Source: Phycisphaerales bacterium
GTDB taxonomy: Bacteria > Planctomycetota > Phycisphaerae > Sedimentisphaerales > Anaerobacaceae
Direction of reading: 5' to 3'
DNA: 64,000 bases
Assembly (NCBI GenBank): GCA_030602885.1
Contig: JAUVYV010000018.1
Span: 327-64,326, forward strand
Notes under the pieces: generated by a model
What the model saw: only the letters and a program-made list of their open reading frames with translations
Told to the model about the DNA's origin: nothing
Databases searched by the model: none
Program-made: the position numbers and the translations under genes
Shown here: positions 1 to 64,000 of the stretch, one piece after another
Layout: the number at the start of each line of letters is the position of its first letter
Numbering within the stretch: the first letter of the stretch is position 1

Positions 1-8
1 TTGGGACG

Positions 9-153
9 GACTTGCGCGGTTGGTGCGAAAATTCGGCCTTTTCGGCGCAGCCAATTTGCGTAAGTGCTTATGCAGACAAGGGTAAAAAAAATTTGGAATT
101 TGGGTTTTAAGGCGCAGAGCGTTGCGCATTTGCGCCAAACGAGCGTTTGAATC
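9..153. repeat. Dispersed ~145-bp repeat, copy 1. An inverted copy lies at 46392-46537.
   Basis: By-eye alignment of the reverse complement of 46392-46537 to 9-153 gives roughly 90% identity. The shared core is gcgaaaattcg[g/c]ccttttcggcgcagcc[a/g]atttgcgtaagtgcttatgcagacaag. Confidence 0.8.
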
Positions 154-216
154 GAGGGTCAGAACACAGAATGCAGAATGCAGAAAGCAGGAGGTTCACC
201 GCGAGAACAGGAAGAC

Positions 217-640
217 TAATCGCGGATTGGCACAGATTATTCACCGCAGAGGACGCAGAGAACGCAGAGATTTCTTTCATTTAATATGAAGATGGTAAGA
301 CAAACCACGGATACCCCTTCGGTAGGCACAAGTTAACGCAGATTAACACAGTATTTTACCGCGGAGGACGCCGAGGACGCAGAGATTTCTTTCATTTAAC
401 ACGAAGATGGCAAGACAAACCACGGATACCCCTTCGGTAGGCACAAGTTTGCGCGGATTAGCGCGGATTATTCACCGCAGAGGACGCAGAGAACGCAGAG
501 ATTTCTTTAATATGAAGATGATAAGGCTAACCGCGGATTAGCGCGGATTATTCACCACCGAGAACGCTGAGATTCTTGTCAGGCACGGATTTTTGTAAGC
601 CACAGAGTTCACAGAGACCACAGAGATTTTTTGTCAGACA
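217..640. repeat. Tandem array of ~115-bp units: two full units, one partial and one degenerate.
   Basis: Units at 217-334 and 335-449 both end in caaaccacggataccccttcggtaggcacaagtt. Each contains ttcaccgcagaggacgcagagaacgcagagatttctttcatttaa. A partial unit lies at 450-530 and the array decays to about 640. Confidence 0.85.
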
Positions 641-655
641 CTGATTAACACTGTT

Positions 656-764
656 ATTCAGTCAGCAGGGTGGACTCGCATGGCGGCGTGCTCTGAGCAA
701 GCTCATGCGCCGCCGTCCTTTGCTCGTCCACAAGAGCTGCGCTCTTTATAGCTGCTGACTGAAT
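656..764. repeat. Nested palindromic (multi-stem) ~109-bp element.
   Basis: The outer arms attcagtcagcag (656-668) and ctgctgactgaat (752-764) are perfectly complementary. Inner complementary pairs are gtggac/gtccac and ggcggcg/cgccgcc. Confidence 0.7.
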
Positions 765-944
765 ATGAAATTACTTTTTTACCGCGGAGGGCGCTGAGGA
801 CGCCGAGGGGTTCAGCCGGAGTGTGTTCTCGGGAAGTGTTCTTCTCAAAGCAAGCTTTTTCAGAACACTCCACCTTCGATCACGGAAGCGTGCGCTTCCA
901 TTTTTGACCGGCTGAACCAAGGTTTTCCGTACATGTGAGGTTCC

Positions 945-1085
945 ATTTTGGCTGAGTTGGGGGATTTTTGTTTCCTTCGATTTTACTCCCCTCAACTGCG
1001 TCTGGGGCAGGCAGGACAGGCTTGAAAGTGGATGCGGTATTTGTAGAATATGGCTCATGGCGAATGAAGACAGGTGACTGTTTCA
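945..1085. repeat. Direct repeat copy 1, upstream of the DUF488 gene.
   Basis: The core ggatttttgtt(c)ccttcgattttactcccctcaactgcgtctggggcaggcagg[a/g]caggcttgaaagt[g/a]gatgcggtatttgtagaat is shared with 1808-1968. Confidence 0.85.
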
Positions 1086-1238
1086 CCAATCGGACATTAC
1101 GAGTCAGAGGCGGAGAATTTTCTTGCTTTTTTGGCCTGTTTCTATAATACTTGAAAAGAGAGTTGTGGATAACAATGTGTGTGCTAAATAGGCAACTGAG
1201 GCCAGTGTTGACGCTGGTCGTGAGCAAAGTCTTGACTA

Positions 1239-1808
1239 TTGAAAGGATGTGTAGTGGCACCTGTTGCAGGGCAGAATCCGGTTTTCACTATCGGTCATAG
1301 CAACGTGCCGATTGACAGGATTATCTTCTTGCTGAAAAAGAGCGAGATTGACGTTGTGGCGGACGTTCGGAGTATGCCATACAGCCGGCATGTTCCCCAG
1401 GCGAACCGAGAGAAGCTCGAAGAGGCGCTTAAGATTGAGGGAATCAGATACATCTTCATGGGAGAGCAGCTCGGAGGACGACCTATGGACATCGAGATTC
1501 ACGATGAGTGGGGCAATCTTGATTACTCCGAGCTTGCCGCTTCAGATTCATTTCACGAAGGACTGAAACGAATAGTCAAAGGCTCAGAACAGTACAATGT
1601 TTGCGTTCTCTGCAGCGAAGAAGACCCTTTAAGATGTCACCGTGGCCTTCTTATATCGCGAGAGTTGGCGAAACTCGGGTTGGAAGTACGGCATATACGA
1701 CATGACGGGAAAGTTGACGGCCAGGCAGGGCTTGAAGAGCGGATACCGCTGGTGCAGAAGGGATTGTTTGACGGGTTTGTGGACAGTACGCCACGAGGGT
1801 GTAAATAG
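1239..1808 (+). CDS. DUF488 family protein.
   Basis: The N-terminal motif TIGHSN and the C-terminal CSEEDPLRCHRGLLI motif are typical of DUF488. The TTG start is uncertain; an in-frame GTG lies at 1254. Confidence 0.7.
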   Translation: MKGCVVAPVAGQNPVFTIGHSNVPIDRIIFLLKKSEIDVVADVRSMPYSRHVPQANREKLEEALKIEGIRYIFMGEQLGGRPMDIEIHDEWGNLDYSELAASDSFHEGLKRIVKGSEQYNVCVLCSEEDPLRCHRGLLISRELAKLGLEVRHIRHDGKVDGQAGLEERIPLVQKGLFDGFVDSTPRGCK

Positions 1809-1968
1809 TTTTTGGCCGGGTTGGTGGATTTTTGTTCCCTTCGATTTTACTCCCCTCAACTGCGTCTGGGGCAGGCAGGGCAGGCTTGAAAGTAGATGCG
1901 GTATTTGTAGAATTAGGGCCATAGCGAATGAAGGCAAGTTCGCTGTATGAAGACAGGTAACTGTTTCC
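1808..1968. repeat. Direct repeat copy 2, starting at the DUF488 stop codon.
   Basis: About 90% identical by eye to 945-1085, with a 16-nt insertion (ggcaagttcgctgtat). Confidence 0.85.
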
Positions 1969-2056
1969 GTTTTCCCCGATGTTAGGGAGATGGAGAATCC
2001 GTGAATGTGACCATGAGTGAGAAAGTGAAGAAGTAACTCATGTAGATAGGTGGGCA

Positions 2057-2368
2057 ATGATTGAAATTGATGTATCTGGCTCGAAACACGTGTGTGACAG
2101 TTCCATTAATTCTTGGATTCAGGAAAGGTACCGGAACATACAGGAAGCCAGCGCAGAGTTCTGGTTCATCATATCAATTAAGTCTATCGGAGTTGACTTA
2201 AGGTTGCCTTCTGCCGGAGCGCCGCGTACCAGAGGAAAACTAGACTCGTGTTTCAACTCAGATGAGCGGCGAATTATCGCAATGTGGCGTGATATGGGAG
2301 TAGCACAAGGAAATGACATCAGGGTCTTATTGAATTTTCTTGACAAGTTGAAGCGGGAGGTAGCTTAG
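2057..2368 (+). CDS. Hypothetical 103-aa protein, first gene of the TIR pair.
   Basis: An aggtgg Shine-Dalgarno-like sequence precedes the ATG. The gene ends 12 nt before the TIR gene. It shares that gene's lower local GC. I recognise no family. Confidence 0.45.
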   Translation: MIEIDVSGSKHVCDSSINSWIQERYRNIQEASAEFWFIISIKSIGVDLRLPSAGAPRTRGKLDSCFNSDERRIIAMWRDMGVAQGNDIRVLLNFLDKLKREVA

Positions 2369-2379
2369 GGAGAACTGCT

Positions 2380-3336
2380 ATGGTCAAAGTATTCATTTCG
2401 TACTCTCACAATGATGAGGCCGACAGGAATGAACTAGAGAAACACCTAAGTGTTCTCAGAAGACAAAAGCTTATAGAGCCATGGAATGACCGAAGGATAC
2501 TGGCAGGAGTAAATTTAGGAAATGAGATTGATAAAAAATTGACTGAATCCGATTTGATACTACTCCTTGTGAGCCCTGATTTTCTTGCGTCAGAATACTG
2601 CTACAGCAAGGAAATGGAGAAAGCCCTGCAAATGAGGAGGGAAGAAATTGCATGGGTAATCCCAATAATACTTGAATACTGTGACTGGAAGAATACTCCG
2701 CTGAAAGACTTACGCGCCTGTCCGAAGGATGGGCAGCCAATCTCTGAGTATCCGAACCCCAACAAGGCTTTTCAGGAAGTCGTCGAAGATATCCGGGAGG
2801 TAATCGATAAGATTCGTGCTGAACGTGCAGATGCCTGTGAGACAGCGCCGAAAGAAGTTTCTGCAAAAGGAGATTTGAAGTTGCAACCCGTCTTTGTTGA
2901 TGATGTTCGGTCGAGCAACCTGAGAATTAAGAAGGGATTTACAGACTACGAAAGGGACTCGTTTAAGAAGGAAGCTTTCGAGTATATAAGAAAGTTCTTC
3001 AAGAATTCACTGGATGAGCTCAAGAAACGAAACCCGGATATTGAATACATATTCGAGAAGGAAGCTAATAAATTCTATGCTACGGTTTACAGGTCGGGAT
3101 GCGAAATCGCAAGTTGCTCAGTAATAAACAGAGTAGGAAACGATTCTTGGCGAGGCATCACTTATTCGCGTTCAAAGCAAGATAATAGCGTTAGTTCGCT
3201 ACTGACAGTTCAAGATGATGGGTATAGCTTGTTCTTGGCACCCACGTTGATGATGGCTAATAGCAATGAGCCGTTGTCTCAGAGAGGTGCTGCCGAGTTA
3301 TATTGGAACAGGTTTATAGAACCATTGCAACAGTGA
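2380..3336 (+). CDS. TIR-domain protein: an N-terminal TIR of ~130 aa plus an unknown ~180-aa C-terminal domain.
   Basis: KVFISYSHNDE, LILLLVSPDFLASEYCYSKE and VIPIILE match the bacterial TIR (TIR_2) pattern. This includes the Glu of the S-x-x-C-x-x-E region. Confidence 0.8.
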   Translation: MVKVFISYSHNDEADRNELEKHLSVLRRQKLIEPWNDRRILAGVNLGNEIDKKLTESDLILLLVSPDFLASEYCYSKEMEKALQMRREEIAWVIPIILEYCDWKNTPLKDLRACPKDGQPISEYPNPNKAFQEVVEDIREVIDKIRAERADACETAPKEVSAKGDLKLQPVFVDDVRSSNLRIKKGFTDYERDSFKKEAFEYIRKFFKNSLDELKKRNPDIEYIFEKEANKFYATVYRSGCEIASCSVINRVGNDSWRGITYSRSKQDNSVSSLLTVQDDGYSLFLAPTLMMANSNEPLSQRGAAELYWNRFIEPLQQ

Positions 3337-3422
3337 TTCGCGGGCAGTAAGCCTCCATACTATTCACCACTTACCAATCGTTGTTCTTTGTGGCTTGGTG
3401 GTGAGAATATCCGTGTCACGAG

Positions 3423-5093
3423 CTACATTCTTTTGTATCGTGGGCCGCCGGCGCCTTCGGGTACGGTCCAGCGGATATTATCAAACGGGCATTTACGCTG
3501 GCAGGTTTTGCAGTGCAAACAGTTGGAGGGGTTGGCGGGCTTTACTTCGTCGCCAATCGTCTCATAAACGCCGGCAGGACAGAATGTAATACACGGTGCG
3601 CCAAACTTCGGCTGACATTTGGTTTGGCAGATTGATTTATCGAGAATCGTCAGGTGCGAGGGCTGTTCTTCTCGATGCTCGGTGGCGGCGACGGCGGTGA
3701 AGGTATCCTTATCGAAATCCTGGTTCGGCTTGAGACGATACTTGGCAACCATCATCGCTTCGTAATCCGGCTCGGTATTGAACTTCGGCAGTAAATCTCC
3801 GAAAACCGATAGCGGCATGCCCTGGAGCGGGCCGAACTTAGCGACCGTCTGGCGGAACTTGGCTGCACTCTTCATCTCCTTGGCGACGTTGGATTTGAGA
3901 ATCGAATCGGTGTATTTTACCGCAGCATCTGTCGGCTGGTCGGTACAGTCGGCAATCGCCTTTGCGGCCTGCATCCCGGAATCTATCGCGTTGTGCAGGC
4001 CCTTGATTTTAAGCATATTAACAAAGCCGGCGCTGTCGCCTAATATCATCACGTTGCTTTTGCCGATGCTTCCCGTGGTCGGGTCTCTCGGCACCGCGTA
4101 CCAGCCGCCTTCGGGTATCATCTTTGCGCCGGCCTCGACGACTGTGCCGCCTTCGATATATTGCTTTACGAACTTGTGCTCTTTCAGCCGGGTCAGTGCA
4201 TCCTGGGTATTGAAATCGCAGTATTTCCAGTCGGCTCCTACAATCATACCGACGCTCAGATGCTCCTGCACCCCGGCATAGACGATTCCGCCGCCGAACA
4301 TCCCAGGCCCAATCACAGGCGTCCATATCGGATAGCCCATTGCGTGGACAACCCGGCCGGCTGAGAACTTATTATATTGCTCGGCGCTTACCTTAATCAG
4401 CTCCTTGACGCCGACCGAGTAAAGCTGAGGCGTTTGTCGCTCCAGGCGGGCCTTTTCGACAAACTGCTCCGTTAGCAGCCCGTCGCAACCCTCAGCCAAT
4501 ACCACAAACTTCGCCTCTATCGTCTCACCCTTGACGTAGTTCGGCTGCTTGCGGCCTTCCTTATCAAGGCCCTGGTCAACAAGTTTCACTCCCCTCGCTT
4601 GTCCCGTTGCTTCATCATATAGAATATCCTCCGCCGCAAAACCGCAAAGGACCTCAACCCCGATGTCCCTGGCAATCCGGCCCATCCATTTGGTCAGCCG
4701 GCTGATGGAGACCGAATAATCACCCATATGAATCATCTGCCCGAAACCCAGGCCAAACATCTTCGCCAGCTTCAAAGCGATGAAGATATTAAACGAAAGC
4801 TTCCTGCCGAGAAGGAACATCACGTTGTCTTTGTCAATCTTAGCGTGCAGAACGTTTTTGGCAGCGTCACTGTCCCGCCAGAGCGGCGCCGCCGAATCGA
4901 GCAGCGTATGAAGCGGCTCCGGCTCCAATACCGCACCTGATAGGTTATGGTTGCCTAATTCAGCGCCTTTTTCAATAACGACCACTTCCGTTTCAGGCCG
5001 CAAAACTTTAAGCTGTATCCCACACGCCAAGCCGGCAGGGCCGCCGCCGACTACCAGCACCTCGGCTCTGTTCAATCCTGTATCGTTCGCCAC
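3423..5093 (-). CDS. Electron-transfer flavoprotein:quinone oxidoreductase (FixC-like) with a fused C-terminal FixX-like 4Fe-4S ferredoxin domain.
   Basis: The FAD motif VVGGGPAGLACG is present. The C-terminus has cysteine clusters (CxxFCPAGVYE ... CLHCKTCQRKCP). The gene lies directly downstream of etfBA. Confidence 0.85.
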   Translation of the reverse strand: MANDTGLNRAEVLVVGGGPAGLACGIQLKVLRPETEVVVIEKGAELGNHNLSGAVLEPEPLHTLLDSAAPLWRDSDAAKNVLHAKIDKDNVMFLLGRKLSFNIFIALKLAKMFGLGFGQMIHMGDYSVSISRLTKWMGRIARDIGVEVLCGFAAEDILYDEATGQARGVKLVDQGLDKEGRKQPNYVKGETIEAKFVVLAEGCDGLLTEQFVEKARLERQTPQLYSVGVKELIKVSAEQYNKFSAGRVVHAMGYPIWTPVIGPGMFGGGIVYAGVQEHLSVGMIVGADWKYCDFNTQDALTRLKEHKFVKQYIEGGTVVEAGAKMIPEGGWYAVPRDPTTGSIGKSNVMILGDSAGFVNMLKIKGLHNAIDSGMQAAKAIADCTDQPTDAAVKYTDSILKSNVAKEMKSAAKFRQTVAKFGPLQGMPLSVFGDLLPKFNTEPDYEAMMVAKYRLKPNQDFDKDTFTAVAATEHREEQPSHLTILDKSICQTKCQPKFGAPCITFCPAGVYETIGDEVKPANPSNCLHCKTCQRKCPFDNIRWTVPEGAGGPRYKRM

Positions 5094-5106
5094 CCCTATG
5101 ACTCCA

Positions 5107-5194
5107 TTTACTATTTGCTATTTACTATTTATTATTGAAGACTTCAGACTACAGACTACGGACCATAGACTTCGGTCTTCGGTCTTCAGTCTTC
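5107..5194. repeat. Intercistronic microrepeat block: a ctattt-type run followed by cagacta/cggtctt heptads that form an imperfect hairpin.
   Basis: tttactatttgctatttactattt is followed by (cagacta)2 cggacca tagactt (cggtctt)2 cagtctt. The two halves are largely complementary. The block overlaps the etfBA stop codon. Confidence 0.75.
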
Positions 5195-7279
5195 TAATGC
5201 CTTCACCAACTGCGGTATCGTCTCTTCAACTGTCCCCACGATATAATAGTCACACTGCTTAAATATCGGTGCGTTCGGGTCGCTGTTAATCGCTACTATC
5301 GTCTCCGTATTCGCAACCCCTATCATGTGCTGAATCGCACCGCTTATCCCCAAAGCGACATACAGCTTAGGACCGACCGCTGTGCCCGTCTGACCGACCT
5401 GGTGCACCCGCTCGATAAATCCCTGCTCTACCGCCGCTCTCGACGCACCTCGCTCCACCGATGTATCCAGGCGTCTGTCGAGCGCATCACACAGCGAACC
5501 TACTAATTGCTCATAGTTGTCGCGGTTCTGCATCCCTTTGCCGCCGCTGACTATGGCCTTGGCCTCGAAGTTCACATCGCCGGCGCCGAGCTCGGTCTTG
5601 ATTATCTCTAAGCTGATATCGTTCTTCGTGATGTCCACCTTATGCTTTACCACAGTTCCTTTTCGAGACGCATCTGCCGGTAGCCGCTTCATAACCCCCG
5701 GCCTGGCCGTCGCCATCTGGCTCCGCGAATTCTTAGTGCATATCGTCGCCATCACGTTCCCGCCGAGCGCAGGCCGCGTCTGAAGCAGTATCCCTATCTG
5801 TCCCTTCCGCGAGCTGTCCCTGATATCAAGACCCGTACAGTCCGCCGTTAAACCGCACTTGACCCTGTAAGAAACCAGCGGCGCCAGAACCCGCCCCTGA
5901 GGCGTCGCCGCATACAATACTATCTGAGGCCAGTACGTCTGTATCGCATCCGCAATCGCCTTGCGATGCGCTATCGGGTCAAACTCTGCAAGCAGGTCAT
6001 CTTCAACGAGGTACACATTGTCCGCTCCCGCCGCTATCAGCTCCTTGCTTGTCCCCTCTAAGCCCTTGCCGGCCACCACAACCCCCACCTGTGTCTCAAC
6101 CGAATCCGCCAGCTCCCTTGCCTTGCCGATAAGCTCATAAGTCGCCGGATGCATCACCCTCTCGCGGTGCTCCGCCACGACCCATACCTCGCCTTTGTAG
6201 CTCGGCTCGGTCAGCTTCAGACCCTCAAGCATATCCTCCAGCGCCTTCTTGTGAAACCGAACTTCCGAAGACTCTAATATCTTCTCCTTGGCCGAATCGT
6301 CTGTCTGCTCAACATCACTTATACCTAATTCCTCCAGTGTCTTTCGCAGGGCCGCAAAATCCTCGGCCTCCTTTGCCGTTCCTTCGAAGCTGCGGTCGAG
6401 CCTGTCCGAACGCTTAGCCGGCAGAATATACCTGCCAACCTCGCCGTCGCCCTCTTCGCTTGGCTCGCCGTTGCCGCTCGAAAAGCTCTCAACCAAAATC
6501 TTCGCTAATTTCTGTGCGTCTTTGACATGCTCACACTTCCTCGATGTTTTGCCCGGCGGAAATACGCGTATAACCGCCGTCTTCGACCCCTTCGCTCCAA
6601 TCATGCTCGCATTTATCTCCTCGCTGCCCCACATGAAGACCCGCGTCCGGTTCGCTTGCCGTGCCAGTGAAAACGTCGCAAAAAGCGGATACTCGTACTT
6701 CGCAACCGTCACCACCACCGGCGTTTTTCTCGCAGCGACCACCTGGCTGCCCCCGCTGATTATGCGCGTAAACTCGAACCTTCCATTCTTGTATTCCACG
6801 TCCGTCACGTATGCTATGCACGGCAGCTTGAGCTCCTCCGCTATCTGTGCCGGCACCTGAGCCGTATCACCGTCAACCGACTGCATCCCCGTTACGATGT
6901 AGTAATCCTCGTTGCCGCCGAATACGTCCTTGACAATCTTGCGTATCGCATGAGCCAGCGGGTTCGCCGTCGCTACCGTGTCCGCTCCACCGAGCGCACG
7001 GTCCGTAAGCAGGACCACCTTGTCCGCACATCGGCTCAAGCTGTAACGCAATACATCCTCCGCCATCGGAGGCCCCATCGTCAACGCCACGATCTTCGCA
7101 CCACCGCCGGCGCTAAGCTTGCGCATGTGATTCGCAAAAGCCAGCGCCTGAGAGTCAAGCTCATTGATCACACTCGCAAGACGCGTCCGAATCAGTGTCC
7201 CTGTATCCGGATCGAAGGCGTTGTCCGTTATTTGTGAAACGTCCGGAACTTGTTTCACCAGGACTATGTAGTTGCTCAT
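5186..7279 (-). CDS. Fused electron-transfer flavoprotein: EtfB-like N-terminal half and EtfA-like C-terminal half.
   Basis: The N-terminus IVLVKQVPD...LNELDSQALAFA resembles EtfB. The C-terminus has an EtfA-like FAD-binding tail (YVALGISGAIQHMIG...IVAINSDPNAPIF). The halves are joined by an acidic ~100-aa linker. Confidence 0.85.
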   Translation of the reverse strand: MSNYIVLVKQVPDVSQITDNAFDPDTGTLIRTRLASVINELDSQALAFANHMRKLSAGGGAKIVALTMGPPMAEDVLRYSLSRCADKVVLLTDRALGGADTVATANPLAHAIRKIVKDVFGGNEDYYIVTGMQSVDGDTAQVPAQIAEELKLPCIAYVTDVEYKNGRFEFTRIISGGSQVVAARKTPVVVTVAKYEYPLFATFSLARQANRTRVFMWGSEEINASMIGAKGSKTAVIRVFPPGKTSRKCEHVKDAQKLAKILVESFSSGNGEPSEEGDGEVGRYILPAKRSDRLDRSFEGTAKEAEDFAALRKTLEELGISDVEQTDDSAKEKILESSEVRFHKKALEDMLEGLKLTEPSYKGEVWVVAEHRERVMHPATYELIGKARELADSVETQVGVVVAGKGLEGTSKELIAAGADNVYLVEDDLLAEFDPIAHRKAIADAIQTYWPQIVLYAATPQGRVLAPLVSYRVKCGLTADCTGLDIRDSSRKGQIGILLQTRPALGGNVMATICTKNSRSQMATARPGVMKRLPADASRKGTVVKHKVDITKNDISLEIIKTELGAGDVNFEAKAIVSGGKGMQNRDNYEQLVGSLCDALDRRLDTSVERGASRAAVEQGFIERVHQVGQTGTAVGPKLYVALGISGAIQHMIGVANTETIVAINSDPNAPIFKQCDYYIVGTVEETIPQLVKALED

Positions 7280-7525
7280 TTGCCTTATCCTGCTCTATTA
7301 TTGCACGTATTGGTTATACAGCGAACTTTACAGTTTACCCAACGGGCACTGTGATGTCAAGCAAAATGGTCTGCGACCTGCTTCGCCACCGCCTGAGCCG
7401 CAGCCGGATTCGAAAACTTTGATTTTCAGCTTGCCTTCTCTCGCCCAATACTGTTTAATTCCAATTCCGATCATTGTCTGAACTCGTGTGCATTTGATAA
7501 CTCTATTTTGCTGAGGTAAACCAAA

Positions 7526-8152
7526 ATGGCGGATCTAAAGGCATTGGCTGATGCAGTGATTAAAGGCGACCAGAACTCTGCAGTCGAGATTACCAAAGCC
7601 GCACTCGCTGATGGCGCACCGGCCGAGAGTGTTCTCAATGACGGCCTCATCGCCGGTATGGACGTTATCGGTGTCAGATTCAAAAACAATGAAGTCTATA
7701 TCCCTGAAGTACTTATTTCTGCCCGAGCAATGAAAATGGCTATGGAGATACTCGAGCCGGAACTCGTTAAAGCAGGTGTGGAACCCGTCGGCAAGTTTGT
7801 CGTCGGTACCGTCCAGGGTGACCTGCACGATATCGGAAAGAACCTCGTCGCTATGATGTTCAAAGGCGCCGGCTTTGAAGTCATTGACCTCGGCGTTGAT
7901 GTCTCTGCCGAAAAGTTTGTCGAACAGGTAAAGGCAAAGGACGCTCACCTGATTGGTATGAGCGCGCTTCTGACGACCACTATGCCTGCCATGGAGCAGA
8001 CACTAAAGGCAATCAAGGACGCAGGCCTGGCTGTAAAAGTAATGGTCGGCGGTGCCCCCGTAACACAGGGCTACGCCGACAAAATAGGCGCCGATGGGTA
8101 CGCCCCCGATGCCGCCTCCGCCGTTGACCTCGCCAAGAGACTCATCGCCTGA
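7526..8152 (+). CDS. Cobalamin-binding corrinoid protein (methyltransferase cognate type).
   Basis: A B12-binding cap region is followed by the DxHxxG motif (GDLHDIGKN) and a Rossmann-like SALLTTTM...MVGGAP segment. Confidence 0.85.
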   Translation: MADLKALADAVIKGDQNSAVEITKAALADGAPAESVLNDGLIAGMDVIGVRFKNNEVYIPEVLISARAMKMAMEILEPELVKAGVEPVGKFVVGTVQGDLHDIGKNLVAMMFKGAGFEVIDLGVDVSAEKFVEQVKAKDAHLIGMSALLTTTMPAMEQTLKAIKDAGLAVKVMVGGAPVTQGYADKIGADGYAPDAASAVDLAKRLIA

Positions 8153-8190
8153 GCAGGAAACCTGTCCACATTCCTCAGTAAGCTTATAAA

Positions 8191-8216
8191 ACAGCGCCGA
8201 TGGGCGCTGTTTTTTT
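8191..8216 (+). terminator. Rho-independent terminator after the corrinoid gene.
   Basis: Stem acagcgcc / ggcgctgt with loop gatg, followed by tttttt. Confidence 0.85.
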
Positions 8217-8303
8217 GCGTCCAATCTGATAATATATGTGCAGGGCTGTTACTGAAGACTGCTGCGGCAATGGAATGACGGTGATGCAGTTTGCGGAGAA
8301 TAT

Positions 8304-10001
8304 ATGAGGCCGATTCGCAACGAAAATCTGGCGCAATTGCTCATGCAGATGCGCTTCACCCCGCCCGCCAAACGCAGCAGGCAGCTCAACGCCGCGGAAA
8401 AACTCCTCTCAATCATCGATGTGGAAAAAGAGTATCCTTTCGAGTTTGTCTATTACAAGATCACCGGTCACCGACCGAAAACTGAGATTCCTCAACAGCT
8501 TGTCAGGGGAGACCAGCTCGCAGAGGACCTCAGAATCCTCATCTGGAAACTCTCAGGCCAGCTCGCCGCCCCCGTTTCACTGCAGCGAGAGAAAGTTTAC
8601 ACTACCGAAGAGCTTGCCAAACATCTCAGCGTCTCGGCAAAGACCATCGCCCGATGGCGAAAAAAAGGCCTGATGACACGTAAGTTCCTCTTCGACGACG
8701 GCAAGAAACGGCTCGGCTTCCTGAAGTCCGCTGTCGATAAATTCCTCAGGGAAAATCCGTCACTCGTCGAGAGTGCCGCAGGCTTCAAACGCCTCACAAA
8801 AAAAGAAAAGGACGACATTCTAAGACGCGCCGTCGCACTGGCCAAAAAGACCGACCTGAGCAGACGTCAGGTCATCGACCGGATAGCACGCGAAACCGGC
8901 AGGGCACACGAGACGATAAGGGCCGTGCTCGGCAACTACCGCAAGAACAGCTCAAAAAAGGCCCGCGTCCCGGTTCAGCCGCGCGGCGTAATCAGCCCCG
9001 CCGACGCCGCCGAACTCTATAAGCTATACAGACAGAATGTCCCTGTGGACGAGCTTTCAAAGCGATTTGGACGAACCAGAAGCTCCGTTTACAGAATCAT
9101 AAGCCAAAAAAGAGCAAGAGCGCTGCTCGCTAAAAAAATCGAATTCATACCAAGCCCCGAATTCCAGCGACCCGATGCTCGCGACGACATCCTCGCAGAG
9201 CCCCTCGACTGGCACCTGCTCTTATCTCACACTACAGACTGCCCGCTTAACCTGGAGAACCATTCACTACCGGAATACATCGAGGCCCTAACGAACACCC
9301 CCATCCTCAACAGAGACACCGAGCTCGAGCTCTTTCGAAGATACAACTTCCTGAAATTCCTCGCCTCCACCGCCAGAGCCGACCTCAGCCTGGCCAGGCC
9401 CCGAGGCCGGTTTCTTGAACAAATCGAAAGTTACCTCGAACAAGCTGAGACTATCAAAAAGATACTCGTCGAGGTAAACCTCCCACTCGTCGTCACCATC
9501 GCAAACAAGCACACTACTACAGGCGCCAACCTCCTTGACCTCGTCAGCGAAGGAAACGTCTCTCTTATGAACGCCGTCGAAAAATTCGACTACACAAAGG
9601 GATTCCGTTTCGCCACCTACGCAACCTGGGCGATCGCAAAGGACTTCGCCAGAAAGATACCCGCCGAGGCCCTGCGACTGCGAAAAACCACCGACACCGA
9701 CATGGAGAAGCTCCAAAAGGACTTCAGAGCAAAAACAGCCGCACCGATCGTCGCAATCGAACGAGCAAGGCACAACCTCATTAAGCTCATAAAGCAAAAC
9801 CTCGACGACCGCGAACAGTACGTCATTATCAGCCACTTCGCCCTGACCGGAACCCTTATCAGAAAAAACAGAAAGACCCTAAAGCAGATCGGCGACGACC
9901 TCGGCCTTACCAAAGAGCGCGTCAGGCAAATCGAGCTTGTCGCCCTCCAAAAACTCAGACAATCCCTCAGCGCCGAGGAATTCGACCTCCTCACCGGCTG
10001 A
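8304..10001 (+). CDS. Sigma-70 family RNA polymerase sigma factor with a ~330-aa N-terminal extension.
   Basis: Region 2 is NLPLVVTIANKH...GNVSLMNAVEKFDYTKGFRFATYATWAI. Region 4 is LKQIGDDLGLTKERVRQIELVALQKLR. The N-terminus carries extra HTH-like segments. Confidence 0.85.
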   Translation: MRPIRNENLAQLLMQMRFTPPAKRSRQLNAAEKLLSIIDVEKEYPFEFVYYKITGHRPKTEIPQQLVRGDQLAEDLRILIWKLSGQLAAPVSLQREKVYTTEELAKHLSVSAKTIARWRKKGLMTRKFLFDDGKKRLGFLKSAVDKFLRENPSLVESAAGFKRLTKKEKDDILRRAVALAKKTDLSRRQVIDRIARETGRAHETIRAVLGNYRKNSSKKARVPVQPRGVISPADAAELYKLYRQNVPVDELSKRFGRTRSSVYRIISQKRARALLAKKIEFIPSPEFQRPDARDDILAEPLDWHLLLSHTTDCPLNLENHSLPEYIEALTNTPILNRDTELELFRRYNFLKFLASTARADLSLARPRGRFLEQIESYLEQAETIKKILVEVNLPLVVTIANKHTTTGANLLDLVSEGNVSLMNAVEKFDYTKGFRFATYATWAIAKDFARKIPAEALRLRKTTDTDMEKLQKDFRAKTAAPIVAIERARHNLIKLIKQNLDDREQYVIISHFALTGTLIRKNRKTLKQIGDDLGLTKERVRQIELVALQKLRQSLSAEEFDLLTG

Positions 10002-10038
10002 AAGCACCTTATTGGGGACTTTTGTATTCGGTCATGGC

Positions 10039-10067
10039 TTGACAGGGGCGTCCTGATTTGCGATAAT
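10039..10067 (+). promoter_or_regulatory. Sigma-70-type promoter upstream of the large GH78 gene.
   Basis: TTGACA, 17-nt spacer, GATAAT. It lies ~95 nt upstream of the ATG at 10163. Confidence 0.5.
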
Positions 10068-10162
10068 ATACTTCGCCGGTTTTGTAAGATTATTTCTTAT
10101 GAGCGGTTAGGGGCAATGCGGTTTTTATGCCTCGAATCTGCTTGCTGCTGAGGAGGTGTGAT

Positions 10163-13100
10163 ATGTGCAGAGGGTTTTCTGTTTTTGTCCTGGTTCTGTT
10201 CTTTCTTGCGATTCCAACCGTTGCCCGTGCGGATATTGTTATTGAGCAGGAGGGATATTCTCCGCAGGTCAGTGAGCGCGGTGCAACTTCGGACCAATAC
10301 ACGATTGCTTTAACACAAGGGCCGACTTCGACTGTTACCGTCGATATTGACTCACTTGAAGCCAGCCAGATCAGTGTTCCGTCTGCGGTTGTATTTACAC
10401 TCGCCGACTGGACGCCGAAGACGGTTACGGTAACTGCTGTTGATGACATTGATATCGAGACACAGCCTCATTACGCCGTCATACGCCACACCGTGACTAG
10501 CGCCGATACATATTATGACGAATTTGAGCTTCAGGATGTTATTGTCACAATCAACGATGATGATTGCGGCTCGCTGGGCTACCTCAACGAAGACCTCAAT
10601 GCCGACTGCAATGTTAACTTCCTTGATTATGCGATGCTTGCATTTAACTGGCTCAGCGCGACAGGCCCCGGCGGTGACATCGACGGTGACAACTACATGG
10701 ACGGCAACGACCTGGCCCGGCTCGCCGATGACTGGCTCAACTGCACATGGCCTCACCTCGAGAGATGCTCAAAACCTCTCAGCCTTAAACTACTCTGCGA
10801 ATACCGCCGGGACCCCCTCGGCGTTGACGAATCCAACCCGAGACTGTCATGGGTAATCGATACCAATACACGCAACTTCCATCAGAGCGCATATCAGATT
10901 CTTGTTGCATCGACACTTGAAAAACTTACCGAGACACAAGCCGACTTCTGGAATTCCGGCATGGTCGGCTCGGATGAGTCCGTCAATATTGCCTATGACG
11001 GCAATCCACTTTCTTCGGGGCAGCTTTGCTACTGGAAGCTCAGGGTCTGGGACGGTTTTGGCCAGGATTGTGACTGGAGCGAGCCGGCGCAGTGGTCCGT
11101 GGGCATGCTGAATCCCGCCGACTGGCAGGGCATCTGGGTCAACGACGGAAAACCCACGCCGGCAACGTATGCAGATTTCTTTCAAGACGACCCGGCGCCG
11201 CTGTTCAGGAAGGAATTTTCCATCAGTAAAACCGTCACTCGCGCAACGCTGTACATCTGTGGTCTTGGCTACTATGACGCCGCCATAAACGGTCAGGCCG
11301 TCGGTGATGCCGTTCTCGACCCCGGCTGGACTACGTACTCCGAGCGGGTTCTTTACGTTACCTATGACGTTACCGACCTGCTCGCACAAGGTGATAATTG
11401 TATCGGCGTCACCTTAGGCAACGGCTGGTACAACCCGCTGCCGATGGAGCTGTTCTGTAATTTTAACTTCCGCAACTTTCTGCCGGTGGGACGTCCTCGT
11501 TTACTCATCCAGCTTAACATCGAGTACAGCGACGATTCGACCAGCTCAGTTGTCACTGATACGTCATGGAAGGTCGGCGAGGGCCCGCTGCTTCGCAACA
11601 ACGTTTATATCGGCACGCAGTACGATGCCCGCCTCGAGCTCTCTGGCTGGGACTTGCCCGGTTTTAACGATACGGCATGGGCTGATGCAAATCAATCGCT
11701 GGAGCCGATTGGCCCGTTGCGTTCTCAGCTTACCCAGCCCATTCGCGTCACCGAACTAATAAGTCCCGTCAGTATCTCCGAGCCGCAGAGCGGCGTTTAT
11801 ATCTACGATTTCGGCCAGAACTTCGCCGGCGTCGCACGACTTAATGTTACCGGAGCATCGGCTGGGACAAGAATCCGAATGCGCTATGGAGAACTGTTAT
11901 ACGGTGACGGCACTCTCGATATTTCGACGACGATAGCGGGCTACATAGGCGCTTCCTGGTGCCAGCCGGAACCGCCCGGAACAGCGGACCAAAATGATGT
12001 GTATATATGTAAAGGCACAGCATCTGAAACATATACTCCGCCCTTTACCTTCCACGGGTTCAGATACCTCGAGCTTACCGGCTATCCCGGAACGCCGACA
12101 CTCGATACCGTCGAAGGGCTTCGTATGAACTCCGATGTTGACAACGTCACGGACTTCGCCTGCTCAAACCCGATGTTCAATACGCTCTGGAAGATGTTCG
12201 ACTGGACCCTCAAGAGTAATCTCCACTCAATTCAGTCCGACTGTCCCGGTCGTGAGAAGCTCGGCTACGGCGGTGACATCGTTTCATCTTCCGAGGCGGT
12301 AATGTTCGACCTTGACATGTCCAACTTCTACGTAAAGGTCGCTCGCGACTTCAACGACGCCGTTCGGCCCAATGGCGGCCTGACCGAGACCGCTCCTTAT
12401 GTCGGAATTGCCGACGAGGGTTTCGGCGGCGGGTCAGGTCCTATCGGCTGGGGTACGGCTCATCCGATGCTGCTTTGGCAACTTCGTCAATACTACGGCA
12501 ATGTTAAACTGCTATCCGAGCAATACGAGGTAATGAAGGCTTGGGTGGACCTGTTGGCTGCAAACGCCTCCGGCTATATAATATCAATCGGAATCGGCGA
12601 CCACGCCTCTGTTGATTCGAAACCCACGCCGCTGACGAGCACCGCGTTCTTTTACTATAACGCAAAGCTCTGTGCCGATATCGCGGCATTGATAGGTGAA
12701 ACCGCCGATGCCGCCTACTACGGTAACCTCGCCGACAATATCAAAACCGCTTTCAACAATCAGTTCTTCAATTCCTCAACAGGTGTTTACTCTACGGGTA
12801 CACAGTGCTGCCAGGCATTTGCCCTCTACTTCGACCTTGTCCCCGACGGCTACCGTGATATCGTCACTGATGTTCTCGTCGAGGATATTATCGATAACGC
12901 AGGCCATCTCACTACCGGCATCTTCGGAACAAAGTACATGTTCGACCAGCTCACTGCCACCGACAATGCTTACATCGCCTATGCAATCGCCAATCAGAGA
13001 ACGTATCCCGGCTACGGCAACATGATTGAAAACGGAGCAACTACAATATGGGAAAACTGGGGCGGCGGCGGCTCTCGAAACCACCCGATGTTCGGCTCTG

Positions 13101-14437
13101 TCTGCGAGTGGTTCGTAAAGGCCCTGGCCGGCATCAATCCCGAACCCGATGCCGTTGCATTTGACCCTGTCATAATAAAACCCAACATCCTTGCAGAATT
13201 ATCCTGGGCACGCGCCTCCTATAACTGCGTGCGAGGCCCAATCGAATCCTACTGGCGGCTGGTTGACGATGTGCTCTACCTCGATGTCACTATCCCCGGC
13301 AATACAAGTGCCACCATTTATGTCCCCGCCGCCGACGCAAATGACGTCAACGAATCCGGTACCCCGGCCCTGTCGGTTTCGGACCTGACTTATATCGGTA
13401 TGGCCGGCGGCGCCGCTGTCTTCGAGGCAGGTTCGGGTAAATACAGCTTTACATCGACCTCGCCCACCATCGTCGCCGACAACGACCCGCCGATACCGGC
13501 AACTGCGACCTGGAATGCAGCCCCGTACGCAATAAGCTCCAGCTCAATCTCGATGAGCGTTAATTCCGTCAAGGACCTTTCCGGGGTGGAGTATTACTTC
13601 GATTGCCTAACGGCAGGGGGTCACGACTCCGGCTGGCAGGATTCCACCGAATACACCGATACGTCACTTACCCCTGATACGCAATATACATACCGCGTCA
13701 AGGCCCGTGATAAGTCCGTCAATCATAACGAGACAAATTACTCATCCAATGCTTCGGCAACTACCTATGCGGCAGGCACTGAGCCAATCGCGTTTGACAA
13801 CGCGACCTCAGACGAGAGCAGCTCCGGCGGCTCGTCGCTTTCATTCTCGCACACTATCGGCTCCGACCCCAACCGGCTGCTCGTTGTCGGCTTAGCTGCG
13901 GAAGACCAGACCCCAGCCGACCTTGTGGTGAGCAGTGTCACCTATAACAGTGTCGCTATGAATCTTGTTTCCGGCTCCAGCTCGACCGTGGGCAGCGACT
14001 ATCGAATGAAGACCGACCTGTATTACCTGCTCGAGACCGACCTGCCCTCATCCGGCTCATACACCGTTGCCATAAACTATTCAGGCCCCATCGACAATAT
14101 AAACGCCGGCGCGATTTCCCTCGCCTACGTCGCCCAGCAGCCCCGCGAAGCGGTTAATACCAGTACCGCCACGTCAAGTCCAATTTCGACATCCGTCACG
14201 ACGGTCACCAACGGTGTATGGCTTGTGGATGTCATCGGCTGCGGCAACCCCGGCTCGTTCACGGAGAACGCTTCGGGTATGGTTGAGAGATGGGATATAT
14301 CAGCCGACAGCTCTACCGGTGCGTCCGGCACCAAGCCCGTCCCATCGGCGGGAGCAACGATAATGAGCTGGCAGCGGTCAAGTGTCAATCGGCTCACTCA
14401 CTCCGTCGCCGCGTTCGCACCGGCAAATGCCCCCTGA
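10163..14437 (+). CDS. Secreted multidomain alpha-L-rhamnosidase (GH78). It has an N-terminal beta-domain, a dockerin-like module, a C-terminal FN3 domain and an unknown C-terminal domain.
   Basis: An aggagg RBS precedes the ATG at 10163. The signal peptide is MCRGFSVFVLVLFFLAIPTVARA. The GH78 N-terminal signature is RLSWVI...HQSAYQILVAS, and the protein resembles the second GH78 gene at 30892. The dockerin-like segment is DLNADCNVNFLDYAMLAFNWL...DIDGDNYMDGNDLARLADDWL. Confidence 0.85.
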   Translation: MCRGFSVFVLVLFFLAIPTVARADIVIEQEGYSPQVSERGATSDQYTIALTQGPTSTVTVDIDSLEASQISVPSAVVFTLADWTPKTVTVTAVDDIDIETQPHYAVIRHTVTSADTYYDEFELQDVIVTINDDDCGSLGYLNEDLNADCNVNFLDYAMLAFNWLSATGPGGDIDGDNYMDGNDLARLADDWLNCTWPHLERCSKPLSLKLLCEYRRDPLGVDESNPRLSWVIDTNTRNFHQSAYQILVASTLEKLTETQADFWNSGMVGSDESVNIAYDGNPLSSGQLCYWKLRVWDGFGQDCDWSEPAQWSVGMLNPADWQGIWVNDGKPTPATYADFFQDDPAPLFRKEFSISKTVTRATLYICGLGYYDAAINGQAVGDAVLDPGWTTYSERVLYVTYDVTDLLAQGDNCIGVTLGNGWYNPLPMELFCNFNFRNFLPVGRPRLLIQLNIEYSDDSTSSVVTDTSWKVGEGPLLRNNVYIGTQYDARLELSGWDLPGFNDTAWADANQSLEPIGPLRSQLTQPIRVTELISPVSISEPQSGVYIYDFGQNFAGVARLNVTGASAGTRIRMRYGELLYGDGTLDISTTIAGYIGASWCQPEPPGTADQNDVYICKGTASETYTPPFTFHGFRYLELTGYPGTPTLDTVEGLRMNSDVDNVTDFACSNPMFNTLWKMFDWTLKSNLHSIQSDCPGREKLGYGGDIVSSSEAVMFDLDMSNFYVKVARDFNDAVRPNGGLTETAPYVGIADEGFGGGSGPIGWGTAHPMLLWQLRQYYGNVKLLSEQYEVMKAWVDLLAANASGYIISIGIGDHASVDSKPTPLTSTAFFYYNAKLCADIAALIGETADAAYYGNLADNIKTAFNNQFFNSSTGVYSTGTQCCQAFALYFDLVPDGYRDIVTDVLVEDIIDNAGHLTTGIFGTKYMFDQLTATDNAYIAYAIANQRTYPGYGNMIENGATTIWENWGGGGSRNHPMFGSVCEWFVKALAGINPEPDAVAFDPVIIKPNILAELSWARASYNCVRGPIESYWRLVDDVLYLDVTIPGNTSATIYVPAADANDVNESGTPALSVSDLTYIGMAGGAAVFEAGSGKYSFTSTSPTIVADNDPPIPATATWNAAPYAISSSSISMSVNSVKDLSGVEYYFDCLTAGGHDSGWQDSTEYTDTSLTPDTQYTYRVKARDKSVNHNETNYSSNASATTYAAGTEPIAFDNATSDESSSGGSSLSFSHTIGSDPNRLLVVGLAAEDQTPADLVVSSVTYNSVAMNLVSGSSSTVGSDYRMKTDLYYLLETDLPSSGSYTVAINYSGPIDNINAGAISLAYVAQQPREAVNTSTATSSPISTSVTTVTNGVWLVDVIGCGNPGSFTENASGMVERWDISADSSTGASGTKPVPSAGATIMSWQRSSVNRLTHSVAAFAPANAP

Positions 14438-14561
14438 TGGATTATGACTTAAAGTTACATAGATTCTAACACATCGGGCAGCGTATTCGGGTATTATCCA
14501 GAGCGAAGTCATAACCGGGGCAGATTTTTTCGGCAATCATTGCCTAATACCGATCTGCGCA

Positions 14562-15257
14562 TCAGCTTATGTATATCAGGTACAGGCCTCCGGCGATAAC
14601 GAGCAGGCCGCAGATTCTCTTTAGAATCACCGCTCCCTTCGACTTTTCGGTCCAGTTCATGTACCGCTGCACCACTTCCGTAAATGTCCCCGCGAAAACA
14701 ATCACCGAACAGTGCCCCACTCCGTAAACAACCAGCAGCAGTATCCCGTAAAGAAGATTCGTGGACGCCAGCCTGAACGTCACCGCTAACATCGGCGCCA
14801 TATACGCAAACGTGCACGGCCCAAGCGCGATACCGAAAACAAGACCGAGGATAAAAGCAGCCAGCATACCCTTCTTCTTCATCCCAACCTGCCCCGGCCC
14901 CGACCACGGCATCGGTATCACATCCAGCAAATGCAAACCCACAACAAAGAATACAACCGCCACAAAGTAATTCCCGTATTTCCCTACATCGCCCATCATC
15001 CTGCCCGCCGCCGCGGTAACAGCACCAATCGCTCCGATGGTGAACAGAATCCCCACTGCAAAGAGCGTGGAAATAATAAAAGCTCTTTTCGTCGAAATCC
15101 TCCCCTGCCCGTCTATAAATCCCACTATCAGCGGAATACTTGCCAAGTGACAAGGACTGAGAACTATGCTTAGTACCCCCCATACAAACGCCGCTCCGAC
15201 CGCGACCACAGTAGCCCCTTCAACAGCCCTTGACAGAAACGTAAATAGTTGTTCCAT
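14562..15257 (-). CDS. CcdA/DsbD-family transmembrane thiol:disulfide electron transporter.
   Basis: Polytopic membrane protein with the two conserved Cys motifs LSPCHL and GPCTFAYM. Confidence 0.8.
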   Translation of the reverse strand: MEQLFTFLSRAVEGATVVAVGAAFVWGVLSIVLSPCHLASIPLIVGFIDGQGRISTKRAFIISTLFAVGILFTIGAIGAVTAAAGRMMGDVGKYGNYFVAVVFFVVGLHLLDVIPMPWSGPGQVGMKKKGMLAAFILGLVFGIALGPCTFAYMAPMLAVTFRLASTNLLYGILLLVVYGVGHCSVIVFAGTFTEVVQRYMNWTEKSKGAVILKRICGLLVIAGGLYLIYIS

Positions 15258-15282
15258 GACCTCTTTGTCCTCCGCACATTAT

Positions 15283-16587
15283 CTACTTCGGGGAACATTC
15301 TCCGATCTTGCAGGCCTTTTTTATCTGTTCCGGTAAGAGTTTCATCTTGTCGGCCAATGCCTGGTTTATAGTGATCGTCCTTCCGGTCTCATAAGGATTT
15401 CGTTCGAGCCATTTTCCCAGATTTTCGGGATTGACGAAGAAACCCTGGTGAAAGCACCCGGCCGAGCCCCACGTACCGTTCGCTTTTTGCCGCTGTCCGA
15501 ACCAGGCAACAGCACCGGCCGGCTCTATCGACGCGACGCTGCCGTCGAACGTCTTGACCACAATCGTCTCGCCCGTCAGGCGGTCGCGTTCATGCACTTC
15601 AATGTCCAGTCCAGTCCGAGCCGCCACTCCCATCGCACAGTGTGAGCAGCAGCCCCAGGTTTGAACGCCCCCTGCGATAACCGTTGCCGCATCCTGAGGA
15701 TAACAGGCCCGATCGCAGAATCCGCAGCGATTAGACAGCTCCTTTTCCTGGAGAGTCGAAAACGCAAGGATATTGCCCCCGCTGGCGATACGTTCCTTGA
15801 CAGCTTCGGTTCGAACGGCAAAGGCCCTGGTCCATGGCCTGCCTGTGGTCTCATCCTGTCCGTACAGGAAGAAGGCCTCGCTAACCGGCACGCGATTGCT
15901 CGTGCCCCAGTCCGTCATCGAAACTTTTTTCTCAAATCCGGTTTTGTCCTCCGTCAGACAGGAATACATTATGAAATAGCAATGCGGACTGCAGAGCCGA
16001 ACAGGCCCCTTGTCTGTATCCACCACCACAAGCGCCTTCGGCTTAATCGTACCATCGCACATGTAGCAGATTGTCTCTCTCGACCGGCTGTCTGCCTGAG
16101 CGGGAACGAGTCTCTCAATAAACACACCGCCCGATACTTTCGGTACTTTAAACTCGTAGCCCAGCTCTTTCCACTTGGCAAGAATATCCTCTTTCGAAAA
16201 GAAACCCTCGTGGCGGAAAAGCTCTTTTCCCGAAGCATCGAAGAAAACTTGCGTCGGTATGACGCGGATACCATATTCGGCTCCGGCATCCGGATTCTTC
16301 CACACGTCGATGAAATCCACCTTCAAGTGCCCCTCATACTCCTTCGCAAGTTCGGCCAGCATCGGAGCCATCATCTTGCACGGAATGCACTTGTCCGCCC
16401 CCAAATCCACGAACCGAACCGTTTTTCCTGTCGCTGCTTGGGCCTGCTCAACGGTGTCGGCTTTGCTATGCGCACTCGCCGGCTGAATCGGCTCAGCGGT
16501 GTCCCCGCGATTATGCTTAAGCGCGACAACTCCTGCGACAGCACCTGCAAGGGCTGCGACTATTATAATTCGCCAAATTAGTTTCAT
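15283..16587 (-). CDS. Membrane-anchored thioredoxin-fold protein fused to two TRASH-type metal-binding domains.
   Basis: An N-terminal TM helix is followed by a Trx fold with the active site CIPC. Two exact C-x2-C-x21-C-x3-C spacings follow (CYMC...CSPHC and CGFC...CCSHC). Confidence 0.7.
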   Translation of the reverse strand: MKLIWRIIIVAALAGAVAGVVALKHNRGDTAEPIQPASAHSKADTVEQAQAATGKTVRFVDLGADKCIPCKMMAPMLAELAKEYEGHLKVDFIDVWKNPDAGAEYGIRVIPTQVFFDASGKELFRHEGFFSKEDILAKWKELGYEFKVPKVSGGVFIERLVPAQADSRSRETICYMCDGTIKPKALVVVDTDKGPVRLCSPHCYFIMYSCLTEDKTGFEKKVSMTDWGTSNRVPVSEAFFLYGQDETTGRPWTRAFAVRTEAVKERIASGGNILAFSTLQEKELSNRCGFCDRACYPQDAATVIAGGVQTWGCCSHCAMGVAARTGLDIEVHERDRLTGETIVVKTFDGSVASIEPAGAVAWFGQRQKANGTWGSAGCFHQGFFVNPENLGKWLERNPYETGRTITINQALADKMKLLPEQIKKACKIGECSPK

Positions 16588-16699
16588 CCCGCATCACCTT
16601 TCAATTTATTAGCTCCGTAGCCTTATCTACCACCTTTGCCACATTCTCGTCGTTGGCGGCATACCTGTTCTTCGCCCATCTCTTGTCTCCTTTCAAAAA

Positions 16700-16933
16700 T
16701 CAACTGAGCATCTGTTTTATTTCGCTCACACTCGCTACCTTGCCTGCCACCTTCACCTCGCCGTCGATTGCCAGAGCAGGTGTCACCATCACCCCGAACT
16801 TCATGATGTCATTTATCTGTGTCACCTTCTCTATCTCGTATTCGATTTGCGTTTCCTTCGCCGCCGCCTCTGCGTTGGCGGCTAATTTTGTGCACTTCGG
16901 ACAGCCCGTCCCCAATATCTGTATCTTCTTCAT
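16700..16933 (-). CDS. Small thioredoxin-like protein (redox-active disulfide protein 2 type).
   Basis: [14 protein letters not shown]...ALAIDGEV. The ATG at 16933 overlaps the acr3 stop codon (ATGA). Confidence 0.8.
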
Positions 16934-18111
16934 GTGTCGTCTCCGAGTTTGGCGGTTGTGAACCAGTTTTGCGTTCGCAGACATACCTTAACCAGCATCA
17001 GCATTACCGGCACCTCAATCAGCACGCCGACAACCGTCGCCAAAGCAGCGCCCGAAGACAGGCCGAACAGCATCGTCGACGTCGCTATTGCCACCTCAAA
17101 ATGATTCGACGCACCTATCATCGCCGAAGGCGCGGCGTCGCGGTATTCGAGCTTCAGCATTCTCGCCCCCACGTAAGCTATCCAGAAAATTAAATTCGTC
17201 TGGATAAACAAAGGTATCGCTATCCACAGAATTGTCAGGGGATTCGAAAGGATTACGTCGCCTTTGAATGAGAACAACAGCACAAGCGTAATGAGCAGCG
17301 CGATGATCGTAATCGGCGTCAAAAAATGCAGAAATCGCTCTTTGAACCACTCTTCTCCTTTAGCGGCTATAATCCATCTTCTCGACAGATATCCTGCCAT
17401 CAGAGGCAGCGCCACGTAAATCCCTATCGAAAGAACCAGCGCCTGCCACGGTACCGGCAGCCGACCCACACCCAGGAGAAAACCACCCAGCAGCCCGTAC
17501 AAAAACAGCATCGTCAGCGAGTTTATCGCTACCATTACAAGCGTATGGCCGTCATTCCCTTTGGCCAGGTATCCCCACACAAGAACCATAGCCGTACACG
17601 GAGCGATACCTAACAGGATGCAACCTGCCAGATAGCTTCGCCACAGCGGAACCTCCAGCATCTTTACCCCGTTTTCCACGACCACCGTTCCGACACCGTA
17701 CTGTCCGCCAACCGGCAAATCCAGACCGAACGGCATCTTCACAAGGTCCGTCGCCTCGGGGCCGATGAAGCCGTGGAAAAGCACGCCAAGGAACAGGAGC
17801 GATATCGCATACATCGTAAACGGCTTAATCGCCCAGTTCACGAATAGCGTAAGCCCCACCGGCTTTATGCTTCTCCCCGCCCTTAGAACCTCGCCGAAAT
17901 CTATCTTGACCATTATCGGGTACATCATAAAAAACAGGCAAATTGCAATCGGTATAGACACTACCGGTGCATTACCCACGTAAATAGCTATCGAATCAAG
18001 CCACCTTGCAATACCCGGCGCAAAACGTCCAAGAACAATCCCGCCCCCGATGCAAAGAAGCACCCATAAAGTCAGGTACTTCTCGAAAATACTCAAACCT
18101 TTTTCTTTCAT
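16930..18111 (-). CDS. acr3: Arsenite efflux transporter, ACR3 family.
   Basis: The N-terminus [12 protein letters not shown]...[11 protein letters not shown] and the roughly 10-TM profile are typical of Acr3. Confidence 0.85.
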
Positions 18112-18200
18112 GGCAGCAGATGCCTCCGACCCTGTTACAAGACCCTTTAATACGCTTAGGTCTTGTCCGGGCCCTTTCTCTTATCACTATCACACATAAG

Positions 18201-18902
18201 CTATCGGCTCGATTTTCTCACCGAGTTCAGCTTCAACGCTGCCTCGGCGACTCGCAGACCAAGTTTCTTTGCCGACGCCACCCCGAACTCATCTTTCGTG
18301 ATGTCGTCGTTGTAGTTGTTCCAGAGCGTTGCGCCCTGATAAGCATTGGGCTTACCGCCTACGGGGACCATTTCGTAGCAAAGCATTGCCGTCAGGATTT
18401 CCTGTATCACAAGCTCCTGTCCGCCGTTGCGGTAGGTGCCGACCGACACGACGCCCACCGGTCTGTCCGCAAGAAGAAACTCTGGTACTCGCAGAACGGC
18501 CAGTCTCTCGATAAATGCCTTGCACAATGCGCTCATGCTGCGGAAATAGCTCGGTGAACCGATGATTAAGCCGTCAGGCGCGGGGTTGCGCAGCATCGGC
18601 AAAAAGATATCGAAGTCGTCTTTGGGTTGTTCAAATACATTCGGCTTGGTGCTGGAACCGATCCATCCCACAAAGTTGTAACCACCAAAGTCTATGAAGT
18701 CCGTTTCGATGCGCGCATCAGCCGCTTTTGCCGCATCCAGCGCAATTTGAACCGCCGTCGCTGTAGTTTTGCCCTTCCGAGGGCTGCATGAAACCCCGAC
18801 GATTCTTACGGTATCTGAATCCGAACCGGCTAATGCACTGCCCGCCGCCGAAACCGCGGCAGTTGCTCCGATTGCTTTGGCCACAAATTCTCTGCGATTC
18901 AT
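18201..18902 (-). CDS. Flavodoxin-fold NAD(P)H-dependent FMN reductase-like protein with a twin-arginine signal peptide.
   Basis: An aaggag RBS precedes the ATG at 18902. The Tat motif is MNRREFVAKAIGATAAVSAAGSALA. The FMN_red-like segment is IVGVSCSPRKGKTT. Confidence 0.7.
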   Translation of the reverse strand: MNRREFVAKAIGATAAVSAAGSALAGSDSDTVRIVGVSCSPRKGKTTATAVQIALDAAKAADARIETDFIDFGGYNFVGWIGSSTKPNVFEQPKDDFDIFLPMLRNPAPDGLIIGSPSYFRSMSALCKAFIERLAVLRVPEFLLADRPVGVVSVGTYRNGGQELVIQEILTAMLCYEMVPVGGKPNAYQGATLWNNYNDDITKDEFGVASAKKLGLRVAEAALKLNSVRKSSR

Positions 18903-19012
18903 TGCATGTCTCCTTTCTGATCGGTCGTAATGCCCATACTTCACATCGTTTTTCTGCGCCCAGATAACCAATTCCGATTTTTCACTTACAGCAGCTATAT
19001 ACACCGTCCCTG

Positions 19013-20350
19013 TTAATAGAATGTCCCGAAAACCATTCCTGATACCGTCGCCATGATGATAACCAGCAAGACGAAGGCGGCTGTTTTCTTTGTCCCCATC
19101 ACTGAGCGTATAACCAGCATATTAGGCAAGCTAAGCGCAGGCCCCGCTAAGAGCAACGCAAGTGCAGGCCCTTTTCCCATCCCGGCGCCTATCAGGCCCT
19201 GCAATATCGGCACCTCCGTCAGCGTCGCAAAGTACATAAACGCTCCCGCCACCGCAGCAAACAAATTCGCCCAAATCGAATTGCCCCCGACCGCAGCATT
19301 CACCCACCCATTCGGTATCACACCCTCATTACCAGGCCCGGGCCTGCCTAATAAAAATCCCGCCGCCAAAACACCGATCAAAAGAAGCGGCAATATCTGC
19401 CTGGCAAATCCCCAGCTCGACTCAATCCACCGGACAACTTCCGCCCGAACAAACCAAAACCATATCTCTGCGGCGAACAAAGCCAAAAGCCCCGCCACCA
19501 GAAACCATCGCAGCCGATATATCCACTCGTAAACTCCTCTTTTCTCCACATCCTCCATCCCTTCCATCAGCTCCGCCGGTATCTTGTGCTTCTGCCCCCC
19601 CGTATCGACAATCGTCACTTCCTTCTCTGTCTTGCTGACCAATGTCCCTTCGATGTTGTATGTCGTCAATCCACCCGGGCAGCACAAAAACACCGCCCGA
19701 ACATCCCCGCTCCGCGCCCAGTTCGCAAATACTAATATCCCTACCATCGTCGCAAAGTACACCGCGTTTTTCCACAAAGGTCGATTCACCTGCATCTGCG
19801 GCATTGCCGCTTGCGCGTTTGCCTTGGCAATCTCCTCTCTGCGAAAGATAAAGTGCATCGCCAGTCCGATTACGATACTGAAAACTACCGCGCCGACCGC
19901 TCGTGCAATCCCCATCTCAAGACCGAGCACACGCGCCGTCAGTATTATCGCCAAAACATTTATCGCAGGCCCCGAATACAAAAACGCGCTCGCAGGACCA
20001 AGGCCCGCCCCCATCCGGTATATCCCTGCAAACAGCGGCAAGACAGTGCACGAGCACACCGCCAGCACACTTCCCGAAACACTCGCCACACCATATGCCA
20101 GAACCTTGTTTGCCTTCGCCCCCAAATACTTCATCACCGACGCCTGGCCCACAAACACGCTTATGCCGCCCGCAATAAAAAACGCCGGCACCAAACACAA
20201 CAGCACGTGCTCCCGCGCATACCACTTCACCAGTGCCAGCGCCTCACCTACCGCATTATCAAAACGCCCAGCTCCCACAGGCAGATAAAAACACGCCACA
20301 AAAACAGCCACTACGGCCAACAGCTTTTTCAATTCCGCTCTGAAATCCAT
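19013..20350 (-). CDS. DUF318/UPF0718 family permease (ArsP-like putative organoarsenical or metalloid permease).
   Basis: Polytopic membrane protein with the SVLAVCSCTVLPLF motif characteristic of this permease family. It sits immediately downstream of arsR. Confidence 0.7.
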   Translation of the reverse strand: MDFRAELKKLLAVVAVFVACFYLPVGAGRFDNAVGEALALVKWYAREHVLLCLVPAFFIAGGISVFVGQASVMKYLGAKANKVLAYGVASVSGSVLAVCSCTVLPLFAGIYRMGAGLGPASAFLYSGPAINVLAIILTARVLGLEMGIARAVGAVVFSIVIGLAMHFIFRREEIAKANAQAAMPQMQVNRPLWKNAVYFATMVGILVFANWARSGDVRAVFLCCPGGLTTYNIEGTLVSKTEKEVTIVDTGGQKHKIPAELMEGMEDVEKRGVYEWIYRLRWFLVAGLLALFAAEIWFWFVRAEVVRWIESSWGFARQILPLLLIGVLAAGFLLGRPGPGNEGVIPNGWVNAAVGGNSIWANLFAAVAGAFMYFATLTEVPILQGLIGAGMGKGPALALLLAGPALSLPNMLVIRSVMGTKKTAAFVLLVIIMATVSGMVFGTFY

Positions 20351-20361
20351 ACCGTTCCCTG

Positions 20362-20709
20362 CTACAGCGCGCTAAGCAGCTTCTCGTTTTCCTTGACCTG
20401 CTCTTTCAACAGCTTGCTGACACACCCAAGAAAATCGAAAACACATGGGCACTTGAGTCGATACATCACCTTCAGTCCCTCCTTGCGTGATTCCAGTATC
20501 CCCGCCCCGACCATCACCGACAGATGCCGCGAAACATTCGACCGCTCCGCACCGACATACTCGGCTATGTCACACACGCATCGCTCCCCATCCCGCAAAA
20601 ACTCCAGCACCGCAATCCGAAGCGGCTGTGCTATCGCCTTTGCAATCTCTGCCTGCTTTTCGAAGAGTAGCTGCTTTTGTCTATTCGGTCTCAATTTCCA
20701 AACCTCCAA
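20362..20709 (-). CDS. arsR: ArsR/SmtB family metalloregulator.
   Basis: Winged-HTH segment RIAVLEFLRDGERCVCDIAEYVGAERSNVSRHLSVM, with a CVC metal(loid)-binding motif. Confidence 0.85.
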   Translation of the reverse strand: MEVWKLRPNRQKQLLFEKQAEIAKAIAQPLRIAVLEFLRDGERCVCDIAEYVGAERSNVSRHLSVMVGAGILESRKEGLKVMYRLKCPCVFDFLGCVSKLLKEQVKENEKLLSAL

Positions 20710-20749
20710 ATTCTGACTTCATCACCAATGCCTTATCTGCTCTGTGATT

Positions 20750-20769
20750 ATGTGATTATATACTCACAT
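20750..20769 (-). promoter_or_regulatory. Candidate ArsR operator palindrome overlapping a TATAAT -10 box.
   Basis: atgtga-ttatatac-tcacat is an inverted repeat. The minus-strand TATAAT lies at 20755-20760, ~45 nt upstream of the arsR start. The -35 element is weak. Confidence 0.4.
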
Positions 20770-20941
20770 AGTAGCGTTGCGTTCACAATATTCCAGTCTC
20801 TTTCTTCAAAAAAAAATCCCGACCCTCTAACCTGCCCCCCCCCAGGACCTCGTTTTGCCCTTCCCTTTGCCCGCTTTCTGTCTTATAATCGCCCTCGTGA
20901 AAGCTCTGCAGACACCATCCGCAAGAAAGAGCCGACTTGGC

Positions 20942-21667
20942 ATGCAAATTTGGCAGGGCCTCAACCATCTCCTGTGGCCGGCCGTGTGCCTCAACTGTAC
21001 CGCCGCCTTATCCCACGCCGACGCCGACCTCTGCCGGACATGCTCACAAACCCTTCTTTCTGCTGCCGGTCCCGACTATTGCCCATGTTGCGGCCGAGAC
21101 GTCAGCCCCTACGCCCTCACAAATAACACTTGCGCCGATTGCCAAAACAAAGATTACAATTTCGACCAAATAGCCCGCGCCGGTATCTACAGCGACGCCC
21201 TCCGCGATATGATACTCGCATTCAAAAATGGCAGAACAGAGCTCCGGTATCTCCTCGGCTCCCTCGCCGATTCCGCCTTACAGGCGAGTTCCTTTGCCGG
21301 CAAAATCGATTTTCTCGTCCCCGTCCCGCTGCACTGGTCAAAGCGCCTCATTCGCGGCTACAACCAGTCCCTCCTCCTGGCTAAAAAACTCACGATACCG
21401 AGTGCCAAAATAAATACCGATCTGGTCCGCATCCGCTATACTAAAGAACAGCCAACGATGGCCAGCCCTGCCGCCCGCACAAGAAATGTCGCAGGCGCAT
21501 TCGCTGTTAGGAAAAATCACCATTTCGCCGGCAAAAAACTCTGCCTTATCGATGACATTAAGACAACCGGAGCAACGCTTAACGAATGCGCAAAGATGCT
21601 CAAACAAGCCGGTGCCCAGAGCGTATTTGCAATTGTCCTGGCCGTCGCAGGCCAAAGCATAAACTGA
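20942..21667 (+). CDS. comF: ComF family protein (phosphoribosyltransferase domain).
   Basis: N-terminal Cys4 zinc ribbon (CLNC...CRTC...CPCCG...CADC) and a C-terminal PRTase motif LCLIDDIKTTGATL. The likely start is the ATG at 20942; the ORF is open from 20855. Confidence 0.75.
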   Translation: MQIWQGLNHLLWPAVCLNCTAALSHADADLCRTCSQTLLSAAGPDYCPCCGRDVSPYALTNNTCADCQNKDYNFDQIARAGIYSDALRDMILAFKNGRTELRYLLGSLADSALQASSFAGKIDFLVPVPLHWSKRLIRGYNQSLLLAKKLTIPSAKINTDLVRIRYTKEQPTMASPAARTRNVAGAFAVRKNHHFAGKKLCLIDDIKTTGATLNECAKMLKQAGAQSVFAIVLAVAGQSIN

Positions 21668-21674
21668 TTTCTAA

Positions 21675-22853
21675 GTGCAAATTATTGAAAGAGCCATCAT
21701 GTCGGACAAACTGCTCATAAAAAACTGCGTACTCTTCGACGCAGGGCAAAAGCAGACTACTTCAGTCCTTATCGAAGACGGCATCATTTCTCAAATCGGC
21801 CCTGTCGAACCCGACGCCACGCTCGACCACGTCCTCGATGCTGCCGGCCATATCATTGCACCCGGCTTTATCGATGTCCATATCCAGGGCGCCGGCGGCG
21901 CAGATACCCTCGATGGCACACGCGATGCCCTCGAAAAAATAGCCCGCACCTGTGCACGCTTCGGCACTACCAGCTTCCTCGCCACCACCGTCTATAATAC
22001 CGACGCCGAAAACGGTCACCTTGCCGTTGCCGCCGACTGCACCGGCCAAAATCTCGGCGGCGCTACCCTGCTTGGAATTCACCTTGAAAGCCCCTTCATC
22101 TGCCCGAACAGAAGGGGAATGATACAACCCAATTGTATCACCGCCCCCTCAGACGCAATCTTAGACAAAATCCTTGAGATTACCGCCGGCAAACTCAGGA
22201 TGATGGTGGTCGCTCCCGAACTATCCGGCAGCCTGTCCGTAATCAAAAGGCTCGCCGACAGCGGTATCGTCCCATGCTTCGGCCACTCCGCCGCAACCTA
22301 CGAACAAACCTTGGCCGGATTCGATGCAGGCATCTGCCACGTCACTCACATGTTCAACGCAATGCCCTCGATTCACCATCGCTCGCCGGGCCCCCTTGTT
22401 GCTATATTCAACACACCATCCGTCACCGCGCAATTGATATGCGACGGCGTCCACATTCATCCATCCGTCCTCGACCTTGTCTTCAGGACTATCGGGCCTG
22501 AACACATCGTTGTTATTACCGATGGAATGTCCGCCCTCGGTCTGCCCGACGGTTTCTATACATACAACAAGCTCGCATTTGAATCGAAACAGGGCGCCTG
22601 TCGATATGATGACGGCACACTGATAGGCTCAGCCGTCCCTTTAAATCAGATGCTGGCCCGGCTCAGGCAGTTCACCGGCTGTTCTTTTGAAGTCGCCGTT
22701 AAAACCGTCACCGAGAATCCCGCCAAAGTCCTCGGCATCTACGACAAAAAGGGCTCAATCGAACCCGGCAAAGACGCCGATTTGGTTCTCGTAAAACCAG
22801 ACCTCTCAGTTTTTGCAACCATCGTAGCCGGAAAAGTGGTCTATACCGCTTAA
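21675..22853 (+). CDS. nagA: N-acetylglucosamine-6-phosphate deacetylase.
   Basis: IAPGFIDVHIQGAGG metal-binding motif and amidohydrolase fold, of NagA length. An alternative ATG lies at 21699. Confidence 0.8.
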   Translation: MQIIERAIMSDKLLIKNCVLFDAGQKQTTSVLIEDGIISQIGPVEPDATLDHVLDAAGHIIAPGFIDVHIQGAGGADTLDGTRDALEKIARTCARFGTTSFLATTVYNTDAENGHLAVAADCTGQNLGGATLLGIHLESPFICPNRRGMIQPNCITAPSDAILDKILEITAGKLRMMVVAPELSGSLSVIKRLADSGIVPCFGHSAATYEQTLAGFDAGICHVTHMFNAMPSIHHRSPGPLVAIFNTPSVTAQLICDGVHIHPSVLDLVFRTIGPEHIVVITDGMSALGLPDGFYTYNKLAFESKQGACRYDDGTLIGSAVPLNQMLARLRQFTGCSFEVAVKTVTENPAKVLGIYDKKGSIEPGKDADLVLVKPDLSVFATIVAGKVVYTA

Positions 22854-22878
22854 ATAGCCCTCATTTGGTGCAGGTGGC

Positions 22879-23655
22879 TTAAAGCTTCTCGTATTTCATA
22901 ATCGCTCTGTACAGGCCGTTGATGCTTTTCCCGGCGACGATTTGAGGTGCGTACTTGTCATTGCGAGGCTGAAGCCGTACCTTGTGCTTAGCCTCAAAAA
23001 AGATTCGCTTGAATGTCGTCTCGTGCGGCGTTGCAAAGCGAACGAAACAGTCGTCCCCGTTGTGAACCTCGGCGGCCGGGCTGAATATCACTACGTCACC
23101 TGCCTTGAATTTCGGCTCCATCGAGTCACCGAAAATGTAAACTGCAAACACATTCGGGTCGTGAAGGTCGGGGCAGCGAACGTAGTCGTCCGCTATCCCG
23201 ACGGGATAGTCCATGTCGTCGAAATCCGCCGGGTATCCCGCAGAGACCTTGTTTATAATCGGGACTAACTGCGACGCCGGCAGGGTAGGCCCCTTCTGCT
23301 TGATACTTAACGCGCTTTTAGTAAGCACCTTACCAAGCTGGTTTAATCTGGTGCGTCTGTTCATCAGGTTCTTGATTATCTGCCGCCACTTCTTGTTCTC
23401 GGCCTCGAAAGATTCATAATCACTGCGGACATCGGCCGGCATTCGCTCCATATGAGCTATGTGCAGCAGCACTCCTGGCTCGAATTTCAAAATTCGTTCG
23501 AGCTTGTTCAGAAGCTCGTCGCTCGGCGGATTTTTCACCTTACCCGTCTCTATCGTCGATAGATAGGGCTTCGAAAATTCCACCTTCCCGCTGACTTCAT
23601 CCAGAGTCAGGCCGAGCTCCTCACGCTTATCCCTTATAATTTCACCAAGCGACAT
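22879..23655 (-). CDS. XRE-family HTH repressor with a C-terminal S24 (LexA/CI-like) peptidase domain.
   Basis: The HTH segment is LGLTLDEVSGKVEFSKPYLSTIETGK. The S24 catalytic region is IFGDSMEPKFKAGDVVIF, with a downstream Lys. Confidence 0.8.
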   Translation of the reverse strand: MSLGEIIRDKREELGLTLDEVSGKVEFSKPYLSTIETGKVKNPPSDELLNKLERILKFEPGVLLHIAHMERMPADVRSDYESFEAENKKWRQIIKNLMNRRTRLNQLGKVLTKSALSIKQKGPTLPASQLVPIINKVSAGYPADFDDMDYPVGIADDYVRCPDLHDPNVFAVYIFGDSMEPKFKAGDVVIFSPAAEVHNGDDCFVRFATPHETTFKRIFFEAKHKVRLQPRNDKYAPQIVAGKSINGLYRAIMKYEKL

Positions 23656-23675
23656 AACAATACCTCACATTTTAA

Positions 23676-24749
23676 TCAGATTTCCACAAGTTCATATTTT
23701 CTTGTACCAAGCCCTATCCGCTCGGCATGTCCCAACTGCCTTCTCGCATCCAGCCCCTTTTTCTCGATTAGCTCGTCCAGTTTCTTGTCTCCCGTTTGCT
23801 CAATCATATTCAGCGCCGCCGAATCGACCGCGACCGCATCCGTCGACGCCAGTATCCCGATGTCCTTTACTATATTACGCATATCAGGCGTCCCAAAGCA
23901 ATCACAATCTTCTGTTACCGATATCGCGTAGTTAAAAAACACGGCCCTGCCCTCCTTACCGGCAACCGCACCCAGTGCATGCTCAGCAACTTGCCTTTGC
24001 AAAATCTCGCTCTCGGTGCCGAAATCATACTTTACGGCGTCGAATCGGCACACCGCAACACATTCGGCGCAGCCGATGCACTTGTCCTGGTCTATGTGAG
24101 CCTTGATATCATCCAGTGTGATTGCTCCTTCCGGACAGTATTTCTCGCACTGCCCGCACCGTGTGCAGTTGTCTTTCACCGATGGCTTCATCGCCGCGTG
24201 CTGCCTCATCTTGCCCTTCCTGCTCGAACAGCCCATCCCTAATGTCTTCAGCGTCGCCGCTAAGCAAGTCGCCAAATGTCCCGTGCAGTGCGACACGGAA
24301 AGTATCGACTGACACCGAACTATATCGTACGCGATGAATACCTCTTTATTCAGCTCACTGTTTATCTCGACCGCCGTCTCCGCCGTCCCGAACAGCCCAT
24401 CCGGAGCGATAAAAGGTATGCCCAGTGTATCGACCGAAAAACCATGTTCCGCGGCGAGCACATAGTGGTCAATCGCATTATGTCTCCTGCCTGTATAAAG
24501 CGTGCTCGTGTCTGTAAGAAACGGCTTCGTCTTCAATCTAATCAGCTCTTCAACAAGGCCCTTGATACACCCCGCCTTTATATATGTCGTATTGCCCCCT
24601 TCGCCCACGTGCACCTTCACTGCCGTAAAGTCATTTTTCTCAAAGCACTTCGCAAACTTACCTGCCTTGAAAAGCTCCACCGACTTCTTGGAGATTACGG
24701 CCTCGCCTTCCTTGACCGATGCCTTGATAAAATATACCTTTGAAGCCAC
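23676..24749 (-). CDS. DUF362 domain protein with an inserted 4Fe-4S dicluster ferredoxin domain.
   Basis: Two CxxCxxCxxxCP motifs are present (CTRCGQCEKYCP, CIGCAECVAVC). The DUF362-like N-terminus is KVHVGEGGNTTYI. Confidence 0.7.
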   Translation of the reverse strand: MASKVYFIKASVKEGEAVISKKSVELFKAGKFAKCFEKNDFTAVKVHVGEGGNTTYIKAGCIKGLVEELIRLKTKPFLTDTSTLYTGRRHNAIDHYVLAAEHGFSVDTLGIPFIAPDGLFGTAETAVEINSELNKEVFIAYDIVRCQSILSVSHCTGHLATCLAATLKTLGMGCSSRKGKMRQHAAMKPSVKDNCTRCGQCEKYCPEGAITLDDIKAHIDQDKCIGCAECVAVCRFDAVKYDFGTESEILQRQVAEHALGAVAGKEGRAVFFNYAISVTEDCDCFGTPDMRNIVKDIGILASTDAVAVDSAALNMIEQTGDKKLDELIEKKGLDARRQLGHAERIGLGTRKYELVEI

Positions 24750-24810
24750 AGATTCACCGCCGCAAAGTTTCTAATATATTTCATTCACCCATACCGGCAA
24801 TCGCCTGCCA

Positions 24811-25014
24811 TTATATTCTTTTCCTTACCCACTGCAAGTGCCCGTGTTCCAGATAATCGTCCAGGGATTGTGGGAGATTTTTGGCACTGTCCGCTAACTG
24901 CTTGATTTCAAATCGCTTTTTGCAAGTTACTAATCTCCTTACCGCTTCTAAGATCCGGGGTGGGTGGAGCGGTGTTGATAGAGTGCAAATGGGGCGAGAT
25001 AGTTTCTTAGTCAT
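24811..25014 (-). CDS. Hypothetical small basic protein (67 aa).
   Basis: The ATG overlaps the miaB stop codon (ATGA at 25011-25014). I recognise no family. It may not be expressed. Confidence 0.3.
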   Translation of the reverse strand: MTKKLSRPICTLSTPLHPPRILEAVRRLVTCKKRFEIKQLADSAKNLPQSLDDYLEHGHLQWVRKRI

Positions 25015-26390
25015 TCAAGCTTGGCGAAGAGGGTCAAGGGGCTTGTTTTTGTAATTTTGACGGTGGTGAATTGGCCGGCGAGGGAGGTCGGGCCGTTGAA
25101 GACAACGATGTAGTCGGTGGCTGTTCTGGCGACTAATTGGGGGTAGTTTTTGCCTTCGGCGAGATTGAGGTGTGGTTTTTTGCTTGGTCCTTCGACGAGG
25201 ACCTTGACGGTTTGGCCGAGGAATTTTTTGCTTAGCCGGTCGCTGATTTTCTCCTGCACTTCGAGCAGTTTGTAGTTTCGCTGTTTTTTTATTTCGAGCG
25301 GGACGGTGTCTTCGAGGCGTTTGTCGGCGGTGGTGCCGGGGCGGGGGGAGTATTTGAAGACGAAACAGCTTTTGTATTGTGCTTCTTTGACGAGAGCGAC
25401 GGTTTCCTGGAAGTCATCGTCGGTTTCGCAAGGGAAGCCGACGATGAAATCACCGGCAAGAGTGATGCCGGGGACGATTTGCCGGGCTTTGGCGAGCAGG
25501 TCGAGGTATTGTGTGGCGGTGTAACCGCGGTTCATCGCCTTTAAGATTTTGTCGGAGCCGGACTGTGCGGGGATGTGGAGATAGGGACATACTTTGGGCA
25601 GGTCGGCCATAGCCCGGAGAATCCGGTCATAGTATTTTTCTGATGGGTAGCTTGTGACGAATTTGAGCCATTCGATGCCGTCGATTTGCGAGAGCATTTC
25701 GAGCAGGTCGGCGAGGCAGTATGTTTTGTCGCCTGCTTTGTATTCGTATGCGTTTATTCGCTGGCCGAGGAGGGTGATTTGTTTTGTTCCGGTATCTGCG
25801 AGTTTCTCTGCCTGAGCGATGATTGCCTGTGGAGATCGAGAGGTTTCGGGTCCTCGGACGTATGGTACGATGCAATAGGAGCAGAACTTGTCGCAGCCTC
25901 GCATCGCTCGGATGTATGCCTGGGAGGGGAGGGTTTTTTCTTCGGGGCCGTAGATGGTTTCGAATTCTTCGAGTGCGTCGGCCTGGTCGGGTGGTGTGGG
26001 TTTTCGGATTTGGTCGGTTATGGCGAGTGCTTTTTGCTTTTCGCGGAGGGTTTTTGCGATAAGGTCTGGAATCTGTGGTATTTGAGCCGGGCCGCAAACG
26101 ATATCGACAACACCGTCGTCGAGCAGCTCGGCGCCGAGGCGCTGTGCCATACAGCCGATGACACCGACGACCAAATCAGCCTTGTGCTGCTTGATATGCT
26201 TCAAATGGCCGAGATGAGAGCGGACACGCTGCTCAGCATGCTCACGAACCGAGCAGGTGTTGATGATGACAACGTCGGCGTCTTTGACAGAGTCGGTGAG
26301 CATGTAGCCGTTGTTTGTGAGCGCGACTTCGACGAGGGCCGTGTCGAGCTTGTTCATCTGACACCCGTAGGTTTGGAGGCACACTTTCAT
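25011..26390 (-). CDS. miaB: tRNA-2-methylthio-N6-dimethylallyladenosine synthase (radical SAM methylthiotransferase).
   Basis: The N-terminus is MKVCLQTYGCQMN (UPF0004 domain). The radical SAM motif is CDKFCSYC. A C-terminal TRAM domain is present. The start is set at the ATG at 26390. Confidence 0.85.
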   Translation of the reverse strand: MKVCLQTYGCQMNKLDTALVEVALTNNGYMLTDSVKDADVVIINTCSVREHAEQRVRSHLGHLKHIKQHKADLVVGVIGCMAQRLGAELLDDGVVDIVCGPAQIPQIPDLIAKTLREKQKALAITDQIRKPTPPDQADALEEFETIYGPEEKTLPSQAYIRAMRGCDKFCSYCIVPYVRGPETSRSPQAIIAQAEKLADTGTKQITLLGQRINAYEYKAGDKTYCLADLLEMLSQIDGIEWLKFVTSYPSEKYYDRILRAMADLPKVCPYLHIPAQSGSDKILKAMNRGYTATQYLDLLAKARQIVPGITLAGDFIVGFPCETDDDFQETVALVKEAQYKSCFVFKYSPRPGTTADKRLEDTVPLEIKKQRNYKLLEVQEKISDRLSKKFLGQTVKVLVEGPSKKPHLNLAEGKNYPQLVARTATDYIVVFNGPTSLAGQFTTVKITKTSPLTLFAKLE

Positions 26391-26643
26391 AGTGTGCCTC
26401 CAAACCCAGGCATGGGTGTCCCTGCTCTTAGATTTGCCAAGGCAAATCTGCGGGGACATCCAAAAGACTTATGTAAGACTGTCATAGTATTTAACCTCTT
26501 AGAGATAGTATAGCGACTACTGGTCTGTTCGTGTCTGTGAACTTTCGCACTTTTTAGGCGGCTGGTTTTAATGATTTATCAACACAAACATACCAACCTC
26601 CCGATGTCTTTATCGGAAATAAAGATAAGACAAGAAGGTTGGC

Positions 26644-26943
26644 ATGAATACAATTATTACTTCGGCATGGAATACTATAATACAATACTTTTTTCCAGTT
26701 TTCATCGCTCCCACGACAGAAATCTTTCTCAATCTCGTAACCGGCTGGGTTCTCTGCATCGCAAGACATACCATCACTGGCATCTTGCCATTCGCCGACC
26801 CGAAAGACACAAGGGCACACGATGCCTATCATCGCTTTTTCCCAGATGCTTCCTGGGCAATGAGCGAGTTGTGGAGACTTTTGACGATTCTGCTGGTCAG
26901 GGTGTTTTACCCAGCCGGTGATGCACGTGAGCAGTGTAAATGA
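26644..26943 (+). pseudogene. N-terminal fragment (~95 aa) of an IS701/IS4-superfamily DDE transposase.
   Basis: FFPVFIAPTTEIFLNLVTGWVLCIARHTITGIL...AYHRFFPDASW...LLVRVFYPAG follows the conserved N-terminal pattern of this transposase family. The ORF then stops, and no DDE domain follows. Confidence 0.55.
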
Positions 26944-27176
26944 CGGCCCGGCAACCTTCCTGCTGGACAGCTCGCGGTTGTTTTAGGAGGTGTGGAGACG
27001 GCGACGGCGGGAGAAAAATAAATGTTGAGTCGAGAAAATTTTTGTTGTGGGTCGGGCGCAGACGGATATAATTCTGCCGCCAAAAAGCATAGGGATTTCT
27101 AAGGGTATTGCTTCCCGGAAGGCAGAAGGTTTTGAATGCCGGGTGATGTCAGAGAGATTTAAGGGACAGTGGTTGA

Positions 27177-27629
27177 ATGAAAAGGAAGAAGAAGAGCGGT
27201 AAAAACAGGCTGACGACGGCGGAGATACGGAAGTTCAGGGAGCTGCTGCTTGCGAAGCGCAATGAGATACTCGGCAATGTTGCGACTATCGAAGATGAGA
27301 CGTTTCGCAAGGAGCGCAGCGAGCTGTCGAGCATGCCGCTTCATATGGCGGATGCGGGTTCGGATAATTTCGAGCAGGATTTTGCGCTGGATTTGATGGA
27401 CAGCGAAAGGAAGCTTCTTGCGGAGATAAACGAGGCGCTTGACAGGATCGAGGAGGGGACGTATGGGGTCTGCCAGGGCAAGGGTGAGGCGATACCGAAG
27501 GCGAGGCTGAATGCGATACCGTGGGCGCGATACTGTGTTCAGTGCGCGGAGATGAAGGAGAAGGGGCTGCTGGAAGAGAAGGAAGAGGCCGACTCGTACG
27601 GCGAGGACGAACAGGAAGGTGACGAGTAG
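27177..27629 (+). CDS. DksA/TraR family C4-type zinc-finger protein.
   Basis: A coiled-coil N-terminal part is followed by C-x-n-CxxC (GTYGVCQGKGEAIPKARL...ARYCVQCAE). The C-terminal tail is acidic. Confidence 0.8.
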   Translation: MKRKKKSGKNRLTTAEIRKFRELLLAKRNEILGNVATIEDETFRKERSELSSMPLHMADAGSDNFEQDFALDLMDSERKLLAEINEALDRIEEGTYGVCQGKGEAIPKARLNAIPWARYCVQCAEMKEKGLLEEKEEADSYGEDEQEGDE

Positions 27630-27666
27630 TAACCGGCAGCGAGCAGGGGGTGGTTAAAATTGATAA

Positions 27667-27770
27667 TTTACTATTTACTATTTGCTATTTGCTATTTAAG
27701 GGGGGGAATGGATTGCGGATAGGGCAATTACGGCTAAGACGGCCTAAGACGAAATGGCAATTGCGGTGGT
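27667..27770. repeat. Microrepeat block between the convergent DksA-like and pilT genes.
   Basis: tttactatttactatttgctatttgctattt uses the same word family as 5107-5130. It is followed by cggctaagacggcctaagacg and repeated attgcgg words. Confidence 0.7.
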
Positions 27771-27813
27771 TATGTGGTGTTATATCCGAGCGGTGGGTTT
27801 GGCGTTAGTATTT

Positions 27814-28935
27814 CTATTCTGTAGCAGCGGCGACGGGCTGACGTTTCGTCTGCTGCTCCATCGGCTTTAGGACTTTTTCCATTTTGCCGGGGTTTGTTGA
27901 CTTTGCGAGCGCTTCTTCTCTTCCGATGAAGCCGGCGAGGTAAGCGTCTTCGATGCCGTGGTCCATGCTCTGCATGCCGAACTTTCTTGATGTTTCGATG
28001 ATGTTTGCAATTTCGTAGATTCTGTTTTCCCGGATGCAGTTTCTGACAGCGGTGGTGCAGAGGAGTATCTCGACGCATGGTATCATTCCGGGCTGATCGA
28101 TTCGCCTGAAGAGGGTCTGTGAAAGGACGGCCTGGAGGGTATTGGCGAGCATTGTTCTGATCTGGTTTTGCTGTCCTGCGGGGTAGATGTCTATGATACG
28201 CTCGATTGTCTGAGCGGCGTTTATGGTGTGCAGTGTGCTGAAGACGAGGTGTCCGGTTTCAGCGGCGGTGACTGTTGAGCGGCATGTTTCGAGGTCGCGC
28301 ATTTCGCCGACCATAATGATGTCGGGGTCCTGTCGGAGGATGCGTTTGAGGGCGGCGGCGAAGGAGGGGCAGTCGAAACCGATTTCTCGCTGCTCAATCA
28401 TGCACATTTGGTTTTCGAGTGCGTATTCGATGGGGTCTTCGAGGGTGATGACGTGCTTTCTGTACTTGGCGTTTATGACGTTTATCATTGAGGCAAGTGT
28501 GGTGCTCTTTCCTGCGCCGGTGTGTCCTGTGACGAGGACGAGTCCTCTGGGCAGGTCGGTGAGCTCCTTTACGATAGGAGGGAGGTGCAGGTCGTCGATT
28601 GAGGGGATCTGATTTGAGATAAGCCGGAATGAGATAGCGATAGTTGCTTTTTGATAATGTGCGTTGACGCGGAACCTGTGTCCGTCGTCGAGCATGGTTG
28701 AGAAGTCTGCGTCCCTTTCGGTTTCAAATTTTTTGTATCTTTCGGGGCCGATCATTGCGAGGACTATTTCCTTGGCATGTTCGTTGCTGACGACGGGAAA
28801 GTCCATATCGTTCAGCTCGGTGTTCTTTCGCAGCACCGGGGGCAGTCCGACATTGATATGCACGTCGCTTGCGCCTTGTTCTATAGCTTTTGCGAGTATC
28901 GTTTTGACATCAACCATCTTTATACTTTTGCTCAA
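27814..28935 (-). CDS. pilT: Type IV pilus twitching-motility ATPase PilT.
   Basis: ASDVHI is present. The Walker A motif is GHTGAGKSTT. The Asp and His boxes (IMVGEMRD, GHLVFSTLHT) are also present. Confidence 0.9.
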   Translation of the reverse strand: MSKSIKMVDVKTILAKAIEQGASDVHINVGLPPVLRKNTELNDMDFPVVSNEHAKEIVLAMIGPERYKKFETERDADFSTMLDDGHRFRVNAHYQKATIAISFRLISNQIPSIDDLHLPPIVKELTDLPRGLVLVTGHTGAGKSTTLASMINVINAKYRKHVITLEDPIEYALENQMCMIEQREIGFDCPSFAAALKRILRQDPDIIMVGEMRDLETCRSTVTAAETGHLVFSTLHTINAAQTIERIIDIYPAGQQNQIRTMLANTLQAVLSQTLFRRIDQPGMIPCVEILLCTTAVRNCIRENRIYEIANIIETSRKFGMQSMDHGIEDAYLAGFIGREEALAKSTNPGKMEKVLKPMEQQTKRQPVAAATE

Positions 28936-29172
28936 TGGCGGTTTTATCTGTTTTTGTAAGAGCAGCTTCGGCAGTCTGCTTTGGCGATAAGTCTTGCGCT
29001 GGTGCGATTCATCGCCGAAATGACTGCACCCTTAAATCGGCAAAAATGGAGGGGTGCTCAAGCGTTTTTTTGCGTGGGAAAGGCAAATATTTGGCCTTGA
29101 GGTGCAGGGGCATTTTCATGGGTCTGGAGGGTGGAGGTTTTGGTTGCGGGCCGGTGAGGGGCCGATACGTTG

Positions 29173-30114
29173 TTATATGCTTTGGATTGCGGTTCGGCTG
29201 AGGACGATGCCGTAGAATCGCCAGATTTGCTCGAATTTTTTATGGGACATATATTGCTTTCCGAAGACGGGGTCGGCGACGGTGACTATTTTATCGGTCA
29301 CTTCGAGTACGGCAACGCAATGGTCGAGGAGGAATGCATCTCTTACGATCGCCAATGTGACTGTTTTGTCTGGAAGTTGAGCGACGGAGTTGAAGTGGCG
29401 GAACTGACATTCGAGTCCGTCCCCGGCGTAGCGGTTATCGAGGGCTTTGTAAAGGCACCAGGGTAGGGTGCCGGCGATTGGGCTGGTGTGTGAGAGGACG
29501 GCGATTTCGCCTTCCTGAGCGGGCAGGCCAAGGTATCGCAGTGCTGTGACTGCGGCGGCAGGGCCACAGGTGTAGTTGGTTGTCTGGAGGCAGACGTTGT
29601 TCAAGTCGAGTTTTGTCTGAAGATTCGAGAGGTCGTCTGCGATGAGGGCGGGTACGAGAAATGGCAGGACCGACGACCAGAGGACAACGGCGACCATAAG
29701 AAGCAGGACGATGACCCGTTCGAGTCTTCGCTGAAGCCGCCGGAGGAGGGTAGAAGAGCCCATGGTTACGGCGAGGCAGATGATGACAAATCTTGTGCGT
29801 CCGCCGGCGATGCAGGCGAGCACCGGCATGAATGAGCGTGCGCTGATATATGTGGCTGCCAGGAGGAGGGCGATAAGTGCGAGAGGGAAGAAATAGCCCC
29901 AGGCCCAGTGGATTTTTTTCGAGCGTGAGATGGCGGTGGCGCAAAGCGTACCGAGGATAGCGGTCAGGATTACACCAAATGTTTCGAGCCAGGGCTGCAT
30001 TTTTTTCTCCCCGGAGCCGCCCTCCTGGGCATTTGCTGCGTGCACCAAAAGGACGGGTTTACGGCTTATTGTGAGCGGTTCCCGACGATAACAGAGGCGA
30101 AGGAACATGCTCAC
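29173..30114 (-). CDS. Membrane protein with a C-terminal peptidase C39-like (papain-fold) domain.
   Basis: About 5 TM helices are followed by NYTCGPAAAVTALRYLG (catalytic Cys context) and HCVAVLEV (His). The start is GTG at 30114 or ATG at 30108. Confidence 0.65.
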   Translation of the reverse strand: MSMFLRLCYRREPLTISRKPVLLVHAANAQEGGSGEKKMQPWLETFGVILTAILGTLCATAISRSKKIHWAWGYFFPLALIALLLAATYISARSFMPVLACIAGGRTRFVIICLAVTMGSSTLLRRLQRRLERVIVLLLMVAVVLWSSVLPFLVPALIADDLSNLQTKLDLNNVCLQTTNYTCGPAAAVTALRYLGLPAQEGEIAVLSHTSPIAGTLPWCLYKALDNRYAGDGLECQFRHFNSVAQLPDKTVTLAIVRDAFLLDHCVAVLEVTDKIVTVADPVFGKQYMSHKKFEQIWRFYGIVLSRTAIQSI

Positions 30115-30129
30115 TTTCTTTATGTCCCC

Positions 30130-30158
30130 AGTATAGCAGAGCAGGGTGGCGAAATCAA
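30130..30158 (-). promoter_or_regulatory. Sigma-70-type promoter for the C39-like gene.
   Basis: Minus strand TTGATT, 17-nt spacer, TATACT. It ends ~15 nt upstream of the start codon, so the leader would be very short. Confidence 0.4.
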
Positions 30159-30891
30159 GGAAATAATGGGGCGTTGTCCGGTTTTGGCTGTGGCTTGGGG
30201 CGTGCAGGTGTTGGTTAGGTGACTGCCGAGGTATTCGGCATAACCGGCAGAATCGCTACGACAGATTGTAGGCGTCGTTCTGCCCAGCGAGGAGTTCTGG
30301 GCACGGGGTTCAGATTCCACGATTGGTACTTCGGGATTCATCACGCCGAAATCAATGGCTTTCAAAAATAAAACACCCTGCTTTGGCTAAACAGCTAAAC
30401 ATGTTGTGGATGAACCGGAGCCGTCTTTTTGCTATGCCTCGATAATCTGCATGGACTGCTCGTTTAGAGCAAGTCCCCTATAGGTGGTTGGCGACGTTTA
30501 ATCCGCCGCAGGCGGATAAATATGATTGCCGGTAAATTTGTTCAGATTGTTGGTGTCCTCTAAGATTATCGACCAAAGCCTGAAGTGCTGAAAAATTAGC
30601 TGTTCAAGTAAATAATTTTGTGATTGACTATAGAATCGGAACTGACTGTATTGTAACTGGATGCCCTCGAAGCAAAAAAATGAGGGAAGAAAGATTTTAT
30701 CACTTGACTCCGAGCTCTTCATAGGTTGGTTGAAATATAGCGAATCAATATATCCACAGCTTCTCGCTTATCGCCACGATGTTTTTTGCGTTGCTCTTTC
30801 AAATCATCCAATATTTTTTTTGTCCAGCCATCCCAAAGCCAAACAATAACCCCGGCAGGCCGGGACAAAAAGTGTGTTAAGGAGCATTGAG

Positions 30892-33660
30892 ATGAAGGGA
30901 CTTTTTTTTGAAGTGCTGATGTGGTCTGTGCTTTTGTTGAGTGGTTGTGCGACGGGGCCTGAGCAGGTGAGTGTGACAGAGAGTGACATTAGTGTGAGAG
31001 AGCTTCGGTGCGAGTATCACGTCGATCCTGTGGGGATTGATGTGGTGAGGCCTCGGCTGAGCTGGGTTACGCAGGCGAGGGGGCGAGGGTGGAAGCAGGG
31101 GGCGTATCGGATTCTCGCTGCGAGCAGTCGTGAGAAGCTCAGTAAAGATAAGGGAGATTTGTGGGACACGGGGAAGGTGGAGTCGGATGCTTCCAATCAG
31201 ATTGTGTATGGAGGAAAGAAGCTTAAGAGCAATATGCAATGCTATTGGAAGGTACGTGTGTGGGATGATAAGGGGAAGGTATCCGGGTGGAGCGAGGCCG
31301 GCAAGTGGAGTGTGGGGCTTCTTTCGAAAGATGATTGGAAGGCGAAGTGGATTGGCGATGGCGTACTCCGCAAGCAGAGTATCGGGATGAGAGAGCAGTA
31401 TGGCAACTGGGTGAAGAAGTATGACCGTTATTATTATCCGTGTGCTCATTACCGCAAGGAGTTCTCGGTTGGCAAGGGAGTCAGAAGGGCGGTGCTGTAT
31501 GCGACGGCGCGGGGGATTTACGAGATGTATATCAACGGCCAGAAGGTTGGTGAGGATTACTTTTCACCGGGCTGGACGGTGCATGAGAAGCGGTTGTACT
31601 ACCAGGCGTATGATGTCACTGAGTTAGTGAAGTTGGGAGAGAAGAATGCGGTTGGTGGAAAAGTGGGTGACGGGTGGTATGCTCTGATGCACAACAAGGT
31701 TTTTGCGGGCAAAAAAACGGGATTGTTGGCGCAGTTGCGGATTGAGTACGAGGACGGCAGCAGTGAGGTGGTTGTGACGGATAGTTCGTGGAAGCTGACG
31801 ATGGACGGGCCTATTTTGATGTCGGATATCTATAACGGAGAGGAGTATGATGCGAGAAAGGAGATAGACGGCTGGGCAGAAGTCGGATTCAAAGACAGGA
31901 GGTGGGAGGCGGTGATTGTTCTGGAGGGTACGGAGGCGGTGCTGACTCGGCATCCGGGGTCGCCCATCCGGAAGACGATGGAGATAGAGCCGGTTAAGCT
32001 GAGCGAGCCGAAGGAAGGCGAGTATGTTTTTGATATGGGTCAGAATATGGTCGGCTGGGTTCGGCTGAAGGTTGAGGGCCAGGCGGGGACGAAGGTGCGG
32101 ATGCGGTTTGCGGAGATGCTGAATGACGATGGGACGGTCTATTTGGAGAATATGCGCAGTGCGAAGGTGACGGACTACTATACGCTGAAAGGTGAGGGAG
32201 AGGAGGTGTGGGGGCCGCGGTTTACATATCATGGGTTCAGATATGTCGAGGTGACTGGTTTGGCGGGCGAGCCGGGCAAAGATGCGATAACGGGTGTTGT
32301 TGTTCGGTCGAATGCGCCTATTACGAGCAGCTTTGAGTGTTCGAATCCGATGCTGAACAAGCTTTACAGCAATATTATGTGGGGCCAGCGGGGGAATTAC
32401 TGGGAGACGCCGACGGATTGCCCGCAGCGTGATGAGCGATTGGGCTGGACGGGTGATGCGCAGGTATTTGTCCGGACCGGCGCCTACAATATGGATATCG
32501 CGGCATTCTTTACGGCGTGGCTGCAAACACTGAATGATAATCAGCATGGCGACGGCCAGTATCCGTTTATTGCGCCGAATGGCGACCCGGGTTCAAGTTC
32601 GGGGTGGAGCGATGCGGGTATTATCTGCCCGTGGGTGATGTATTCGGTTTATGGCGATACGCGAATACTCGAAACGCACTACGACAACATGGCCAAATGG
32701 ATTGACTACATGAAGAGCACAAGTAAAGATCTGATTCGGACGAACTGGGGATTCGGCGACTGGCTGAATCTCGATGGAAAAGGTAAAGGTACGCCGCTGC
32801 CGGTGATAAACACTGCGTATTTCGCGTATAGTACGAGCTTGATGGCGAAGACGGCCGAGGTTCTCGGTAAAGACAAAGACGCCGCAATATATGACAAGCT
32901 TTTTGCGGATATAAAGAAGGCGTTTAACGAGAAGTTTGTTAAAGAAGGCGGGAAGATTACGGGTGATACGCAGACGGCGTATCTTTTGGCGTTGAAGTTT
33001 AATCTTCTGGACGGCAACAAGCGGGCACTTGCGGCAGAGCATCTTATTAAAAGGATAGAGGAGAAGGACTGGCATTTATCGACGGGGTTTTTGGGTGTGA
33101 ATCTTTTGCTGCCGACGCTGGAGGATATCGGTCGGCTTGATGTTGCATATCGGCTGCTGCAGAACGAGACGTATCCATCGTGGCTTTACTCGATACACCA
33201 GGGCGCGACGACGATATGGGAGCGTTGGAACAGCTTTACGAAGGAGAGCGGGTTCGGCGACGCCGGTATGAATTCATTCAATCATTATGCGTACGGCTCG
33301 GCGGGTCAGTGGATGTTCGGGACTATGGGGGGGATAGATACGGACGGCGCCGGATTCAAGAAGATAATCATCAGGCCCCGGCCCGGCGGGGGTATCAGTT
33401 TTACGAAGGCGAGCTATGAGTCGATTCACGGTGAAATAGCTACGGACTGGAAGGTGGAAGGGGACAAATTCAAGCTTGATGTGACTATTCCGGCGAATAC
33501 GACGGCGACGGTTTATGTGCCGACATCAGATGCGCAAGGTATTACCGAAAGCGGCGTTCGAGTCAAAGAAGCTGACGGAGTGAAACTGCTGCGTCGAGCA
33601 GGTGAGACGGCTGTGTTTGAAGTAGGTTCGGGACGGTACAGTTTTGAGTCGCCTATTTAG
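30892..33660 (+). CDS. Lipoprotein alpha-L-rhamnosidase (GH78).
   Basis: An aaggag RBS precedes the ATG at 30892. The lipobox is LLLSGC. RLSWV...QGAYRILAAS and the catalytic-domain blocks (CPQRDERLGWTGDA, YPSWLYSIHQGATTIWERW) are paralogous to the gene at 10163-14437. Confidence 0.9.
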   Translation: MKGLFFEVLMWSVLLLSGCATGPEQVSVTESDISVRELRCEYHVDPVGIDVVRPRLSWVTQARGRGWKQGAYRILAASSREKLSKDKGDLWDTGKVESDASNQIVYGGKKLKSNMQCYWKVRVWDDKGKVSGWSEAGKWSVGLLSKDDWKAKWIGDGVLRKQSIGMREQYGNWVKKYDRYYYPCAHYRKEFSVGKGVRRAVLYATARGIYEMYINGQKVGEDYFSPGWTVHEKRLYYQAYDVTELVKLGEKNAVGGKVGDGWYALMHNKVFAGKKTGLLAQLRIEYEDGSSEVVVTDSSWKLTMDGPILMSDIYNGEEYDARKEIDGWAEVGFKDRRWEAVIVLEGTEAVLTRHPGSPIRKTMEIEPVKLSEPKEGEYVFDMGQNMVGWVRLKVEGQAGTKVRMRFAEMLNDDGTVYLENMRSAKVTDYYTLKGEGEEVWGPRFTYHGFRYVEVTGLAGEPGKDAITGVVVRSNAPITSSFECSNPMLNKLYSNIMWGQRGNYWETPTDCPQRDERLGWTGDAQVFVRTGAYNMDIAAFFTAWLQTLNDNQHGDGQYPFIAPNGDPGSSSGWSDAGIICPWVMYSVYGDTRILETHYDNMAKWIDYMKSTSKDLIRTNWGFGDWLNLDGKGKGTPLPVINTAYFAYSTSLMAKTAEVLGKDKDAAIYDKLFADIKKAFNEKFVKEGGKITGDTQTAYLLALKFNLLDGNKRALAAEHLIKRIEEKDWHLSTGFLGVNLLLPTLEDIGRLDVAYRLLQNETYPSWLYSIHQGATTIWERWNSFTKESGFGDAGMNSFNHYAYGSAGQWMFGTMGGIDTDGAGFKKIIIRPRPGGGISFTKASYESIHGEIATDWKVEGDKFKLDVTIPANTTATVYVPTSDAQGITESGVRVKEADGVKLLRRAGETAVFEVGSGRYSFESPI

Positions 33661-33946
33661 AGCCGATTATCAGGATAGGCTCTTAGTACAGTCGGGTATC
33701 GATAACGGAGAGCACTATGAGCGGGAAAGATTGTACACGGCGTGATTTTCCGAAGGCGACAGGTGTGTGGGGGGTGTTGCGGAGCGGCGGCGGTTGCCAC
33801 GGTGCAATACAGGGGACACTGCGGGAACTATTTACTTGACGGCTTGATAATAAACAAGTTAGACTAACGTCAATTCGGATCACGGAGGTATCCCATTTCG
33901 TTTCTGTGAGGTGCTTCATTATTTTTTTTTGCTCGGAGGAGGAAAA

Positions 33947-35395
33947 ATGGGCAGGCATCGTTACTATTTGGTTTTGATTGCGGTAATTGCCTTGTCGGTA
34001 GTCCCTGGGGAGGCGGCGAGGGCGTCCACATGGGTAAGCGGTTCGGATACAACAGGCGAGATGGGCGTTTATGGAACGAAGGGAGTGTCGGATGCGAACA
34101 ATGTTCCCGGCGGGCGAGCGGGGAGCGTTTCGTGGACGGATTCGGAGGGAGATTTTTGGCTGTTTGGCGGCGAGGGTCTTGATGCCAACGGCAGCAGCGG
34201 GCGTCTGAACGACCTCTGGAAGAGACAATCGGCCGGCGAGTGGACGTGGGTGAGCGGCTTGAACACGGTCAATCAGGGCGGTGTGTATGGTGAAGCAGCC
34301 CACCCGAATAATGTTGCCGGTGCGAGGAGAGGCAGCATATCGTGGACAGACTCAAACGATAATCTGTGGCTTTTTGGCGGGCAGGGAAAAGACAGCAACG
34401 GTGATGTTGGATACTTAAACGACTTATGGAGATTTGAGGGGGCGAACTGGACATGGGTAAGCGGCTCCGATTCGATAGACCAGCAGGGCTCTTACGGAAC
34501 GAAGGGGCAGGCACATCCTTCGAATGTGCCCGGAGCACGTTCGGACAGTATCGGGTGGAAAGACGCCAACGATCATCTGTGGCTTTTCGGTGGGATAGGC
34601 GGCAGTATGGATATGGGCTATCTGAACGATTTGTGGAGATATGACGGAGCGAACTGGACGTGGGTTGGAGGGTCGTCAACTGCAAATGAGGCCGGCGTCT
34701 ATGGCGACAAGGGAGTGGCGGATTCGGCGAACATTCCAGGGGGACGGTTTTTCAGCATTTGCTGGACAGATGCGAACGAGAACTTATGGCTTTTTGGCGG
34801 GTCGGGTTATGACAGCAGCAGCACAGGGTTGTTGAACGATTTGTGGAAGTTTGACGGGATGATGTGGACGTGGGTGAGCGGCTCGGCGAGCAGAGATGAG
34901 ACGGGAGTTTACGGGAGCAAGGGGGTGGCGAATCCGGCGAATGTGCCCGGCTCACGGTGGCAAAGCATAGGGTGGGTAGATGGCAATGGTGATTTGTGGC
35001 TGTTTGGCGGGGATGGTTTCGACAGCATCGGCGAGAGTGGCTATCTTAACGACCTGTGGAAATTCGAGGTTGCCGGCGGTGTTTGGGTGTGGATGGGCGG
35101 TGCTGAGACGGCGGACCAGACGGGGGTATATGGGGTCAAAGGTGTGTCTGAGCCGGATAGTTTTCCCGGGGCGAGGAGGTCTGGTGTTTGCTGGGCCGAT
35201 GTTCAGGGCGACCTCTGGCTGTTTGGCGGCGAGGGGTATGCTTCGAGCACATCCGGATGGCTGAACGATTTGTGGAAGTTGCGGCGTTTCTGTGACCGAG
35301 CGACGGTGGGTGATTTGAACGGTGACTGTATTGTGAATATGGCTGACTTAGCTGTGATGACGTCGCATTGGCTCGAGGACAACTGGCATTACTGA
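33947..35395 (+). CDS. Secreted Kelch-repeat beta-propeller protein with a C-terminal dockerin-like module.
   Basis: About 8 repeats of LNDLW(K/R)F...WTWVSG...GVYG.KG....N.PG.R are present. The C-terminus is GDLNGDCIVNMADLAVMTSHWLED. A ggaggagg RBS precedes the ATG at 33947. Confidence 0.85.
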   Translation: MGRHRYYLVLIAVIALSVVPGEAARASTWVSGSDTTGEMGVYGTKGVSDANNVPGGRAGSVSWTDSEGDFWLFGGEGLDANGSSGRLNDLWKRQSAGEWTWVSGLNTVNQGGVYGEAAHPNNVAGARRGSISWTDSNDNLWLFGGQGKDSNGDVGYLNDLWRFEGANWTWVSGSDSIDQQGSYGTKGQAHPSNVPGARSDSIGWKDANDHLWLFGGIGGSMDMGYLNDLWRYDGANWTWVGGSSTANEAGVYGDKGVADSANIPGGRFFSICWTDANENLWLFGGSGYDSSSTGLLNDLWKFDGMMWTWVSGSASRDETGVYGSKGVANPANVPGSRWQSIGWVDGNGDLWLFGGDGFDSIGESGYLNDLWKFEVAGGVWVWMGGAETADQTGVYGVKGVSEPDSFPGARRSGVCWADVQGDLWLFGGEGYASSTSGWLNDLWKLRRFCDRATVGDLNGDCIVNMADLAVMTSHWLEDNWHY

Positions 35396-35479
35396 GGTAC
35401 GGTAAGGCCGCTGAGTGCGGATTGTATGTTTACGAGGCCATGAGTTGTCTGCCTGAGCTGTTTTTGTAGCTGTTTTTTC

Positions 35480-35508
35480 TTGACTTTGGCTTGCTAATCG
35501 GGTAGATT
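35480..35508 (+). promoter_or_regulatory. Orphan sigma-70-type promoter ~400 nt upstream of gyrA.
   Basis: TTGACT, 17-nt spacer, TAGATT. No plus-strand ORF follows before gyrA. Confidence 0.4.
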
Positions 35509-35907
35509 TTAAGGGTGGTTACAAGGGAACAAGGAGGGTTCCCGGAGGACGGGTAAAAAAGCTCCATTTTAAGCTCTGTCCGGAGTTTGCCGTGCCGGAG
35601 GTATATTCGGTGTTGCGGCAGCGTTGGGTTGAGCGGCAATGTCCTCGACCCATGGAGGGGGCCGGCCTGTATTTTGTTGTCTTTTGACGGCGCCCTTGGA
35701 GCGGCTTAGTGCAGTTTGGACCTTCTGCGTGTCGCCCAGGGCGCCGGTTTTCTGCGCTGTTTGATTTTACCTTTTGCCGGCTTAGTTTTCTTGACTTTTT
35801 TTCCTGTGAGCAGTAGTCTATACGCTGTGGAATTTGGCCAGTTCTGTCCAGTAATGGAATGCGGAAAGCAAGCCGGGCAGTCGTTCTTTTAGGGATGGTT
35901 TAGAACT

Positions 35908-38646
35908 ATGAAAAACCCCGACAAGCGAGAGGAGCGCTTCGAGAATATGCCCATTCTCGACGAGCTCAAGAACTCGTATCTGAACTACGCCATGAGCGTG
36001 ATAGTCTCGCGTGCTCTGCCGGACGTTCGGGACGGATTGAAGCCGTCGCAGCGACGTATCTTGGTTGCGATGAACGACCTGAATCTTGGCCCTCGCAGCA
36101 AGCACCGCAAGTGCGCCAAGATAGTCGGTGATACGGGCGGCAACTACCATCCACATGGTGACCAGGCAACATACGGGACGTTAGTGCGGATGGGACAAAA
36201 CTGGAGCATGCGGTACTGTCTCGTGGACCCTCAGGGCAATTTCGGTTCGATAGATGCGGACCCTCCGGCGGCGATGCGGTACACCGAGGCGCGGATGACT
36301 GCGGCGGCGACGGACATTATGGAGGACCTCAAGTACGACACGGTTGATTTTGTTCCGAACTACGACGAGACGCGAACGGAGCCGACTGTCCTGCCTTCGA
36401 GGTTTCCGAATCTTTTAGTGAACGGCTCGACCGGTATTGCTGTTGGGATGGCGACGAACATTTCGCCTCATAATGTCGGCGAGATATGTGATGCGCTGCT
36501 TTTGGTAATTGACGACCCGAAGTGCGGTTTTAAGGACATAATGGCCAAGCTCCCGGGCCCGGACTTTCCGACCGGAGGGATGATCTGCGGCAAGAAAGGG
36601 ATTGTCGATGCATACACCACGGGGAAGGGACATCTGAGGGTGAGGGGCAAGGCGGAGATTGAGACGAGCAAACGCGGCAAGGAGAGGATTATTATTACGG
36701 AAATCCCGTATATGGTCGTCAAGACGACGATCGTCTCGAAGATGGCTGACTGCGTTCGCGGAGGCCAGATAGCTGAGATTGCCGATATTCGCGATGAGTC
36801 GGACCGTCGCGGGATGCGGATAGTGGTGGAGCTGAAAAGGGACGCGGATGCGAATGTTGCTTTGAACAAACTTTTTCAGTACACGCCGCTTCAGACAACG
36901 TTTGCGATTGCGAATGTTGCGCTGGTGAACAACCGGCCTGAGGTGCTGAACATCAGGCAGATGCTGGACTGCTTTATCGATCACCGCAAGATGGTGATTC
37001 GCAGACGCAGCCGGTTTCTGTTGAAGCGGTGCAGGAACCGGGCGCATATCCTGGAGGGGCTTATCCTTGCGGTTAGTGACATCGATGAAATTATTGCAAT
37101 TATCAAGAAATCACCGGATGCACCGGCAGCGAAACTGAATTTGATGGCCAAGCCGTTGAAGCTTGTTGAGTCGGCTACACTGAAGAAGCTTCTGCCGAAG
37201 GAGTTTGTGAAGGCCAAGAGCAAGGGCAAGCATTATCTGACGGGTCCGCAGGCGGATGCGATTTTGACGATGCAGCTTCAGCGGCTGACAGGGCTGGAGA
37301 TTGAAAAGCTCGCGAAGGAATATGGCGAGCTGATGGAGCAGATAGAGGGTTACGAGGCGATACTTGCCGATGAGCGCGTGCTGCTTGATATTATTCGCGA
37401 GGACCTTCACGAGATTAAGGGAAAGTATGGTGATAGTCGTCGTACCCAAATTACAGGAAGCGTTGAGCAGTTTGACATTGAGGATTTGATTGCGGAAGAG
37501 GAAGTTATTGTCACGGTGAGTCACGGCGGGTATATCAAGAGAATGCCGGTTGATACTTATCGAAAACAGGGCAGAGGCGGAACGGGCGTCATCGGCTCGG
37601 ATACGAAGGAAGGGGATTTCATCGAGCATTTGTTTGCAGCTTCGACCCACGATTATCTGCTTATTTTCACGAACCGGGGCAAGTGCTATTGGCTGAAGGT
37701 GTATGACGTACCCAGCATGTCGCGTCAGAGTAAGGGCAGGAGTATAGCGAATCTTCTCAAGCTCGGTGACCAGACAATCGCCTCGGTGATAAATGTCGCG
37801 AAGCTGACCGGCGGCGAAGACGATGAAAAATCCGGCGGGCTTGAGCTTGTCATGGCGACGCGGAACGGATTGGTAAAAAAGACAAAGCTCAGTGCCTACA
37901 GTCATCCTCGATCGACCGGTGTGATTGCGATCAAGCTCGATCCCAACGATGCACTTATTAACGCGGCGCTGAAGACGGGGCGTGACCATATTGTTTTGGG
38001 TACGCGTGACGGGATGGCAATACGTTTCGACGAGCAGCAGGTGCGCTCGATGGGCCGGGTGTCTCGTGGGGTCATCGGAATCAAGCTTCGCTCCGGTGAT
38101 GCAGTTGTCGATATGGTGATTGCGGAAGCCGGTGCGGCGCTGTTGACGGTTTGTGAGAATGGATACGGCAAGCGGACGGGTCTTGACAACTACCGGCCTC
38201 AGAACCGTGGCGGCGTCGGGCTTAAGAACATCAAGACCAGCTCACGAAACGGCAAGGTTGTTGCGTTGAAGATGGTTCAGTGGGCGGATGAGCTGATGCT
38301 GATTACGGCGCACGGTATTATCATTCGGACAGGTCTTGACCAGATTCGTTCGATCGGCAGGAATACGCAGGGGGTGCGGCTCATCAAGCTGCGGGAGGGT
38401 GATAAGCTTGTTGCTGCTGCGAAGATTGCGCCCGAGGAGCCGGAGAACTCGAGGCGGAAATCGAACGGTAAGCAGGAAGCGAAAGCCGAGGCTGAGCCGA
38501 AAGCCCAGGAAGAGACGAGAACGGAGACGAAATCCAGACCTAAGTCTGTGCCCAGACAGAAAGCAAAGATGCAGACAAAGGTCAAGGCCAAGGCAAAGAC
38601 GAAGACCACGACCAAGAAAAAGAGCAGGAAAAAGAGCCGCCGGTAG
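35908..38646 (+). CDS. gyrA: DNA gyrase subunit A, with a Lys-rich C-terminal tail.
   Basis: YAMSVIVSRALPDVRDGLKPSQRRIL and the active-site region AAMRYTEARM are present, as are the C-terminal beta-pinwheel repeats. The final ~60 aa are K/E/T-rich. Confidence 0.95.
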   Translation: MKNPDKREERFENMPILDELKNSYLNYAMSVIVSRALPDVRDGLKPSQRRILVAMNDLNLGPRSKHRKCAKIVGDTGGNYHPHGDQATYGTLVRMGQNWSMRYCLVDPQGNFGSIDADPPAAMRYTEARMTAAATDIMEDLKYDTVDFVPNYDETRTEPTVLPSRFPNLLVNGSTGIAVGMATNISPHNVGEICDALLLVIDDPKCGFKDIMAKLPGPDFPTGGMICGKKGIVDAYTTGKGHLRVRGKAEIETSKRGKERIIITEIPYMVVKTTIVSKMADCVRGGQIAEIADIRDESDRRGMRIVVELKRDADANVALNKLFQYTPLQTTFAIANVALVNNRPEVLNIRQMLDCFIDHRKMVIRRRSRFLLKRCRNRAHILEGLILAVSDIDEIIAIIKKSPDAPAAKLNLMAKPLKLVESATLKKLLPKEFVKAKSKGKHYLTGPQADAILTMQLQRLTGLEIEKLAKEYGELMEQIEGYEAILADERVLLDIIREDLHEIKGKYGDSRRTQITGSVEQFDIEDLIAEEEVIVTVSHGGYIKRMPVDTYRKQGRGGTGVIGSDTKEGDFIEHLFAASTHDYLLIFTNRGKCYWLKVYDVPSMSRQSKGRSIANLLKLGDQTIASVINVAKLTGGEDDEKSGGLELVMATRNGLVKKTKLSAYSHPRSTGVIAIKLDPNDALINAALKTGRDHIVLGTRDGMAIRFDEQQVRSMGRVSRGVIGIKLRSGDAVVDMVIAEAGAALLTVCENGYGKRTGLDNYRPQNRGGVGLKNIKTSSRNGKVVALKMVQWADELMLITAHGIIIRTGLDQIRSIGRNTQGVRLIKLREGDKLVAAAKIAPEEPENSRRKSNGKQEAKAEAEPKAQEETRTETKSRPKSVPRQKAKMQTKVKAKAKTKTTTKKKSRKKSRR

Positions 38647-38655
38647 AAATGGCGA

Positions 38656-39714
38656 TTGATTAGGTTTTGCCTGAAAGCGAAGATGGCCAAGGGTAAGCGG
38701 AAGTCAACAGACAAGCACGGACGCATTTATGTCGTCGCGGGCAAAGAAGAGACGCTGGTAAACATCCGGTGCAGCGAGCTGCTTGACGAGCTGATCGAGC
38801 CGGAGCAGCGTGTGACGGGTCTTTTTGATGTGGATGGGGACAAGGTTTCTGTCTCAGAGGTATTCGACGAGCTTCGGACGCTGCCGTTTCTGGCCGAAGT
38901 AAGGGTTGTTCTGATAAAGAACGCCGAGAAGTTCGTCTCGGCGAATCGTGAGCTGCTTGAGAAGTATTTTGACAGTCCTTCGTCAACGGGGGTGCTTGTG
39001 CTGACGGTCGGCACCTGGGACAGCAGGACGCGACTTGCGAAGAAGCTGGGCAGCGTGGGGACACTTATTGCGGTTGAACAGCCGAAGCCGTGGGAGCTTT
39101 GGAGACATCTGGTTTCTTATGCAAGAGATGCGTACGACAAAACCATTGCCGAAGATGCGGCAAAGCTGCTGGTCGATTTAGCCGGTGATGATTTGGCCCG
39201 GCTTTACGGCGAGGTCGATAAGCTTGCTCTGTTTGCAGACGAAGAAAAGTGCATAACGACAAAACATATCGAGTCACTGATAGGCCACAATCGTTTTTTC
39301 AATGCCTTTGCAGTGATTGATGCGTGTCTTGCGGGCGATGCCGGTGGGGCGACGGAACGGCTCAGGAGGATGTTTGCAGAGGACAAGTCGAGCGAATACA
39401 CGGTTGTCGGTGCATTTGCATATCATTTTCGCAAGATGTGGACGGCGAAGAAGATGTTGGCTGAGGGGCAGAGCGTCAATTCGATAGCGGGCAAGCTGCG
39501 TATGTGGTACAACAAGGAGGCGCAGTTTCGACAGGTCAGGAAGTTGTCGCTGAAGCAGATTGGCGACCGGCTGCAGGAATTGGCGGGGATTGATTACGCG
39601 ATAAAGCGAGGCCAGGCCCAGCCGAGAGTGGCAATGGAGCAACTGGTTTTGAATATTGCCTGGGCGGTAGTTGAATCAGGACAAGTTCCGGGGATCGCAA
39701 AGGAGTCTGGTTGA
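38656..39714 (+). CDS. holA: DNA polymerase III delta subunit.
   Basis: Length and the pattern IYVVAGKEETL...DELRTLPFLAEVRVVLIKNAEKF match HolA. An alternative ATG lies at 38683. Confidence 0.75.
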   Translation: MIRFCLKAKMAKGKRKSTDKHGRIYVVAGKEETLVNIRCSELLDELIEPEQRVTGLFDVDGDKVSVSEVFDELRTLPFLAEVRVVLIKNAEKFVSANRELLEKYFDSPSSTGVLVLTVGTWDSRTRLAKKLGSVGTLIAVEQPKPWELWRHLVSYARDAYDKTIAEDAAKLLVDLAGDDLARLYGEVDKLALFADEEKCITTKHIESLIGHNRFFNAFAVIDACLAGDAGGATERLRRMFAEDKSSEYTVVGAFAYHFRKMWTAKKMLAEGQSVNSIAGKLRMWYNKEAQFRQVRKLSLKQIGDRLQELAGIDYAIKRGQAQPRVAMEQLVLNIAWAVVESGQVPGIAKESG

Positions 39715-39739
39715 GAGTGAATCGGATCAGCAGGGACGG

Positions 39740-40216
39740 TTACTGCGTGTTATTAGTGATCTCAGCGGGGTCCTTATTGTCTTCTATGGCCTCTATTTTT
39801 TGAACCCTTCTTTGGTGTCTGCCGGTGCCGGCAAAGTCGGTGCTGAGCCATACCTCGACCATTCTGCGCAGCAGCACTTCGCCGAGCAGCTCTCCCGAGA
39901 CGCAAAGGACGTTCGCGTCGTTATGGTGACGCGAAATCTGCGCGCTAAGCTCGTCGTAACACAGCGCAGCCCTTATCCCCTTTACCTTGTTTGCGCTGAT
40001 ACTCATTCCGATACCGGTACCGCAGGCCAGTATTGCTCTGTCGGCGCGTTTTTCAGCTACCGCCTTGGCTGCGAGGTATGCCGGGTCAGGATAATCGATC
40101 GGATTGCTGTCGGCAGTCCCGACGTCTATGCATTCGTGGCCAAGCTGCTCAACAATTGTCTTTATCAACTGTTTAGCCTTGAAACCACGATGGTCACTTC
40201 CGATTGCTACTTTCAT
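39740..40216 (-). CDS. rpiB: Ribose-5-phosphate isomerase B.
   Basis: MKVAIGSDHRGF...ILACGTGIGMSISANK. Confidence 0.9.
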   Translation of the reverse strand: MKVAIGSDHRGFKAKQLIKTIVEQLGHECIDVGTADSNPIDYPDPAYLAAKAVAEKRADRAILACGTGIGMSISANKVKGIRAALCYDELSAQISRHHNDANVLCVSGELLGEVLLRRMVEVWLSTDFAGTGRHQRRVQKIEAIEDNKDPAEITNNTQ

Positions 40217-41334
40217 ATCAAAATTTCACCAATCCTTTTCTTAGTGCCTGCATCAATTAGCTCGGCACATTCGTCATAAACGCTCTGCGAGCGGCCTATC
40301 GGGTCGGGCACATCCGTTTCTTCAACCAGCAACATGGTTTTTCCCGCTGCTTCGGGACTTAGCCCGAGTATTGTTTGCAGGTGCTCCCGCGCCAAGGAAA
40401 ATATCAGGTCGTTTTCTGCAACGAGGTATTGAGTCAGCCCGTTGCTTCTGTGTCCGCTGATGTCAATTCCCCTGGTCGCACAAGCCCTTATGGCCTCGAT
40501 GGTTGCACCGAACCCGACCATCCCAATAGTGCCTGCAGATGAAATCTTATACCCTTTTTTTTCGAGCTCGTCAACCTTGCAATTCAATTTTTCTGCTAAG
40601 TATTTCTTGCACATTCCCTCGGCCATTGGGCTCCTGCAGCTATTGCCGGTGCAGACGAAGAGAATCCTGACCTGTGAGCTCTGCTCGAGCTCGGCCCCGG
40701 ACAAAGCGCCCTCGCGCAAGACGTGCAGGCCGTTCTTGCCTATTTTCACAACGGTGCTGCTCTTTTTGTATTTGCAGGGGCCTGCGTCGAGTAGAAGGTC
40801 GATTTTGCCGTTGAATCGGCGCAAGACCGCACCTGCGTCGATAGGCGGTTCGTCACCTGCGAGGTTTGCGCTTGGGGCGACGACCGGACTTTTCGTCGCG
40901 GCGAGCAGGGCAGCGGCCACCGGATGGTCCACCCAGCGAATGCCTATCGAATTATCGCGGTAGAGGTTGGCGAAAACGTCGGTTTTGAGGTTTTTTTTCT
41001 GCTTTTTGAGGTCATGGTCGGTCAGTTCGAAGACGATGGTCAGTGGGCCTGGCCAGGCGTTTTTGACGAGCTTGGCGGCCCGCAGGCCTATGGTGGGGAC
41101 GTAAGTATCGAGCTGGTCACCGGTTGCGATGTGCAGGGTGTAATACTTATCTGGTGAGCGGCCTTTTAGCTGGTCGAGCTTACGGAGGGTATCGTTTGCC
41201 ACGCGAGCTGCGATGCCGTAAACGGTTTCCGTAGGGAAACTTACAAGGCCGCCGGAATCGATTGCTTCGGCGGCTTCGTTGATGGCGGCGGCGTCGATGT
41301 TGTCTGGGTCAATTGTTACAACCTTTGTCTCCAT
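40213..41334 (-). CDS. Fusion of L-threonylcarbamoyladenylate synthase (TsaC/Sua5-YrdC domain) and a low-molecular-weight protein-tyrosine/arsenate-type phosphatase.
   Basis: The YrdC domain shows FPTETVYGIAA...APSANLAG. The C-terminal LMW-PTP P-loop is VCTGNSCRSPMAEG. A 4-nt overlap links it to rpiB. Confidence 0.8.
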   Translation of the reverse strand: METKVVTIDPDNIDAAAINEAAEAIDSGGLVSFPTETVYGIAARVANDTLRKLDQLKGRSPDKYYTLHIATGDQLDTYVPTIGLRAAKLVKNAWPGPLTIVFELTDHDLKKQKKNLKTDVFANLYRDNSIGIRWVDHPVAAALLAATKSPVVAPSANLAGDEPPIDAGAVLRRFNGKIDLLLDAGPCKYKKSSTVVKIGKNGLHVLREGALSGAELEQSSQVRILFVCTGNSCRSPMAEGMCKKYLAEKLNCKVDELEKKGYKISSAGTIGMVGFGATIEAIRACATRGIDISGHRSNGLTQYLVAENDLIFSLAREHLQTILGLSPEAAGKTMLLVEETDVPDPIGRSQSVYDECAELIDAGTKKRIGEILI

Positions 41335-41476
41335 AAGCGCTTAACATACAACAACCATTGGATAATGGCAAGATGCGTTCTTAAAGTTGTGTGGCGAGTG
41401 TCTGACTACATATTCTGGCGGTTATGCGGATAGCTTTTTCCGGGCAGACCAGTATCGTTTCCACAGGCCGCTGGAA

Positions 41477-41557
41477 CGTACCGACGCAAGAGCCGCCAAT
41501 ATCCTCGGCAACGGAGAAAAAACACTCTACCGAAAAATCAAAGAATATAACCTCTAA
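41477..41557 (+). pseudogene. C-terminal remnant (Fis-type HTH) of a sigma-54-dependent transcriptional activator.
   Basis: Translation gives RTDARAANILGNGEKTLYRKIKEYNL*, the canonical C-terminal DNA-binding tail of an enhancer-binding protein. No AAA+ domain lies upstream. Confidence 0.5.
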
Positions 41558-41572
41558 ACGTGTCTCGTGACC

Positions 41573-41602
41573 CGTGAAGCGGAATATGCTTCACGTTTTT
41601 TT
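41573..41602 (+). terminator. Rho-independent terminator retained after the activator remnant.
   Basis: Stem cgtgaagc / gcttcacg with loop ggaatat, followed by ttttttt. Confidence 0.8.
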
Positions 41603-41763
41603 CTTTGCCTTTTCACTTCTTTTGTGTTATTTTACTTCCCTGAATGCGTGATGCGGACATCTTGAAAAGTGCAGCAAAATATGAGATAAGAAAATTGAAC
41701 CGAAGCAGCGGCTAAATTGGCAACAAAACGTGTGAAACTATTGCAAATGTTAACCAAAAAAAT

Positions 41764-42003
41764 ATGCAAAGAAAAAATCGAAAGCTTCGCTTGATGTGGC
41801 TTCTTTACATTATTAAGGAGAGGGAAAAGTTTTACACGGGAATAACCACCGATCTCAAAAATCGCTTACACCAACATGGTAACCCTCCATTGCTTTATAA
41901 AGAGCCTTTTCAAAATAAACATCAAGCTGCGCGAAGAGAAAGGCAGATTAAGGGCTGGTCAAAAGCAAAGAAACAAGACTTAATCACAGGACTCATTAGG
42001 TGA
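41764..42003 (+). CDS. GIY-YIG nuclease family protein (short UPF0213-like).
   Basis: LYIIKEREKFYTGITTDLKNRLHQH...RRERQIKGWSKAKKQDLI. The gene is AT-rich like the adjacent island. The true start may be the Met at 41794. Confidence 0.7.
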   Translation: MQRKNRKLRLMWLLYIIKEREKFYTGITTDLKNRLHQHGNPPLLYKEPFQNKHQAARRERQIKGWSKAKKQDLITGLIR

Positions 42004-42101
42004 GTTTACACTGAGGAGCACAGAGACGAAGTGAGCCCTGCTCGGAAAGCTTCTAATGTTTCACTGTCCGCAGGGCTCGAACCATACAAGAACGTTGACA
42101 T

Positions 42102-44993
42102 TTATTTCGCTTTTTCAGCAAGCTTAAAGTATAAATCTTTGAAATCATATATATGCTTACGGCCATAATTATCTGCCAAAAGCATTGCTTCTTTTCGAAT
42201 CTCTTCTACATCTTTATAATCATTCTGTAGTTGTTCAACATGCTGTATAAATTCTGCAAGTTTTTCTTTGTAAATGGAATAATACATAGGCATCTGCTCA
42301 TCATTCACTGCTTTATTCAAACATTTCAAGGCTATAAGTTCATTCCCCTTTGAAGTATCTAAAACGCCTTTTATAAAATCGGTTACTCGCCAATGTTTAC
42401 CAAATCTTCCACCGAGTAATTCTAACGTTTTATAAAGCAATTCGAATGTTTTTTCAGCTTCTATTGGTGAATCTTTCACCCATTTTACAAACTTTTCTGC
42501 TTCTTCTCTGTTCGCCTCTGGGTTTTGTTCAATTTCTTTAATCCTTTCCTCCCAGTACCTCTCCAACCTTTTAGCTATTTCTCCCTCGTCTTTTTTCTCT
42601 TTTATGGCTGTAAACCCGGTCGTCAAAAATCCTGCCGCTTTCCCTCTCAATTTTGCGGATGCTTTCTTATAAAACTCAACCAAAATAGGATCATCATATT
42701 CAATCCATGAATTAAAAAATCCTATCATTAAATGTTCTACAAGTCCCTCATCAGGCTCTTTGTCATGCTTCCCATAGATACCAGTTCCAATTTTACTGAC
42801 TGCATGCATATATTTCCCGCGCTTTTCTAAATCCTCGAAAATTGTCTTATAGGGCCTGCTCCATGTTATATAAGAACCCCATAAAACATCCCATGTTTTG
42901 TCATCCTTCTCATCAAATATGTCGTCTAATTTACCTTCTACCCATTTTTCTTCGAGACCGTATACTTGAGGAAACCAAACACCCAAGACGCACCTTATCC
43001 TTTCGTCTTCGATTTTATCAATCACTTCTTCAAGCACACTACGGATTCTCGCACTCCATTGTTTCTCATAATTCTTTTTATTTTGATTTATAGAAGCTAA
43101 ACCGAATTTCACAACAAGTGAAAATGCTTTTCCTGCCACACAGTTAGCGCTCCTCTGAAATGGGTCCTGTCCGATTTCACTTATTTCTCTTTCATCTTTA
43201 TATCTTACCAATGGCTCAATGATCCCCCAAATCACTTCTCCATTTTCTGTTATTTGCTTTGTTTTTATTTCTTTGTCTTCAAATATACCCTCTATAATAT
43301 AAATTATTGAATTATATACTCCTTCATAATCCTTATTCAAACCCTGTTTATTTACAACATATTTAGCATGATCAATAAATCTTACTAAACTTTCATCTTC
43401 AATCTTTTTCTCTCGCAAAACATTCCAAGCCCCATGAAAATATCTTTTCAGAAAAATAGGTTTTAGTTTAATTATCTCTTCATCTTTCAGTTTGGAATAA
43501 TCATCTATTCTTTGTTGTGCGACTTTCTCGAAAACACCTTCTAATCCTTCTTCTGGGGTATGAAAAAAGCTCTCTTTCTTCTTATCTATCTTCCACCTTG
43601 TGGCATCGCACAAATATTCTATTGCTTCTTTGGGCTCCATCTTACACATTTCATCTACGGTAATAGGTGCCCCCTCTGTTTCTGCTATATCCATCCCTTC
43701 CCCAAGATGAGGCCTTGGTGCAAGAATTTCATCGTCAGCTTCGCTTTTCTCTTTATATTCTTTATAAAGCTCGGGATAACTTTCTTTAACTAAAAACAGT
43801 TCTCTCGCCTTTCTTGAATTCTCTATTGTTTCAAAATCTTTATCAGTAGCTTCCCTTCTTTCTCGTTCCTTAAACCATTTTGATATTCTCTTTTTTTCTT
43901 CCTCATCAATTTTATTTTCTTCTTCTACCCAATTTTCAAAAACTTTCTTTGATTCCGTGCTGATCTCCTCAAATTTGTCATTTAGTAATAGCCTATATTC
44001 ATACCACCAGTAACTCTTCTCTAAAAACTCTGGATTTCCAATTATTGAATTAATCCTTTCTGTCTCCATACCAGCAGGTGCAATTCTCAGCAAATACATA
44101 ATAATCCGTTGGAATACAACTTTGTTTAGACCTCCAAGATAATCCAACATCTCCCCAAAATGTTCAGGTTCTTTTTCAATGACCGCTTTTCCTATTTCAC
44201 ATATGCCTCCCACAAGTATAGCTACAATGTCTCTTTCGAACCTATCACCAATTTGGTCAACCCTCTCAATTGTTATGTTAAAACCGCTCTCAAGTCCATA
44301 ATTTTCGCTGTCAAGTTCCTCAAGACCTTTATTAAATGTATCCGCCAACAGCTTTGCCGCCCTTAATGGGTCAATCTCCCATAGTTTTTTGTAATTCTTG
44401 AATACTAACTCTTGATAGTGATACTCCTCGAATCTTGCTCTTAGGTCACTTGTCCCCTTCTCTCCCTTCCATACCTCAAGCAGCATCTCTGCTATCACAA
44501 AAGCTTTATCTGTCTCAATATCAGCAAGTTGCCTCATAACCTTGGCTGCCGAGTCGCCAACAAAGTACCAAATCTTATTAACACGTCTTTCCAAAAGTTT
44601 TCTGGCTAAAGCACTCGCCTCACTTACGAACTCAGGTCTTTTTTCCAAAAGATCCAGTAATGTATCGAGGGATTTGTGTTGAACAAACCCGTCTTTCGCA
44701 TCTATTCCTGAAATAATGTCAATAACATCTTCCGGAACCTGTTCAACAACCTTTGATAAATAAACTGCCTTCATCCTACCAACTCTGCTAACTTCATCAT
44801 CTTGTAATTCATTAAACTCTCCAGCTTCTTTTAGAATTTTCACCCATTCTCCATTTTCACACTTATCGTAAAAGTATACTGCCAATGCTTCATCATCCCT
44901 GATTATTGTAAGCAGAACATTAAATTCGACTGGAGCAGGCTCCATATTCATTAAAACATCAAGCTTTTTTGCTTTATTATAAAAATCTTTCAT
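42102..44993 (-). CDS. Large (963 aa) all-alpha, HEAT/ARM-like repeat protein of unknown function. It is the second gene of the island operon.
   Basis: The long ORF is uninterrupted in a strongly AT-rich segment. I can see no Walker A motif and no nuclease, protease or kinase motif. The sequence is rich in K, E, W and Y, with amphipathic-helix periodicity. Its ATG overlaps the upstream stop codon (ATGA at 44990-44993). Confidence 0.7.
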   Translation of the reverse strand: MKDFYNKAKKLDVLMNMEPAPVEFNVLLTIIRDDEALAVYFYDKCENGEWVKILKEAGEFNELQDDEVSRVGRMKAVYLSKVVEQVPEDVIDIISGIDAKDGFVQHKSLDTLLDLLEKRPEFVSEASALARKLLERRVNKIWYFVGDSAAKVMRQLADIETDKAFVIAEMLLEVWKGEKGTSDLRARFEEYHYQELVFKNYKKLWEIDPLRAAKLLADTFNKGLEELDSENYGLESGFNITIERVDQIGDRFERDIVAILVGGICEIGKAVIEKEPEHFGEMLDYLGGLNKVVFQRIIMYLLRIAPAGMETERINSIIGNPEFLEKSYWWYEYRLLLNDKFEEISTESKKVFENWVEEENKIDEEEKKRISKWFKERERREATDKDFETIENSRKARELFLVKESYPELYKEYKEKSEADDEILAPRPHLGEGMDIAETEGAPITVDEMCKMEPKEAIEYLCDATRWKIDKKKESFFHTPEEGLEGVFEKVAQQRIDDYSKLKDEEIIKLKPIFLKRYFHGAWNVLREKKIEDESLVRFIDHAKYVVNKQGLNKDYEGVYNSIIYIIEGIFEDKEIKTKQITENGEVIWGIIEPLVRYKDEREISEIGQDPFQRSANCVAGKAFSLVVKFGLASINQNKKNYEKQWSARIRSVLEEVIDKIEDERIRCVLGVWFPQVYGLEEKWVEGKLDDIFDEKDDKTWDVLWGSYITWSRPYKTIFEDLEKRGKYMHAVSKIGTGIYGKHDKEPDEGLVEHLMIGFFNSWIEYDDPILVEFYKKASAKLRGKAAGFLTTGFTAIKEKKDEGEIAKRLERYWEERIKEIEQNPEANREEAEKFVKWVKDSPIEAEKTFELLYKTLELLGGRFGKHWRVTDFIKGVLDTSKGNELIALKCLNKAVNDEQMPMYYSIYKEKLAEFIQHVEQLQNDYKDVEEIRKEAMLLADNYGRKHIYDFKDLYFKLAEKAK

Positions 44994-45820
44994 TCTTCTA
45001 CCTCAATTTCCATCGTTACATTTCTTCCAGGTAAACCAACATCCAAAACAGTTGTTTCAGTTCTTACATAGCGCTTCTTCTCAGTTTCCAAAAGCCATTC
45101 ATTAAGAAAATTTTTGATATACTTCCGAAATTCTGTGATTTCTTCAAACTTTCCGAAAAAAACTATTTTCTCCTCTTTAAGCCGCTCTTTGAATTGTTTA
45201 ACCTTATCGAGTTGTTCGTCAGGTTTTTCCCATCTATCCTCGTTAACTTTTTTGAAATAAACACCTATCTTACACATTCGAAACTTCTTGCTTTTCAGAT
45301 GTTCTTTCAGAAGGGCCTCAGCTATATAAAATTCCTCCTCACTCCCAGAGGAGAACGGCCAGTCGTCGTCATTACTTGGTAGAGAACCCCATCTATCATA
45401 TAATATCAATATGTAACTATCGCACCTAATAAGATGTTTATTGATATATTCCTGTGGTCTACCATACGCTGAAGGAAAATCTCCATAAGCTACATGACGA
45501 AAATAAATGTCTAATTGCTTTGCATATCCCTCATTAATTTCAGTAATCTCATCACACATTGCTTTCCGCTCATCTTCTAATCCACTCGGTGATCCAATGA
45601 ATATTTTGAAAATCCTGTCATTTCTATCTCTTCCATCTGTTTTAACTAACCATGTTGGCTCTGGTATCTCTCCAATTTTCTTTTTCCATTTATTTTTCAG
45701 GATAAAATAAATTATTACCCCCAATATTATGAGTACTGCCACTATTAGAAGACTAAAAATAAAATTCTCCACTACGGTATTCTGTGAATTTATTTGTGCT
45801 TGTAAAATACTCATAAGCAA
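44990..45820 (-). CDS. Single-pass membrane protein with a cytoplasmic DUF4062-like (TIR-like / nucleoside 2-deoxyribosyltransferase-like) domain.
   Basis: The TM helix is NFIFSLLIVAVLIILGVIIYFIL, followed by KNKWKKK. IFIGSPSGLEDERKA...CDSYILILYDRWGS...SGSEEEFYIAEA...VYFKK parallels the DUF4062 pattern as I recall it (vFlSStf.DL..eR...sDvfvlilg.rYGs...SyTelEy..A). The start is TTG at 45820 or ATG at 45814. Confidence 0.65.
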   Translation of the reverse strand: MLMSILQAQINSQNTVVENFIFSLLIVAVLIILGVIIYFILKNKWKKKIGEIPEPTWLVKTDGRDRNDRIFKIFIGSPSGLEDERKAMCDEITEINEGYAKQLDIYFRHVAYGDFPSAYGRPQEYINKHLIRCDSYILILYDRWGSLPSNDDDWPFSSGSEEEFYIAEALLKEHLKSKKFRMCKIGVYFKKVNEDRWEKPDEQLDKVKQFKERLKEEKIVFFGKFEEITEFRKYIKNFLNEWLLETEKKRYVRTETTVLDVGLPGRNVTMEIEVEE

Positions 45821-46391
45821 GCTTCTAAACTTTTTTTAAAGCTACAAATTAACCGCAATCTCCTCCCACGCCAAACATTAACTTTAAAATCAAAAAACTC
45901 CGCACCACACCATCAACAAACCTCAATTTACCACAAATTCTTTCGTGAAGAATTTAGAACATCCTCAACTTTTCAAATATTCTCAATGAAGTTTCCGCTT
46001 CCTAAGTGTAATTTATAATTATATCTTATTCTAACATATCCGCAACCCAAAAAACCCGCGATTTAATTCTGTCCTCTGACTTCTGTCTTCTGACCTCTGC
46101 CTCTTTACTTTCTTTCGTGTCTTTTGGTCAATTTTGGCTAAGTGTAGCGCAATTTACGTCACTTTTCGTTCATTTTTGCTCATTTTTGCGCATTTTCACC
46201 CACTTTTGGCGCACTCTTGCCCCGCACGAAATAGGCCACTGCCGCAATTTGGTGCGGGGAAATGGTCGACCAAATGCGCAAGCCGGAGCTTGCCTGCCGT
46301 CCATTCGGCGGGCAAAGCGGAGGTCCTGAGCGAAGGCCCCAAGGGCCGAAGTCGAAGGAGCTGGCCCCCGAAAAGGCGAAATTCATACGAA

Positions 46392-46537
46392 CGGTTGAAA
46401 CGATCGTTTAGCGCAAATGCGCAAGGGTTTAAAACTTAAAATCCAAATTCCAATTTTTTTTTTACTCTTGTCTGCATAAGCACTTACGCAAATCGGCTGC
46501 GCCGAAAAGGGCGAATTTTCGCATCAAACGCGCAACT
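46392..46537. repeat. Dispersed ~145-bp repeat, copy 2, inverted relative to 9-153.
   Basis: See the feature at 9-153. The shared core includes cttgtctgcataagcacttacgcaaatcggctgcgccgaaaagggcgaattttcgc. Confidence 0.8.
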
Positions 46538-46898
46538 CGACGCTAATTACGGGGGGCGCTTTAACCCCTGATGAAGCGTATATACAGAAAGTGAATACAG
46601 TATCCTAAATTCGCTCGTCTCGGCGAAGGCCGAAGCCGTAGCCGGGGAGGCTTCAACAATGCCCACGCATTTACAAGATGTTACCTTTTATTTCTCAGCC
46701 CTTGAACTTTTTCAAAAATCAGTGTCAATCTGTGTAAATCTGTGTCTAAAAAACAAACCGCCTATCCTGCCCAACTTAACTTGCTGGCAATTTACAACCT
46801 TTTTATGCAAAACAAACCCAATGTCAAAATTATTAGACAACATTTAACTCTATGCGCAAAAAGGACTTACAGAAAATTTCTTGGAAAATGCCGCAAAA

Positions 46899-46956
46899 AA
46901 ACAAACCCAAACAAACCCAATTCAAACCCAAAACAAACCCAATTCAAACCCAATTT
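46899..46956. repeat. Short tandem repeat (caaaccc-type words).
   Basis: acaaacccaaacaaacccaattcaaacccaaaacaaacccaattcaaacccaattt. Confidence 0.8.
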
Positions 46957-47003
46957 CGGAGCGCAGTTTACCCGCCGCAGGAGAAAAATGCCGATTCTAA
47001 ATT

Positions 47004-50000
47004 CTAACTGCTATTCTCCTTTTTGTCTGTTGCCGGAGGCGCACATTGCAGCTTCGAGAGCTGCTCCATCAGAGCATACCGCTGTACGGCATCACTTGTG
47101 GCAAGCTTCATCAGTTGCTCTGCCACCTCGGGCTTTGACTGACGAAGTGTACGGTACCTGTTCTCACCATAGGCATACTCTTCGAACCCGAGCGTCGGCG
47201 CCTTCGAGTCAAGCTGCAGCGGATTCCTGCCCTGCTCTTTCAATCTCGGGTCGAATCTGTAGAGAGGCCAGTGCCCGCACGCAACCGCCTGCTTCTGGTG
47301 TTCATACCCGTTGACAAGGTTGTATCCGTGAGCAATACAATGTGAGTAGGCAATTATGAGCGACGGGCCGGGATAACCCTCGGCCTCTGCGAATGCCTTT
47401 ACCGTCTGATTGGTATTCGCGCCCATCGCGACCTTCGCCACGTATATGTTGCCGTATGTCATAACCAGAAGTCCCAGGTCCTTCTTTGGCGTGCCCTTGC
47501 CGCCTGCCGCAAATTTCGCCACAGCAGCCCTCGGCGTTGACTTCGACATCTGCCCGCCTGTATTCGAATAGACCTCTGTATCGAGTACAAGTATGTTAAC
47601 ATCCGCACCGCTCGCCAGCACGTGGTCAAGACCGCCGTAATCGATATCGTACGCCCAGCCGTCACCGCCAAGAGCCCAGACACTCTTGCGAACCAGGTAA
47701 TCTGCAACTTGCAGCAACTGCTTGCATTCGCCACAGTCGCTCTTTTCACACTGCCCTTTGAGCTTGGCGACCCGGGCTCTCTGCTCTTCAATCGCTTCCT
47801 GGACAGGGTCGTTCGCCACCGTCGCAGTCTGGATCTGTTCTGCAAGAGAACCATCCACACAACCTTTCGCAGCAACTTTGCCTAACAGCTCAAGCGCTAT
47901 CTGTTTGAATCTCTCAACCGCAAGACGCATACCCATTGCAAACTCGGCATTGTCCTCGAACAAGCTGTTGCTCCAAATCGGCCCCCTGCCGTCCTCTCGC
48001 TTCGTGTAAGGTGTCGTAGGCAGGTTGCCGCCGTAAATCGATGAGCAGCCCGTGGCGTTGCCAATCATCGCCCTGTCGCCAAACAGTTGGCTGAGCAGCT
48101 TGACATAAGCCGTCTCTCCACAGCCCGCACACGCGCCGGAGTACTCGAAGAGCGGCATTATCAACTGGCTGCCCTTGACGCTGTTGCGTTTGAACAGCTT
48201 CGCGTCGGTATTCGGAATCGACAGGAAATAATCATAGTTCTCGCGCTCCTGAGCTCGAAGCGGCTCCTGCAGTGACATATTGATTGCTTTTCGGCCGGTG
48301 GGCTGCTTGTTCTCATCCTTCTCCTGGGCGGGACATGCGAGCACACACGCACCACAGCCCGTGCAGTCCTCAGGTGCAACCTGAACCGTAAACTTCATAC
48401 CGGCAAAATCCTTGCCCCTGGCATCGGCGCTCTTGAACGTCTTCGGGGCCTTATCAAGATGCTTTCCGTCGTAGCCCTTTATCCTTATCGTCCCATGCGG
48501 ACAAACCAGAGAGCACGTCCCGCACTGAATACAGACATCCGGCTCCCATACCGGAATGTTGACGGCGACATTGCGCTTCTCGAATTTGGTTGTTCCCGTT
48601 GGCCACTTGCCGTCTGCAGGCATCTTGCTGACAGGCACCTTGTCGCCACGCAGCGCCATAAGCTCTGCGGTAACCTCTTTGGCAAAATCCGGCGCATCAG
48701 AAGGAACTGCCGACCGCATCTTTATCCTGCTCGTCACTCTGTCGGGAACCTTCACCTCAAAAACCTTGTCAAGTGCACCGTCAACAGCCGCATAATTCAT
48801 CTGAACGACCTTTTCTCCCTTCTTGCCGTAGGTCTTCTGAATCGCGTCCTTGATGGCCTTGACGGCCGTGTCAAGCGGGATGATGTTGCTGATTTTGAAG
48901 AACGCCATCTGCATAATCACGTTGATTCTCGCACCCAACCCGAGCTCCTGAGCAAGCGAAATCGCATCAATAACATAAAACTTCAGCTTCTTATCGATAA
49001 TCTGCCGCTGCACCTCCTGAGGCAAGGTATCCCATACCTCATCGGCACCGTGCATGCTTGTCAGAAGAAACGGGGCGCCCTCTTTTGCACAAGAGAGCAT
49101 ATCATACCTCTCTAAGAAGCTCGGATTGTGACAGGCCACGAAATCGGCCCTGCTAACGAGATAAGGCCGTCTGATGAGCTTGTCGCCGAACCTCAAGTGT
49201 GATATGGTAATGGCACCTGCCTTCCTGGAGTCATAAACAAAGTATGCCTGCACATAGTTGTCCGTCTGCTCGCCGATTATCTTAATCGAGTTTCTGTTCG
49301 CCCCGACCGTCCCATCTGAACCAAGACCATAAAACATCGCCGAGTAAAAACCCTCATCAGACACACCGAAGGACTCATCCACATCCAGACTTGTATCGGT
49401 CACATCGTCAATAATGCCCACAGTGAAGTGGTTCTTCGGCTCGGCGGCATCGAGATTGTCAAACACTGCCTTGACCATCGCGGGCGTAAATTCCTTCGAG
49501 CCAAGCCCGTATCTGCCGCCGACAATCACAGGGTACTTATCGAACGCCGCCTGCCCAGCCCCCATCGCCTCTCCTATCGACGTGCGAACATCCATATAGA
49601 GTGGCTCACCGAGTGAACCCGGCTCTTTGGTCCTGTCAAGTACCGCTATCTTTTTGACTGTCCTCGGAAGTGCACCAATAAAATGCTCGATACTGAATGG
49701 TCTGTACAGCCGGACCTTTACCAACCCTGCCTTTTCACCTTTGGATGCCAGATACTCAACTGTCTCATGAGCAGTATCAGCACCGGAACCCATCATGACG
49801 ATTATCTTCTCTGCATCGTCGGCCCCCACGTAGTCGAACAGGTGATAGCTGCGCCCGACTACCTTGGCGAACTTGTCCATCGTCTCCTGCACAATCTCCG
49901 GCGTCGCAAGATAATACTTATTCACCGTCTCTCTGCCCTGGAAATAAACATCCGGATTCTGTGCCGTACCGCTTATCATCGGCCTGTCAGGGCATAATGC

Positions 50001-50618
50001 CCGGGCCTTGACAGCGGCCACCAGCTCATCGTCTATCACGGCCCGCATATCATCTTTCGTCAGCTCCTCGATCTTCTGAACCTCGTGGCTGCTCCTGAAC
50101 CCATCGAAGAAATGCAGGAAAGGCACCCGCGAAGCCAAGGTCGACTGCTGGGCAATAAGGGCCAAATCCATAACCTCCTGAATGCTGCAAGAGCAAACCA
50201 TTGCAAAACCAATCTGCCGACACGCCATCACATCCGAATGGTCGCCGAATATCGAAAGTGCCTGACAGGCCAGTGACCGGGCCGATACGTGAAAGACCGT
50301 GGGCAAAAGCTCGCCGGCTATCTTGTACATATTCGGAATCATCAGCAGCAGACCCTGCGATGCCGTAAACGTCGTCGTAAGCGCACCGGTCGCCAGGGCG
50401 CCGTGTACTGCCCCCGAAGCACCGCCTTCAGACTGCATCTCCGTCACCGAAGGAACAGTGCCCCAGATGTTGGGCTCGCCATTGGCCGTCTTCGCGTCGG
50501 CCATCTCACCCATCGATGAGCTCGGCGTAATCGGATATATGGCAATAACTTCATTGGTGGCGTGAGCAACGTGAGCAACGGCCGTATTGCCGTCTATCGT
50601 GACCATCTTGCGACTCAT
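47004..50618 (-). CDS. nifJ: Pyruvate:ferredoxin (flavodoxin) oxidoreductase, single-polypeptide type.
   Basis: The 1204-aa ORF starts MVTIDGNTAVAHVAHATNEVIAIYPITPSS. It has an internal 2x[4Fe-4S] domain (CIQCGTCSLVCP, CTGCGACVLACP). The TPP-binding motif is GGDGWAYDIGYGGLDH-like. Confidence 0.95.
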   Translation of the reverse strand: MSRKMVTIDGNTAVAHVAHATNEVIAIYPITPSSSMGEMADAKTANGEPNIWGTVPSVTEMQSEGGASGAVHGALATGALTTTFTASQGLLLMIPNMYKIAGELLPTVFHVSARSLACQALSIFGDHSDVMACRQIGFAMVCSCSIQEVMDLALIAQQSTLASRVPFLHFFDGFRSSHEVQKIEELTKDDMRAVIDDELVAAVKARALCPDRPMISGTAQNPDVYFQGRETVNKYYLATPEIVQETMDKFAKVVGRSYHLFDYVGADDAEKIIVMMGSGADTAHETVEYLASKGEKAGLVKVRLYRPFSIEHFIGALPRTVKKIAVLDRTKEPGSLGEPLYMDVRTSIGEAMGAGQAAFDKYPVIVGGRYGLGSKEFTPAMVKAVFDNLDAAEPKNHFTVGIIDDVTDTSLDVDESFGVSDEGFYSAMFYGLGSDGTVGANRNSIKIIGEQTDNYVQAYFVYDSRKAGAITISHLRFGDKLIRRPYLVSRADFVACHNPSFLERYDMLSCAKEGAPFLLTSMHGADEVWDTLPQEVQRQIIDKKLKFYVIDAISLAQELGLGARINVIMQMAFFKISNIIPLDTAVKAIKDAIQKTYGKKGEKVVQMNYAAVDGALDKVFEVKVPDRVTSRIKMRSAVPSDAPDFAKEVTAELMALRGDKVPVSKMPADGKWPTGTTKFEKRNVAVNIPVWEPDVCIQCGTCSLVCPHGTIRIKGYDGKHLDKAPKTFKSADARGKDFAGMKFTVQVAPEDCTGCGACVLACPAQEKDENKQPTGRKAINMSLQEPLRAQERENYDYFLSIPNTDAKLFKRNSVKGSQLIMPLFEYSGACAGCGETAYVKLLSQLFGDRAMIGNATGCSSIYGGNLPTTPYTKREDGRGPIWSNSLFEDNAEFAMGMRLAVERFKQIALELLGKVAAKGCVDGSLAEQIQTATVANDPVQEAIEEQRARVAKLKGQCEKSDCGECKQLLQVADYLVRKSVWALGGDGWAYDIDYGGLDHVLASGADVNILVLDTEVYSNTGGQMSKSTPRAAVAKFAAGGKGTPKKDLGLLVMTYGNIYVAKVAMGANTNQTVKAFAEAEGYPGPSLIIAYSHCIAHGYNLVNGYEHQKQAVACGHWPLYRFDPRLKEQGRNPLQLDSKAPTLGFEEYAYGENRYRTLRQSKPEVAEQLMKLATSDAVQRYALMEQLSKLQCAPPATDKKENSS

Positions 50619-51361
50619 GATTCTTTGACCTCTCTTAAATTAAGGATTTACAAGTACTTACACCTTCAGCCGCCGCATCAACAGGCAAAAAACAAGCCCA
50701 TCTGCGACAAATACTACTTGCTCAAGGTTCCGGAAAACCCGTTGGGTGCACGCATTTGCGTCAAACTACGCGCGCCGTAAAACCCTTTCTTATACAATTC
50801 TTCTCCCTGCTGAGCAATGCAAATCTTTCCGAATAACCCCGAAAGACACCAGAGATGCTACTGGGACTTGACTATCGTCGCAAGCGGTTCCCACCCCCGA
50901 TTATCCAACCCCTGCCCCCCAACAGAATCGCAGACCATCCTCTGCGGTCAAATCGCGATACCGGCAGGCGCATTGGCTGACAATTCGCTCTTCACTATCC
51001 AAATCAACATAATCAACTCAAATTTGGGTATCCACGCCAATGGTCAAGTGCGCGCAAAAAAATAAGGAGTATCACACTGAGGTTCTCAGGAACACCCACA
51101 CCCAAAATGTTCCCAAGTGCCGCTCAGCCGATACTCCTCTGTATTGAAAAGGCTGCTATTCGCCCAAAAAAATGCCAAAGATCAAAGTCGCCCGCTGTAT
51201 CCGTTCCAAAACGCTACCTTAACTATACGACCAATTATACAGATTCTGCACAGCCAATAGTATCGGGATATCCCTGATTTTGCCTGATAAAATACCTGAT
51301 TCGGGCCTGCTCGCCGACGGAATCCGCCGCCACAATCCAGGAAAACGCCTTTTGGGGGCTG

Positions 51362-52015
51362 CTAAGTATCGAGCGAGGTAAGCCCCTTGCGAACTGCGTA
51401 TTTGGTCAGTTCGGCAATCGTGTGAATGTCCAGCTTGTTCATTATCTGCCGGCGATGTGTTTCAACCGTCTTGACGCTGATGTGCAGTTTCAAGGCGATC
51501 TGTTTGGTCGATTTGCCCTCGGCCATAAGCTGCAGCACCTCACGCTCCCTGTCGGTCAAAACCTCCGAGCTCGAAAAATGCGATTTCGAGAGTCGATGCA
51601 GATAGTCCTCCACGACTACCCCGGATATTGAAGGGCTAAGATACGTCTTGTCGTCCATAACCGCTCTTATCGCCCTGGTAAGCTCCTCGAAGGCACAGTC
51701 CTTGAGTAGATAGCCCGCGGCTCCGCTTCGCAGCATCTCCGTCACAAACAGTGAGTCCGAATGCATCGACAGGGCAATAACCTTAACGTCCGGATATTTC
51801 GTCGCTATCTGATGCGTCGCCTCGACTCCATTCAGGTCAGGCATTGTCACATCCATAATCACAACATCCGGCAGCAGCTCATCAACCAGCCGAAACGCAA
51901 TGCGACCATTTTCCGCTTCGGCCACCACTTCCATATCGTCTTGCTTTTCCAGCAGTGAACGCAGCCCCTGACGAGTTATCTTATGGTCATCTGCCAGCAA
52001 TATTCTTATGCTCAT
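51362..52015 (-). CDS. NarL/LuxR-family response regulator.
   Basis: The receiver domain shows ILLADDH...DVVIMDVTMPD. The LuxR HTH is LTDREREVLQLMAEGKSTKQIA. A 4-nt overlap links it to the kinase gene. Confidence 0.9.
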   Translation of the reverse strand: MSIRILLADDHKITRQGLRSLLEKQDDMEVVAEAENGRIAFRLVDELLPDVVIMDVTMPDLNGVEATHQIATKYPDVKVIALSMHSDSLFVTEMLRSGAAGYLLKDCAFEELTRAIRAVMDDKTYLSPSISGVVVEDYLHRLSKSHFSSSEVLTDREREVLQLMAEGKSTKQIALKLHISVKTVETHRRQIMNKLDIHTIAELTKYAVRKGLTSLDT

Positions 52016-54834
52016 CTCTTTTCTCCCTTCCGGCCCTTGCCCTCATTATCCAAAGGTACGATTAACGTCACTCGCGTACCCTTGCCCTGCTTCGACTCAA
52101 TGGTCACACGTCCGCCAATATGATCCAACCGCTCCCGTATATTGAACAGCCCAAAGCCCCCGCTTTGATAGTCACCACCGCCGATTTTCGACGCGTCGAA
52201 TCCTGCTCCGTCATCTTGCACCGTCACCCGTATCTTGTTGCCGACCCTTCGAGTCGAGACCTTCGCCTGCCTCGCGCTCGCGTGCTTGACGACATTGACC
52301 AGCAACTCTCGCACCGCCTGGAAGAGCAGCACCCGAATATCGTTATCAAGCGGCTTGTCTCGTCCGTCATCCTTGAAATCGACCGCCAGATCGTAGCGCT
52401 GCCTCGCCTGCCTCGTCAACCAGCCCACCGCCGCTTCAAAACCGAGTTCATACAGAACCGGCGGACTCATCTCAAACGTAAGAGCCCGGGTGCTCTCAAT
52501 AGTTTGCCCTATCAAATCACGAATCTCTTCAAGCGGGTGCCGCAGATCCGGCGATTCAACAGACTCGGCCAGCGATTCCAGCTTCATCTTGCTTATTGCC
52601 AGATTTTGACTGATGTTGTCATGCACATCCGTGGCTATTCGCCGCCTCAGTCGTTCCTCTGCCAAACTCAGCTCCGAAGCCAGAGACCGCAACTGCTCCT
52701 GATAAACCAGCAGTTTATCCTCCGCCTTCTTCCGCTCCGTGATATCTTCAACCGTGCCTTCGTAGTATAGCACGTTGCCTTTCTCATCTCTGATAGTAAC
52801 GGCGCTCTCGCAAATAAAAAGTTTTGTTCCATTACGCCTTATCCAAACGGACTCAAGACCAATCACCCGACCTCCTCTTTCTACATGCCGCTTGAACGCC
52901 GAACGCGGAGTGGATACGTCGATACCATGCTCCTCCAGATTTATCTTCGCCAGCTCCTCGAACGACCCATATCCGAGCATTTTTAGCAGCGCGGGGTTTG
53001 CCAGGAGTATCCGCCCGTCGGGAGTGGTACGATACAAACCGACTGCGGTGTTCTCAAATATGGTTCTGAACCGCTCCTCGGCCTTACGCAGCGCCTTCTC
53101 GGCACGCGTTCGCTCGGCAATTTCGTTCCTCAGTTCTTCGACTGCCGCCGCAAGGTCGGCCGTTCGCTGTTGCACCCTCGCCTCAAGCTCATCATGCGCC
53201 TTCTGCAGCGCCTCTTCAGCGAGCTTTCGCTCTGTCGTATCTGTGAAGAAACCTACATTGGACGACCTTCCGTCTATCGTCACATTCGTTGTATTAATAT
53301 CCGCATATATGATCGTTCCGTCCTTTCGCAGACAGGGAATATTCGCCACCAGAGTCTTCTCATTCCTCACCTGTGCTTCGAACTCGGACACAACATAATC
53401 CAGCTCTTCCTTCGGGTGAACGTCCAGCACGCCCATGTTGGTCAATTCTTCCTCTGTGTAGCCGAGCATCTCGCATATTGCCGGATTGGCATATCTGAAC
53501 TTCTTCGTCTCAACATCTGCCACCACAATCCCTTCTGCAGCAGCGTGGAACATCTCCTTGTATCTCTCTTCCGACTCAATCAATGCCTGCTCTGCCTTCT
53601 TGCGCTCCGTGATATTGCGGCTCACGCCGACAATGCCGATTATTTCCCCCTCACTATCAACCAGCGGAACCTTCATAGTCAAACCGCATACCCAATTCCC
53701 CTCCTTATCCGTATCGGATTCCTCGCAGTTGACCATCGGCTTTCCCGTTCGGAGCACCTGCCGTTCTTCTTCCTTGCACTGCTGAGCAATATCCGGCGGG
53801 TACAAATCAAAATCGGTCTTGCCGACTATATCTTCCGGATTTGCCATACCGTGAAACTTTGCAGTGGCCCTATTGCAAAGCACAAATTTGCTCTCCGTGT
53901 CTTTTACATAGATCTGGTCGGGTATGTTGTCTGTGAGCGTGCGAAGCATCCTCCGTTCCTTGTCCAGTGCCTCTTGCGCCCTCTTGCGATCTGTGATGTC
54001 ACGGTTGGCTCCCACTATTCCGATTATATTCCCGCTGCCATCCCTCCAGGGCAGCTTCGTATTCAGCGCCCATTCGGCCTCACGCACGCCGTTAACACCC
54101 GGCTTCTCCTCGTTAATAACCGGCCTGCCGGTTCTCATTATCTCCCGTTCTTCCTCAAAATAGGCCTGGGCCTTTTCTTGAGGATAAAGGTCGAAATCGC
54201 TTTTACCAATCAAATCATCGGGCGAAGCCGCTTCGGCATCATCCGCAACCGCCTTGTTGCAAATGACAAAACGTCCCTCTGCGTCCTTCACAAAAATTCG
54301 GTCCGGCAGACTATCTATCAACGTCCTCAGCAGATTTTTCTCCCTCGCCAGGGCTTCCTCGGCCTTTTTGCGCTCCGTCATGTCCACCGCAGTGGTACAA
54401 ATCAGCGATGGACTGCCGTCGGAGTCTCGGATAAGCCAGATATTCATCAACGTAGGAAACTCGGTCCCGTTTCTGTGCACATGCCACACTTCTTCGTTTT
54501 CTACGCCCTTACCAGTCTCAAAAACCCGCTTTTTGATTCGCCTGACTAAATCGAGTTGCGAATCCGAATGAAACATCTCCAAATTCTTCCCCATCAGCGC
54601 CTCCGACGCATAACCGTGCATCGCCGCGAAGCTCTCATTGGCATAGACAAGATTCCCCTCAAGGTCGGCCATGGCACAGCCGTAAGTCGCCAGGTCGGCC
54701 ATCTTCTTGAATCTATCGAGCTGCTCCTGCGCCTTCTCGTGTTGGGCCTCTATTTGCTCAAGCCGTCCGAGCCGGCTGCGCAAGTCACCAAGCTCCTCCA
54801 CGAGTTGCTCTCTGCTTTTTTCGCTATCACTCAT
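52012..54834 (-). CDS. Multi-PAS sensor histidine kinase (HisKA_3 / NarX-DegS type).
   Basis: About 5 PAS/PAC repeats each end in ...DITERKKAEEAL. The H-box is ATDVHDNISQNL. The HATPase motifs are VVKHA...DDGAGF...GGFGLFNIRERL. Confidence 0.9.
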   Translation of the reverse strand: MSDSEKSREQLVEELGDLRSRLGRLEQIEAQHEKAQEQLDRFKKMADLATYGCAMADLEGNLVYANESFAAMHGYASEALMGKNLEMFHSDSQLDLVRRIKKRVFETGKGVENEEVWHVHRNGTEFPTLMNIWLIRDSDGSPSLICTTAVDMTERKKAEEALAREKNLLRTLIDSLPDRIFVKDAEGRFVICNKAVADDAEAASPDDLIGKSDFDLYPQEKAQAYFEEEREIMRTGRPVINEEKPGVNGVREAEWALNTKLPWRDGSGNIIGIVGANRDITDRKRAQEALDKERRMLRTLTDNIPDQIYVKDTESKFVLCNRATAKFHGMANPEDIVGKTDFDLYPPDIAQQCKEEERQVLRTGKPMVNCEESDTDKEGNWVCGLTMKVPLVDSEGEIIGIVGVSRNITERKKAEQALIESEERYKEMFHAAAEGIVVADVETKKFRYANPAICEMLGYTEEELTNMGVLDVHPKEELDYVVSEFEAQVRNEKTLVANIPCLRKDGTIIYADINTTNVTIDGRSSNVGFFTDTTERKLAEEALQKAHDELEARVQQRTADLAAAVEELRNEIAERTRAEKALRKAEERFRTIFENTAVGLYRTTPDGRILLANPALLKMLGYGSFEELAKINLEEHGIDVSTPRSAFKRHVERGGRVIGLESVWIRRNGTKLFICESAVTIRDEKGNVLYYEGTVEDITERKKAEDKLLVYQEQLRSLASELSLAEERLRRRIATDVHDNISQNLAISKMKLESLAESVESPDLRHPLEEIRDLIGQTIESTRALTFEMSPPVLYELGFEAAVGWLTRQARQRYDLAVDFKDDGRDKPLDNDIRVLLFQAVRELLVNVVKHASARQAKVSTRRVGNKIRVTVQDDGAGFDASKIGGGDYQSGGFGLFNIRERLDHIGGRVTIESKQGKGTRVTLIVPLDNEGKGRKGEKR

Positions 54835-54904
54835 CCGCTACCCTGCCCGCTCAAATCGAAAATATTGTCCTGATTTGAAATATTCACCCCATCCGTGGAC
54901 CGCT

Positions 54905-55387
54905 CTACTCGTCGAGACCAAAGAACTTCATCCAATTCTCTGTCTCGCTTTCAGTAAGGCCCTGTCGCTTGGCTGACGGTTCGTTGCGGCGCCTTTGCTT
55001 TCGGCCAAGCTCTTCGCGGACATCTTTCCAGAAAACCTCCGATTTCACCGTCGTTGCTCTTCTCAGTCGAGCTGCATCACGCAGCCTGCGATCGCTGCTG
55101 ACTATCGTCAGCCGTCTCGGGGCACTGCTCGCCCGTATTTTATGCTCAATTACCGTATCACAATCACTCGTCCGACCGGAAAAACTAACTTCCAGATTGC
55201 TTATATTATCGAATCCGCTCTTGTCAGGCGGGCCTATACCGTCGAAGATAATCTCGCCGCGCTCGCCGATCAGCTTCAGATACTTGCCGAGTATTCGACA
55301 CAACTCAACGTCTTCGACCGATTCCTCGTTCTCATGTGAGTCTCGAATCGACCACAACAGATTGTGACCGTCAACGATAACCGGCAT
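54905..55387 (-). CDS. NYN/YacP-like (PIN-related) domain protein, last gene of the pyr operon.
   Basis: The N-terminus is VIVDGHNLLW, followed by IVSSDRRL, as in YacP/Rae1-type NYN proteins. Its start overlaps the pyrC stop codon by 1 nt. Confidence 0.6.
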   Translation of the reverse strand: MPVIVDGHNLLWSIRDSHENEESVEDVELCRILGKYLKLIGERGEIIFDGIGPPDKSGFDNISNLEVSFSGRTSDCDTVIEHKIRASSAPRRLTIVSSDRRLRDAARLRRATTVKSEVFWKDVREELGRKQRRRNEPSAKRQGLTESETENWMKFFGLDE

Positions 55388-56694
55388 CAGTTAACACCAG
55401 CAGAAAATCTTATTTCGCCGCCTACGATTGTCTTTTCGACTTTGCCTTTCACCCGCCAGCCGTGATAGGGACAATTCCTGCTTTTTGAGCGAAAACTCCT
55501 CACGTCAATCGTGTACTCGGCATCCGCATCGATGATGGTCACATCCGCCTGTTTGCCCTTGCCCAGCGTACCCTTATCAACTCCGATTATCTTAGCCGGC
55601 TTTTCCGTCATCAGCCGAATCAGACCCACCCAGTTCAAAACACCGGGCGATATCAGCGCCTTTTCATAAAGCCCCAGAGAACATTCCAAACTCGCTATAC
55701 CGAATGGAGCCGCCAAAAATTCCAGCTCCTTTTCGCTCTGCAGGTGTGGGGCATGGTCGGTCACTAAAGCATCCACGACCCCCGCCGCAATCGCCTCTCT
55801 CAGCGCCTCGATATCCCTTTCCGTGCGAAGCGGCGGATTCACCTTGTAATTCGTGTCATACTCGGCGCAGTTTTCTTCGGTCAAAAGCAAATGATGAGGC
55901 GTCACCTCACACGTAATCGGCAAAGAATCCTTCTTGCCATCCCTTATCAGCCTGATCGCACCCGCCGTCGAGACATGCTGGGCGTGGTAACGCACCTTTG
56001 TCTTTTTGGCAAGCTGGATGTCCCGCCACAGCATCGCCTCTTCGGCCAGCTTGTCTATCCCGGGAAGACCAAGTACAGTCGAGTGATACCCCGAGTTCAT
56101 CACACCGCTGCCCGCAATCCGCTCGTCCTGGCAGTGCTGCGCAACGACCACATCGAACATACCTGCATACTTCAGCGCCCGAAGCATCACTGCCGGGTCC
56201 TGAACACCGTTGCCGTCGTCGGTAAAACCCACAGCGCCCGCCTCTGCCATAAACCCCATCTCCGCAAGCTCAACGCCTGCGCGCCCCTTCGTGATAGCTC
56301 CCATCAGATAGACATGCGTCTTTCTGGCCTGCCTGGCCTTTCGATGAACATATTCGACATCGGTCTCATTCTCTATGGGAGGCCTTGTATTCGGCATACA
56401 CACAACCGAAGTAAATCCCGCCGACACTGCCGCCGCCGAGCCGCTCGCTATCGTCTCTTCCTCTTCGTCGCCCGGCTCGCGAAAATGTACGTGAATATCA
56501 ATCAGCCCCGGCACAACAAGCTTACCCGTTGCATCGATAACCGTTCTATAATTTTGCATTTTGAATTTTGAATTTTGAATTTCTTCTGCGACCTCCGCTA
56601 TCACCCCATCGACAATAAGAACGTTGCATTTCTTGTCGATAGCATTGGCAGGGTCTATCACCCGCCCATTCTTTATTAATAGTTCAGATTTCAC
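55387..56694 (-). CDS. pyrC: Dihydroorotase.
   Basis: VPGLIDIHVHFREPG...and HAQHVST...TDHAPH motifs of the amidohydrolase dihydroorotase class. Confidence 0.9.
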   Translation of the reverse strand: MKSELLIKNGRVIDPANAIDKKCNVLIVDGVIAEVAEEIQNSKFKMQNYRTVIDATGKLVVPGLIDIHVHFREPGDEEEETIASGSAAAVSAGFTSVVCMPNTRPPIENETDVEYVHRKARQARKTHVYLMGAITKGRAGVELAEMGFMAEAGAVGFTDDGNGVQDPAVMLRALKYAGMFDVVVAQHCQDERIAGSGVMNSGYHSTVLGLPGIDKLAEEAMLWRDIQLAKKTKVRYHAQHVSTAGAIRLIRDGKKDSLPITCEVTPHHLLLTEENCAEYDTNYKVNPPLRTERDIEALREAIAAGVVDALVTDHAPHLQSEKELEFLAAPFGIASLECSLGLYEKALISPGVLNWVGLIRLMTEKPAKIIGVDKGTLGKGKQADVTIIDADAEYTIDVRSFRSKSRNCPYHGWRVKGKVEKTIVGGEIRFSAGVN

Positions 56695-56725
56695 AGCAAA
56701 ATAATCAATAAACCATAATCAATAA

Positions 56726-57679
56726 TCATTTTTTCTGCGCCGCCGCCTGGTTGACTAAAAACAGCACCGCCATCCGCACCGCCACGCCGTTTGTCACCTG
56801 TTCGAGAATAACGCTGTTCTTACCGTCCGCCACCTCACTCTCCATCTCCAGCCCTCTGTTGATCGGCCCGGGATGCATCACTAAAATATCCTCCTTGGCC
56901 CGCTTCATCCTCTCAACCGTCAAGCCGAAGTAATGCGAGTATTCCCGCACCGATGGGAACGGATTGCCGCCCAGACGCTCGAACTGAATCCGAAGCATAT
57001 TTATCACGTCAACCTTCTCGATAACCTCATCGAGCGAATAGCTCACCTTTACCGGCAGCTGCTCAACCTGCCCCGGCATCAGCGTCGCAGGCCCCACAAA
57101 TGTCACTTCAGCGCCGAGCTTCGTCATCGCCCACATATCACTGCGGGCAACACGAGAGTGCACTATGTCGCCGACTATCGCTATCTTCAGACCATCAAGA
57201 CTCCCTCTTAGCTTGCGGATGGTATAGACGTCCAGCAGCCCCTGTGTCGGATGCTCGCAGAAACCGTCGCCCGCATTCACCACGCAGGCATTTATATTCC
57301 TGCTCAGCAATTTCGCCGCACCCCCGGCACTGTGACGAATCACAACAATATCAATCCCCATCGCCTCGAGGTTGCGGGCCGTATCGAGAAGCGTCTCGCC
57401 CTTGCTCACCGAGCTGCTCTTTTTGGTGAACTCGACAACGTCGGCGCTCAGTCGGCTCGCCGCCAGAGCAAAGCTGTTGCGCGTCCGAGTGCTGTCCTCG
57501 AAAAACAGATTCACCACGGTCTTGCCTCGCAGGGCCGGCGCCTTCTTGACCGTCCGCGAGCTTATCTGCTCGAAACCCTCCGCCGTATCAAGTATGTATG
57601 TAATCTCTTCGGCGCTGAGCTCCCTCAGGCCCAGTAGGCCCTTCCGCTCCCACCTGAACTTTTTACTCTTCAACGCCAT
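56726..57679 (-). CDS. pyrB: Aspartate carbamoyltransferase catalytic subunit.
   Basis: FFEDSTRTRNSF and the HPTQ and HPGP motifs. Confidence 0.95.
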   Translation of the reverse strand: MALKSKKFRWERKGLLGLRELSAEEITYILDTAEGFEQISSRTVKKAPALRGKTVVNLFFEDSTRTRNSFALAASRLSADVVEFTKKSSSVSKGETLLDTARNLEAMGIDIVVIRHSAGGAAKLLSRNINACVVNAGDGFCEHPTQGLLDVYTIRKLRGSLDGLKIAIVGDIVHSRVARSDMWAMTKLGAEVTFVGPATLMPGQVEQLPVKVSYSLDEVIEKVDVINMLRIQFERLGGNPFPSVREYSHYFGLTVERMKRAKEDILVMHPGPINRGLEMESEVADGKNSVILEQVTNGVAVRMAVLFLVNQAAAQKK

Positions 57680-57703
57680 ATCCCTCGCCTGGGTGAAACT
57701 CGC

Positions 57704-58249
57704 TTACCTTTTGCCCGACACTTTTCCGACGACCACCTCTTCTTTGCCGTCGGATTCGCTAAGGAAAACCTGCACCGATTCGCCGGATGCAACATCCGCC
57801 TTGTAGCCCGTGTAGTCGGCCTGTATCGGAAACTCCCTGCCCGCCCTCTCTACAAGGACCGCTAATCGAATCCCCCTCGGCCTGCCTAAGTCTATCAAAG
57901 CATCCAGCGCCGCACGAGTCGAACGCCCCGTATAGAGCACATCATCCACAAGGATAATAATCTTGTCGTCGATATCAAAGCCGATCTCGGTGGTCCGCAC
58001 TGCCGGCTGTGCACCGCCCTGCGGCGAATTCAAATCATCCCGATAAAGCGTTATATCCAGCGTCCCGCAAGGCACCTCTTCGCCTAACTTTTCACTCAGC
58101 CGCGACGCCAATCGCTGCGCAAGAATCTCACCCCTGCTGCGAATACCTATCACCGCAACGTCGGCCTTGCCCTTCGCATCACGAACAATACCGCCGGTCA
58201 GCTCCCCCAGAACCTGCTCTATCTGCTTTGAATCGAGGATTACCTTCAT
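57704..58249 (-). CDS. pyrR: Bifunctional pyr operon regulator / uracil phosphoribosyltransferase PyrR.
   Basis: VAVIGIRSRGEILAQRL...IILVDDVLYTGRSTRAAL. Confidence 0.9.
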   Translation of the reverse strand: MKVILDSKQIEQVLGELTGGIVRDAKGKADVAVIGIRSRGEILAQRLASRLSEKLGEEVPCGTLDITLYRDDLNSPQGGAQPAVRTTEIGFDIDDKIIILVDDVLYTGRSTRAALDALIDLGRPRGIRLAVLVERAGREFPIQADYTGYKADVASGESVQVFLSESDGKEEVVVGKVSGKR

Positions 58250-58292
58250 AGTTTACAACTCACCCACATCTAAAGTGGACATTGTCCGAGCA

Positions 58293-58321
58293 AGTATAGC
58301 AGAGACCGCCTCCAATGGCAA
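58293..58321 (-). promoter_or_regulatory. Sigma-70-type promoter upstream of pyrR.
   Basis: Minus strand TTGCCA, 17-nt spacer, TATACT. It lies ~40 nt upstream of the pyrR ATG. Confidence 0.45.
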
Positions 58322-58798
58322 CATTCCTAAATCAACTTTTCTACCCCCACCTCGAAAGCTCCGTTACCTCTCCCCTTATAACGCCAACGCCCTCAACGTG
58401 TTTCGCCCCTCCACTCGTCGTTTGGGTAGAGGGGGGTTATGTTTACCCCGTGAGATGGCGCCGGCCTATCTCACTTGGGGGTAGTTTGGGGCCGGGATCG
58501 GAGTCCGGGGTCTCCGCTGCGCTGCGATTTTTGGGCGAAAAACAGGGCTTTTGACTTGACTTATGGGTACATGGTTGCACGCTGACCTGCGTTTTTGGGC
58601 TAAAAATGGGGGTTGGCGTGACGAAAACGCGCGAAAGTTTGAAAAAAATTGAAAAAATTTGCTAAAGGGAGTGTGTTTTTGGGGTCCTCTGTTGCTGAGC
58701 CAAGGGGGCAACGGTTCCTCTGCTGTAAGACCAAAGTAGCAACCTCCCGAGGACAGCGAGGATAAACTCAGCGGGAGCGAGGAGGTAAAAAGTTTTTC

Positions 58799-58888
58799 AT
58801 CGCGGATTGGGACAGTTGGTTCACCACCAAGACGCAAAGACACGAAGAAATTGGAACCACGGATACCCCTTCGGTAGGCACAAGTTGA
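58799..58888. repeat. Solo copy of the 115-bp repeat family seen in tandem at 217-640.
   Basis: atcgcggattgggacag...ttcaccaccaagacgcaaagacacgaagaa...ccacggataccccttcggtaggcacaagtt. The terminal 30-mer is identical to the unit ends at 305-334 and 420-449. Confidence 0.8.
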
Positions 58889-59277
58889 CACGGATTATCA
58901 CGGATTGCGGGGTTGATTATGGAAATCCGCCTACGGCGGACTTGTTTGCCGGGCGAAGGGGCGATATACTCTATGAAGCGTGTTTGAAATCGATGAACGA
59001 ATTGGAATGGAGAAGAAGAATAGGTGACTGTGGGGGTGTTGAAAAAGTGGCGTAATGAGAATTTTAGCCCTAATCCCGAATCCCGGCCTGAAATCGCATG
59101 TTGTTTTTTTGTTTACAGGGTTTTTCAACAGCCCCACTATCCCTGCGACTGTCCCTCAAGACATTGCTTTCTTTGATTGGCAGATTGACGCTGATTGCGC
59201 TTTGGTGTATTTTATACAGTAGACATGGTTCCAATGCAAAGATGTCTGGATTCACGTTGCTATGAAAGGACAAGATT

Positions 59278-59586
59278 ATGCCCTTTGAGTACTGGGGTTA
59301 TCAGTTTGAGGGAGCGTACACCTTGCCTGATCTTTTGAAGTCGAACGCCGGAGTCTACGTTATCTGGTGTGAAAGCGAAGGCAACTGGACTGTGCTTGAC
59401 GTTGGGGAAGCTGCCGACGTGAAGAAGCGGGTCAAGAACCATGACCGAACTCGCTGCTGGGAAGAGCATTGTCGAGGCACAATTTATTATTCAGCAACCT
59501 ATACGCCAAGTCTCCAACAGGAAGATAGAATGAAGATAGAAGAAAGAATAAGGAGCTTGGCAAGTCCACCATGCGGTAGCCGCTAG
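59278..59586 (+). CDS. Hypothetical 102-aa protein, with a weak GIY-YIG-like N-terminal pattern.
   Basis: An aaagga RBS is present. AGVYVIW...LDVGEAADVKKRVKNH loosely resembles the GIY...YIG...R..H pattern. The family call is tentative. Confidence 0.4.
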   Translation: MPFEYWGYQFEGAYTLPDLLKSNAGVYVIWCESEGNWTVLDVGEAADVKKRVKNHDRTRCWEEHCRGTIYYSATYTPSLQQEDRMKIEERIRSLASPPCGSR

Positions 59587-59755
59587 GGTATTGTTCCCTC
59601 TTGGTTGCCATGTGTGATGCAGCGATTGAAGGCAAATATGAGAGGCATGTTTGAAGACAGAAGAATCAACGAGATTATGAAAGCAGCCAACGGCGGACTT
59701 GTCACTTTCAAGCCGTACATTCGTAAGCCAAGCATTTGACGGGGAATCGTGAGTC

Positions 59756-60667
59756 ATGGATCAACCATACGGAGGGATTAGACTGGACATCCCAACGATC
59801 AACGATGATCCTGGAGATTTTGACAGACTCTTCGGACTCTGGCAGGTGGTCAACGATTCTTGTGGCGACGTGACGTTTGACTTTACACCATGCCGCTTTT
59901 TACGTCCTAATGCGATCGCGTTCCTGGGTGGTTTGGCACGTTTAATTCAAAGCCAGAATCGTTCAGGAACGTTCGATTGGGAGACAGTGAGCGATCCAGT
60001 TCTGGCAATACTCAGACAAAATGGATTTGCTGGCGCCTTTGGATATATACATACTTTAGGAGGGCCTGGCAGCTCAATACCATATCGAGAAGATAGAACT
60101 TATGCAACTGGTGTAGAAAATGATATTATAAACTATCTTAAATTTAATTGGTTAGGCACTGGTTGGGTTCGTGTAACTTCCAGACTTAGAGACGCAATTG
60201 TAGGAAGGGTTTGGGAGATCTACGCTAACGCATTCTTACATGCTAAGTCGAACATTGGGGTCTTTAGTTGTGGCCAGTACTTTTGGCAGATGCATGTTCT
60301 CAAATTAGCTGTGGTAGATTTTGGTGTTGGTATTACAACAAGTGTAAAACAGTATTTTAAGGAAACGCATTCTGCGGAAGAGTTAGATGCAGCAGTTTGT
60401 TTAGAATGGGCATTTCGGGAAAGAACTTCAACAATTAAGGGGGTAGGACGCGGAAATGGGCTTAGTCTTCTTAAAGAATTTGTAAATATTAACCATGGAA
60501 GACTTGAAGTCTACAGCCAAGATGGGTATGCTTTGATCGAAGGCGGAAAAGAAAAATTTAATAACCGACGGAAATATTTTCAAGGAACGCTGGTAAACAT
60601 TACTCTTCGCTGTGATAAGAAGTACTACCAACTTGTTGATGAAGGCCCTTCTGGACCCTTGTTTTAA
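59756..60667 (+). CDS. GHKL-superfamily ATPase / SpoIIAB-RsbW-like Ser/Thr kinase domain protein, with an unknown N-terminal ~100-aa domain.
   Basis: The N-box is WEIYANAFLHAKS. The G1 motif is VVDFGVGI. The G2 motif is GVGRGNGLSLL. Local GC is low. Confidence 0.7.
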   Translation: MDQPYGGIRLDIPTINDDPGDFDRLFGLWQVVNDSCGDVTFDFTPCRFLRPNAIAFLGGLARLIQSQNRSGTFDWETVSDPVLAILRQNGFAGAFGYIHTLGGPGSSIPYREDRTYATGVENDIINYLKFNWLGTGWVRVTSRLRDAIVGRVWEIYANAFLHAKSNIGVFSCGQYFWQMHVLKLAVVDFGVGITTSVKQYFKETHSAEELDAAVCLEWAFRERTSTIKGVGRGNGLSLLKEFVNINHGRLEVYSQDGYALIEGGKEKFNNRRKYFQGTLVNITLRCDKKYYQLVDEGPSGPLF

Positions 60668-60682
60668 TAAGGAGAAATCAGG

Positions 60683-61030
60683 ATGAACGTAGAAATAAAA
60701 ACTTTGGTGGGTGATAGTTGTGTGACATCAGAAGATGGACAGCGTGTTTACGATGTAATTTATCCCAAGCTGGCAGCCGGTGAGTCAGTTTGTTTGAATT
60801 TCTCCAATATACGGGTTTTTGCGTCTCCCTTCTTCAATTTTGCCATCGGGCAGCTTCTTAAGGACTTAGAACCCGATGCTCTGAACCAGCTGCTGAAAGT
60901 AGAGAAAATTACTGCTGATGGCTTGCTCATATGCCAGCAAGTCGTAAAAAATGCCAAGGAATACTACAGGAATCCGGAGACAAAGAAAGCCGTCGATGAC
61001 ATTCTGAAACAACAAGCGGAGGACGAGTAA
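60683..61030 (+). CDS. DUF4325 / STAS-like domain protein.
   Basis: The 115-aa protein has SVCLNFSNIRVFASPFFNFAIGQL, the ...v.lDF.gV....sSF..e.ig.l pattern of STAS-like DUF4325 proteins. These usually sit beside a GHKL ATPase. Confidence 0.65.
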   Translation: MNVEIKTLVGDSCVTSEDGQRVYDVIYPKLAAGESVCLNFSNIRVFASPFFNFAIGQLLKDLEPDALNQLLKVEKITADGLLICQQVVKNAKEYYRNPETKKAVDDILKQQAEDE

Positions 61031-61653
61031 TGCCTGTAAACTATGTGATTGGCGCGGATATCATAGATATCAGAGTAGATACACCAGGGCCCGAAGACGT
61101 TTTCCTCGTGGATTCAAATGTCTGGTACTGGATGGCCTACACCAAAGCAAGCCTTGCGAACAAACCGCCGTGGCCGCAACAAATTCACGACTATCCTACT
61201 TTCGTAAATAAAGCCATTGGTGTAAGCGCAAAGCTGTACCGATGTGGGCTATCATTTGCAGAGTTAGCACATCGCATCGAAAGAACAGAACTGGAAATCT
61301 TCGAGAAGACCTTTGGGCGAATCTACCCTAAAGAATACCGCCACAACCACCCTTCACAGCGCTCAAATGTAGTGAGTGAAGTTAAAGCTGCGTGGGCACA
61401 GGTCAAGACAATGGCATCGTCTCTGGATGTTACGATTAATGATGCCGTAGCGGATGCCGCGATTGGCCGTTTTGATAATGAGTGCGTCGATGGATATGAC
61501 CTGTTCTTCTTGGAGGCAATGACTAACGAGAAAGTAATCAAGATCATTACGGATGATGGAGACTTCGCGACTGTATCAGAGATACAAGTCTTCACTGCAA
61601 ACCAGAACGTTGTCACTGCCGCACAGAGCCAAGGCAAGCTCGTAACGAGATAA
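61030..61653 (+). CDS. PIN-like nuclease domain protein.
   Basis: Four acidic positions fall in PIN order: FLVDSNVW, SFAELAHRIE, DGYDLFFLEA and IITDDGDF. The ATG overlaps the upstream TAA stop codon (TAATG). Confidence 0.6.
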   Translation: MPVNYVIGADIIDIRVDTPGPEDVFLVDSNVWYWMAYTKASLANKPPWPQQIHDYPTFVNKAIGVSAKLYRCGLSFAELAHRIERTELEIFEKTFGRIYPKEYRHNHPSQRSNVVSEVKAAWAQVKTMASSLDVTINDAVADAAIGRFDNECVDGYDLFFLEAMTNEKVIKIITDDGDFATVSEIQVFTANQNVVTAAQSQGKLVTR

Positions 61654-62036
61654 GCCTGATACGTTGGGAGCGAATGAGTCTGCGGACGCGTAAAAGATAT
61701 TACACCGCCCCAAGTTCCAGTCCGCTAGGCGAGTAAACTGAGGAAACTCCGCAAACCAGACAGTCACCTATTTTGCTAAAAACAGCAGAGGAGACGTTTA
61801 ATTGGGCCGTATTGCGTATTGCGTATAGTGGATGGGGGTTGGGATGGCCGCCGCACTTACTTCTTAGGATGGGGGTTATTGAAGCGATTTCGAGTGCCGG
61901 GTTGACGAACATCAGAGTTAGGGATTGTGGTTAGATGTGGAAGTAGGTGCGGGGTCTTCGCTTCGCCCGCCTACGGCGGGCAAGCTTCGAGGGCTTAAAC
62001 ATTTGTTGCAGGTGGGTGGTGGTGCGGGTTGTTCGA

Positions 62037-62065
62037 TTGAAAAATGTCGGCAAATGTGGTATAAT
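62037..62065 (+). promoter_or_regulatory. Near-consensus extended -10 sigma-70 promoter for hflX.
   Basis: TTGAAA, 17-nt spacer ending in TGg, TATAAT. It lies 35 nt upstream of the hflX TTG start. Confidence 0.65.
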
Positions 62066-62100
62066 GCCGGTGCCGGTTGTTTTTGGAGGTTGATACTTAG

Positions 62101-63432
62101 TTGGATAAAGTACGTGAGACTCTCAGGGTCAGGAAGGAACGGGCTGTTCTGGTCGGTGCTGTTGCGGGCAGGAGCAAAGAGCAGGATAACCTCGAGGAGC
62201 TGACGGCCCTGGCAAAGAGTGCCGGGGCGGTTGTGGTTGATAAATTTCAGCAGAAGCTCCGGTCGATAAACCCGGCCCTGTACGTGGGCAAGGGCAAGGC
62301 AGAGCAGCTTGCCGGCAGGGTCAGGCGATTTAGGGCGGACGTTGTTATATTCGACAACGACCTGCTGCCTCGGCAGATTCGCGAGCTTGAGAGAATAATT
62401 GAAATCAAGGTCATCGACCGCAGCGAGCTGATTCTCGATATCTTCGCGACCAGGGCCAAGACCAGACAGGCCAAGCTTCAGGTCGAGCTTGCGCAGCTCG
62501 AGTATACGTATCCCCGGCTTACGCGGATGTGGTCTCATCTTGATACGGTGGTTGGCGCCGGCGGGGCGACGGCGGCAGGTGCGGTCGGCGGTATAGGAAC
62601 GAGAGGGCCTGGTGAGCAGCAGCTTGAAATCGACCGGCGATTAGTCAACAAGCGAATCGGCGAGCTGAAAGGCGAGCTTGAAAGAATCGACAGGCGCAGA
62701 GTGCGTGAGATCGACGGACGAAAGGGGCTGTTCAAGATTTGTTTGGTCGGATATACGAACGCCGGCAAGAGCACGCTGCTGAACGCGCTGACCGATGCGG
62801 ATGTGCTTGTGGAGGACCGGCTGTTTGCCACGCTCGATACTCGCACGAGGAAATGGGCGCTGGGCGGCGGAAAAGAGGTCCTGCTGAGTGACACGATAGG
62901 CTTCATTAAGAACCTGCCGCATCAGCTCGTCGCCTCATTCAGGGCGACCCTCGAAGAGGCCATCAATGCCGACCTGCTCCTGCATATTGTCGATGTTTCG
63001 AGCAGCGAAGCCCTCAAGCAGATTGAATCGGTGAATAGTGTTTTGGCTGAAATCGGGTGCGGTCGCAGGCCGAGGCTTCTTGTATTGAACAAGGTCGATG
63101 TCGTCGGGGCCGTCGGCACCCTTGAGATGCTTGCGACGGTTTACAACGAGGCGGTGTGCATATCGGCCAGGACGGGGAGTGGCCTGGACGAGCTCAGGGA
63201 CGCCGTACTGGCACAATACAAAGGCGCCGAGCTTGTCCTTCGTGTCACCGCAAGCCAGTCAAACGGCAAGGTGCAGAGCTTCCTTAGAGCATACGCTGCT
63301 GTCCTGGATGAACGTTATTCCGACGGTCAGGTGCTAATCGAGGCAAGGCTCGGCCGAAACCAGTTGGCCGACCTGAAGAGACTTCGCCCCGAGAGCATCG
63401 AGGTCATCCGGAGCCAGGACTCCACACCCTAA
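62101..63432 (+). CDS. hflX: GTPase HflX.
   Basis: The HflX N-terminal domain is followed by G1 GYTNAGKST, G3 DTIGF and G4 NKVD. Confidence 0.9.
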   Translation: MDKVRETLRVRKERAVLVGAVAGRSKEQDNLEELTALAKSAGAVVVDKFQQKLRSINPALYVGKGKAEQLAGRVRRFRADVVIFDNDLLPRQIRELERIIEIKVIDRSELILDIFATRAKTRQAKLQVELAQLEYTYPRLTRMWSHLDTVVGAGGATAAGAVGGIGTRGPGEQQLEIDRRLVNKRIGELKGELERIDRRRVREIDGRKGLFKICLVGYTNAGKSTLLNALTDADVLVEDRLFATLDTRTRKWALGGGKEVLLSDTIGFIKNLPHQLVASFRATLEEAINADLLLHIVDVSSSEALKQIESVNSVLAEIGCGRRPRLLVLNKVDVVGAVGTLEMLATVYNEAVCISARTGSGLDELRDAVLAQYKGAELVLRVTASQSNGKVQSFLRAYAAVLDERYSDGQVLIEARLGRNQLADLKRLRPESIEVIRSQDSTP

Positions 63433-63454
63433 ATTGAATAAGGAGTCATATTTT

Positions 63455-64000
63455 ATGAAGGTTTTGAGATTGGCCGTTATTTGTGTGACACTTACTGTTG
63501 CCACCGGTGTCGTTGCTGCCGAACGCACTTACGTAAACCCGGTCGGCGGCGATATCCGGATGGGCGACCCGTTCGTGATGAAATACAAGAACAGCTACTA
63601 TCTCTACGGCACAACCGCCGGCGACGGATTCAAATGCTGGAGCTCGGCCAATCTCGTGGATTGGAAACCCTTAGGTTACGCATACCGCAGAGCAGAAAGC
63701 TCCTGGGGCGGCAAGACCTACTGGGCGCCGGAAGTCGTTCACTACAAAGACAAGTTCTATATGGTCTTTAGCTGCCAGCCCGCCGAGACGGAAAAATTCT
63801 CGACCCGCATCTGCTTAGCCGTTAGCGACAATCCGCAGGGCCCGTTCAAAGACTATCGCGCGGCGCTGTTTGATTTGGGCTACTCCTGTATCGATGGTCA
63901 CATCTTCGTCGATGACAACGGCGCACCGTATCTGTTCTACGACAAGGTAGGTTCGGTCGGTGAGCCCTGGAAAGGTGCGGAACACGGCCACCTGTATGGA
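63455..64000 (+). CDS. Secreted glycoside hydrolase family 43 protein (partial; runs off the window).
   Basis: This ORF is not in the ORF track because it has no stop codon. An aaggag RBS is present and the signal peptide is MKVLRLAVICVTLTVATGVVAA. GDPFVMKYKNSYYLYGT...YWAPEVVHYKDKFYM...IDGHIF are GH43 five-bladed-propeller motifs. Confidence 0.75.
   Translation, partial: MKVLRLAVICVTLTVATGVVAAERTYVNPVGGDIRMGDPFVMKYKNSYYLYGTTAGDGFKCWSSANLVDWKPLGYAYRRAESSWGGKTYWAPEVVHYKDKFYMVFSCQPAETEKFSTRICLAVSDNPQGPFKDYRAALFDLGYSCIDGHIFVDDNGAPYLFYDKVGSVGEPWKGAEHGHLYG

Follow-up and report, generated by a model that had tools for sequence, protein, structure and literature searches.

Defence-associated sirtuin 1 (DSR1; Gao 2020, Garb 2022) is a single polypeptide in which an N-terminal SIR2 domain (SIRim) is followed by a C-terminal helical sensor. 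Related receptors use the same kind of sensor; EcDsr1 and SeAvs7 have homologous sensors, and both are triggered by phage major capsid protein. The Dsr1/Avs7 sensor family has been surveyed, with diverse effectors and split forms described in the main text of the survey (Nature 2026, PMC13581612). 'TM' is counted among the effector classes of these sensors, and their shape is reported as bilobed.

The DUF4062 domain, or NIR, is the NADase effector of the defence systems Swarozyc, Evangelion, Vulcan, Vesta and NIR-Avs2 (2026; 10.64898/2026.05.01.722283, 10.64898/2026.06.25.731849, 10.64898/2026.09.04.749371). NAD+ depletion has been demonstrated experimentally in four independent system types, and the NIR proteins tested (PsAvs2, Vulcan, Vesta, KpSwz, Eva01 and TEP1) all deplete or hydrolyse NAD+. 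The catalytic glutamate of the characterised proteins is E97, E98, E103 or E108; PsAvs2, Vulcan, Vesta and KpSwz all depend on it. Vulcan senses a phage protein through its helical repeats and depletes NAD+ through NIR (10.64898/2026.09.04.749371); KpSwz is activated by the phage portal (10.64898/2026.05.01.722283).

The window (the whole stretch of Phycisphaerales DNA analysed here, 64,000 nucleotides) contains an AT-rich island with a minus-strand gene pair that resembles both groups of systems (Table 1). The pair is probably a two-gene anti-phage module, a DSR1-like system that is split and has a membrane-anchored DUF4062/NIR NADase in place of the SIR2 NADase. As in DSR1, the effector is placed upstream of a homologous helical sensor and is predicted to act on NAD+. 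Unlike DSR1, the pair has DUF4062/NIR where DSR1 has SIR2, and consists of two ORFs overlapping by 4 nt, the effector being membrane-anchored. Neither window protein has a SIR2 match; SIR2_2 is found only in the partners of relatives. Vulcan (NIR-HEAT; Le Mouellic et al. 2026, 10.64898/2026.09.04.749371) also combines a NIR NADase with a large alpha-helical repeat sensor, set beside the window sensor here by description only, but it is one soluble polypeptide with NIR fused to HEAT repeats; the window has two genes and a TM anchor. Swarozyc and Evangelion share the effector family, the catalytic glutamate and a TIR-like core of five strands with a helical stalk after it. They are single-gene systems whose DUF4062 core has a C-terminal auxiliary region needed for sensing, whereas in the window pair sensing would be left to a separate 963-aa protein, strictly conserved downstream; an N-terminal TM helix is unmentioned in those papers. 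Vesta is also encoded by two genes in an operon, and its effector is a small NIR protein (10.64898/2026.09.04.749371), but the partner of this protein is an alkaline phosphatase, dispensable for defence and not a sensor solenoid, and Vesta has no TM anchor. The NIR papers contain no characterised precedent for a membrane-anchored NADase.

A sequence-only reading of this DNA had presented the pair as a candidate undescribed system and could match it to none with a name. This was overstated, given the homology to the DSR1 sensor and the DUF4062 NADase systems of 2026. By comparison with the main text of the survey (PMC13581612), the pair is a new combination of two recently described modules and not a wholly new kind of system. 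It is not a new category of immunity; publications of 2026 already describe the two modules as well as effector exchange as a principle (PMC13581612; NIR papers). The core of that reading was a large helical sensor coupled to a membrane-tethered TIR-like DUF4062 effector and acquired horizontally, and this model is strongly supported by co-conservation, partner swapping and foreign composition.

Table 1. Features of the AT-rich island, in window coordinates
Feature	Position	Strand	Basis
Intrinsic-terminator-like hairpin and T-run	41573..41602	+	Terminator scan: 9-bp stem, 5 G-C pairs
GIY-YIG gene, 79 aa	41764..42003	+	Pfam PF01541 at 3.9e-9; GC 0.39
9-bp inverted repeat GAGCCCTGC ... GCAGGGCTC between convergent genes	42033..42078	.	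Read and verified in sequence
963-aa all-alpha solenoid, predicted DSR1/Avs7-type sensor without fused effector	42102..44993	-	PADLOC Dsr1
ATGA stop/start overlap of effector and sensor genes	44990..44993	-	Verified in sequence
DUF4062/NIR protein gene, 274 aa, predicted NADase effector	44990..45814	-	Pfam PF13271
C-terminal helix (residues 226-252) and low-confidence tail with motif R-x4-V-x-D/S-x-G	44993..45139	-	Model
NIR/DUF4062 Rossmannoid domain, residues 66-225	45140..45619	-	AlphaFold2 model
Codon of predicted catalytic E160, in SSGSEEEF	45335..45337	-	Invariant in alignments A3 (9 sequences) and A4
Single N-terminal TM helix, residues 19-40, then KNKWKKK	45695..45760	-	Hydropathy and AlphaFold2
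AT-rich upstream region, presumed operon promoter; right edge of island	45815..46060	-	GC 0.34

The upstream protein matches PF13271 (DUF4062) over residues 72-164, scoring 33.4 bits (cut-off 24.7; E 5.4e-8). The DUF4062 assignment, made earlier from conserved blocks, is thus above the gathering score; relatives L001 and P0034/P0035 match the same family. The N-terminus of PDC-S60, a 906-aa PADLOC candidate that may be a counterpart of Vulcan, matches the NIR protein at 3.1e-12, and the sensor has no match to PDC-S60 at E < 1. NCBIfam gave no match for any of the three island proteins, and PDB sequence searches with single proteins and family profiles gave none for the NIR protein or the 963-aa protein. 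Translation probably starts at ATG 45814, as in the NCBI and Logan records which hold an exact copy; a TTG start at 45820 (ORF 44990-45820) is less likely. In the AlphaFold2 model, parallel strands at residues 68-74, 104-109, 133-138, 182-188 and 219-223 alternate with helices. The core has a pLDDT of mostly 85-95 and is followed by a long helix at residues 226-252. This fold agrees with the published five-stranded TIR-like fold of KpSwz (10.64898/2026.05.01.722283). E160 is located about 93 residues into the domain (after the first strand) and corresponds in position to the catalytic glutamate of characterised NIR proteins, which is found some 90-110 residues in.

Foldseek matches to the NIR model are weak and generic: flavodoxin, nucleoside 2'-deoxyribosyltransferases (NDT) and the TIR domain of SfSTING. 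The NDT matches would fit a module of the same defensive kind in which NIR does not deplete NAD+ in bulk; it would make a signalling nucleotide (cf. Thoeris TIR) or cleave some other nucleotide, as an N-glycosidase or with the CMP-hydrolase-like activity of the related nucleoside 2-deoxyribosyltransferase fold. DUF4062 occupies a place between the superfamilies of TIR and NDT, its activities may exceed NADase (Osinski et al.), and the Avs2 effector was originally annotated as a CMP hydrolase. NAD+ depletion by DSR1 is itself merely transient and occurs without culture collapse. We nevertheless regard this alternative as quite improbable, with every NIR protein tested so far acting on NAD+. Further, no third conserved gene able to read a signal adjoins the pair in the loci examined, and relatives have SIR2, which also depletes NAD+, at the same position.

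The predicted NADase appears to be held at the membrane. Its Kyte-Doolittle 19-mer mean reaches 3.19 at residues 21-39, and the AlphaFold2 helix covers residues 3-46. A single TM helix and a positively charged KNKWKKK patch had been proposed from the sequence and agree with these values; KNKWKKK comes right after the helix, and the NIR domain is therefore placed in the cytoplasm. Thirteen of the 18 NIR partners tested have the helix (the window protein included), and L041 becomes a fourteenth if its start is re-called upstream. The NIR partners of L001 and L006 are soluble, without TM. Among close sensor relatives, a TM helix and coiled-coil, with nothing else, are fused to the sensor in P0001 (56% identical), P0017 and P0023, and no separate effector gene adjoins P0023. 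L007 pairs its sensor with a different TM protein; the possibility that this partner is a divergent NIR domain was rejected by hhalign (probability 0.3%).

These TM partners, the retention of the helix in most NIR partners and the listing of 'TM' as an effector class for Dsr1/Avs7-type sensors would suit a system where the TM helix is the killing device, or a second one. The sensor would cluster TM segments and perturb the inner membrane, and NIR would be mainly an oligomerisation or regulatory domain. This is highly unlikely for the window pair. Across the TM-bearing subtype, the catalytic glutamate and the remaining NIR motifs never vary, and this points to a functional enzyme; soluble NIR partners also occur, with sensors that are equally conserved, and one TM helix alone is poorly suited to forming a pore. 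A membrane-anchored NADase is thus preferred.

The 963-aa protein matches PADLOC Dsr1 model PDLC04166 (E 3.4e-31), with residues 155-839 (685 residues) aligned to profile positions 469-1120 of 1227. The link to DSR1 is limited to this region and to one of the three PADLOC Dsr1 profiles, and the similarity is detected through the profile only. The same model is matched by 20 of 23 sensor relatives (best 3.1e-43). On this profile evidence, the protein is homologous to the C-terminal sensor region of DSR1. The earlier reading had cited DSR2, as an analogy only; the relationship to DSR1 goes further. Its description of the protein as helical and free of a P-loop stands: the AlphaFold2 model consists entirely of helices (pLDDT 86.9), and neither a Walker A nor an HExxH motif, nor any Pfam, NCBIfam or NTPase family, was found. 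Foldseek against the PDB returned generic HEAT/ARM solenoids only (TM-scores ≤0.25); the 50 matches listed do not include DSR2, and none could be identified as a structure of DSR1 or Avs7. The protein differs from Avs7, which has a central STAND NTPase. An AAA_16/STAND-like ATPase does accompany the same sensor lineage in L016 and P0025, and these relatives mirror the Avs7/Dsr1 relationship. The sensor family is large, with 4,306 representatives at 50% identity.

The two genes are kept together. A sensor of 956-981 aa is found directly downstream of every NIR homologue of the subtype whose context was looked up (window/L011, L001/L015, L006, L013, L014, L020, L041 and L042/L043); in L012 the sensor ORF ends at the contig end, after 730 aa. 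Co-conservation, suggested earlier as a check on the pair, thus holds in every examinable context. The ATGA overlap reported from the sequence is present, and in L004, L007, L008, L017, L020, L023 and L041 the genes likewise overlap by these 4 bp or are tightly joined; the overlap suggests that effector and sensor are translationally coupled. Among 90 NIR relatives, none was a fusion with the sensor, so the physical coupling of the two proteins is inferred from gene order and overlap alone. The close homologues of the pair are all from uncultured Planctomycetota-type MAGs.

Sensor relatives carry other effectors. A SIR2_2 gene occupies the same upstream position in nine of them ('split DSR1'), and the SIR2 proteins of L009 and L019 match approximately positions 15-215 of the same Dsr1 model; these relatives are literally split DSR1-like pairs. 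Some relatives have a helical module, fused or split, with sub-threshold Pfam matches to the predicted-nuclease family pP_pnuc_1. Partner types interleave along the sensor tree. One sensor is found with SIR2, NIR, nuclease-like, TM or STAND modules, and combinatorial swapping of this kind is a hallmark of immune proteins.

The distribution of the family is patchy and includes Planctomycetota, Bacillota, Nitrospira, Dehalococcoidia and ANME-1 archaea, one of which carries the SIR2 version. In 17 of 22 loci the composition of the cassette is shifted towards AT, and L008 adjoins an integrase and a primase. In tblastn searches of plasmids, the only matches were distant sensor fragments from haloarchaea and DUF4062 proteins whose C-terminal regions are unrelated. 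Most close relatives are isolated two-gene islets amid housekeeping genes, outside recognisable defence islands, and an argument from neighbourhood enrichment is therefore weak for this clade. The absence of adjoining known defence genes could also indicate that the pair is not immune at all. It would then consist of a scaffold and an enzyme, membrane-associated and acquired horizontally, with a physiological role (such as the turnover of NAD or nucleotides), or would serve as a selfish addiction module. The chance of this is very slim: each of the two proteins matches a model derived from validated or candidate defence proteins, effectors are exchanged on a single sensor, the distribution is patchy, and in two loci (L028 and L031) a type I R-M hsdS gene immediately precedes the sensor gene. 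An anti-phage role is accordingly the better reading.

For the anti-phage module, NADase activity, complex formation, trigger, role of the membrane anchor and defence phenotype are all predictions. The 963-aa alpha-solenoid would be a cytoplasmic sensor, most likely binding a conserved phage structural protein, given its homology with the Dsr1/Avs7 sensor; the precedent for the ligand is phage major capsid protein, and similarity to the precedents is through the profile only. The 274-aa protein would sit in the inner membrane by its one N-terminal helix with the NIR domain in the cytoplasm, and ATGA coupling would supply the two proteins in fixed proportion. They would presumably form a complex between the C-terminal helix and tail of the effector and the N-terminal region of the sensor, matching the junction of fused relatives. 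Ligand binding could then release or oligomerise the NIR domains, and the activated, membrane-tethered NADase would deplete NAD+. The C-terminal helix and tail are a candidate docking element. In the window protein, the NIR core is followed by no more than about 50 residues; the tail motif can be aligned across three NIR partners (window, L001 and L006), is also present in the unrelated TM partner of L007, and is absent from SIR2 partners.

A broader proposal, unlikely as a whole, makes the sensor clade a plug-in receptor for at least six effector types, fused or split, which would dock by their short conserved C-terminal tail. Two or three of these types would be undescribed (TM-coiled-coil, a TM partner with an additional unknown domain, and an H-x2-R-E helical module). 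The membrane anchor would be an integral part of the mechanism. The membrane-bound NIR NADase would be recruited or clustered at the inner membrane by the sensor, and activation would be tied in space to an infection or assembly step close to the membrane, or would join NAD+ depletion to membrane damage.

If the split DSR1-like system is confirmed, it is a natural domain swap, NIR for SIR2 on the same sensor scaffold, and direct evolutionary evidence that two NADase folds are interchangeable as outputs of DSR1-type receptors. The split version would make sensor and effector separable genetically and biochemically, which would help the study of effector switching of the Dsr1/Avs7 type. The NIR repertoire would gain a predicted membrane-anchored NADase. 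DSR1-type and NIR systems are extended to Planctomycetota and ANME-1 archaea, the immune repertoires of which are poorly charted.

The island (41600-46060) has a GC content of 0.361 compared to 0.525 in the remainder of the window, and is the GC minimum among all 4.46-kb stretches. GC is 0.30-0.41 in each 400-bp window from 41600 to 46199, and about 0.50-0.58 in coding flanks. GC3 is 0.31 in the sensor gene, 0.30 in the DUF4062 gene and 0.40 in the GIY-YIG gene; in gyrA, PFOR and sua5, used for comparison, it is 0.63-0.67. The island is thus 16 GC points below its flanks, with GC3 about half. Its composition is foreign, and horizontal acquisition of the islet is strongly supported. The sharp drop had been seen by eye, although the background was slightly overstated as well over one half. 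The terminator placed at the left border was recovered by the terminator scan; the hairpin proper covers 41573-41595, with the T-run after it, and the GC fall starts there, at the left edge of the island. In the left flank, a frame ending near 41557 reads ...AANILGNGEKTLYRKIKEYNL*, by reading a Fis-type HTH tail typical of sigma-54 activators, where a truncated activator gene had been named earlier. The gene-poor tract on the right is also real, but its length is about 0.94 kb (46061-47003) and not 1.2 kb. This ORF-poor tract has five short tandem arrays. No tRNA or Rfam elements were found in it or at the island borders. An insertion or recombination hotspot had been suggested; this has no specific support, because no att-like direct repeats were found around the island, only short matches at chance level. 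A promoter scan of the region upstream of the operon gave weak sigma-70-like matches, not above shuffled expectation.

The short GIY-YIG gene recognised in the sequence is confirmed by its Pfam match. It is recorded beside the pair in none of the other loci with called genes and was rejected as a third system component; it is a passenger in the island, outside the conserved two-gene module. The inverted repeat between this gene and the sensor gene was missed by the terminator scan because its loop is 28 nt long; it may possibly be a weak candidate for a bidirectional terminator.

The pair of minus-strand genes in the AT-rich island (41600-46060) is best read as a DSR1-type receptor split into two components. 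DSR1 is a defence protein that depletes NAD+ via its SIR2 domain. The upstream gene of the pair encodes a membrane-anchored DUF4062 protein (the effector), and the downstream gene encodes a helical solenoid (the sensor). Before 2026 DUF4062 was an orphan domain; three preprints of that year show it to be a TIR-like NADase, renamed NIR, through which anti-phage systems deplete NAD+. In one of these systems, Swarozyc, the phage portal is the activator (10.64898/2026.05.01.722283). Evangelion is the NIR system of 10.64898/2026.06.25.731849, and the third preprint (10.64898/2026.09.04.749371) covers NIR-Avs2, Vulcan (a NIR-HEAT fusion) and Vesta (NIR plus a phosphatase).

The island has a GC content of 36.1%, against 52.5% in the remainder of the window, and is the lowest-GC stretch of its length anywhere in the window. 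Each 400-bp window across 41600-46199 has 30-41% GC, compared with ~50-58% in the coding flanks, so the sharp drop in composition noticed in the sequence-only reading is real. GC3 is 0.30-0.31 in the effector and sensor genes versus 0.63-0.67 in gyrA, PFOR and sua5. At the left edge, a short frame precedes a terminator-like hairpin; from its sequence it looks like a decayed C-terminus, with a Fis-type HTH tail, of a sigma-54-dependent activator, and the activator gene may have been replaced or truncated by the island. To the right lies a gene-poor tract (46061-47003, ~0.94 kb, GC 0.45) with a G+C-rich middle part and five short tandem arrays (coordinates in the table); tRNA and Rfam scans of this tract gave no hits. 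The most likely start of the effector gene is the ATG at 45814, which yields a 274-aa product as in the identical NCBI/Logan protein P0027.

Features of the island and its edges, and of another low-GC gene cluster (window coordinates)
Feature	Position	Strand	Description
Short frame	~41400-41557	+	ends ...EKTLYRKIKEYNL / ...FFRADQYRFHRPLERTDARAANILGNGEKTLYRKIKEYNL, each followed by a stop; precedes hairpin
Terminator-like hairpin	41573-41595 plus T-run		at left edge of island
GIY-YIG gene	41764-42003	+	79 aa; Pfam 3.9e-9
Sensor ORF	42102-44993	-	963 aa
Effector ORF	overlaps sensor ORF in ATGA at 44990-44993	-	DUF4062
Tandem array	46067-46104		7/14-bp units
Tandem array	46170-46219		10-11-bp units
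Tandem array	46717-46746		10-bp units
Tandem array	46902-46955		11/22-bp CAAACCCAA-type units
Cluster gene 1	within 59278-61653	+	102 aa; weak PDC-S14 match
Cluster gene 2	within 59278-61653	+	303 aa, HATPase_c-like; weak match to DrmA N-terminal region, 5.5e-8
Cluster gene 3	within 59278-61653	+	115 aa; DUF4325 STAS-like, 7e-15
Cluster gene 4	within 59278-61653	+	207 aa; no family assigned

Pfam and NCBIfam searches place the sensor in no family, and Walker A and metalloprotease motifs are absent from it. It does match the PADLOC Dsr1 profile PDLC04166 (E 3.4e-31) in one stretch, with residues 155-839 aligned to profile positions 469-1120 of 1227; this region is C-terminal to the SIR2 domain. 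The same profile is matched by 20 of 23 aligned sensor relatives (best 3.1e-43). AlphaFold2 models the sensor with confidence (pLDDT 86.9) and as helical throughout. Foldseek returned generic HEAT/ARM solenoids alone (CAND1, karyopherins, condensin) at low TM-scores, and sequence searches of the PDB, including one with the family profile, found nothing. The family is large: searching 1.84 billion representative proteins with its profile recovered 4,306 relatives, of which 1,449 scored E <= 1e-30. The Dsr1 and Avs7 sensors are homologous and occur in about 9,100 proteins, including split forms, with effectors that are NADases, nucleases, kinases, 'TM' or unknowns; phage major capsid protein triggers both SeAvs7 and EcDsr1 (Nature 2026, PMC13581612). 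The sensor clade described here may already be catalogued under an 'unknown' effector class of that study. The texts of these papers mention neither DUF4062 together with Dsr1 nor a transmembrane NIR protein.

The effector has a single strongly hydrophobic N-terminal helix (residues 21-39, Kyte-Doolittle mean 3.19). It is directly followed by KNKWKKK, so the rest of the protein is predicted to be cytoplasmic by the positive-inside rule. Residues ~66-225 match Pfam DUF4062 (33.4 bits; gathering score 24.7), and the domain also matches the N-terminus of the PADLOC candidate PDC-S60 (3.1e-12). In the AlphaFold2 model (pLDDT 77; domain core mostly 85-95) five parallel strands alternate with helices, and a long helix and then a disordered tail make up the C-terminal end. 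The cryo-EM structure of Swarozyc has been reported to show this topology in its DUF4062 domain. Foldseek against the PDB gave weak flavodoxin, nucleoside-2'-deoxyribosyltransferase and TIR-type matches and nothing else; these are compatible with the NIR assignment, not decisive. Invariant positions in the homologue alignments include S75-P76-S77, R83, G118, Q121, N125, S156-G157 and E160. The last (codon 45335-45337) is ~93 residues into the NIR domain and corresponds to the catalytic Glu of characterised NIR proteins (E97, E98, E103 and E108 among KpSwz, Vulcan, Vesta and PsAvs2), mutation of which abolishes defence. Among 18 NIR partners tested, one of them the window's, 13 have a TM helix; the L041 partner is a fourteenth, provided its start is re-called upstream. 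The partners at L001 and L006 are soluble and lack the helix.

Co-conservation, which had been proposed as a check on the pair, is found in every retrievable context and across at least six distinct lineages: immediately downstream of each NIR homologue of the subtype is a gene for a 956-981-aa sensor, frequently with a 4-bp overlap (window/L011, L001=L015 (Sedimentisphaerales), L006, L013, L014, L020 (Sedimentisphaerales), L041, L042/L043). At L012 the NIR gene is followed by a sensor cut by the contig end. No third conserved gene accompanies the pair across the loci compared, and the GIY-YIG gene is confined to the window.

Most telling of the results is effector exchange on the sensor. Nine other sensor relatives have a SIR2_2 gene upstream in place of the NIR gene (L003, L004/5, L008, L009/10, L017 (Pirellulales), L021, L023 (Sedimentisphaerales), L019, L035 (Rubrobacteraceae)). 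The SIR2 partners of L009 and L019 match positions ~15-215 of the PADLOC Dsr1 model and the sensors match its C-terminal part; these pairs are therefore split DSR1-like systems. The window pair shares that scaffold, with NIR replacing SIR2. It is of interest chiefly as a natural SIR2-to-NIR swap on one sensor and as a membrane-anchored DSR1-type receptor whose two parts can be separated genetically. The L019 SIR2 and sensor pair (602-4413) is in a Methanophagales/ANME-1 MAG, and its sensor shares 37% identity with that of the window; this archaeal copy points to transfer of the cassette between domains.

Further modules are found in other sensor relatives. The commonest N-terminal module of the sensor family is an unannotated, all-helical region of ~150-240 aa (P0007, P0010, P0015 and ~50 others) with a second His and a nearly invariant H-x2-R-E, the Arg of which is invariant. 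Sub-threshold matches to Pfam pP_pnuc_1, a family of predicted nucleases associated with pPIWI, are seen in four of 40 members. Since some sensors carry this module as a fusion and others have it encoded by a gene of its own upstream (L027 4343-5002, L033 5265-5951, L037 5187-5951), it is probably an uncharacterised effector. In P0001, P0017 and P0023 the sensor is fused to an N-terminal TM helix and a coiled-coil of ~150 aa, and to nothing else; P0023 (L046 6001-9396) has no neighbouring effector gene, so the TM-coiled-coil module itself may be an effector. The L007 partner (275 aa, 5177-6004) combines a TM helix at its N-terminus with a domain that Pfam and PADLOC searches do not recognise, and its gene overlaps the sensor gene by 4 bp; hhalign ruled it out as a NIR relative. 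An AAA_16/STAND-like ATPase accompanies the sensor in L016 and P0025. Partner types are thoroughly interleaved in the sensor tree, a crude neighbour-joining tree with no support values, where the window's sensor (TM-NIR) groups with P0001 (TM-coiled-coil), with P0004 (soluble NIR), P0007 (helical module), L016 (ATPase) and P0009 (SIR2) nearby.

Neighbours vary from locus to locus and are mostly housekeeping genes; the loci are small isolated islets, not classical defence islands. The L008 cassette adjoins an integrase and a primase, and at L028 4142-8925 (Acetothermia) and L031 4196-8913 (Binatia) a helical-module-fused sensor gene sits just downstream of hsdS, the specificity gene of a type I R-M system. 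Spacing there is tight (2 nt apart in one case, overlapping by 1 nt in the other), and the sensor is therefore embedded in, or appended to, the R-M operon. Of 22 loci, 17 have a cassette that is more AT-rich than the flanking DNA.

The window pair very probably works like DSR1, Vulcan, Swarozyc/Evangelion and Avs7. It differs from each: DSR1 is one polypeptide with SIR2, whereas the pair is two polypeptides without it; NIR is fused to HEAT in Vulcan but unfused here; Swarozyc and Evangelion have an auxiliary region which the window effector lacks; and Avs7 has an NTPase which the window sensor lacks. The solenoid would bind a phage protein and signal to the co-translated, membrane-tethered NIR domain, which would then hydrolyse NAD+ and arrest infection. 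For the pair itself, we infer NADase activity, complex formation, trigger and phenotype. With the effector gene first and its stop codon overlapping the start of the sensor gene, the pair follows the domain order of the fused relatives, which fits fission and fusion at one junction. Three NIR partners (window, L001, L006) align at a short motif in the C-terminal tail of the effector, R-x4-V-x-D/S-x-G, which is also present, as R-x4-V-x-S-x-G, in the L007 partner, a protein unrelated to NIR; SIR2 partners lack it. Speculatively, this tail is a candidate docking element for the sensor. The membrane anchor may merely localise the complex, or it may add to toxicity, by analogy with relatives in which TM-coiled-coil is the only N-terminal module. 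The sequence-only observation is confirmed, and its proposal of a horizontally acquired split sensor and membrane-tethered TIR-like effector is well supported. The pair does have relatives; it recombines two recently characterised modules, NIR and the Dsr1-type sensor.

Elsewhere in the window, a 318-aa TIR protein (2380-3336, +) gives a full-length PADLOC ThsB1 match (E 3.1e-92) and a Pfam TIR_2 match (1.4e-15). Its gene is in a lower-GC patch (~0.44) and adjoins a DUF488 gene (1239-1808, +) that matches PADLOC candidate PDC-M45B (1e-56); the window therefore holds at least one further defence-type islet. Four tightly packed genes at 59278-61653 (+; GC 0.41-0.44) look like another acquired module.

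Follow-up and report, generated by a model that had tools for sequence, protein, structure and literature searches.

Kinase-controlled toxin–antitoxin modules of the VapKSC type were described from Escherichia sp. E4736 (Chambers, Rani, Min, Villa & Corbett, EMBO J 2026; PMC13373217; PDB 9z7o). In Escherichia, VapS acts as the antitoxin, and the crystal structure shows it with VapC in a 2:2 complex; both binding and rescue are abolished when VapS carries the phosphomimetic substitution S48E, and VapC D28A is non-toxic (PMC13373217). The protection that the vapKSC operon confers against phage Bas42 amounts to about 2 logs and is abolished in each case by mutation at VapK F54, VapS S48, or VapC D28 (PMC13373217). 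Escherichia VapK is insoluble; ssDNA activation, phosphotransfer, and the RNA target are inferences even in the literature (PMC13373217). Those CapK homologues that have no HTH domain were taken as vapK homologues; in CapK–CapS, a DNA-damage-activated kinase and a STAS-wHTH repressor control adjacent immune operons (PMC13373217). An association of the PIN.4 subgroup with DUF4325 genes had been pointed out before (Matelska et al., 2017; PMC5499597).

Here, we analyze a gene triad in a 64,000-nt stretch of DNA from a Phycisphaerales bacterium (the window). Judged by homology, the triad belongs to the VapKSC toxin–antitoxin/anti-phage family, and hence to a system already known. An initial annotation of the window, made from the letters of the sequence, did not assign it to a named system; the name exists, VapKSC (PMC13373217).

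Locus Organization

The features are listed in Table 1. The initial annotation had placed three co-directional genes in a patch of lower GC content, and their coordinates and strand, as well as the GC profile (0.39–0.48 over 59750–61750, compared to 0.52–0.58 in the flanks), agree with this. The gap of 15 nt between vapK and vapS, which contains an AAGGAG Shine–Dalgarno sequence, and the TAATG overlap, in which the stop codon of vapS and the start codon of vapC have one base in common (GAGTAATGCC, 61028–61032), were likewise found where it had put them. No RNA genes were found by Rfam and ARAGORN in or near the cassette or elsewhere in the window.

TABLE 1. Features of the locus, with positions given in window coordinates.
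Feature	Position	Strand	Basis
5′ leader of the cassette	59152–59277	+	Start of DNA homology with relatives L085–L087
orf102 (102 aa, GIY-YIG-fold)	59278–59586	+	ORF list
orf102–vapK intergenic region	59587–59755	+	Partial DNA-level conservation
vapK (303 aa, GHKL kinase-like)	59756–60667	+	ORF, homology, AF2 fold
vapS (115 aa, DUF4325/STAS, putative antitoxin)	60683–61030	+	PF14213, PDB 9z7o match
vapC (207 aa, PIN domain, putative toxin nuclease)	61030–61653	+	PDB 9z7o match
3′ tail of the cassette	61654–61713	+	Homology over 60 nt beyond the vapC stop codon

The Three Proteins

The assignment of the 115-aa protein to DUF4325, made in the initial annotation, is borne out by Pfam (PF14213, E = 7e-15). 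Residues 3–114 of VapS match Escherichia VapS (9z7o_A; E = 3e-22), the C-terminal region being covered; only the DUF4325/STAS domain is seen, with no match to DNA-binding families in Pfam or NCBIfam. Position 48 is occupied by Ser in 76 of 78 homologues, and by Thr and Ala in one each. By sequence and by analogy with the Escherichia protein, VapS is predicted to be a STAS antitoxin that accepts phosphate at Ser48 and inhibits through a helix region at its C-terminus.

Residues 5–205 of VapC match residues 5–202 of Escherichia VapC (9z7o_C; E = 3.3e-46). The Pfam match to PIN is below the gathering score (E = 0.012), and the predicted PIN fold is confirmed by full-length homology to the crystallised Escherichia protein. 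The acidic residues in PIN order, ending in ITDDGDF, that had been read from the sequence are present, and seven acidic positions (D28, E84, E87, D154, D157, D175, and D176) are invariant among 71 homologues; VapC belongs to the PIN.4 subgroup of Matelska et al.

VapK shares 49% identity over 296 residues (E = 6e-104) with VapK of the vapKSC operon of E. coli JNE25-001 (L084), an operon in which identity to the crystallised proteins is 96% for VapS and 90% for VapC. It also matches phrog_3364 (E = 7e-36) and, below the gathering score, Pfam HATPase_c (E = 0.001); a sequence search against PDB gave no match. The AF2 model (pLDDT 85.7) has a GHKL fold, with SpoIIAB among the Foldseek matches (1l0o, TMt 0.72), so that at the level of the model the fold is confirmed. 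The kinase motifs ANAFLHA, DFGVGI, and GRGNGLSLL, proposed in the initial annotation, are present, with little or no variation at the key residues: E154 and N158 (N-box), D188 and G190 (G1), and G233 and G235 (G2) are invariant in homologues.

At the N-terminus of VapK, no HTH family is matched in Pfam or NCBIfam, nor is STAS in Pfam. Alignment of this region with the VapS profile by hhalign is not significant (E = 0.026, probability 1.9%); residues 8–94 of the model show an alternating β–α pattern compatible with STAS. From its sequence, VapK would be a CapK-like GHKL serine kinase without the HTH domain. Phe48 is invariant in 79 homologues and aligns with F49 of E. coli L084 VapK. As E. coli vapK could also start at an in-frame ATG five codons earlier, giving a longer gene model, we infer that F48 is the equivalent of Escherichia F54, an aromatic residue at the proposed ssDNA site of the STAS-like domain. 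With this numbering, the window proteins retain VapC D28, VapS S48, and VapK F48.

Conservation of the Triad

The order vapK–vapS–vapC is observed in 80 of 83 related loci; of the three exceptions, two run off the end of a contig and the third is degraded. The same genes in the same order at so many loci mean that the triad is not a chance assembly. The loci come from Planctomycetota, Desulfobacterota, Nitrospirota, Cyanobacteria, Chlorobi, Gammaproteobacteria, and others, with one from a MAG labelled as an archaeon. A survey of this kind had been suggested in the initial annotation, and it shows the third gene to be constant among relatives; on a Deinococcus plasmid, with identity down to 25%, the triad is still intact. 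Neither a variable third gene nor loss of the acidic PIN residues, both named in the initial annotation as grounds against its proposal, is seen. The one-base vapS/vapC overlap, T(A/G)ATG, is seen in 67 of 73 loci. Phage and plasmid collections contain one distant match each, hence the family is mainly chromosomal. PADLOC-DB 2.0.0 has no model for VapS or VapC, either from the window or from E. coli, and the sole match for VapK is a local one, in the GHKL region, to a DrmA model; VapKSC postdates the library. NCBIfam yielded nothing useful.

Conservation of the triad bears on two other readings of the locus. In the first, a true partner switch, the kinase would sequester a transcription factor and the STAS protein would relieve it, the PIN gene being an unrelated downstream gene. 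The similarity of the VapK model to SpoIIAB and the serine at the canonical phospho-site of a STAS protein agree with such a scheme; however, the PIN gene is tied to the pair in nearly all loci and overlaps vapS by one base, the homologue crystal structure has VapS directly on VapC, and no sigma factor or PP2C phosphatase ORFs are seen in or adjoining the cassette, making this reading highly improbable. The initial annotation had suggested a kinase and a STAS protein gating a PIN nuclease by partner switching, as in a toxin–antitoxin or abortive-infection-like module. The gating matches the published Escherichia model; the partner switch in the strict sense does not hold, since there is no sigma factor or phosphatase, and since in the published model VapS is freed by phosphorylation and the kinase is not described as an alternative partner.

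In the second, the locus would be what is left of an island acquired by horizontal transfer, non-functional and in decay, as its GC content, lower than that of the flanks, and the degradation of some relatives (split vapK or vapC in L011, L016, L048, L054, L069, L074, and L081) might suggest. Here, however, four full-length ORFs are seen with every invariant catalytic residue present, the Shine–Dalgarno sequence and the overlap are intact, and an identical copy came out of an independent assembly of a sequencing run (L001). Decay is the most improbable of the readings considered.

Cassette Boundaries and Surroundings

To judge from sequence comparison, the operon travels as a mobile cassette of 2.56 kb (59152–61713) together with a promoter-like element. 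DNA homology with relatives L085–L087 starts at the left boundary, and homology to L085 and L087 runs 60 nt beyond the vapC stop codon and then stops abruptly; the flanks outside are unrelated. The contexts are unrelated as well, the cassette being found beside pyrR/hflX, ffh, yebC, a GGDEF gene, or an AI-2E transporter. In the window, it is inserted between pyrR and hflX, with pyrR, pyrB, pyrC, and hflX as neighbors. At its ends, a search for terminal repeats and att sites gave short repeats at chance level only, and no target-site duplication was seen. A hairpin, CCGCCTACGGCGG (58927, with an imperfect relative at 59684 and a copy at 61967), was considered as the cassette end and rejected, as neither boundary of the homology (59152, 61713) falls at any of these sites.

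The leader contains a sigma-70-like element, TTGACG-17-TATTTT (59185–59213), conserved in the boundary alignment with the relatives. In a scan of the whole region for promoters and terminators, site counts were equal to those expected by chance, so that the leader element is only a putative promoter. The hflX promoter that had been proposed downstream of the cassette corresponds to a promoter-like site at 62037–62065. The 1-kb tract upstream, initially described as repeat-rich, is not notably so, although a dispersed 30-nt repeat does occur in it once.

The nearest defence-like genes are located approximately 14 kb from the cassette, and the locus thus lies outside any defence island in the strict sense; among published vapKSC instances, 36% are within 10 kb of another defence gene (PMC13373217). 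This isolation, the occurrence of the cassette as a discrete mobile unit at unrelated genomic sites, and the antitoxin–toxin translational coupling typical of type II TA pairs would all suit a plain addiction module, in which VapS–VapC stabilises the cassette by post-segregational killing, VapK merely tunes the pair, and there is no role in phage defence in this host. However, VapK is kept at essentially every locus with its catalytic motifs intact, which argues for a required signalling input, and the Escherichia homologue gives phage protection that is lost on mutation of the key residue in any of the three proteins. We therefore consider addiction as the sole function unlikely.

The Upstream Gene orf102

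The weak similarity to GIY-YIG nucleases that the initial annotation had seen in the 102-aa ORF extends to the predicted fold: the AF2 model (pLDDT 93.8) has UvrC GIY-YIG domains as its best Foldseek matches (probability 1.0, TM 0.5–0.66). Of the Tyr, Arg, and Glu that are catalytic in the GIY-YIG superfamily, the Tyr (Y27) and Glu (E88) are nearly invariant and the Arg (R52) is not invariant, and the second motif is DVG rather than YIG; the protein has conserved cysteines, and its single Pfam match is to T5orf172 (E = 0.016). The family is large and uncharacterised: homologues were seen in 87 clusters and, at E ≤ 1e-3, in 1070 representative clusters, and its members are almost all stand-alone proteins of about 100 aa.

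Of 32 informative orf102 loci from metagenomes, only 12 have vapKSC downstream of the gene, and only three of 83 vapK loci carry orf102; the idea of an obligate fourth VapKSC component was therefore rejected. By its distribution, orf102 appears to be an accessory gene of this cassette subclade, outside the published three-gene system. Its relatives adjoin ApeA, a toxSAS-like RelA_SpoT protein, and an HD dGTPase-like protein, and also DUF1156 methylases, a UvrD helicase, and DUF3800. Such recurrence beside other defence systems could indicate an unrecognised defence-island accessory or mobility function. It is possible, though we put it forward only tentatively, that the functional unit is a four-gene cassette of 2.56 kb led by orf102, rather than a three-gene operon, with orf102 as the cassette mover or as a shared accessory or sensor. 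As a mover, it could be a minimal nuclease moving or homing defence cassettes between housekeeping genes; as an accessory or sensor, it could, e.g., make the DNA ends or ssDNA that activate VapK.

The orf102–vapK intergenic alignment (A4) has a mean column identity of 71%, with blocks such as CTTGTCACTTTCA. A possible 33-aa ORF had been marked in this region (59638–59739); the corresponding peptides differ in frame and sequence among relatives, and we rejected it as a gene, since it is not conserved as a peptide and probably represents none.

Proposed Mechanism

Taken by homology and by analogy with Escherichia, the locus is very probably VapKSC, a three-protein kinase-controlled toxin–antitoxin and anti-phage module. 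The STAS face of VapS would bind VapC, with the C-terminal helix near the active site, keeping the VapC2–VapS2 complex inactive, and the one-base overlap would couple translation of the antitoxin and the toxin. VapK would be activated, probably by ssDNA arising in DNA damage or phage infection, and phosphorylate Ser48 of VapS; as this residue is in the VapS–VapC interface, phosphorylated VapS would dissociate. The freed VapC would then arrest growth, probably through cleavage of tRNA or rRNA. What the present analysis shows is the homology, the order of the genes, and the retention of the overlap and the key residues; the complex, toxicity, rescue, the phosphomimetic effect, and phage protection come from the Escherichia homologue.

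A family validated only in Escherichia is thus extended to a distant, uncultured lineage. Since the architecture, the phospho-serine, the catalytic Asp, and the overlap are conserved across many bacterial phyla, the published mechanism gains support as a general one; the right mechanism had been deduced in the initial annotation from the sequence alone. Modestly new are the cassette mode of travel, with its promoter-like element, and the upstream orf102, the co-travelling gene being the sole forward-looking element of the locus.

Comparison With Known Systems

The window locus and characterised VapKSC have the same three proteins in the same order, with full-length homology for all three; VapS is of 115 and 116 aa, respectively, with a conserved C-terminal helix region (KK.VD.IL.QQA.E), and the TAATG stop/start overlap of vapS and vapC is seen in both. 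The differences are in sequence, as the window proteins are only 38–49% identical to the characterised ones; in host, an uncultured organism that its nearest relatives suggest to be Planctomycetota-like; in location, as the window copy is chromosomal, between pyrR and hflX, while in E. coli the operon adjoins a prophage tail module next to mntR; and in the co-transferred orf102, which precedes the window operon and is absent from the published three-gene operon.

CapK–CapS likewise pairs a GHKL kinase with a STAS substrate. CapK has an internal STAS domain, to which the putative STAS-like region of VapK would correspond; CapS is phosphorylated at a conserved serine, and ssDNA is the proposed signal. 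CapK–CapS differs in having an HTH at the N-terminus of CapK and a wHTH at the C-terminus of CapS, and in acting on transcription; VapK of the window begins directly with the putative STAS-like region, VapS is without a DNA-binding domain, and the output, by analogy, would be toxin release.

As in VapBC, a PIN toxin with conserved acidic residues would be neutralised by a small protein encoded directly upstream and translationally coupled. The putative antitoxin VapS has a STAS fold and is not an AbrB, RHH, PHD, MazE, or HTH DNA-binding protein of the type that autoregulates VapBC operons; release would proceed via phosphorylation by a dedicated kinase, not via proteolysis; and in the solved Escherichia homologue the antitoxin leaves the active-site Mg2+ in place (PMC13373217).

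The SpoIIAB–SpoIIAA and RsbW–RsbV pairs share with the locus the GHKL serine kinase fold and a STAS substrate bearing a serine where helix 2 begins, but here the partner of the STAS protein would be a nuclease, and VapK has an extra N-terminal domain. Finally, window VapC resembles PIN.4 members in its seven invariant acidic positions and DUF4325 partner, although the catalogue assigned no function to them and did not mention the kinase (PMC5499597).

Genes and cassette boundaries

The ORF list bears out the three co-directional genes of the initial annotation, here termed vapK (GHKL kinase-like), vapS (DUF4325/STAS), and vapC (PIN), with orf102, a GIY-YIG-fold gene, upstream. The 15-nt gap preceding vapS is likewise present in the sequence and contains AAGGAG, while vapS and vapC overlap by one base in GAGTAATGCC, the stop being TAA and the start ATG. 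The reported lower-GC patch is also seen, GC being 0.39–0.48 across the cassette vs. 0.52–0.58 outside. The possible 33-aa ORF in the orf102–vapK spacer is not retained, its peptide not being conserved.

Compared with three close metagenomic relatives, DNA homology begins 126 nt upstream of orf102 and stops 60 nt past the vapC stop, with unrelated flanks outside; a conserved promoter-like element lies inside the left end. The four-gene unit is found between pyrR and hflX in the window, with ffh downstream in L085, near yebC and an O-antigen ligase gene in L121, a GGDEF gene in L152, and an AI-2E transporter gene in L002. The housekeeping surroundings differ in each genome, and the unit is therefore considered a mobile 2.56-kb cassette; no recognisable recombinase is seen in it.

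Features of the vapKSC cassette and of other parts of the window
Feature	Position	Strand	Description
cassette	59152-61713		limits of DNA homology
TTGACG-17-TATTTT	59185-59213		promoter-like
orf102	59278-59586	+	102 aa
vapK	59756-60667	+	303 aa
vapS	60683-61030	+	115 aa
vapC	61030-61653	+	207 aa
GAGTAATGCC	61028-61032		vapS–vapC overlap
CCACGGATACCCCTTCGGTAGGCACAAGTT	305-334, 420-449, 58857-58886	+	exact 30-nt dispersed repeat
CCGCCTACGGCGG	58926-58940, 61967-61979		GC-rich short hairpin motif, at 58927 and 61967
CAGCCAACGGCGG	59684-59696		imperfect copy of CCGCCTACGGCGG, upstream of vapK
962-aa gene	42102-44993	-	Dsr1-like
275-aa gene	44990-45820	-	DUF4062
YacP-like gene	54905-55387	-	NYN domain

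The copies of CCACGGATACCCCTTCGGTAGGCACAAGTT are embedded in repeat units of ~50–110 nt (at 150-560 and 58800-58910), one of them within the 1-kb non-coding tract from pyrR to the cassette; the repeat has no match in Rfam. The first copy of CCGCCTACGGCGG is terminator-like by score, and neither this motif nor CAGCCAACGGCGG coincides with the cassette homology boundaries.

Family assignment

The DUF4325 assignment of the 115-aa protein is confirmed by a Pfam match (E=7e-15); HATPase_c in the 303-aa protein (E=0.001) and PIN in the 207-aa protein (E=0.012) fall below the Pfam threshold. In PHROGs, phrog_3364, of unknown function, covers the 303-aa protein over its full length (E=7e-36), and neither the STAS nor the PIN protein is represented by a model in PADLOC 2.0.0. 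Among PDB sequences, the sole match of the 207-aa protein is "Escherichia VapC" (9z7o; E=3.3e-46, residues 5–205 vs. 5–202), and residues 3–114 of the 115-aa protein match "Escherichia VapS" (E=3e-22). VapK has no relative there by sequence search; its AF2 model (pLDDT 85.7) resembles GHKL folds, including SpoIIAB (1l0o, TMt 0.72). The first 100 residues of this model show a beta–alpha alternation compatible with STAS; profile–profile comparison with VapS is not significant.

Using a Rahnella vapKSC locus as the blastn query, vapKSC is found in two of the 5426 complete E. coli genomes. One locus, L084 (E. coli JNE25-001, NZ_AP045049.1 982195-984054), encodes VapS and VapC sharing 96% and 90% identity, respectively, with the crystallised proteins. 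In E. coli, the operon has mntR on one side and the tail-fibre end of a prophage tail module on the other, and RefSeq labels its genes generically (ATP-binding protein, STAS-like domain-containing protein, PIN domain-containing protein), with no system name. The window proteins are 49% (VapK, E=6e-104), 38% (VapS, E=3e-30), and 43% (VapC, E=2e-59) identical to those of E. coli. VapC D28 and VapS S48 of the window have the same residue numbers as in the Escherichia proteins. E. coli VapK F49 aligns with window F48; an in-frame ATG lies five codons 5' of the annotated E. coli start, and with this longer start model F49 becomes F54.

Conservation of the triad

A scan of the VapK alignment against one genome per GTDB species yields a relative in 373 genomes; the analysis covered the best 80 loci, two further loci from IMG/VR, and the Logan contig of the window itself. 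The order vapK, vapS, vapC is kept in 80 of these 83 loci; a contig end truncates two of the other three, and the third is degraded. Among the hosts are Planctomycetota, Desulfobacterota, Nitrospirota, Cyanobacteria, Chlorobi, Ignavibacteriota, Pseudomonas, Rahnella, Thiosymbion, and a MAG labelled "archaeon"; on Deinococcus gobiensis plasmid P5 (L165, 39983-41829) the triad is kept at ~25% identity. The one-base T(A/G)ATG vapS–vapC overlap is seen in 67/73 loci, a pattern that indicates conserved translational coupling.

Invariant or near-invariant residues are F48, E154, N158, H162, D188, G190, G233, and G235 in VapK; S48 (76 Ser, 1 Thr, and 1 Ala of 78), F50, N52, and G56 in VapS; and D28, E84, E87, D154, D157, D175, and D176 in VapC. 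Four VapK homologues (P0170, P0197, P0213, P0214) are 390–398 aa, ~95 aa longer than the others. In L165, an HTH regulator gene lies upstream of the triad, and two canonical GIY-YIG nuclease genes, with no detectable relationship to orf102, lie ~0.9 kb away on the opposite strand.

The orf102 family

The AF2 model of orf102 is confident (pLDDT 93.8), its top structural matches being UvrC GIY-YIG domains. Y27, E88, and conserved cysteines are retained; the canonical second Tyr is absent, and the Arg is not invariant. The family, large and uncharacterised, comprises 1070 representative clusters at E<=1e-3, nearly all of them stand-alone and of ~100 aa. It is not specific to vapKSC: vapKSC lies downstream of an orf102 homologue in just 12/32 informative loci (about one third), and orf102 is present in just 3/83 vapK loci. 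Where vapKSC does not follow, its neighbours (among the related loci L085–L164) are defence-type genes of other kinds: ApeA, RelA_SpoT (toxSAS-like), HD with HD_assoc (dGTPase-like), and Trypsin_2, as well as DUF1156 methylases, DUF3800, a UvrD helicase, an MBL pair, and an integrase.

Other features of the window

In PADLOC, the Dsr1 model is matched over its C-terminal two thirds by the 962-aa protein (E=3e-31); overlapping that gene on its upstream side is the 275-aa gene, whose product matches PDC-S60 (E=3e-12). The two may form a split DSR-like defence pair, ~14 kb from vapKSC. The YacP-like protein, of the PIN-like-superfamily nuclease fold, is encoded directly downstream of pyrC in the pyr run.

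Comparison with the published VapKSC system

Chambers et al., EMBO J 2026 (PMC13373217) describe two systems, CapK–CapS (a GHKL kinase and a STAS–wHTH repressor) and vapKSC, a derived operon of three genes, of which IMG contains 289 instances. In Escherichia sp. E4736, VapC toxicity is lost in D28A and is rescued by VapS; this rescue requires the VapS C-terminal residues 94–116 and fails with the phosphomimetic S48E. The crystal structure shows a 2:2 VapS–VapC complex in which S48 lies buried at the interface and the C-terminal helix of VapS is ~6 Å from the VapC active site. The E4736 operon protects against phage Bas42 by ~2 logs, an effect abolished by VapC D28A, VapS S48A, or VapK F54A. 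Escherichia VapK is insoluble, hence phosphotransfer and ssDNA activation were deduced from CapK and AlphaFold 3 models (PMC13373217).

The initial annotation proposed that a kinase and a STAS protein gate a PIN nuclease, and homology to VapKSC supports this. The published mechanism is the best-supported reading of the window locus: at rest, VapC2–VapS2 would be inactive; upon infection, ssDNA or DNA damage would activate VapK, which would phosphorylate VapS S48, so that VapS would be released and the VapC nuclease would arrest growth. Homology, architecture, and residue conservation are observed at the window locus itself; its biochemistry is transferred from a homologue at 38–49% identity, with the kinase step deduced in the literature as well. 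The recurrence of orf102 beside defence-type genes is the sole element without an explanation in the literature consulted, and the residual novelty lies in this co-travelling GIY-YIG-fold gene and in the cassette mobility; the operon is a further member of the known, recently named VapKSC family.
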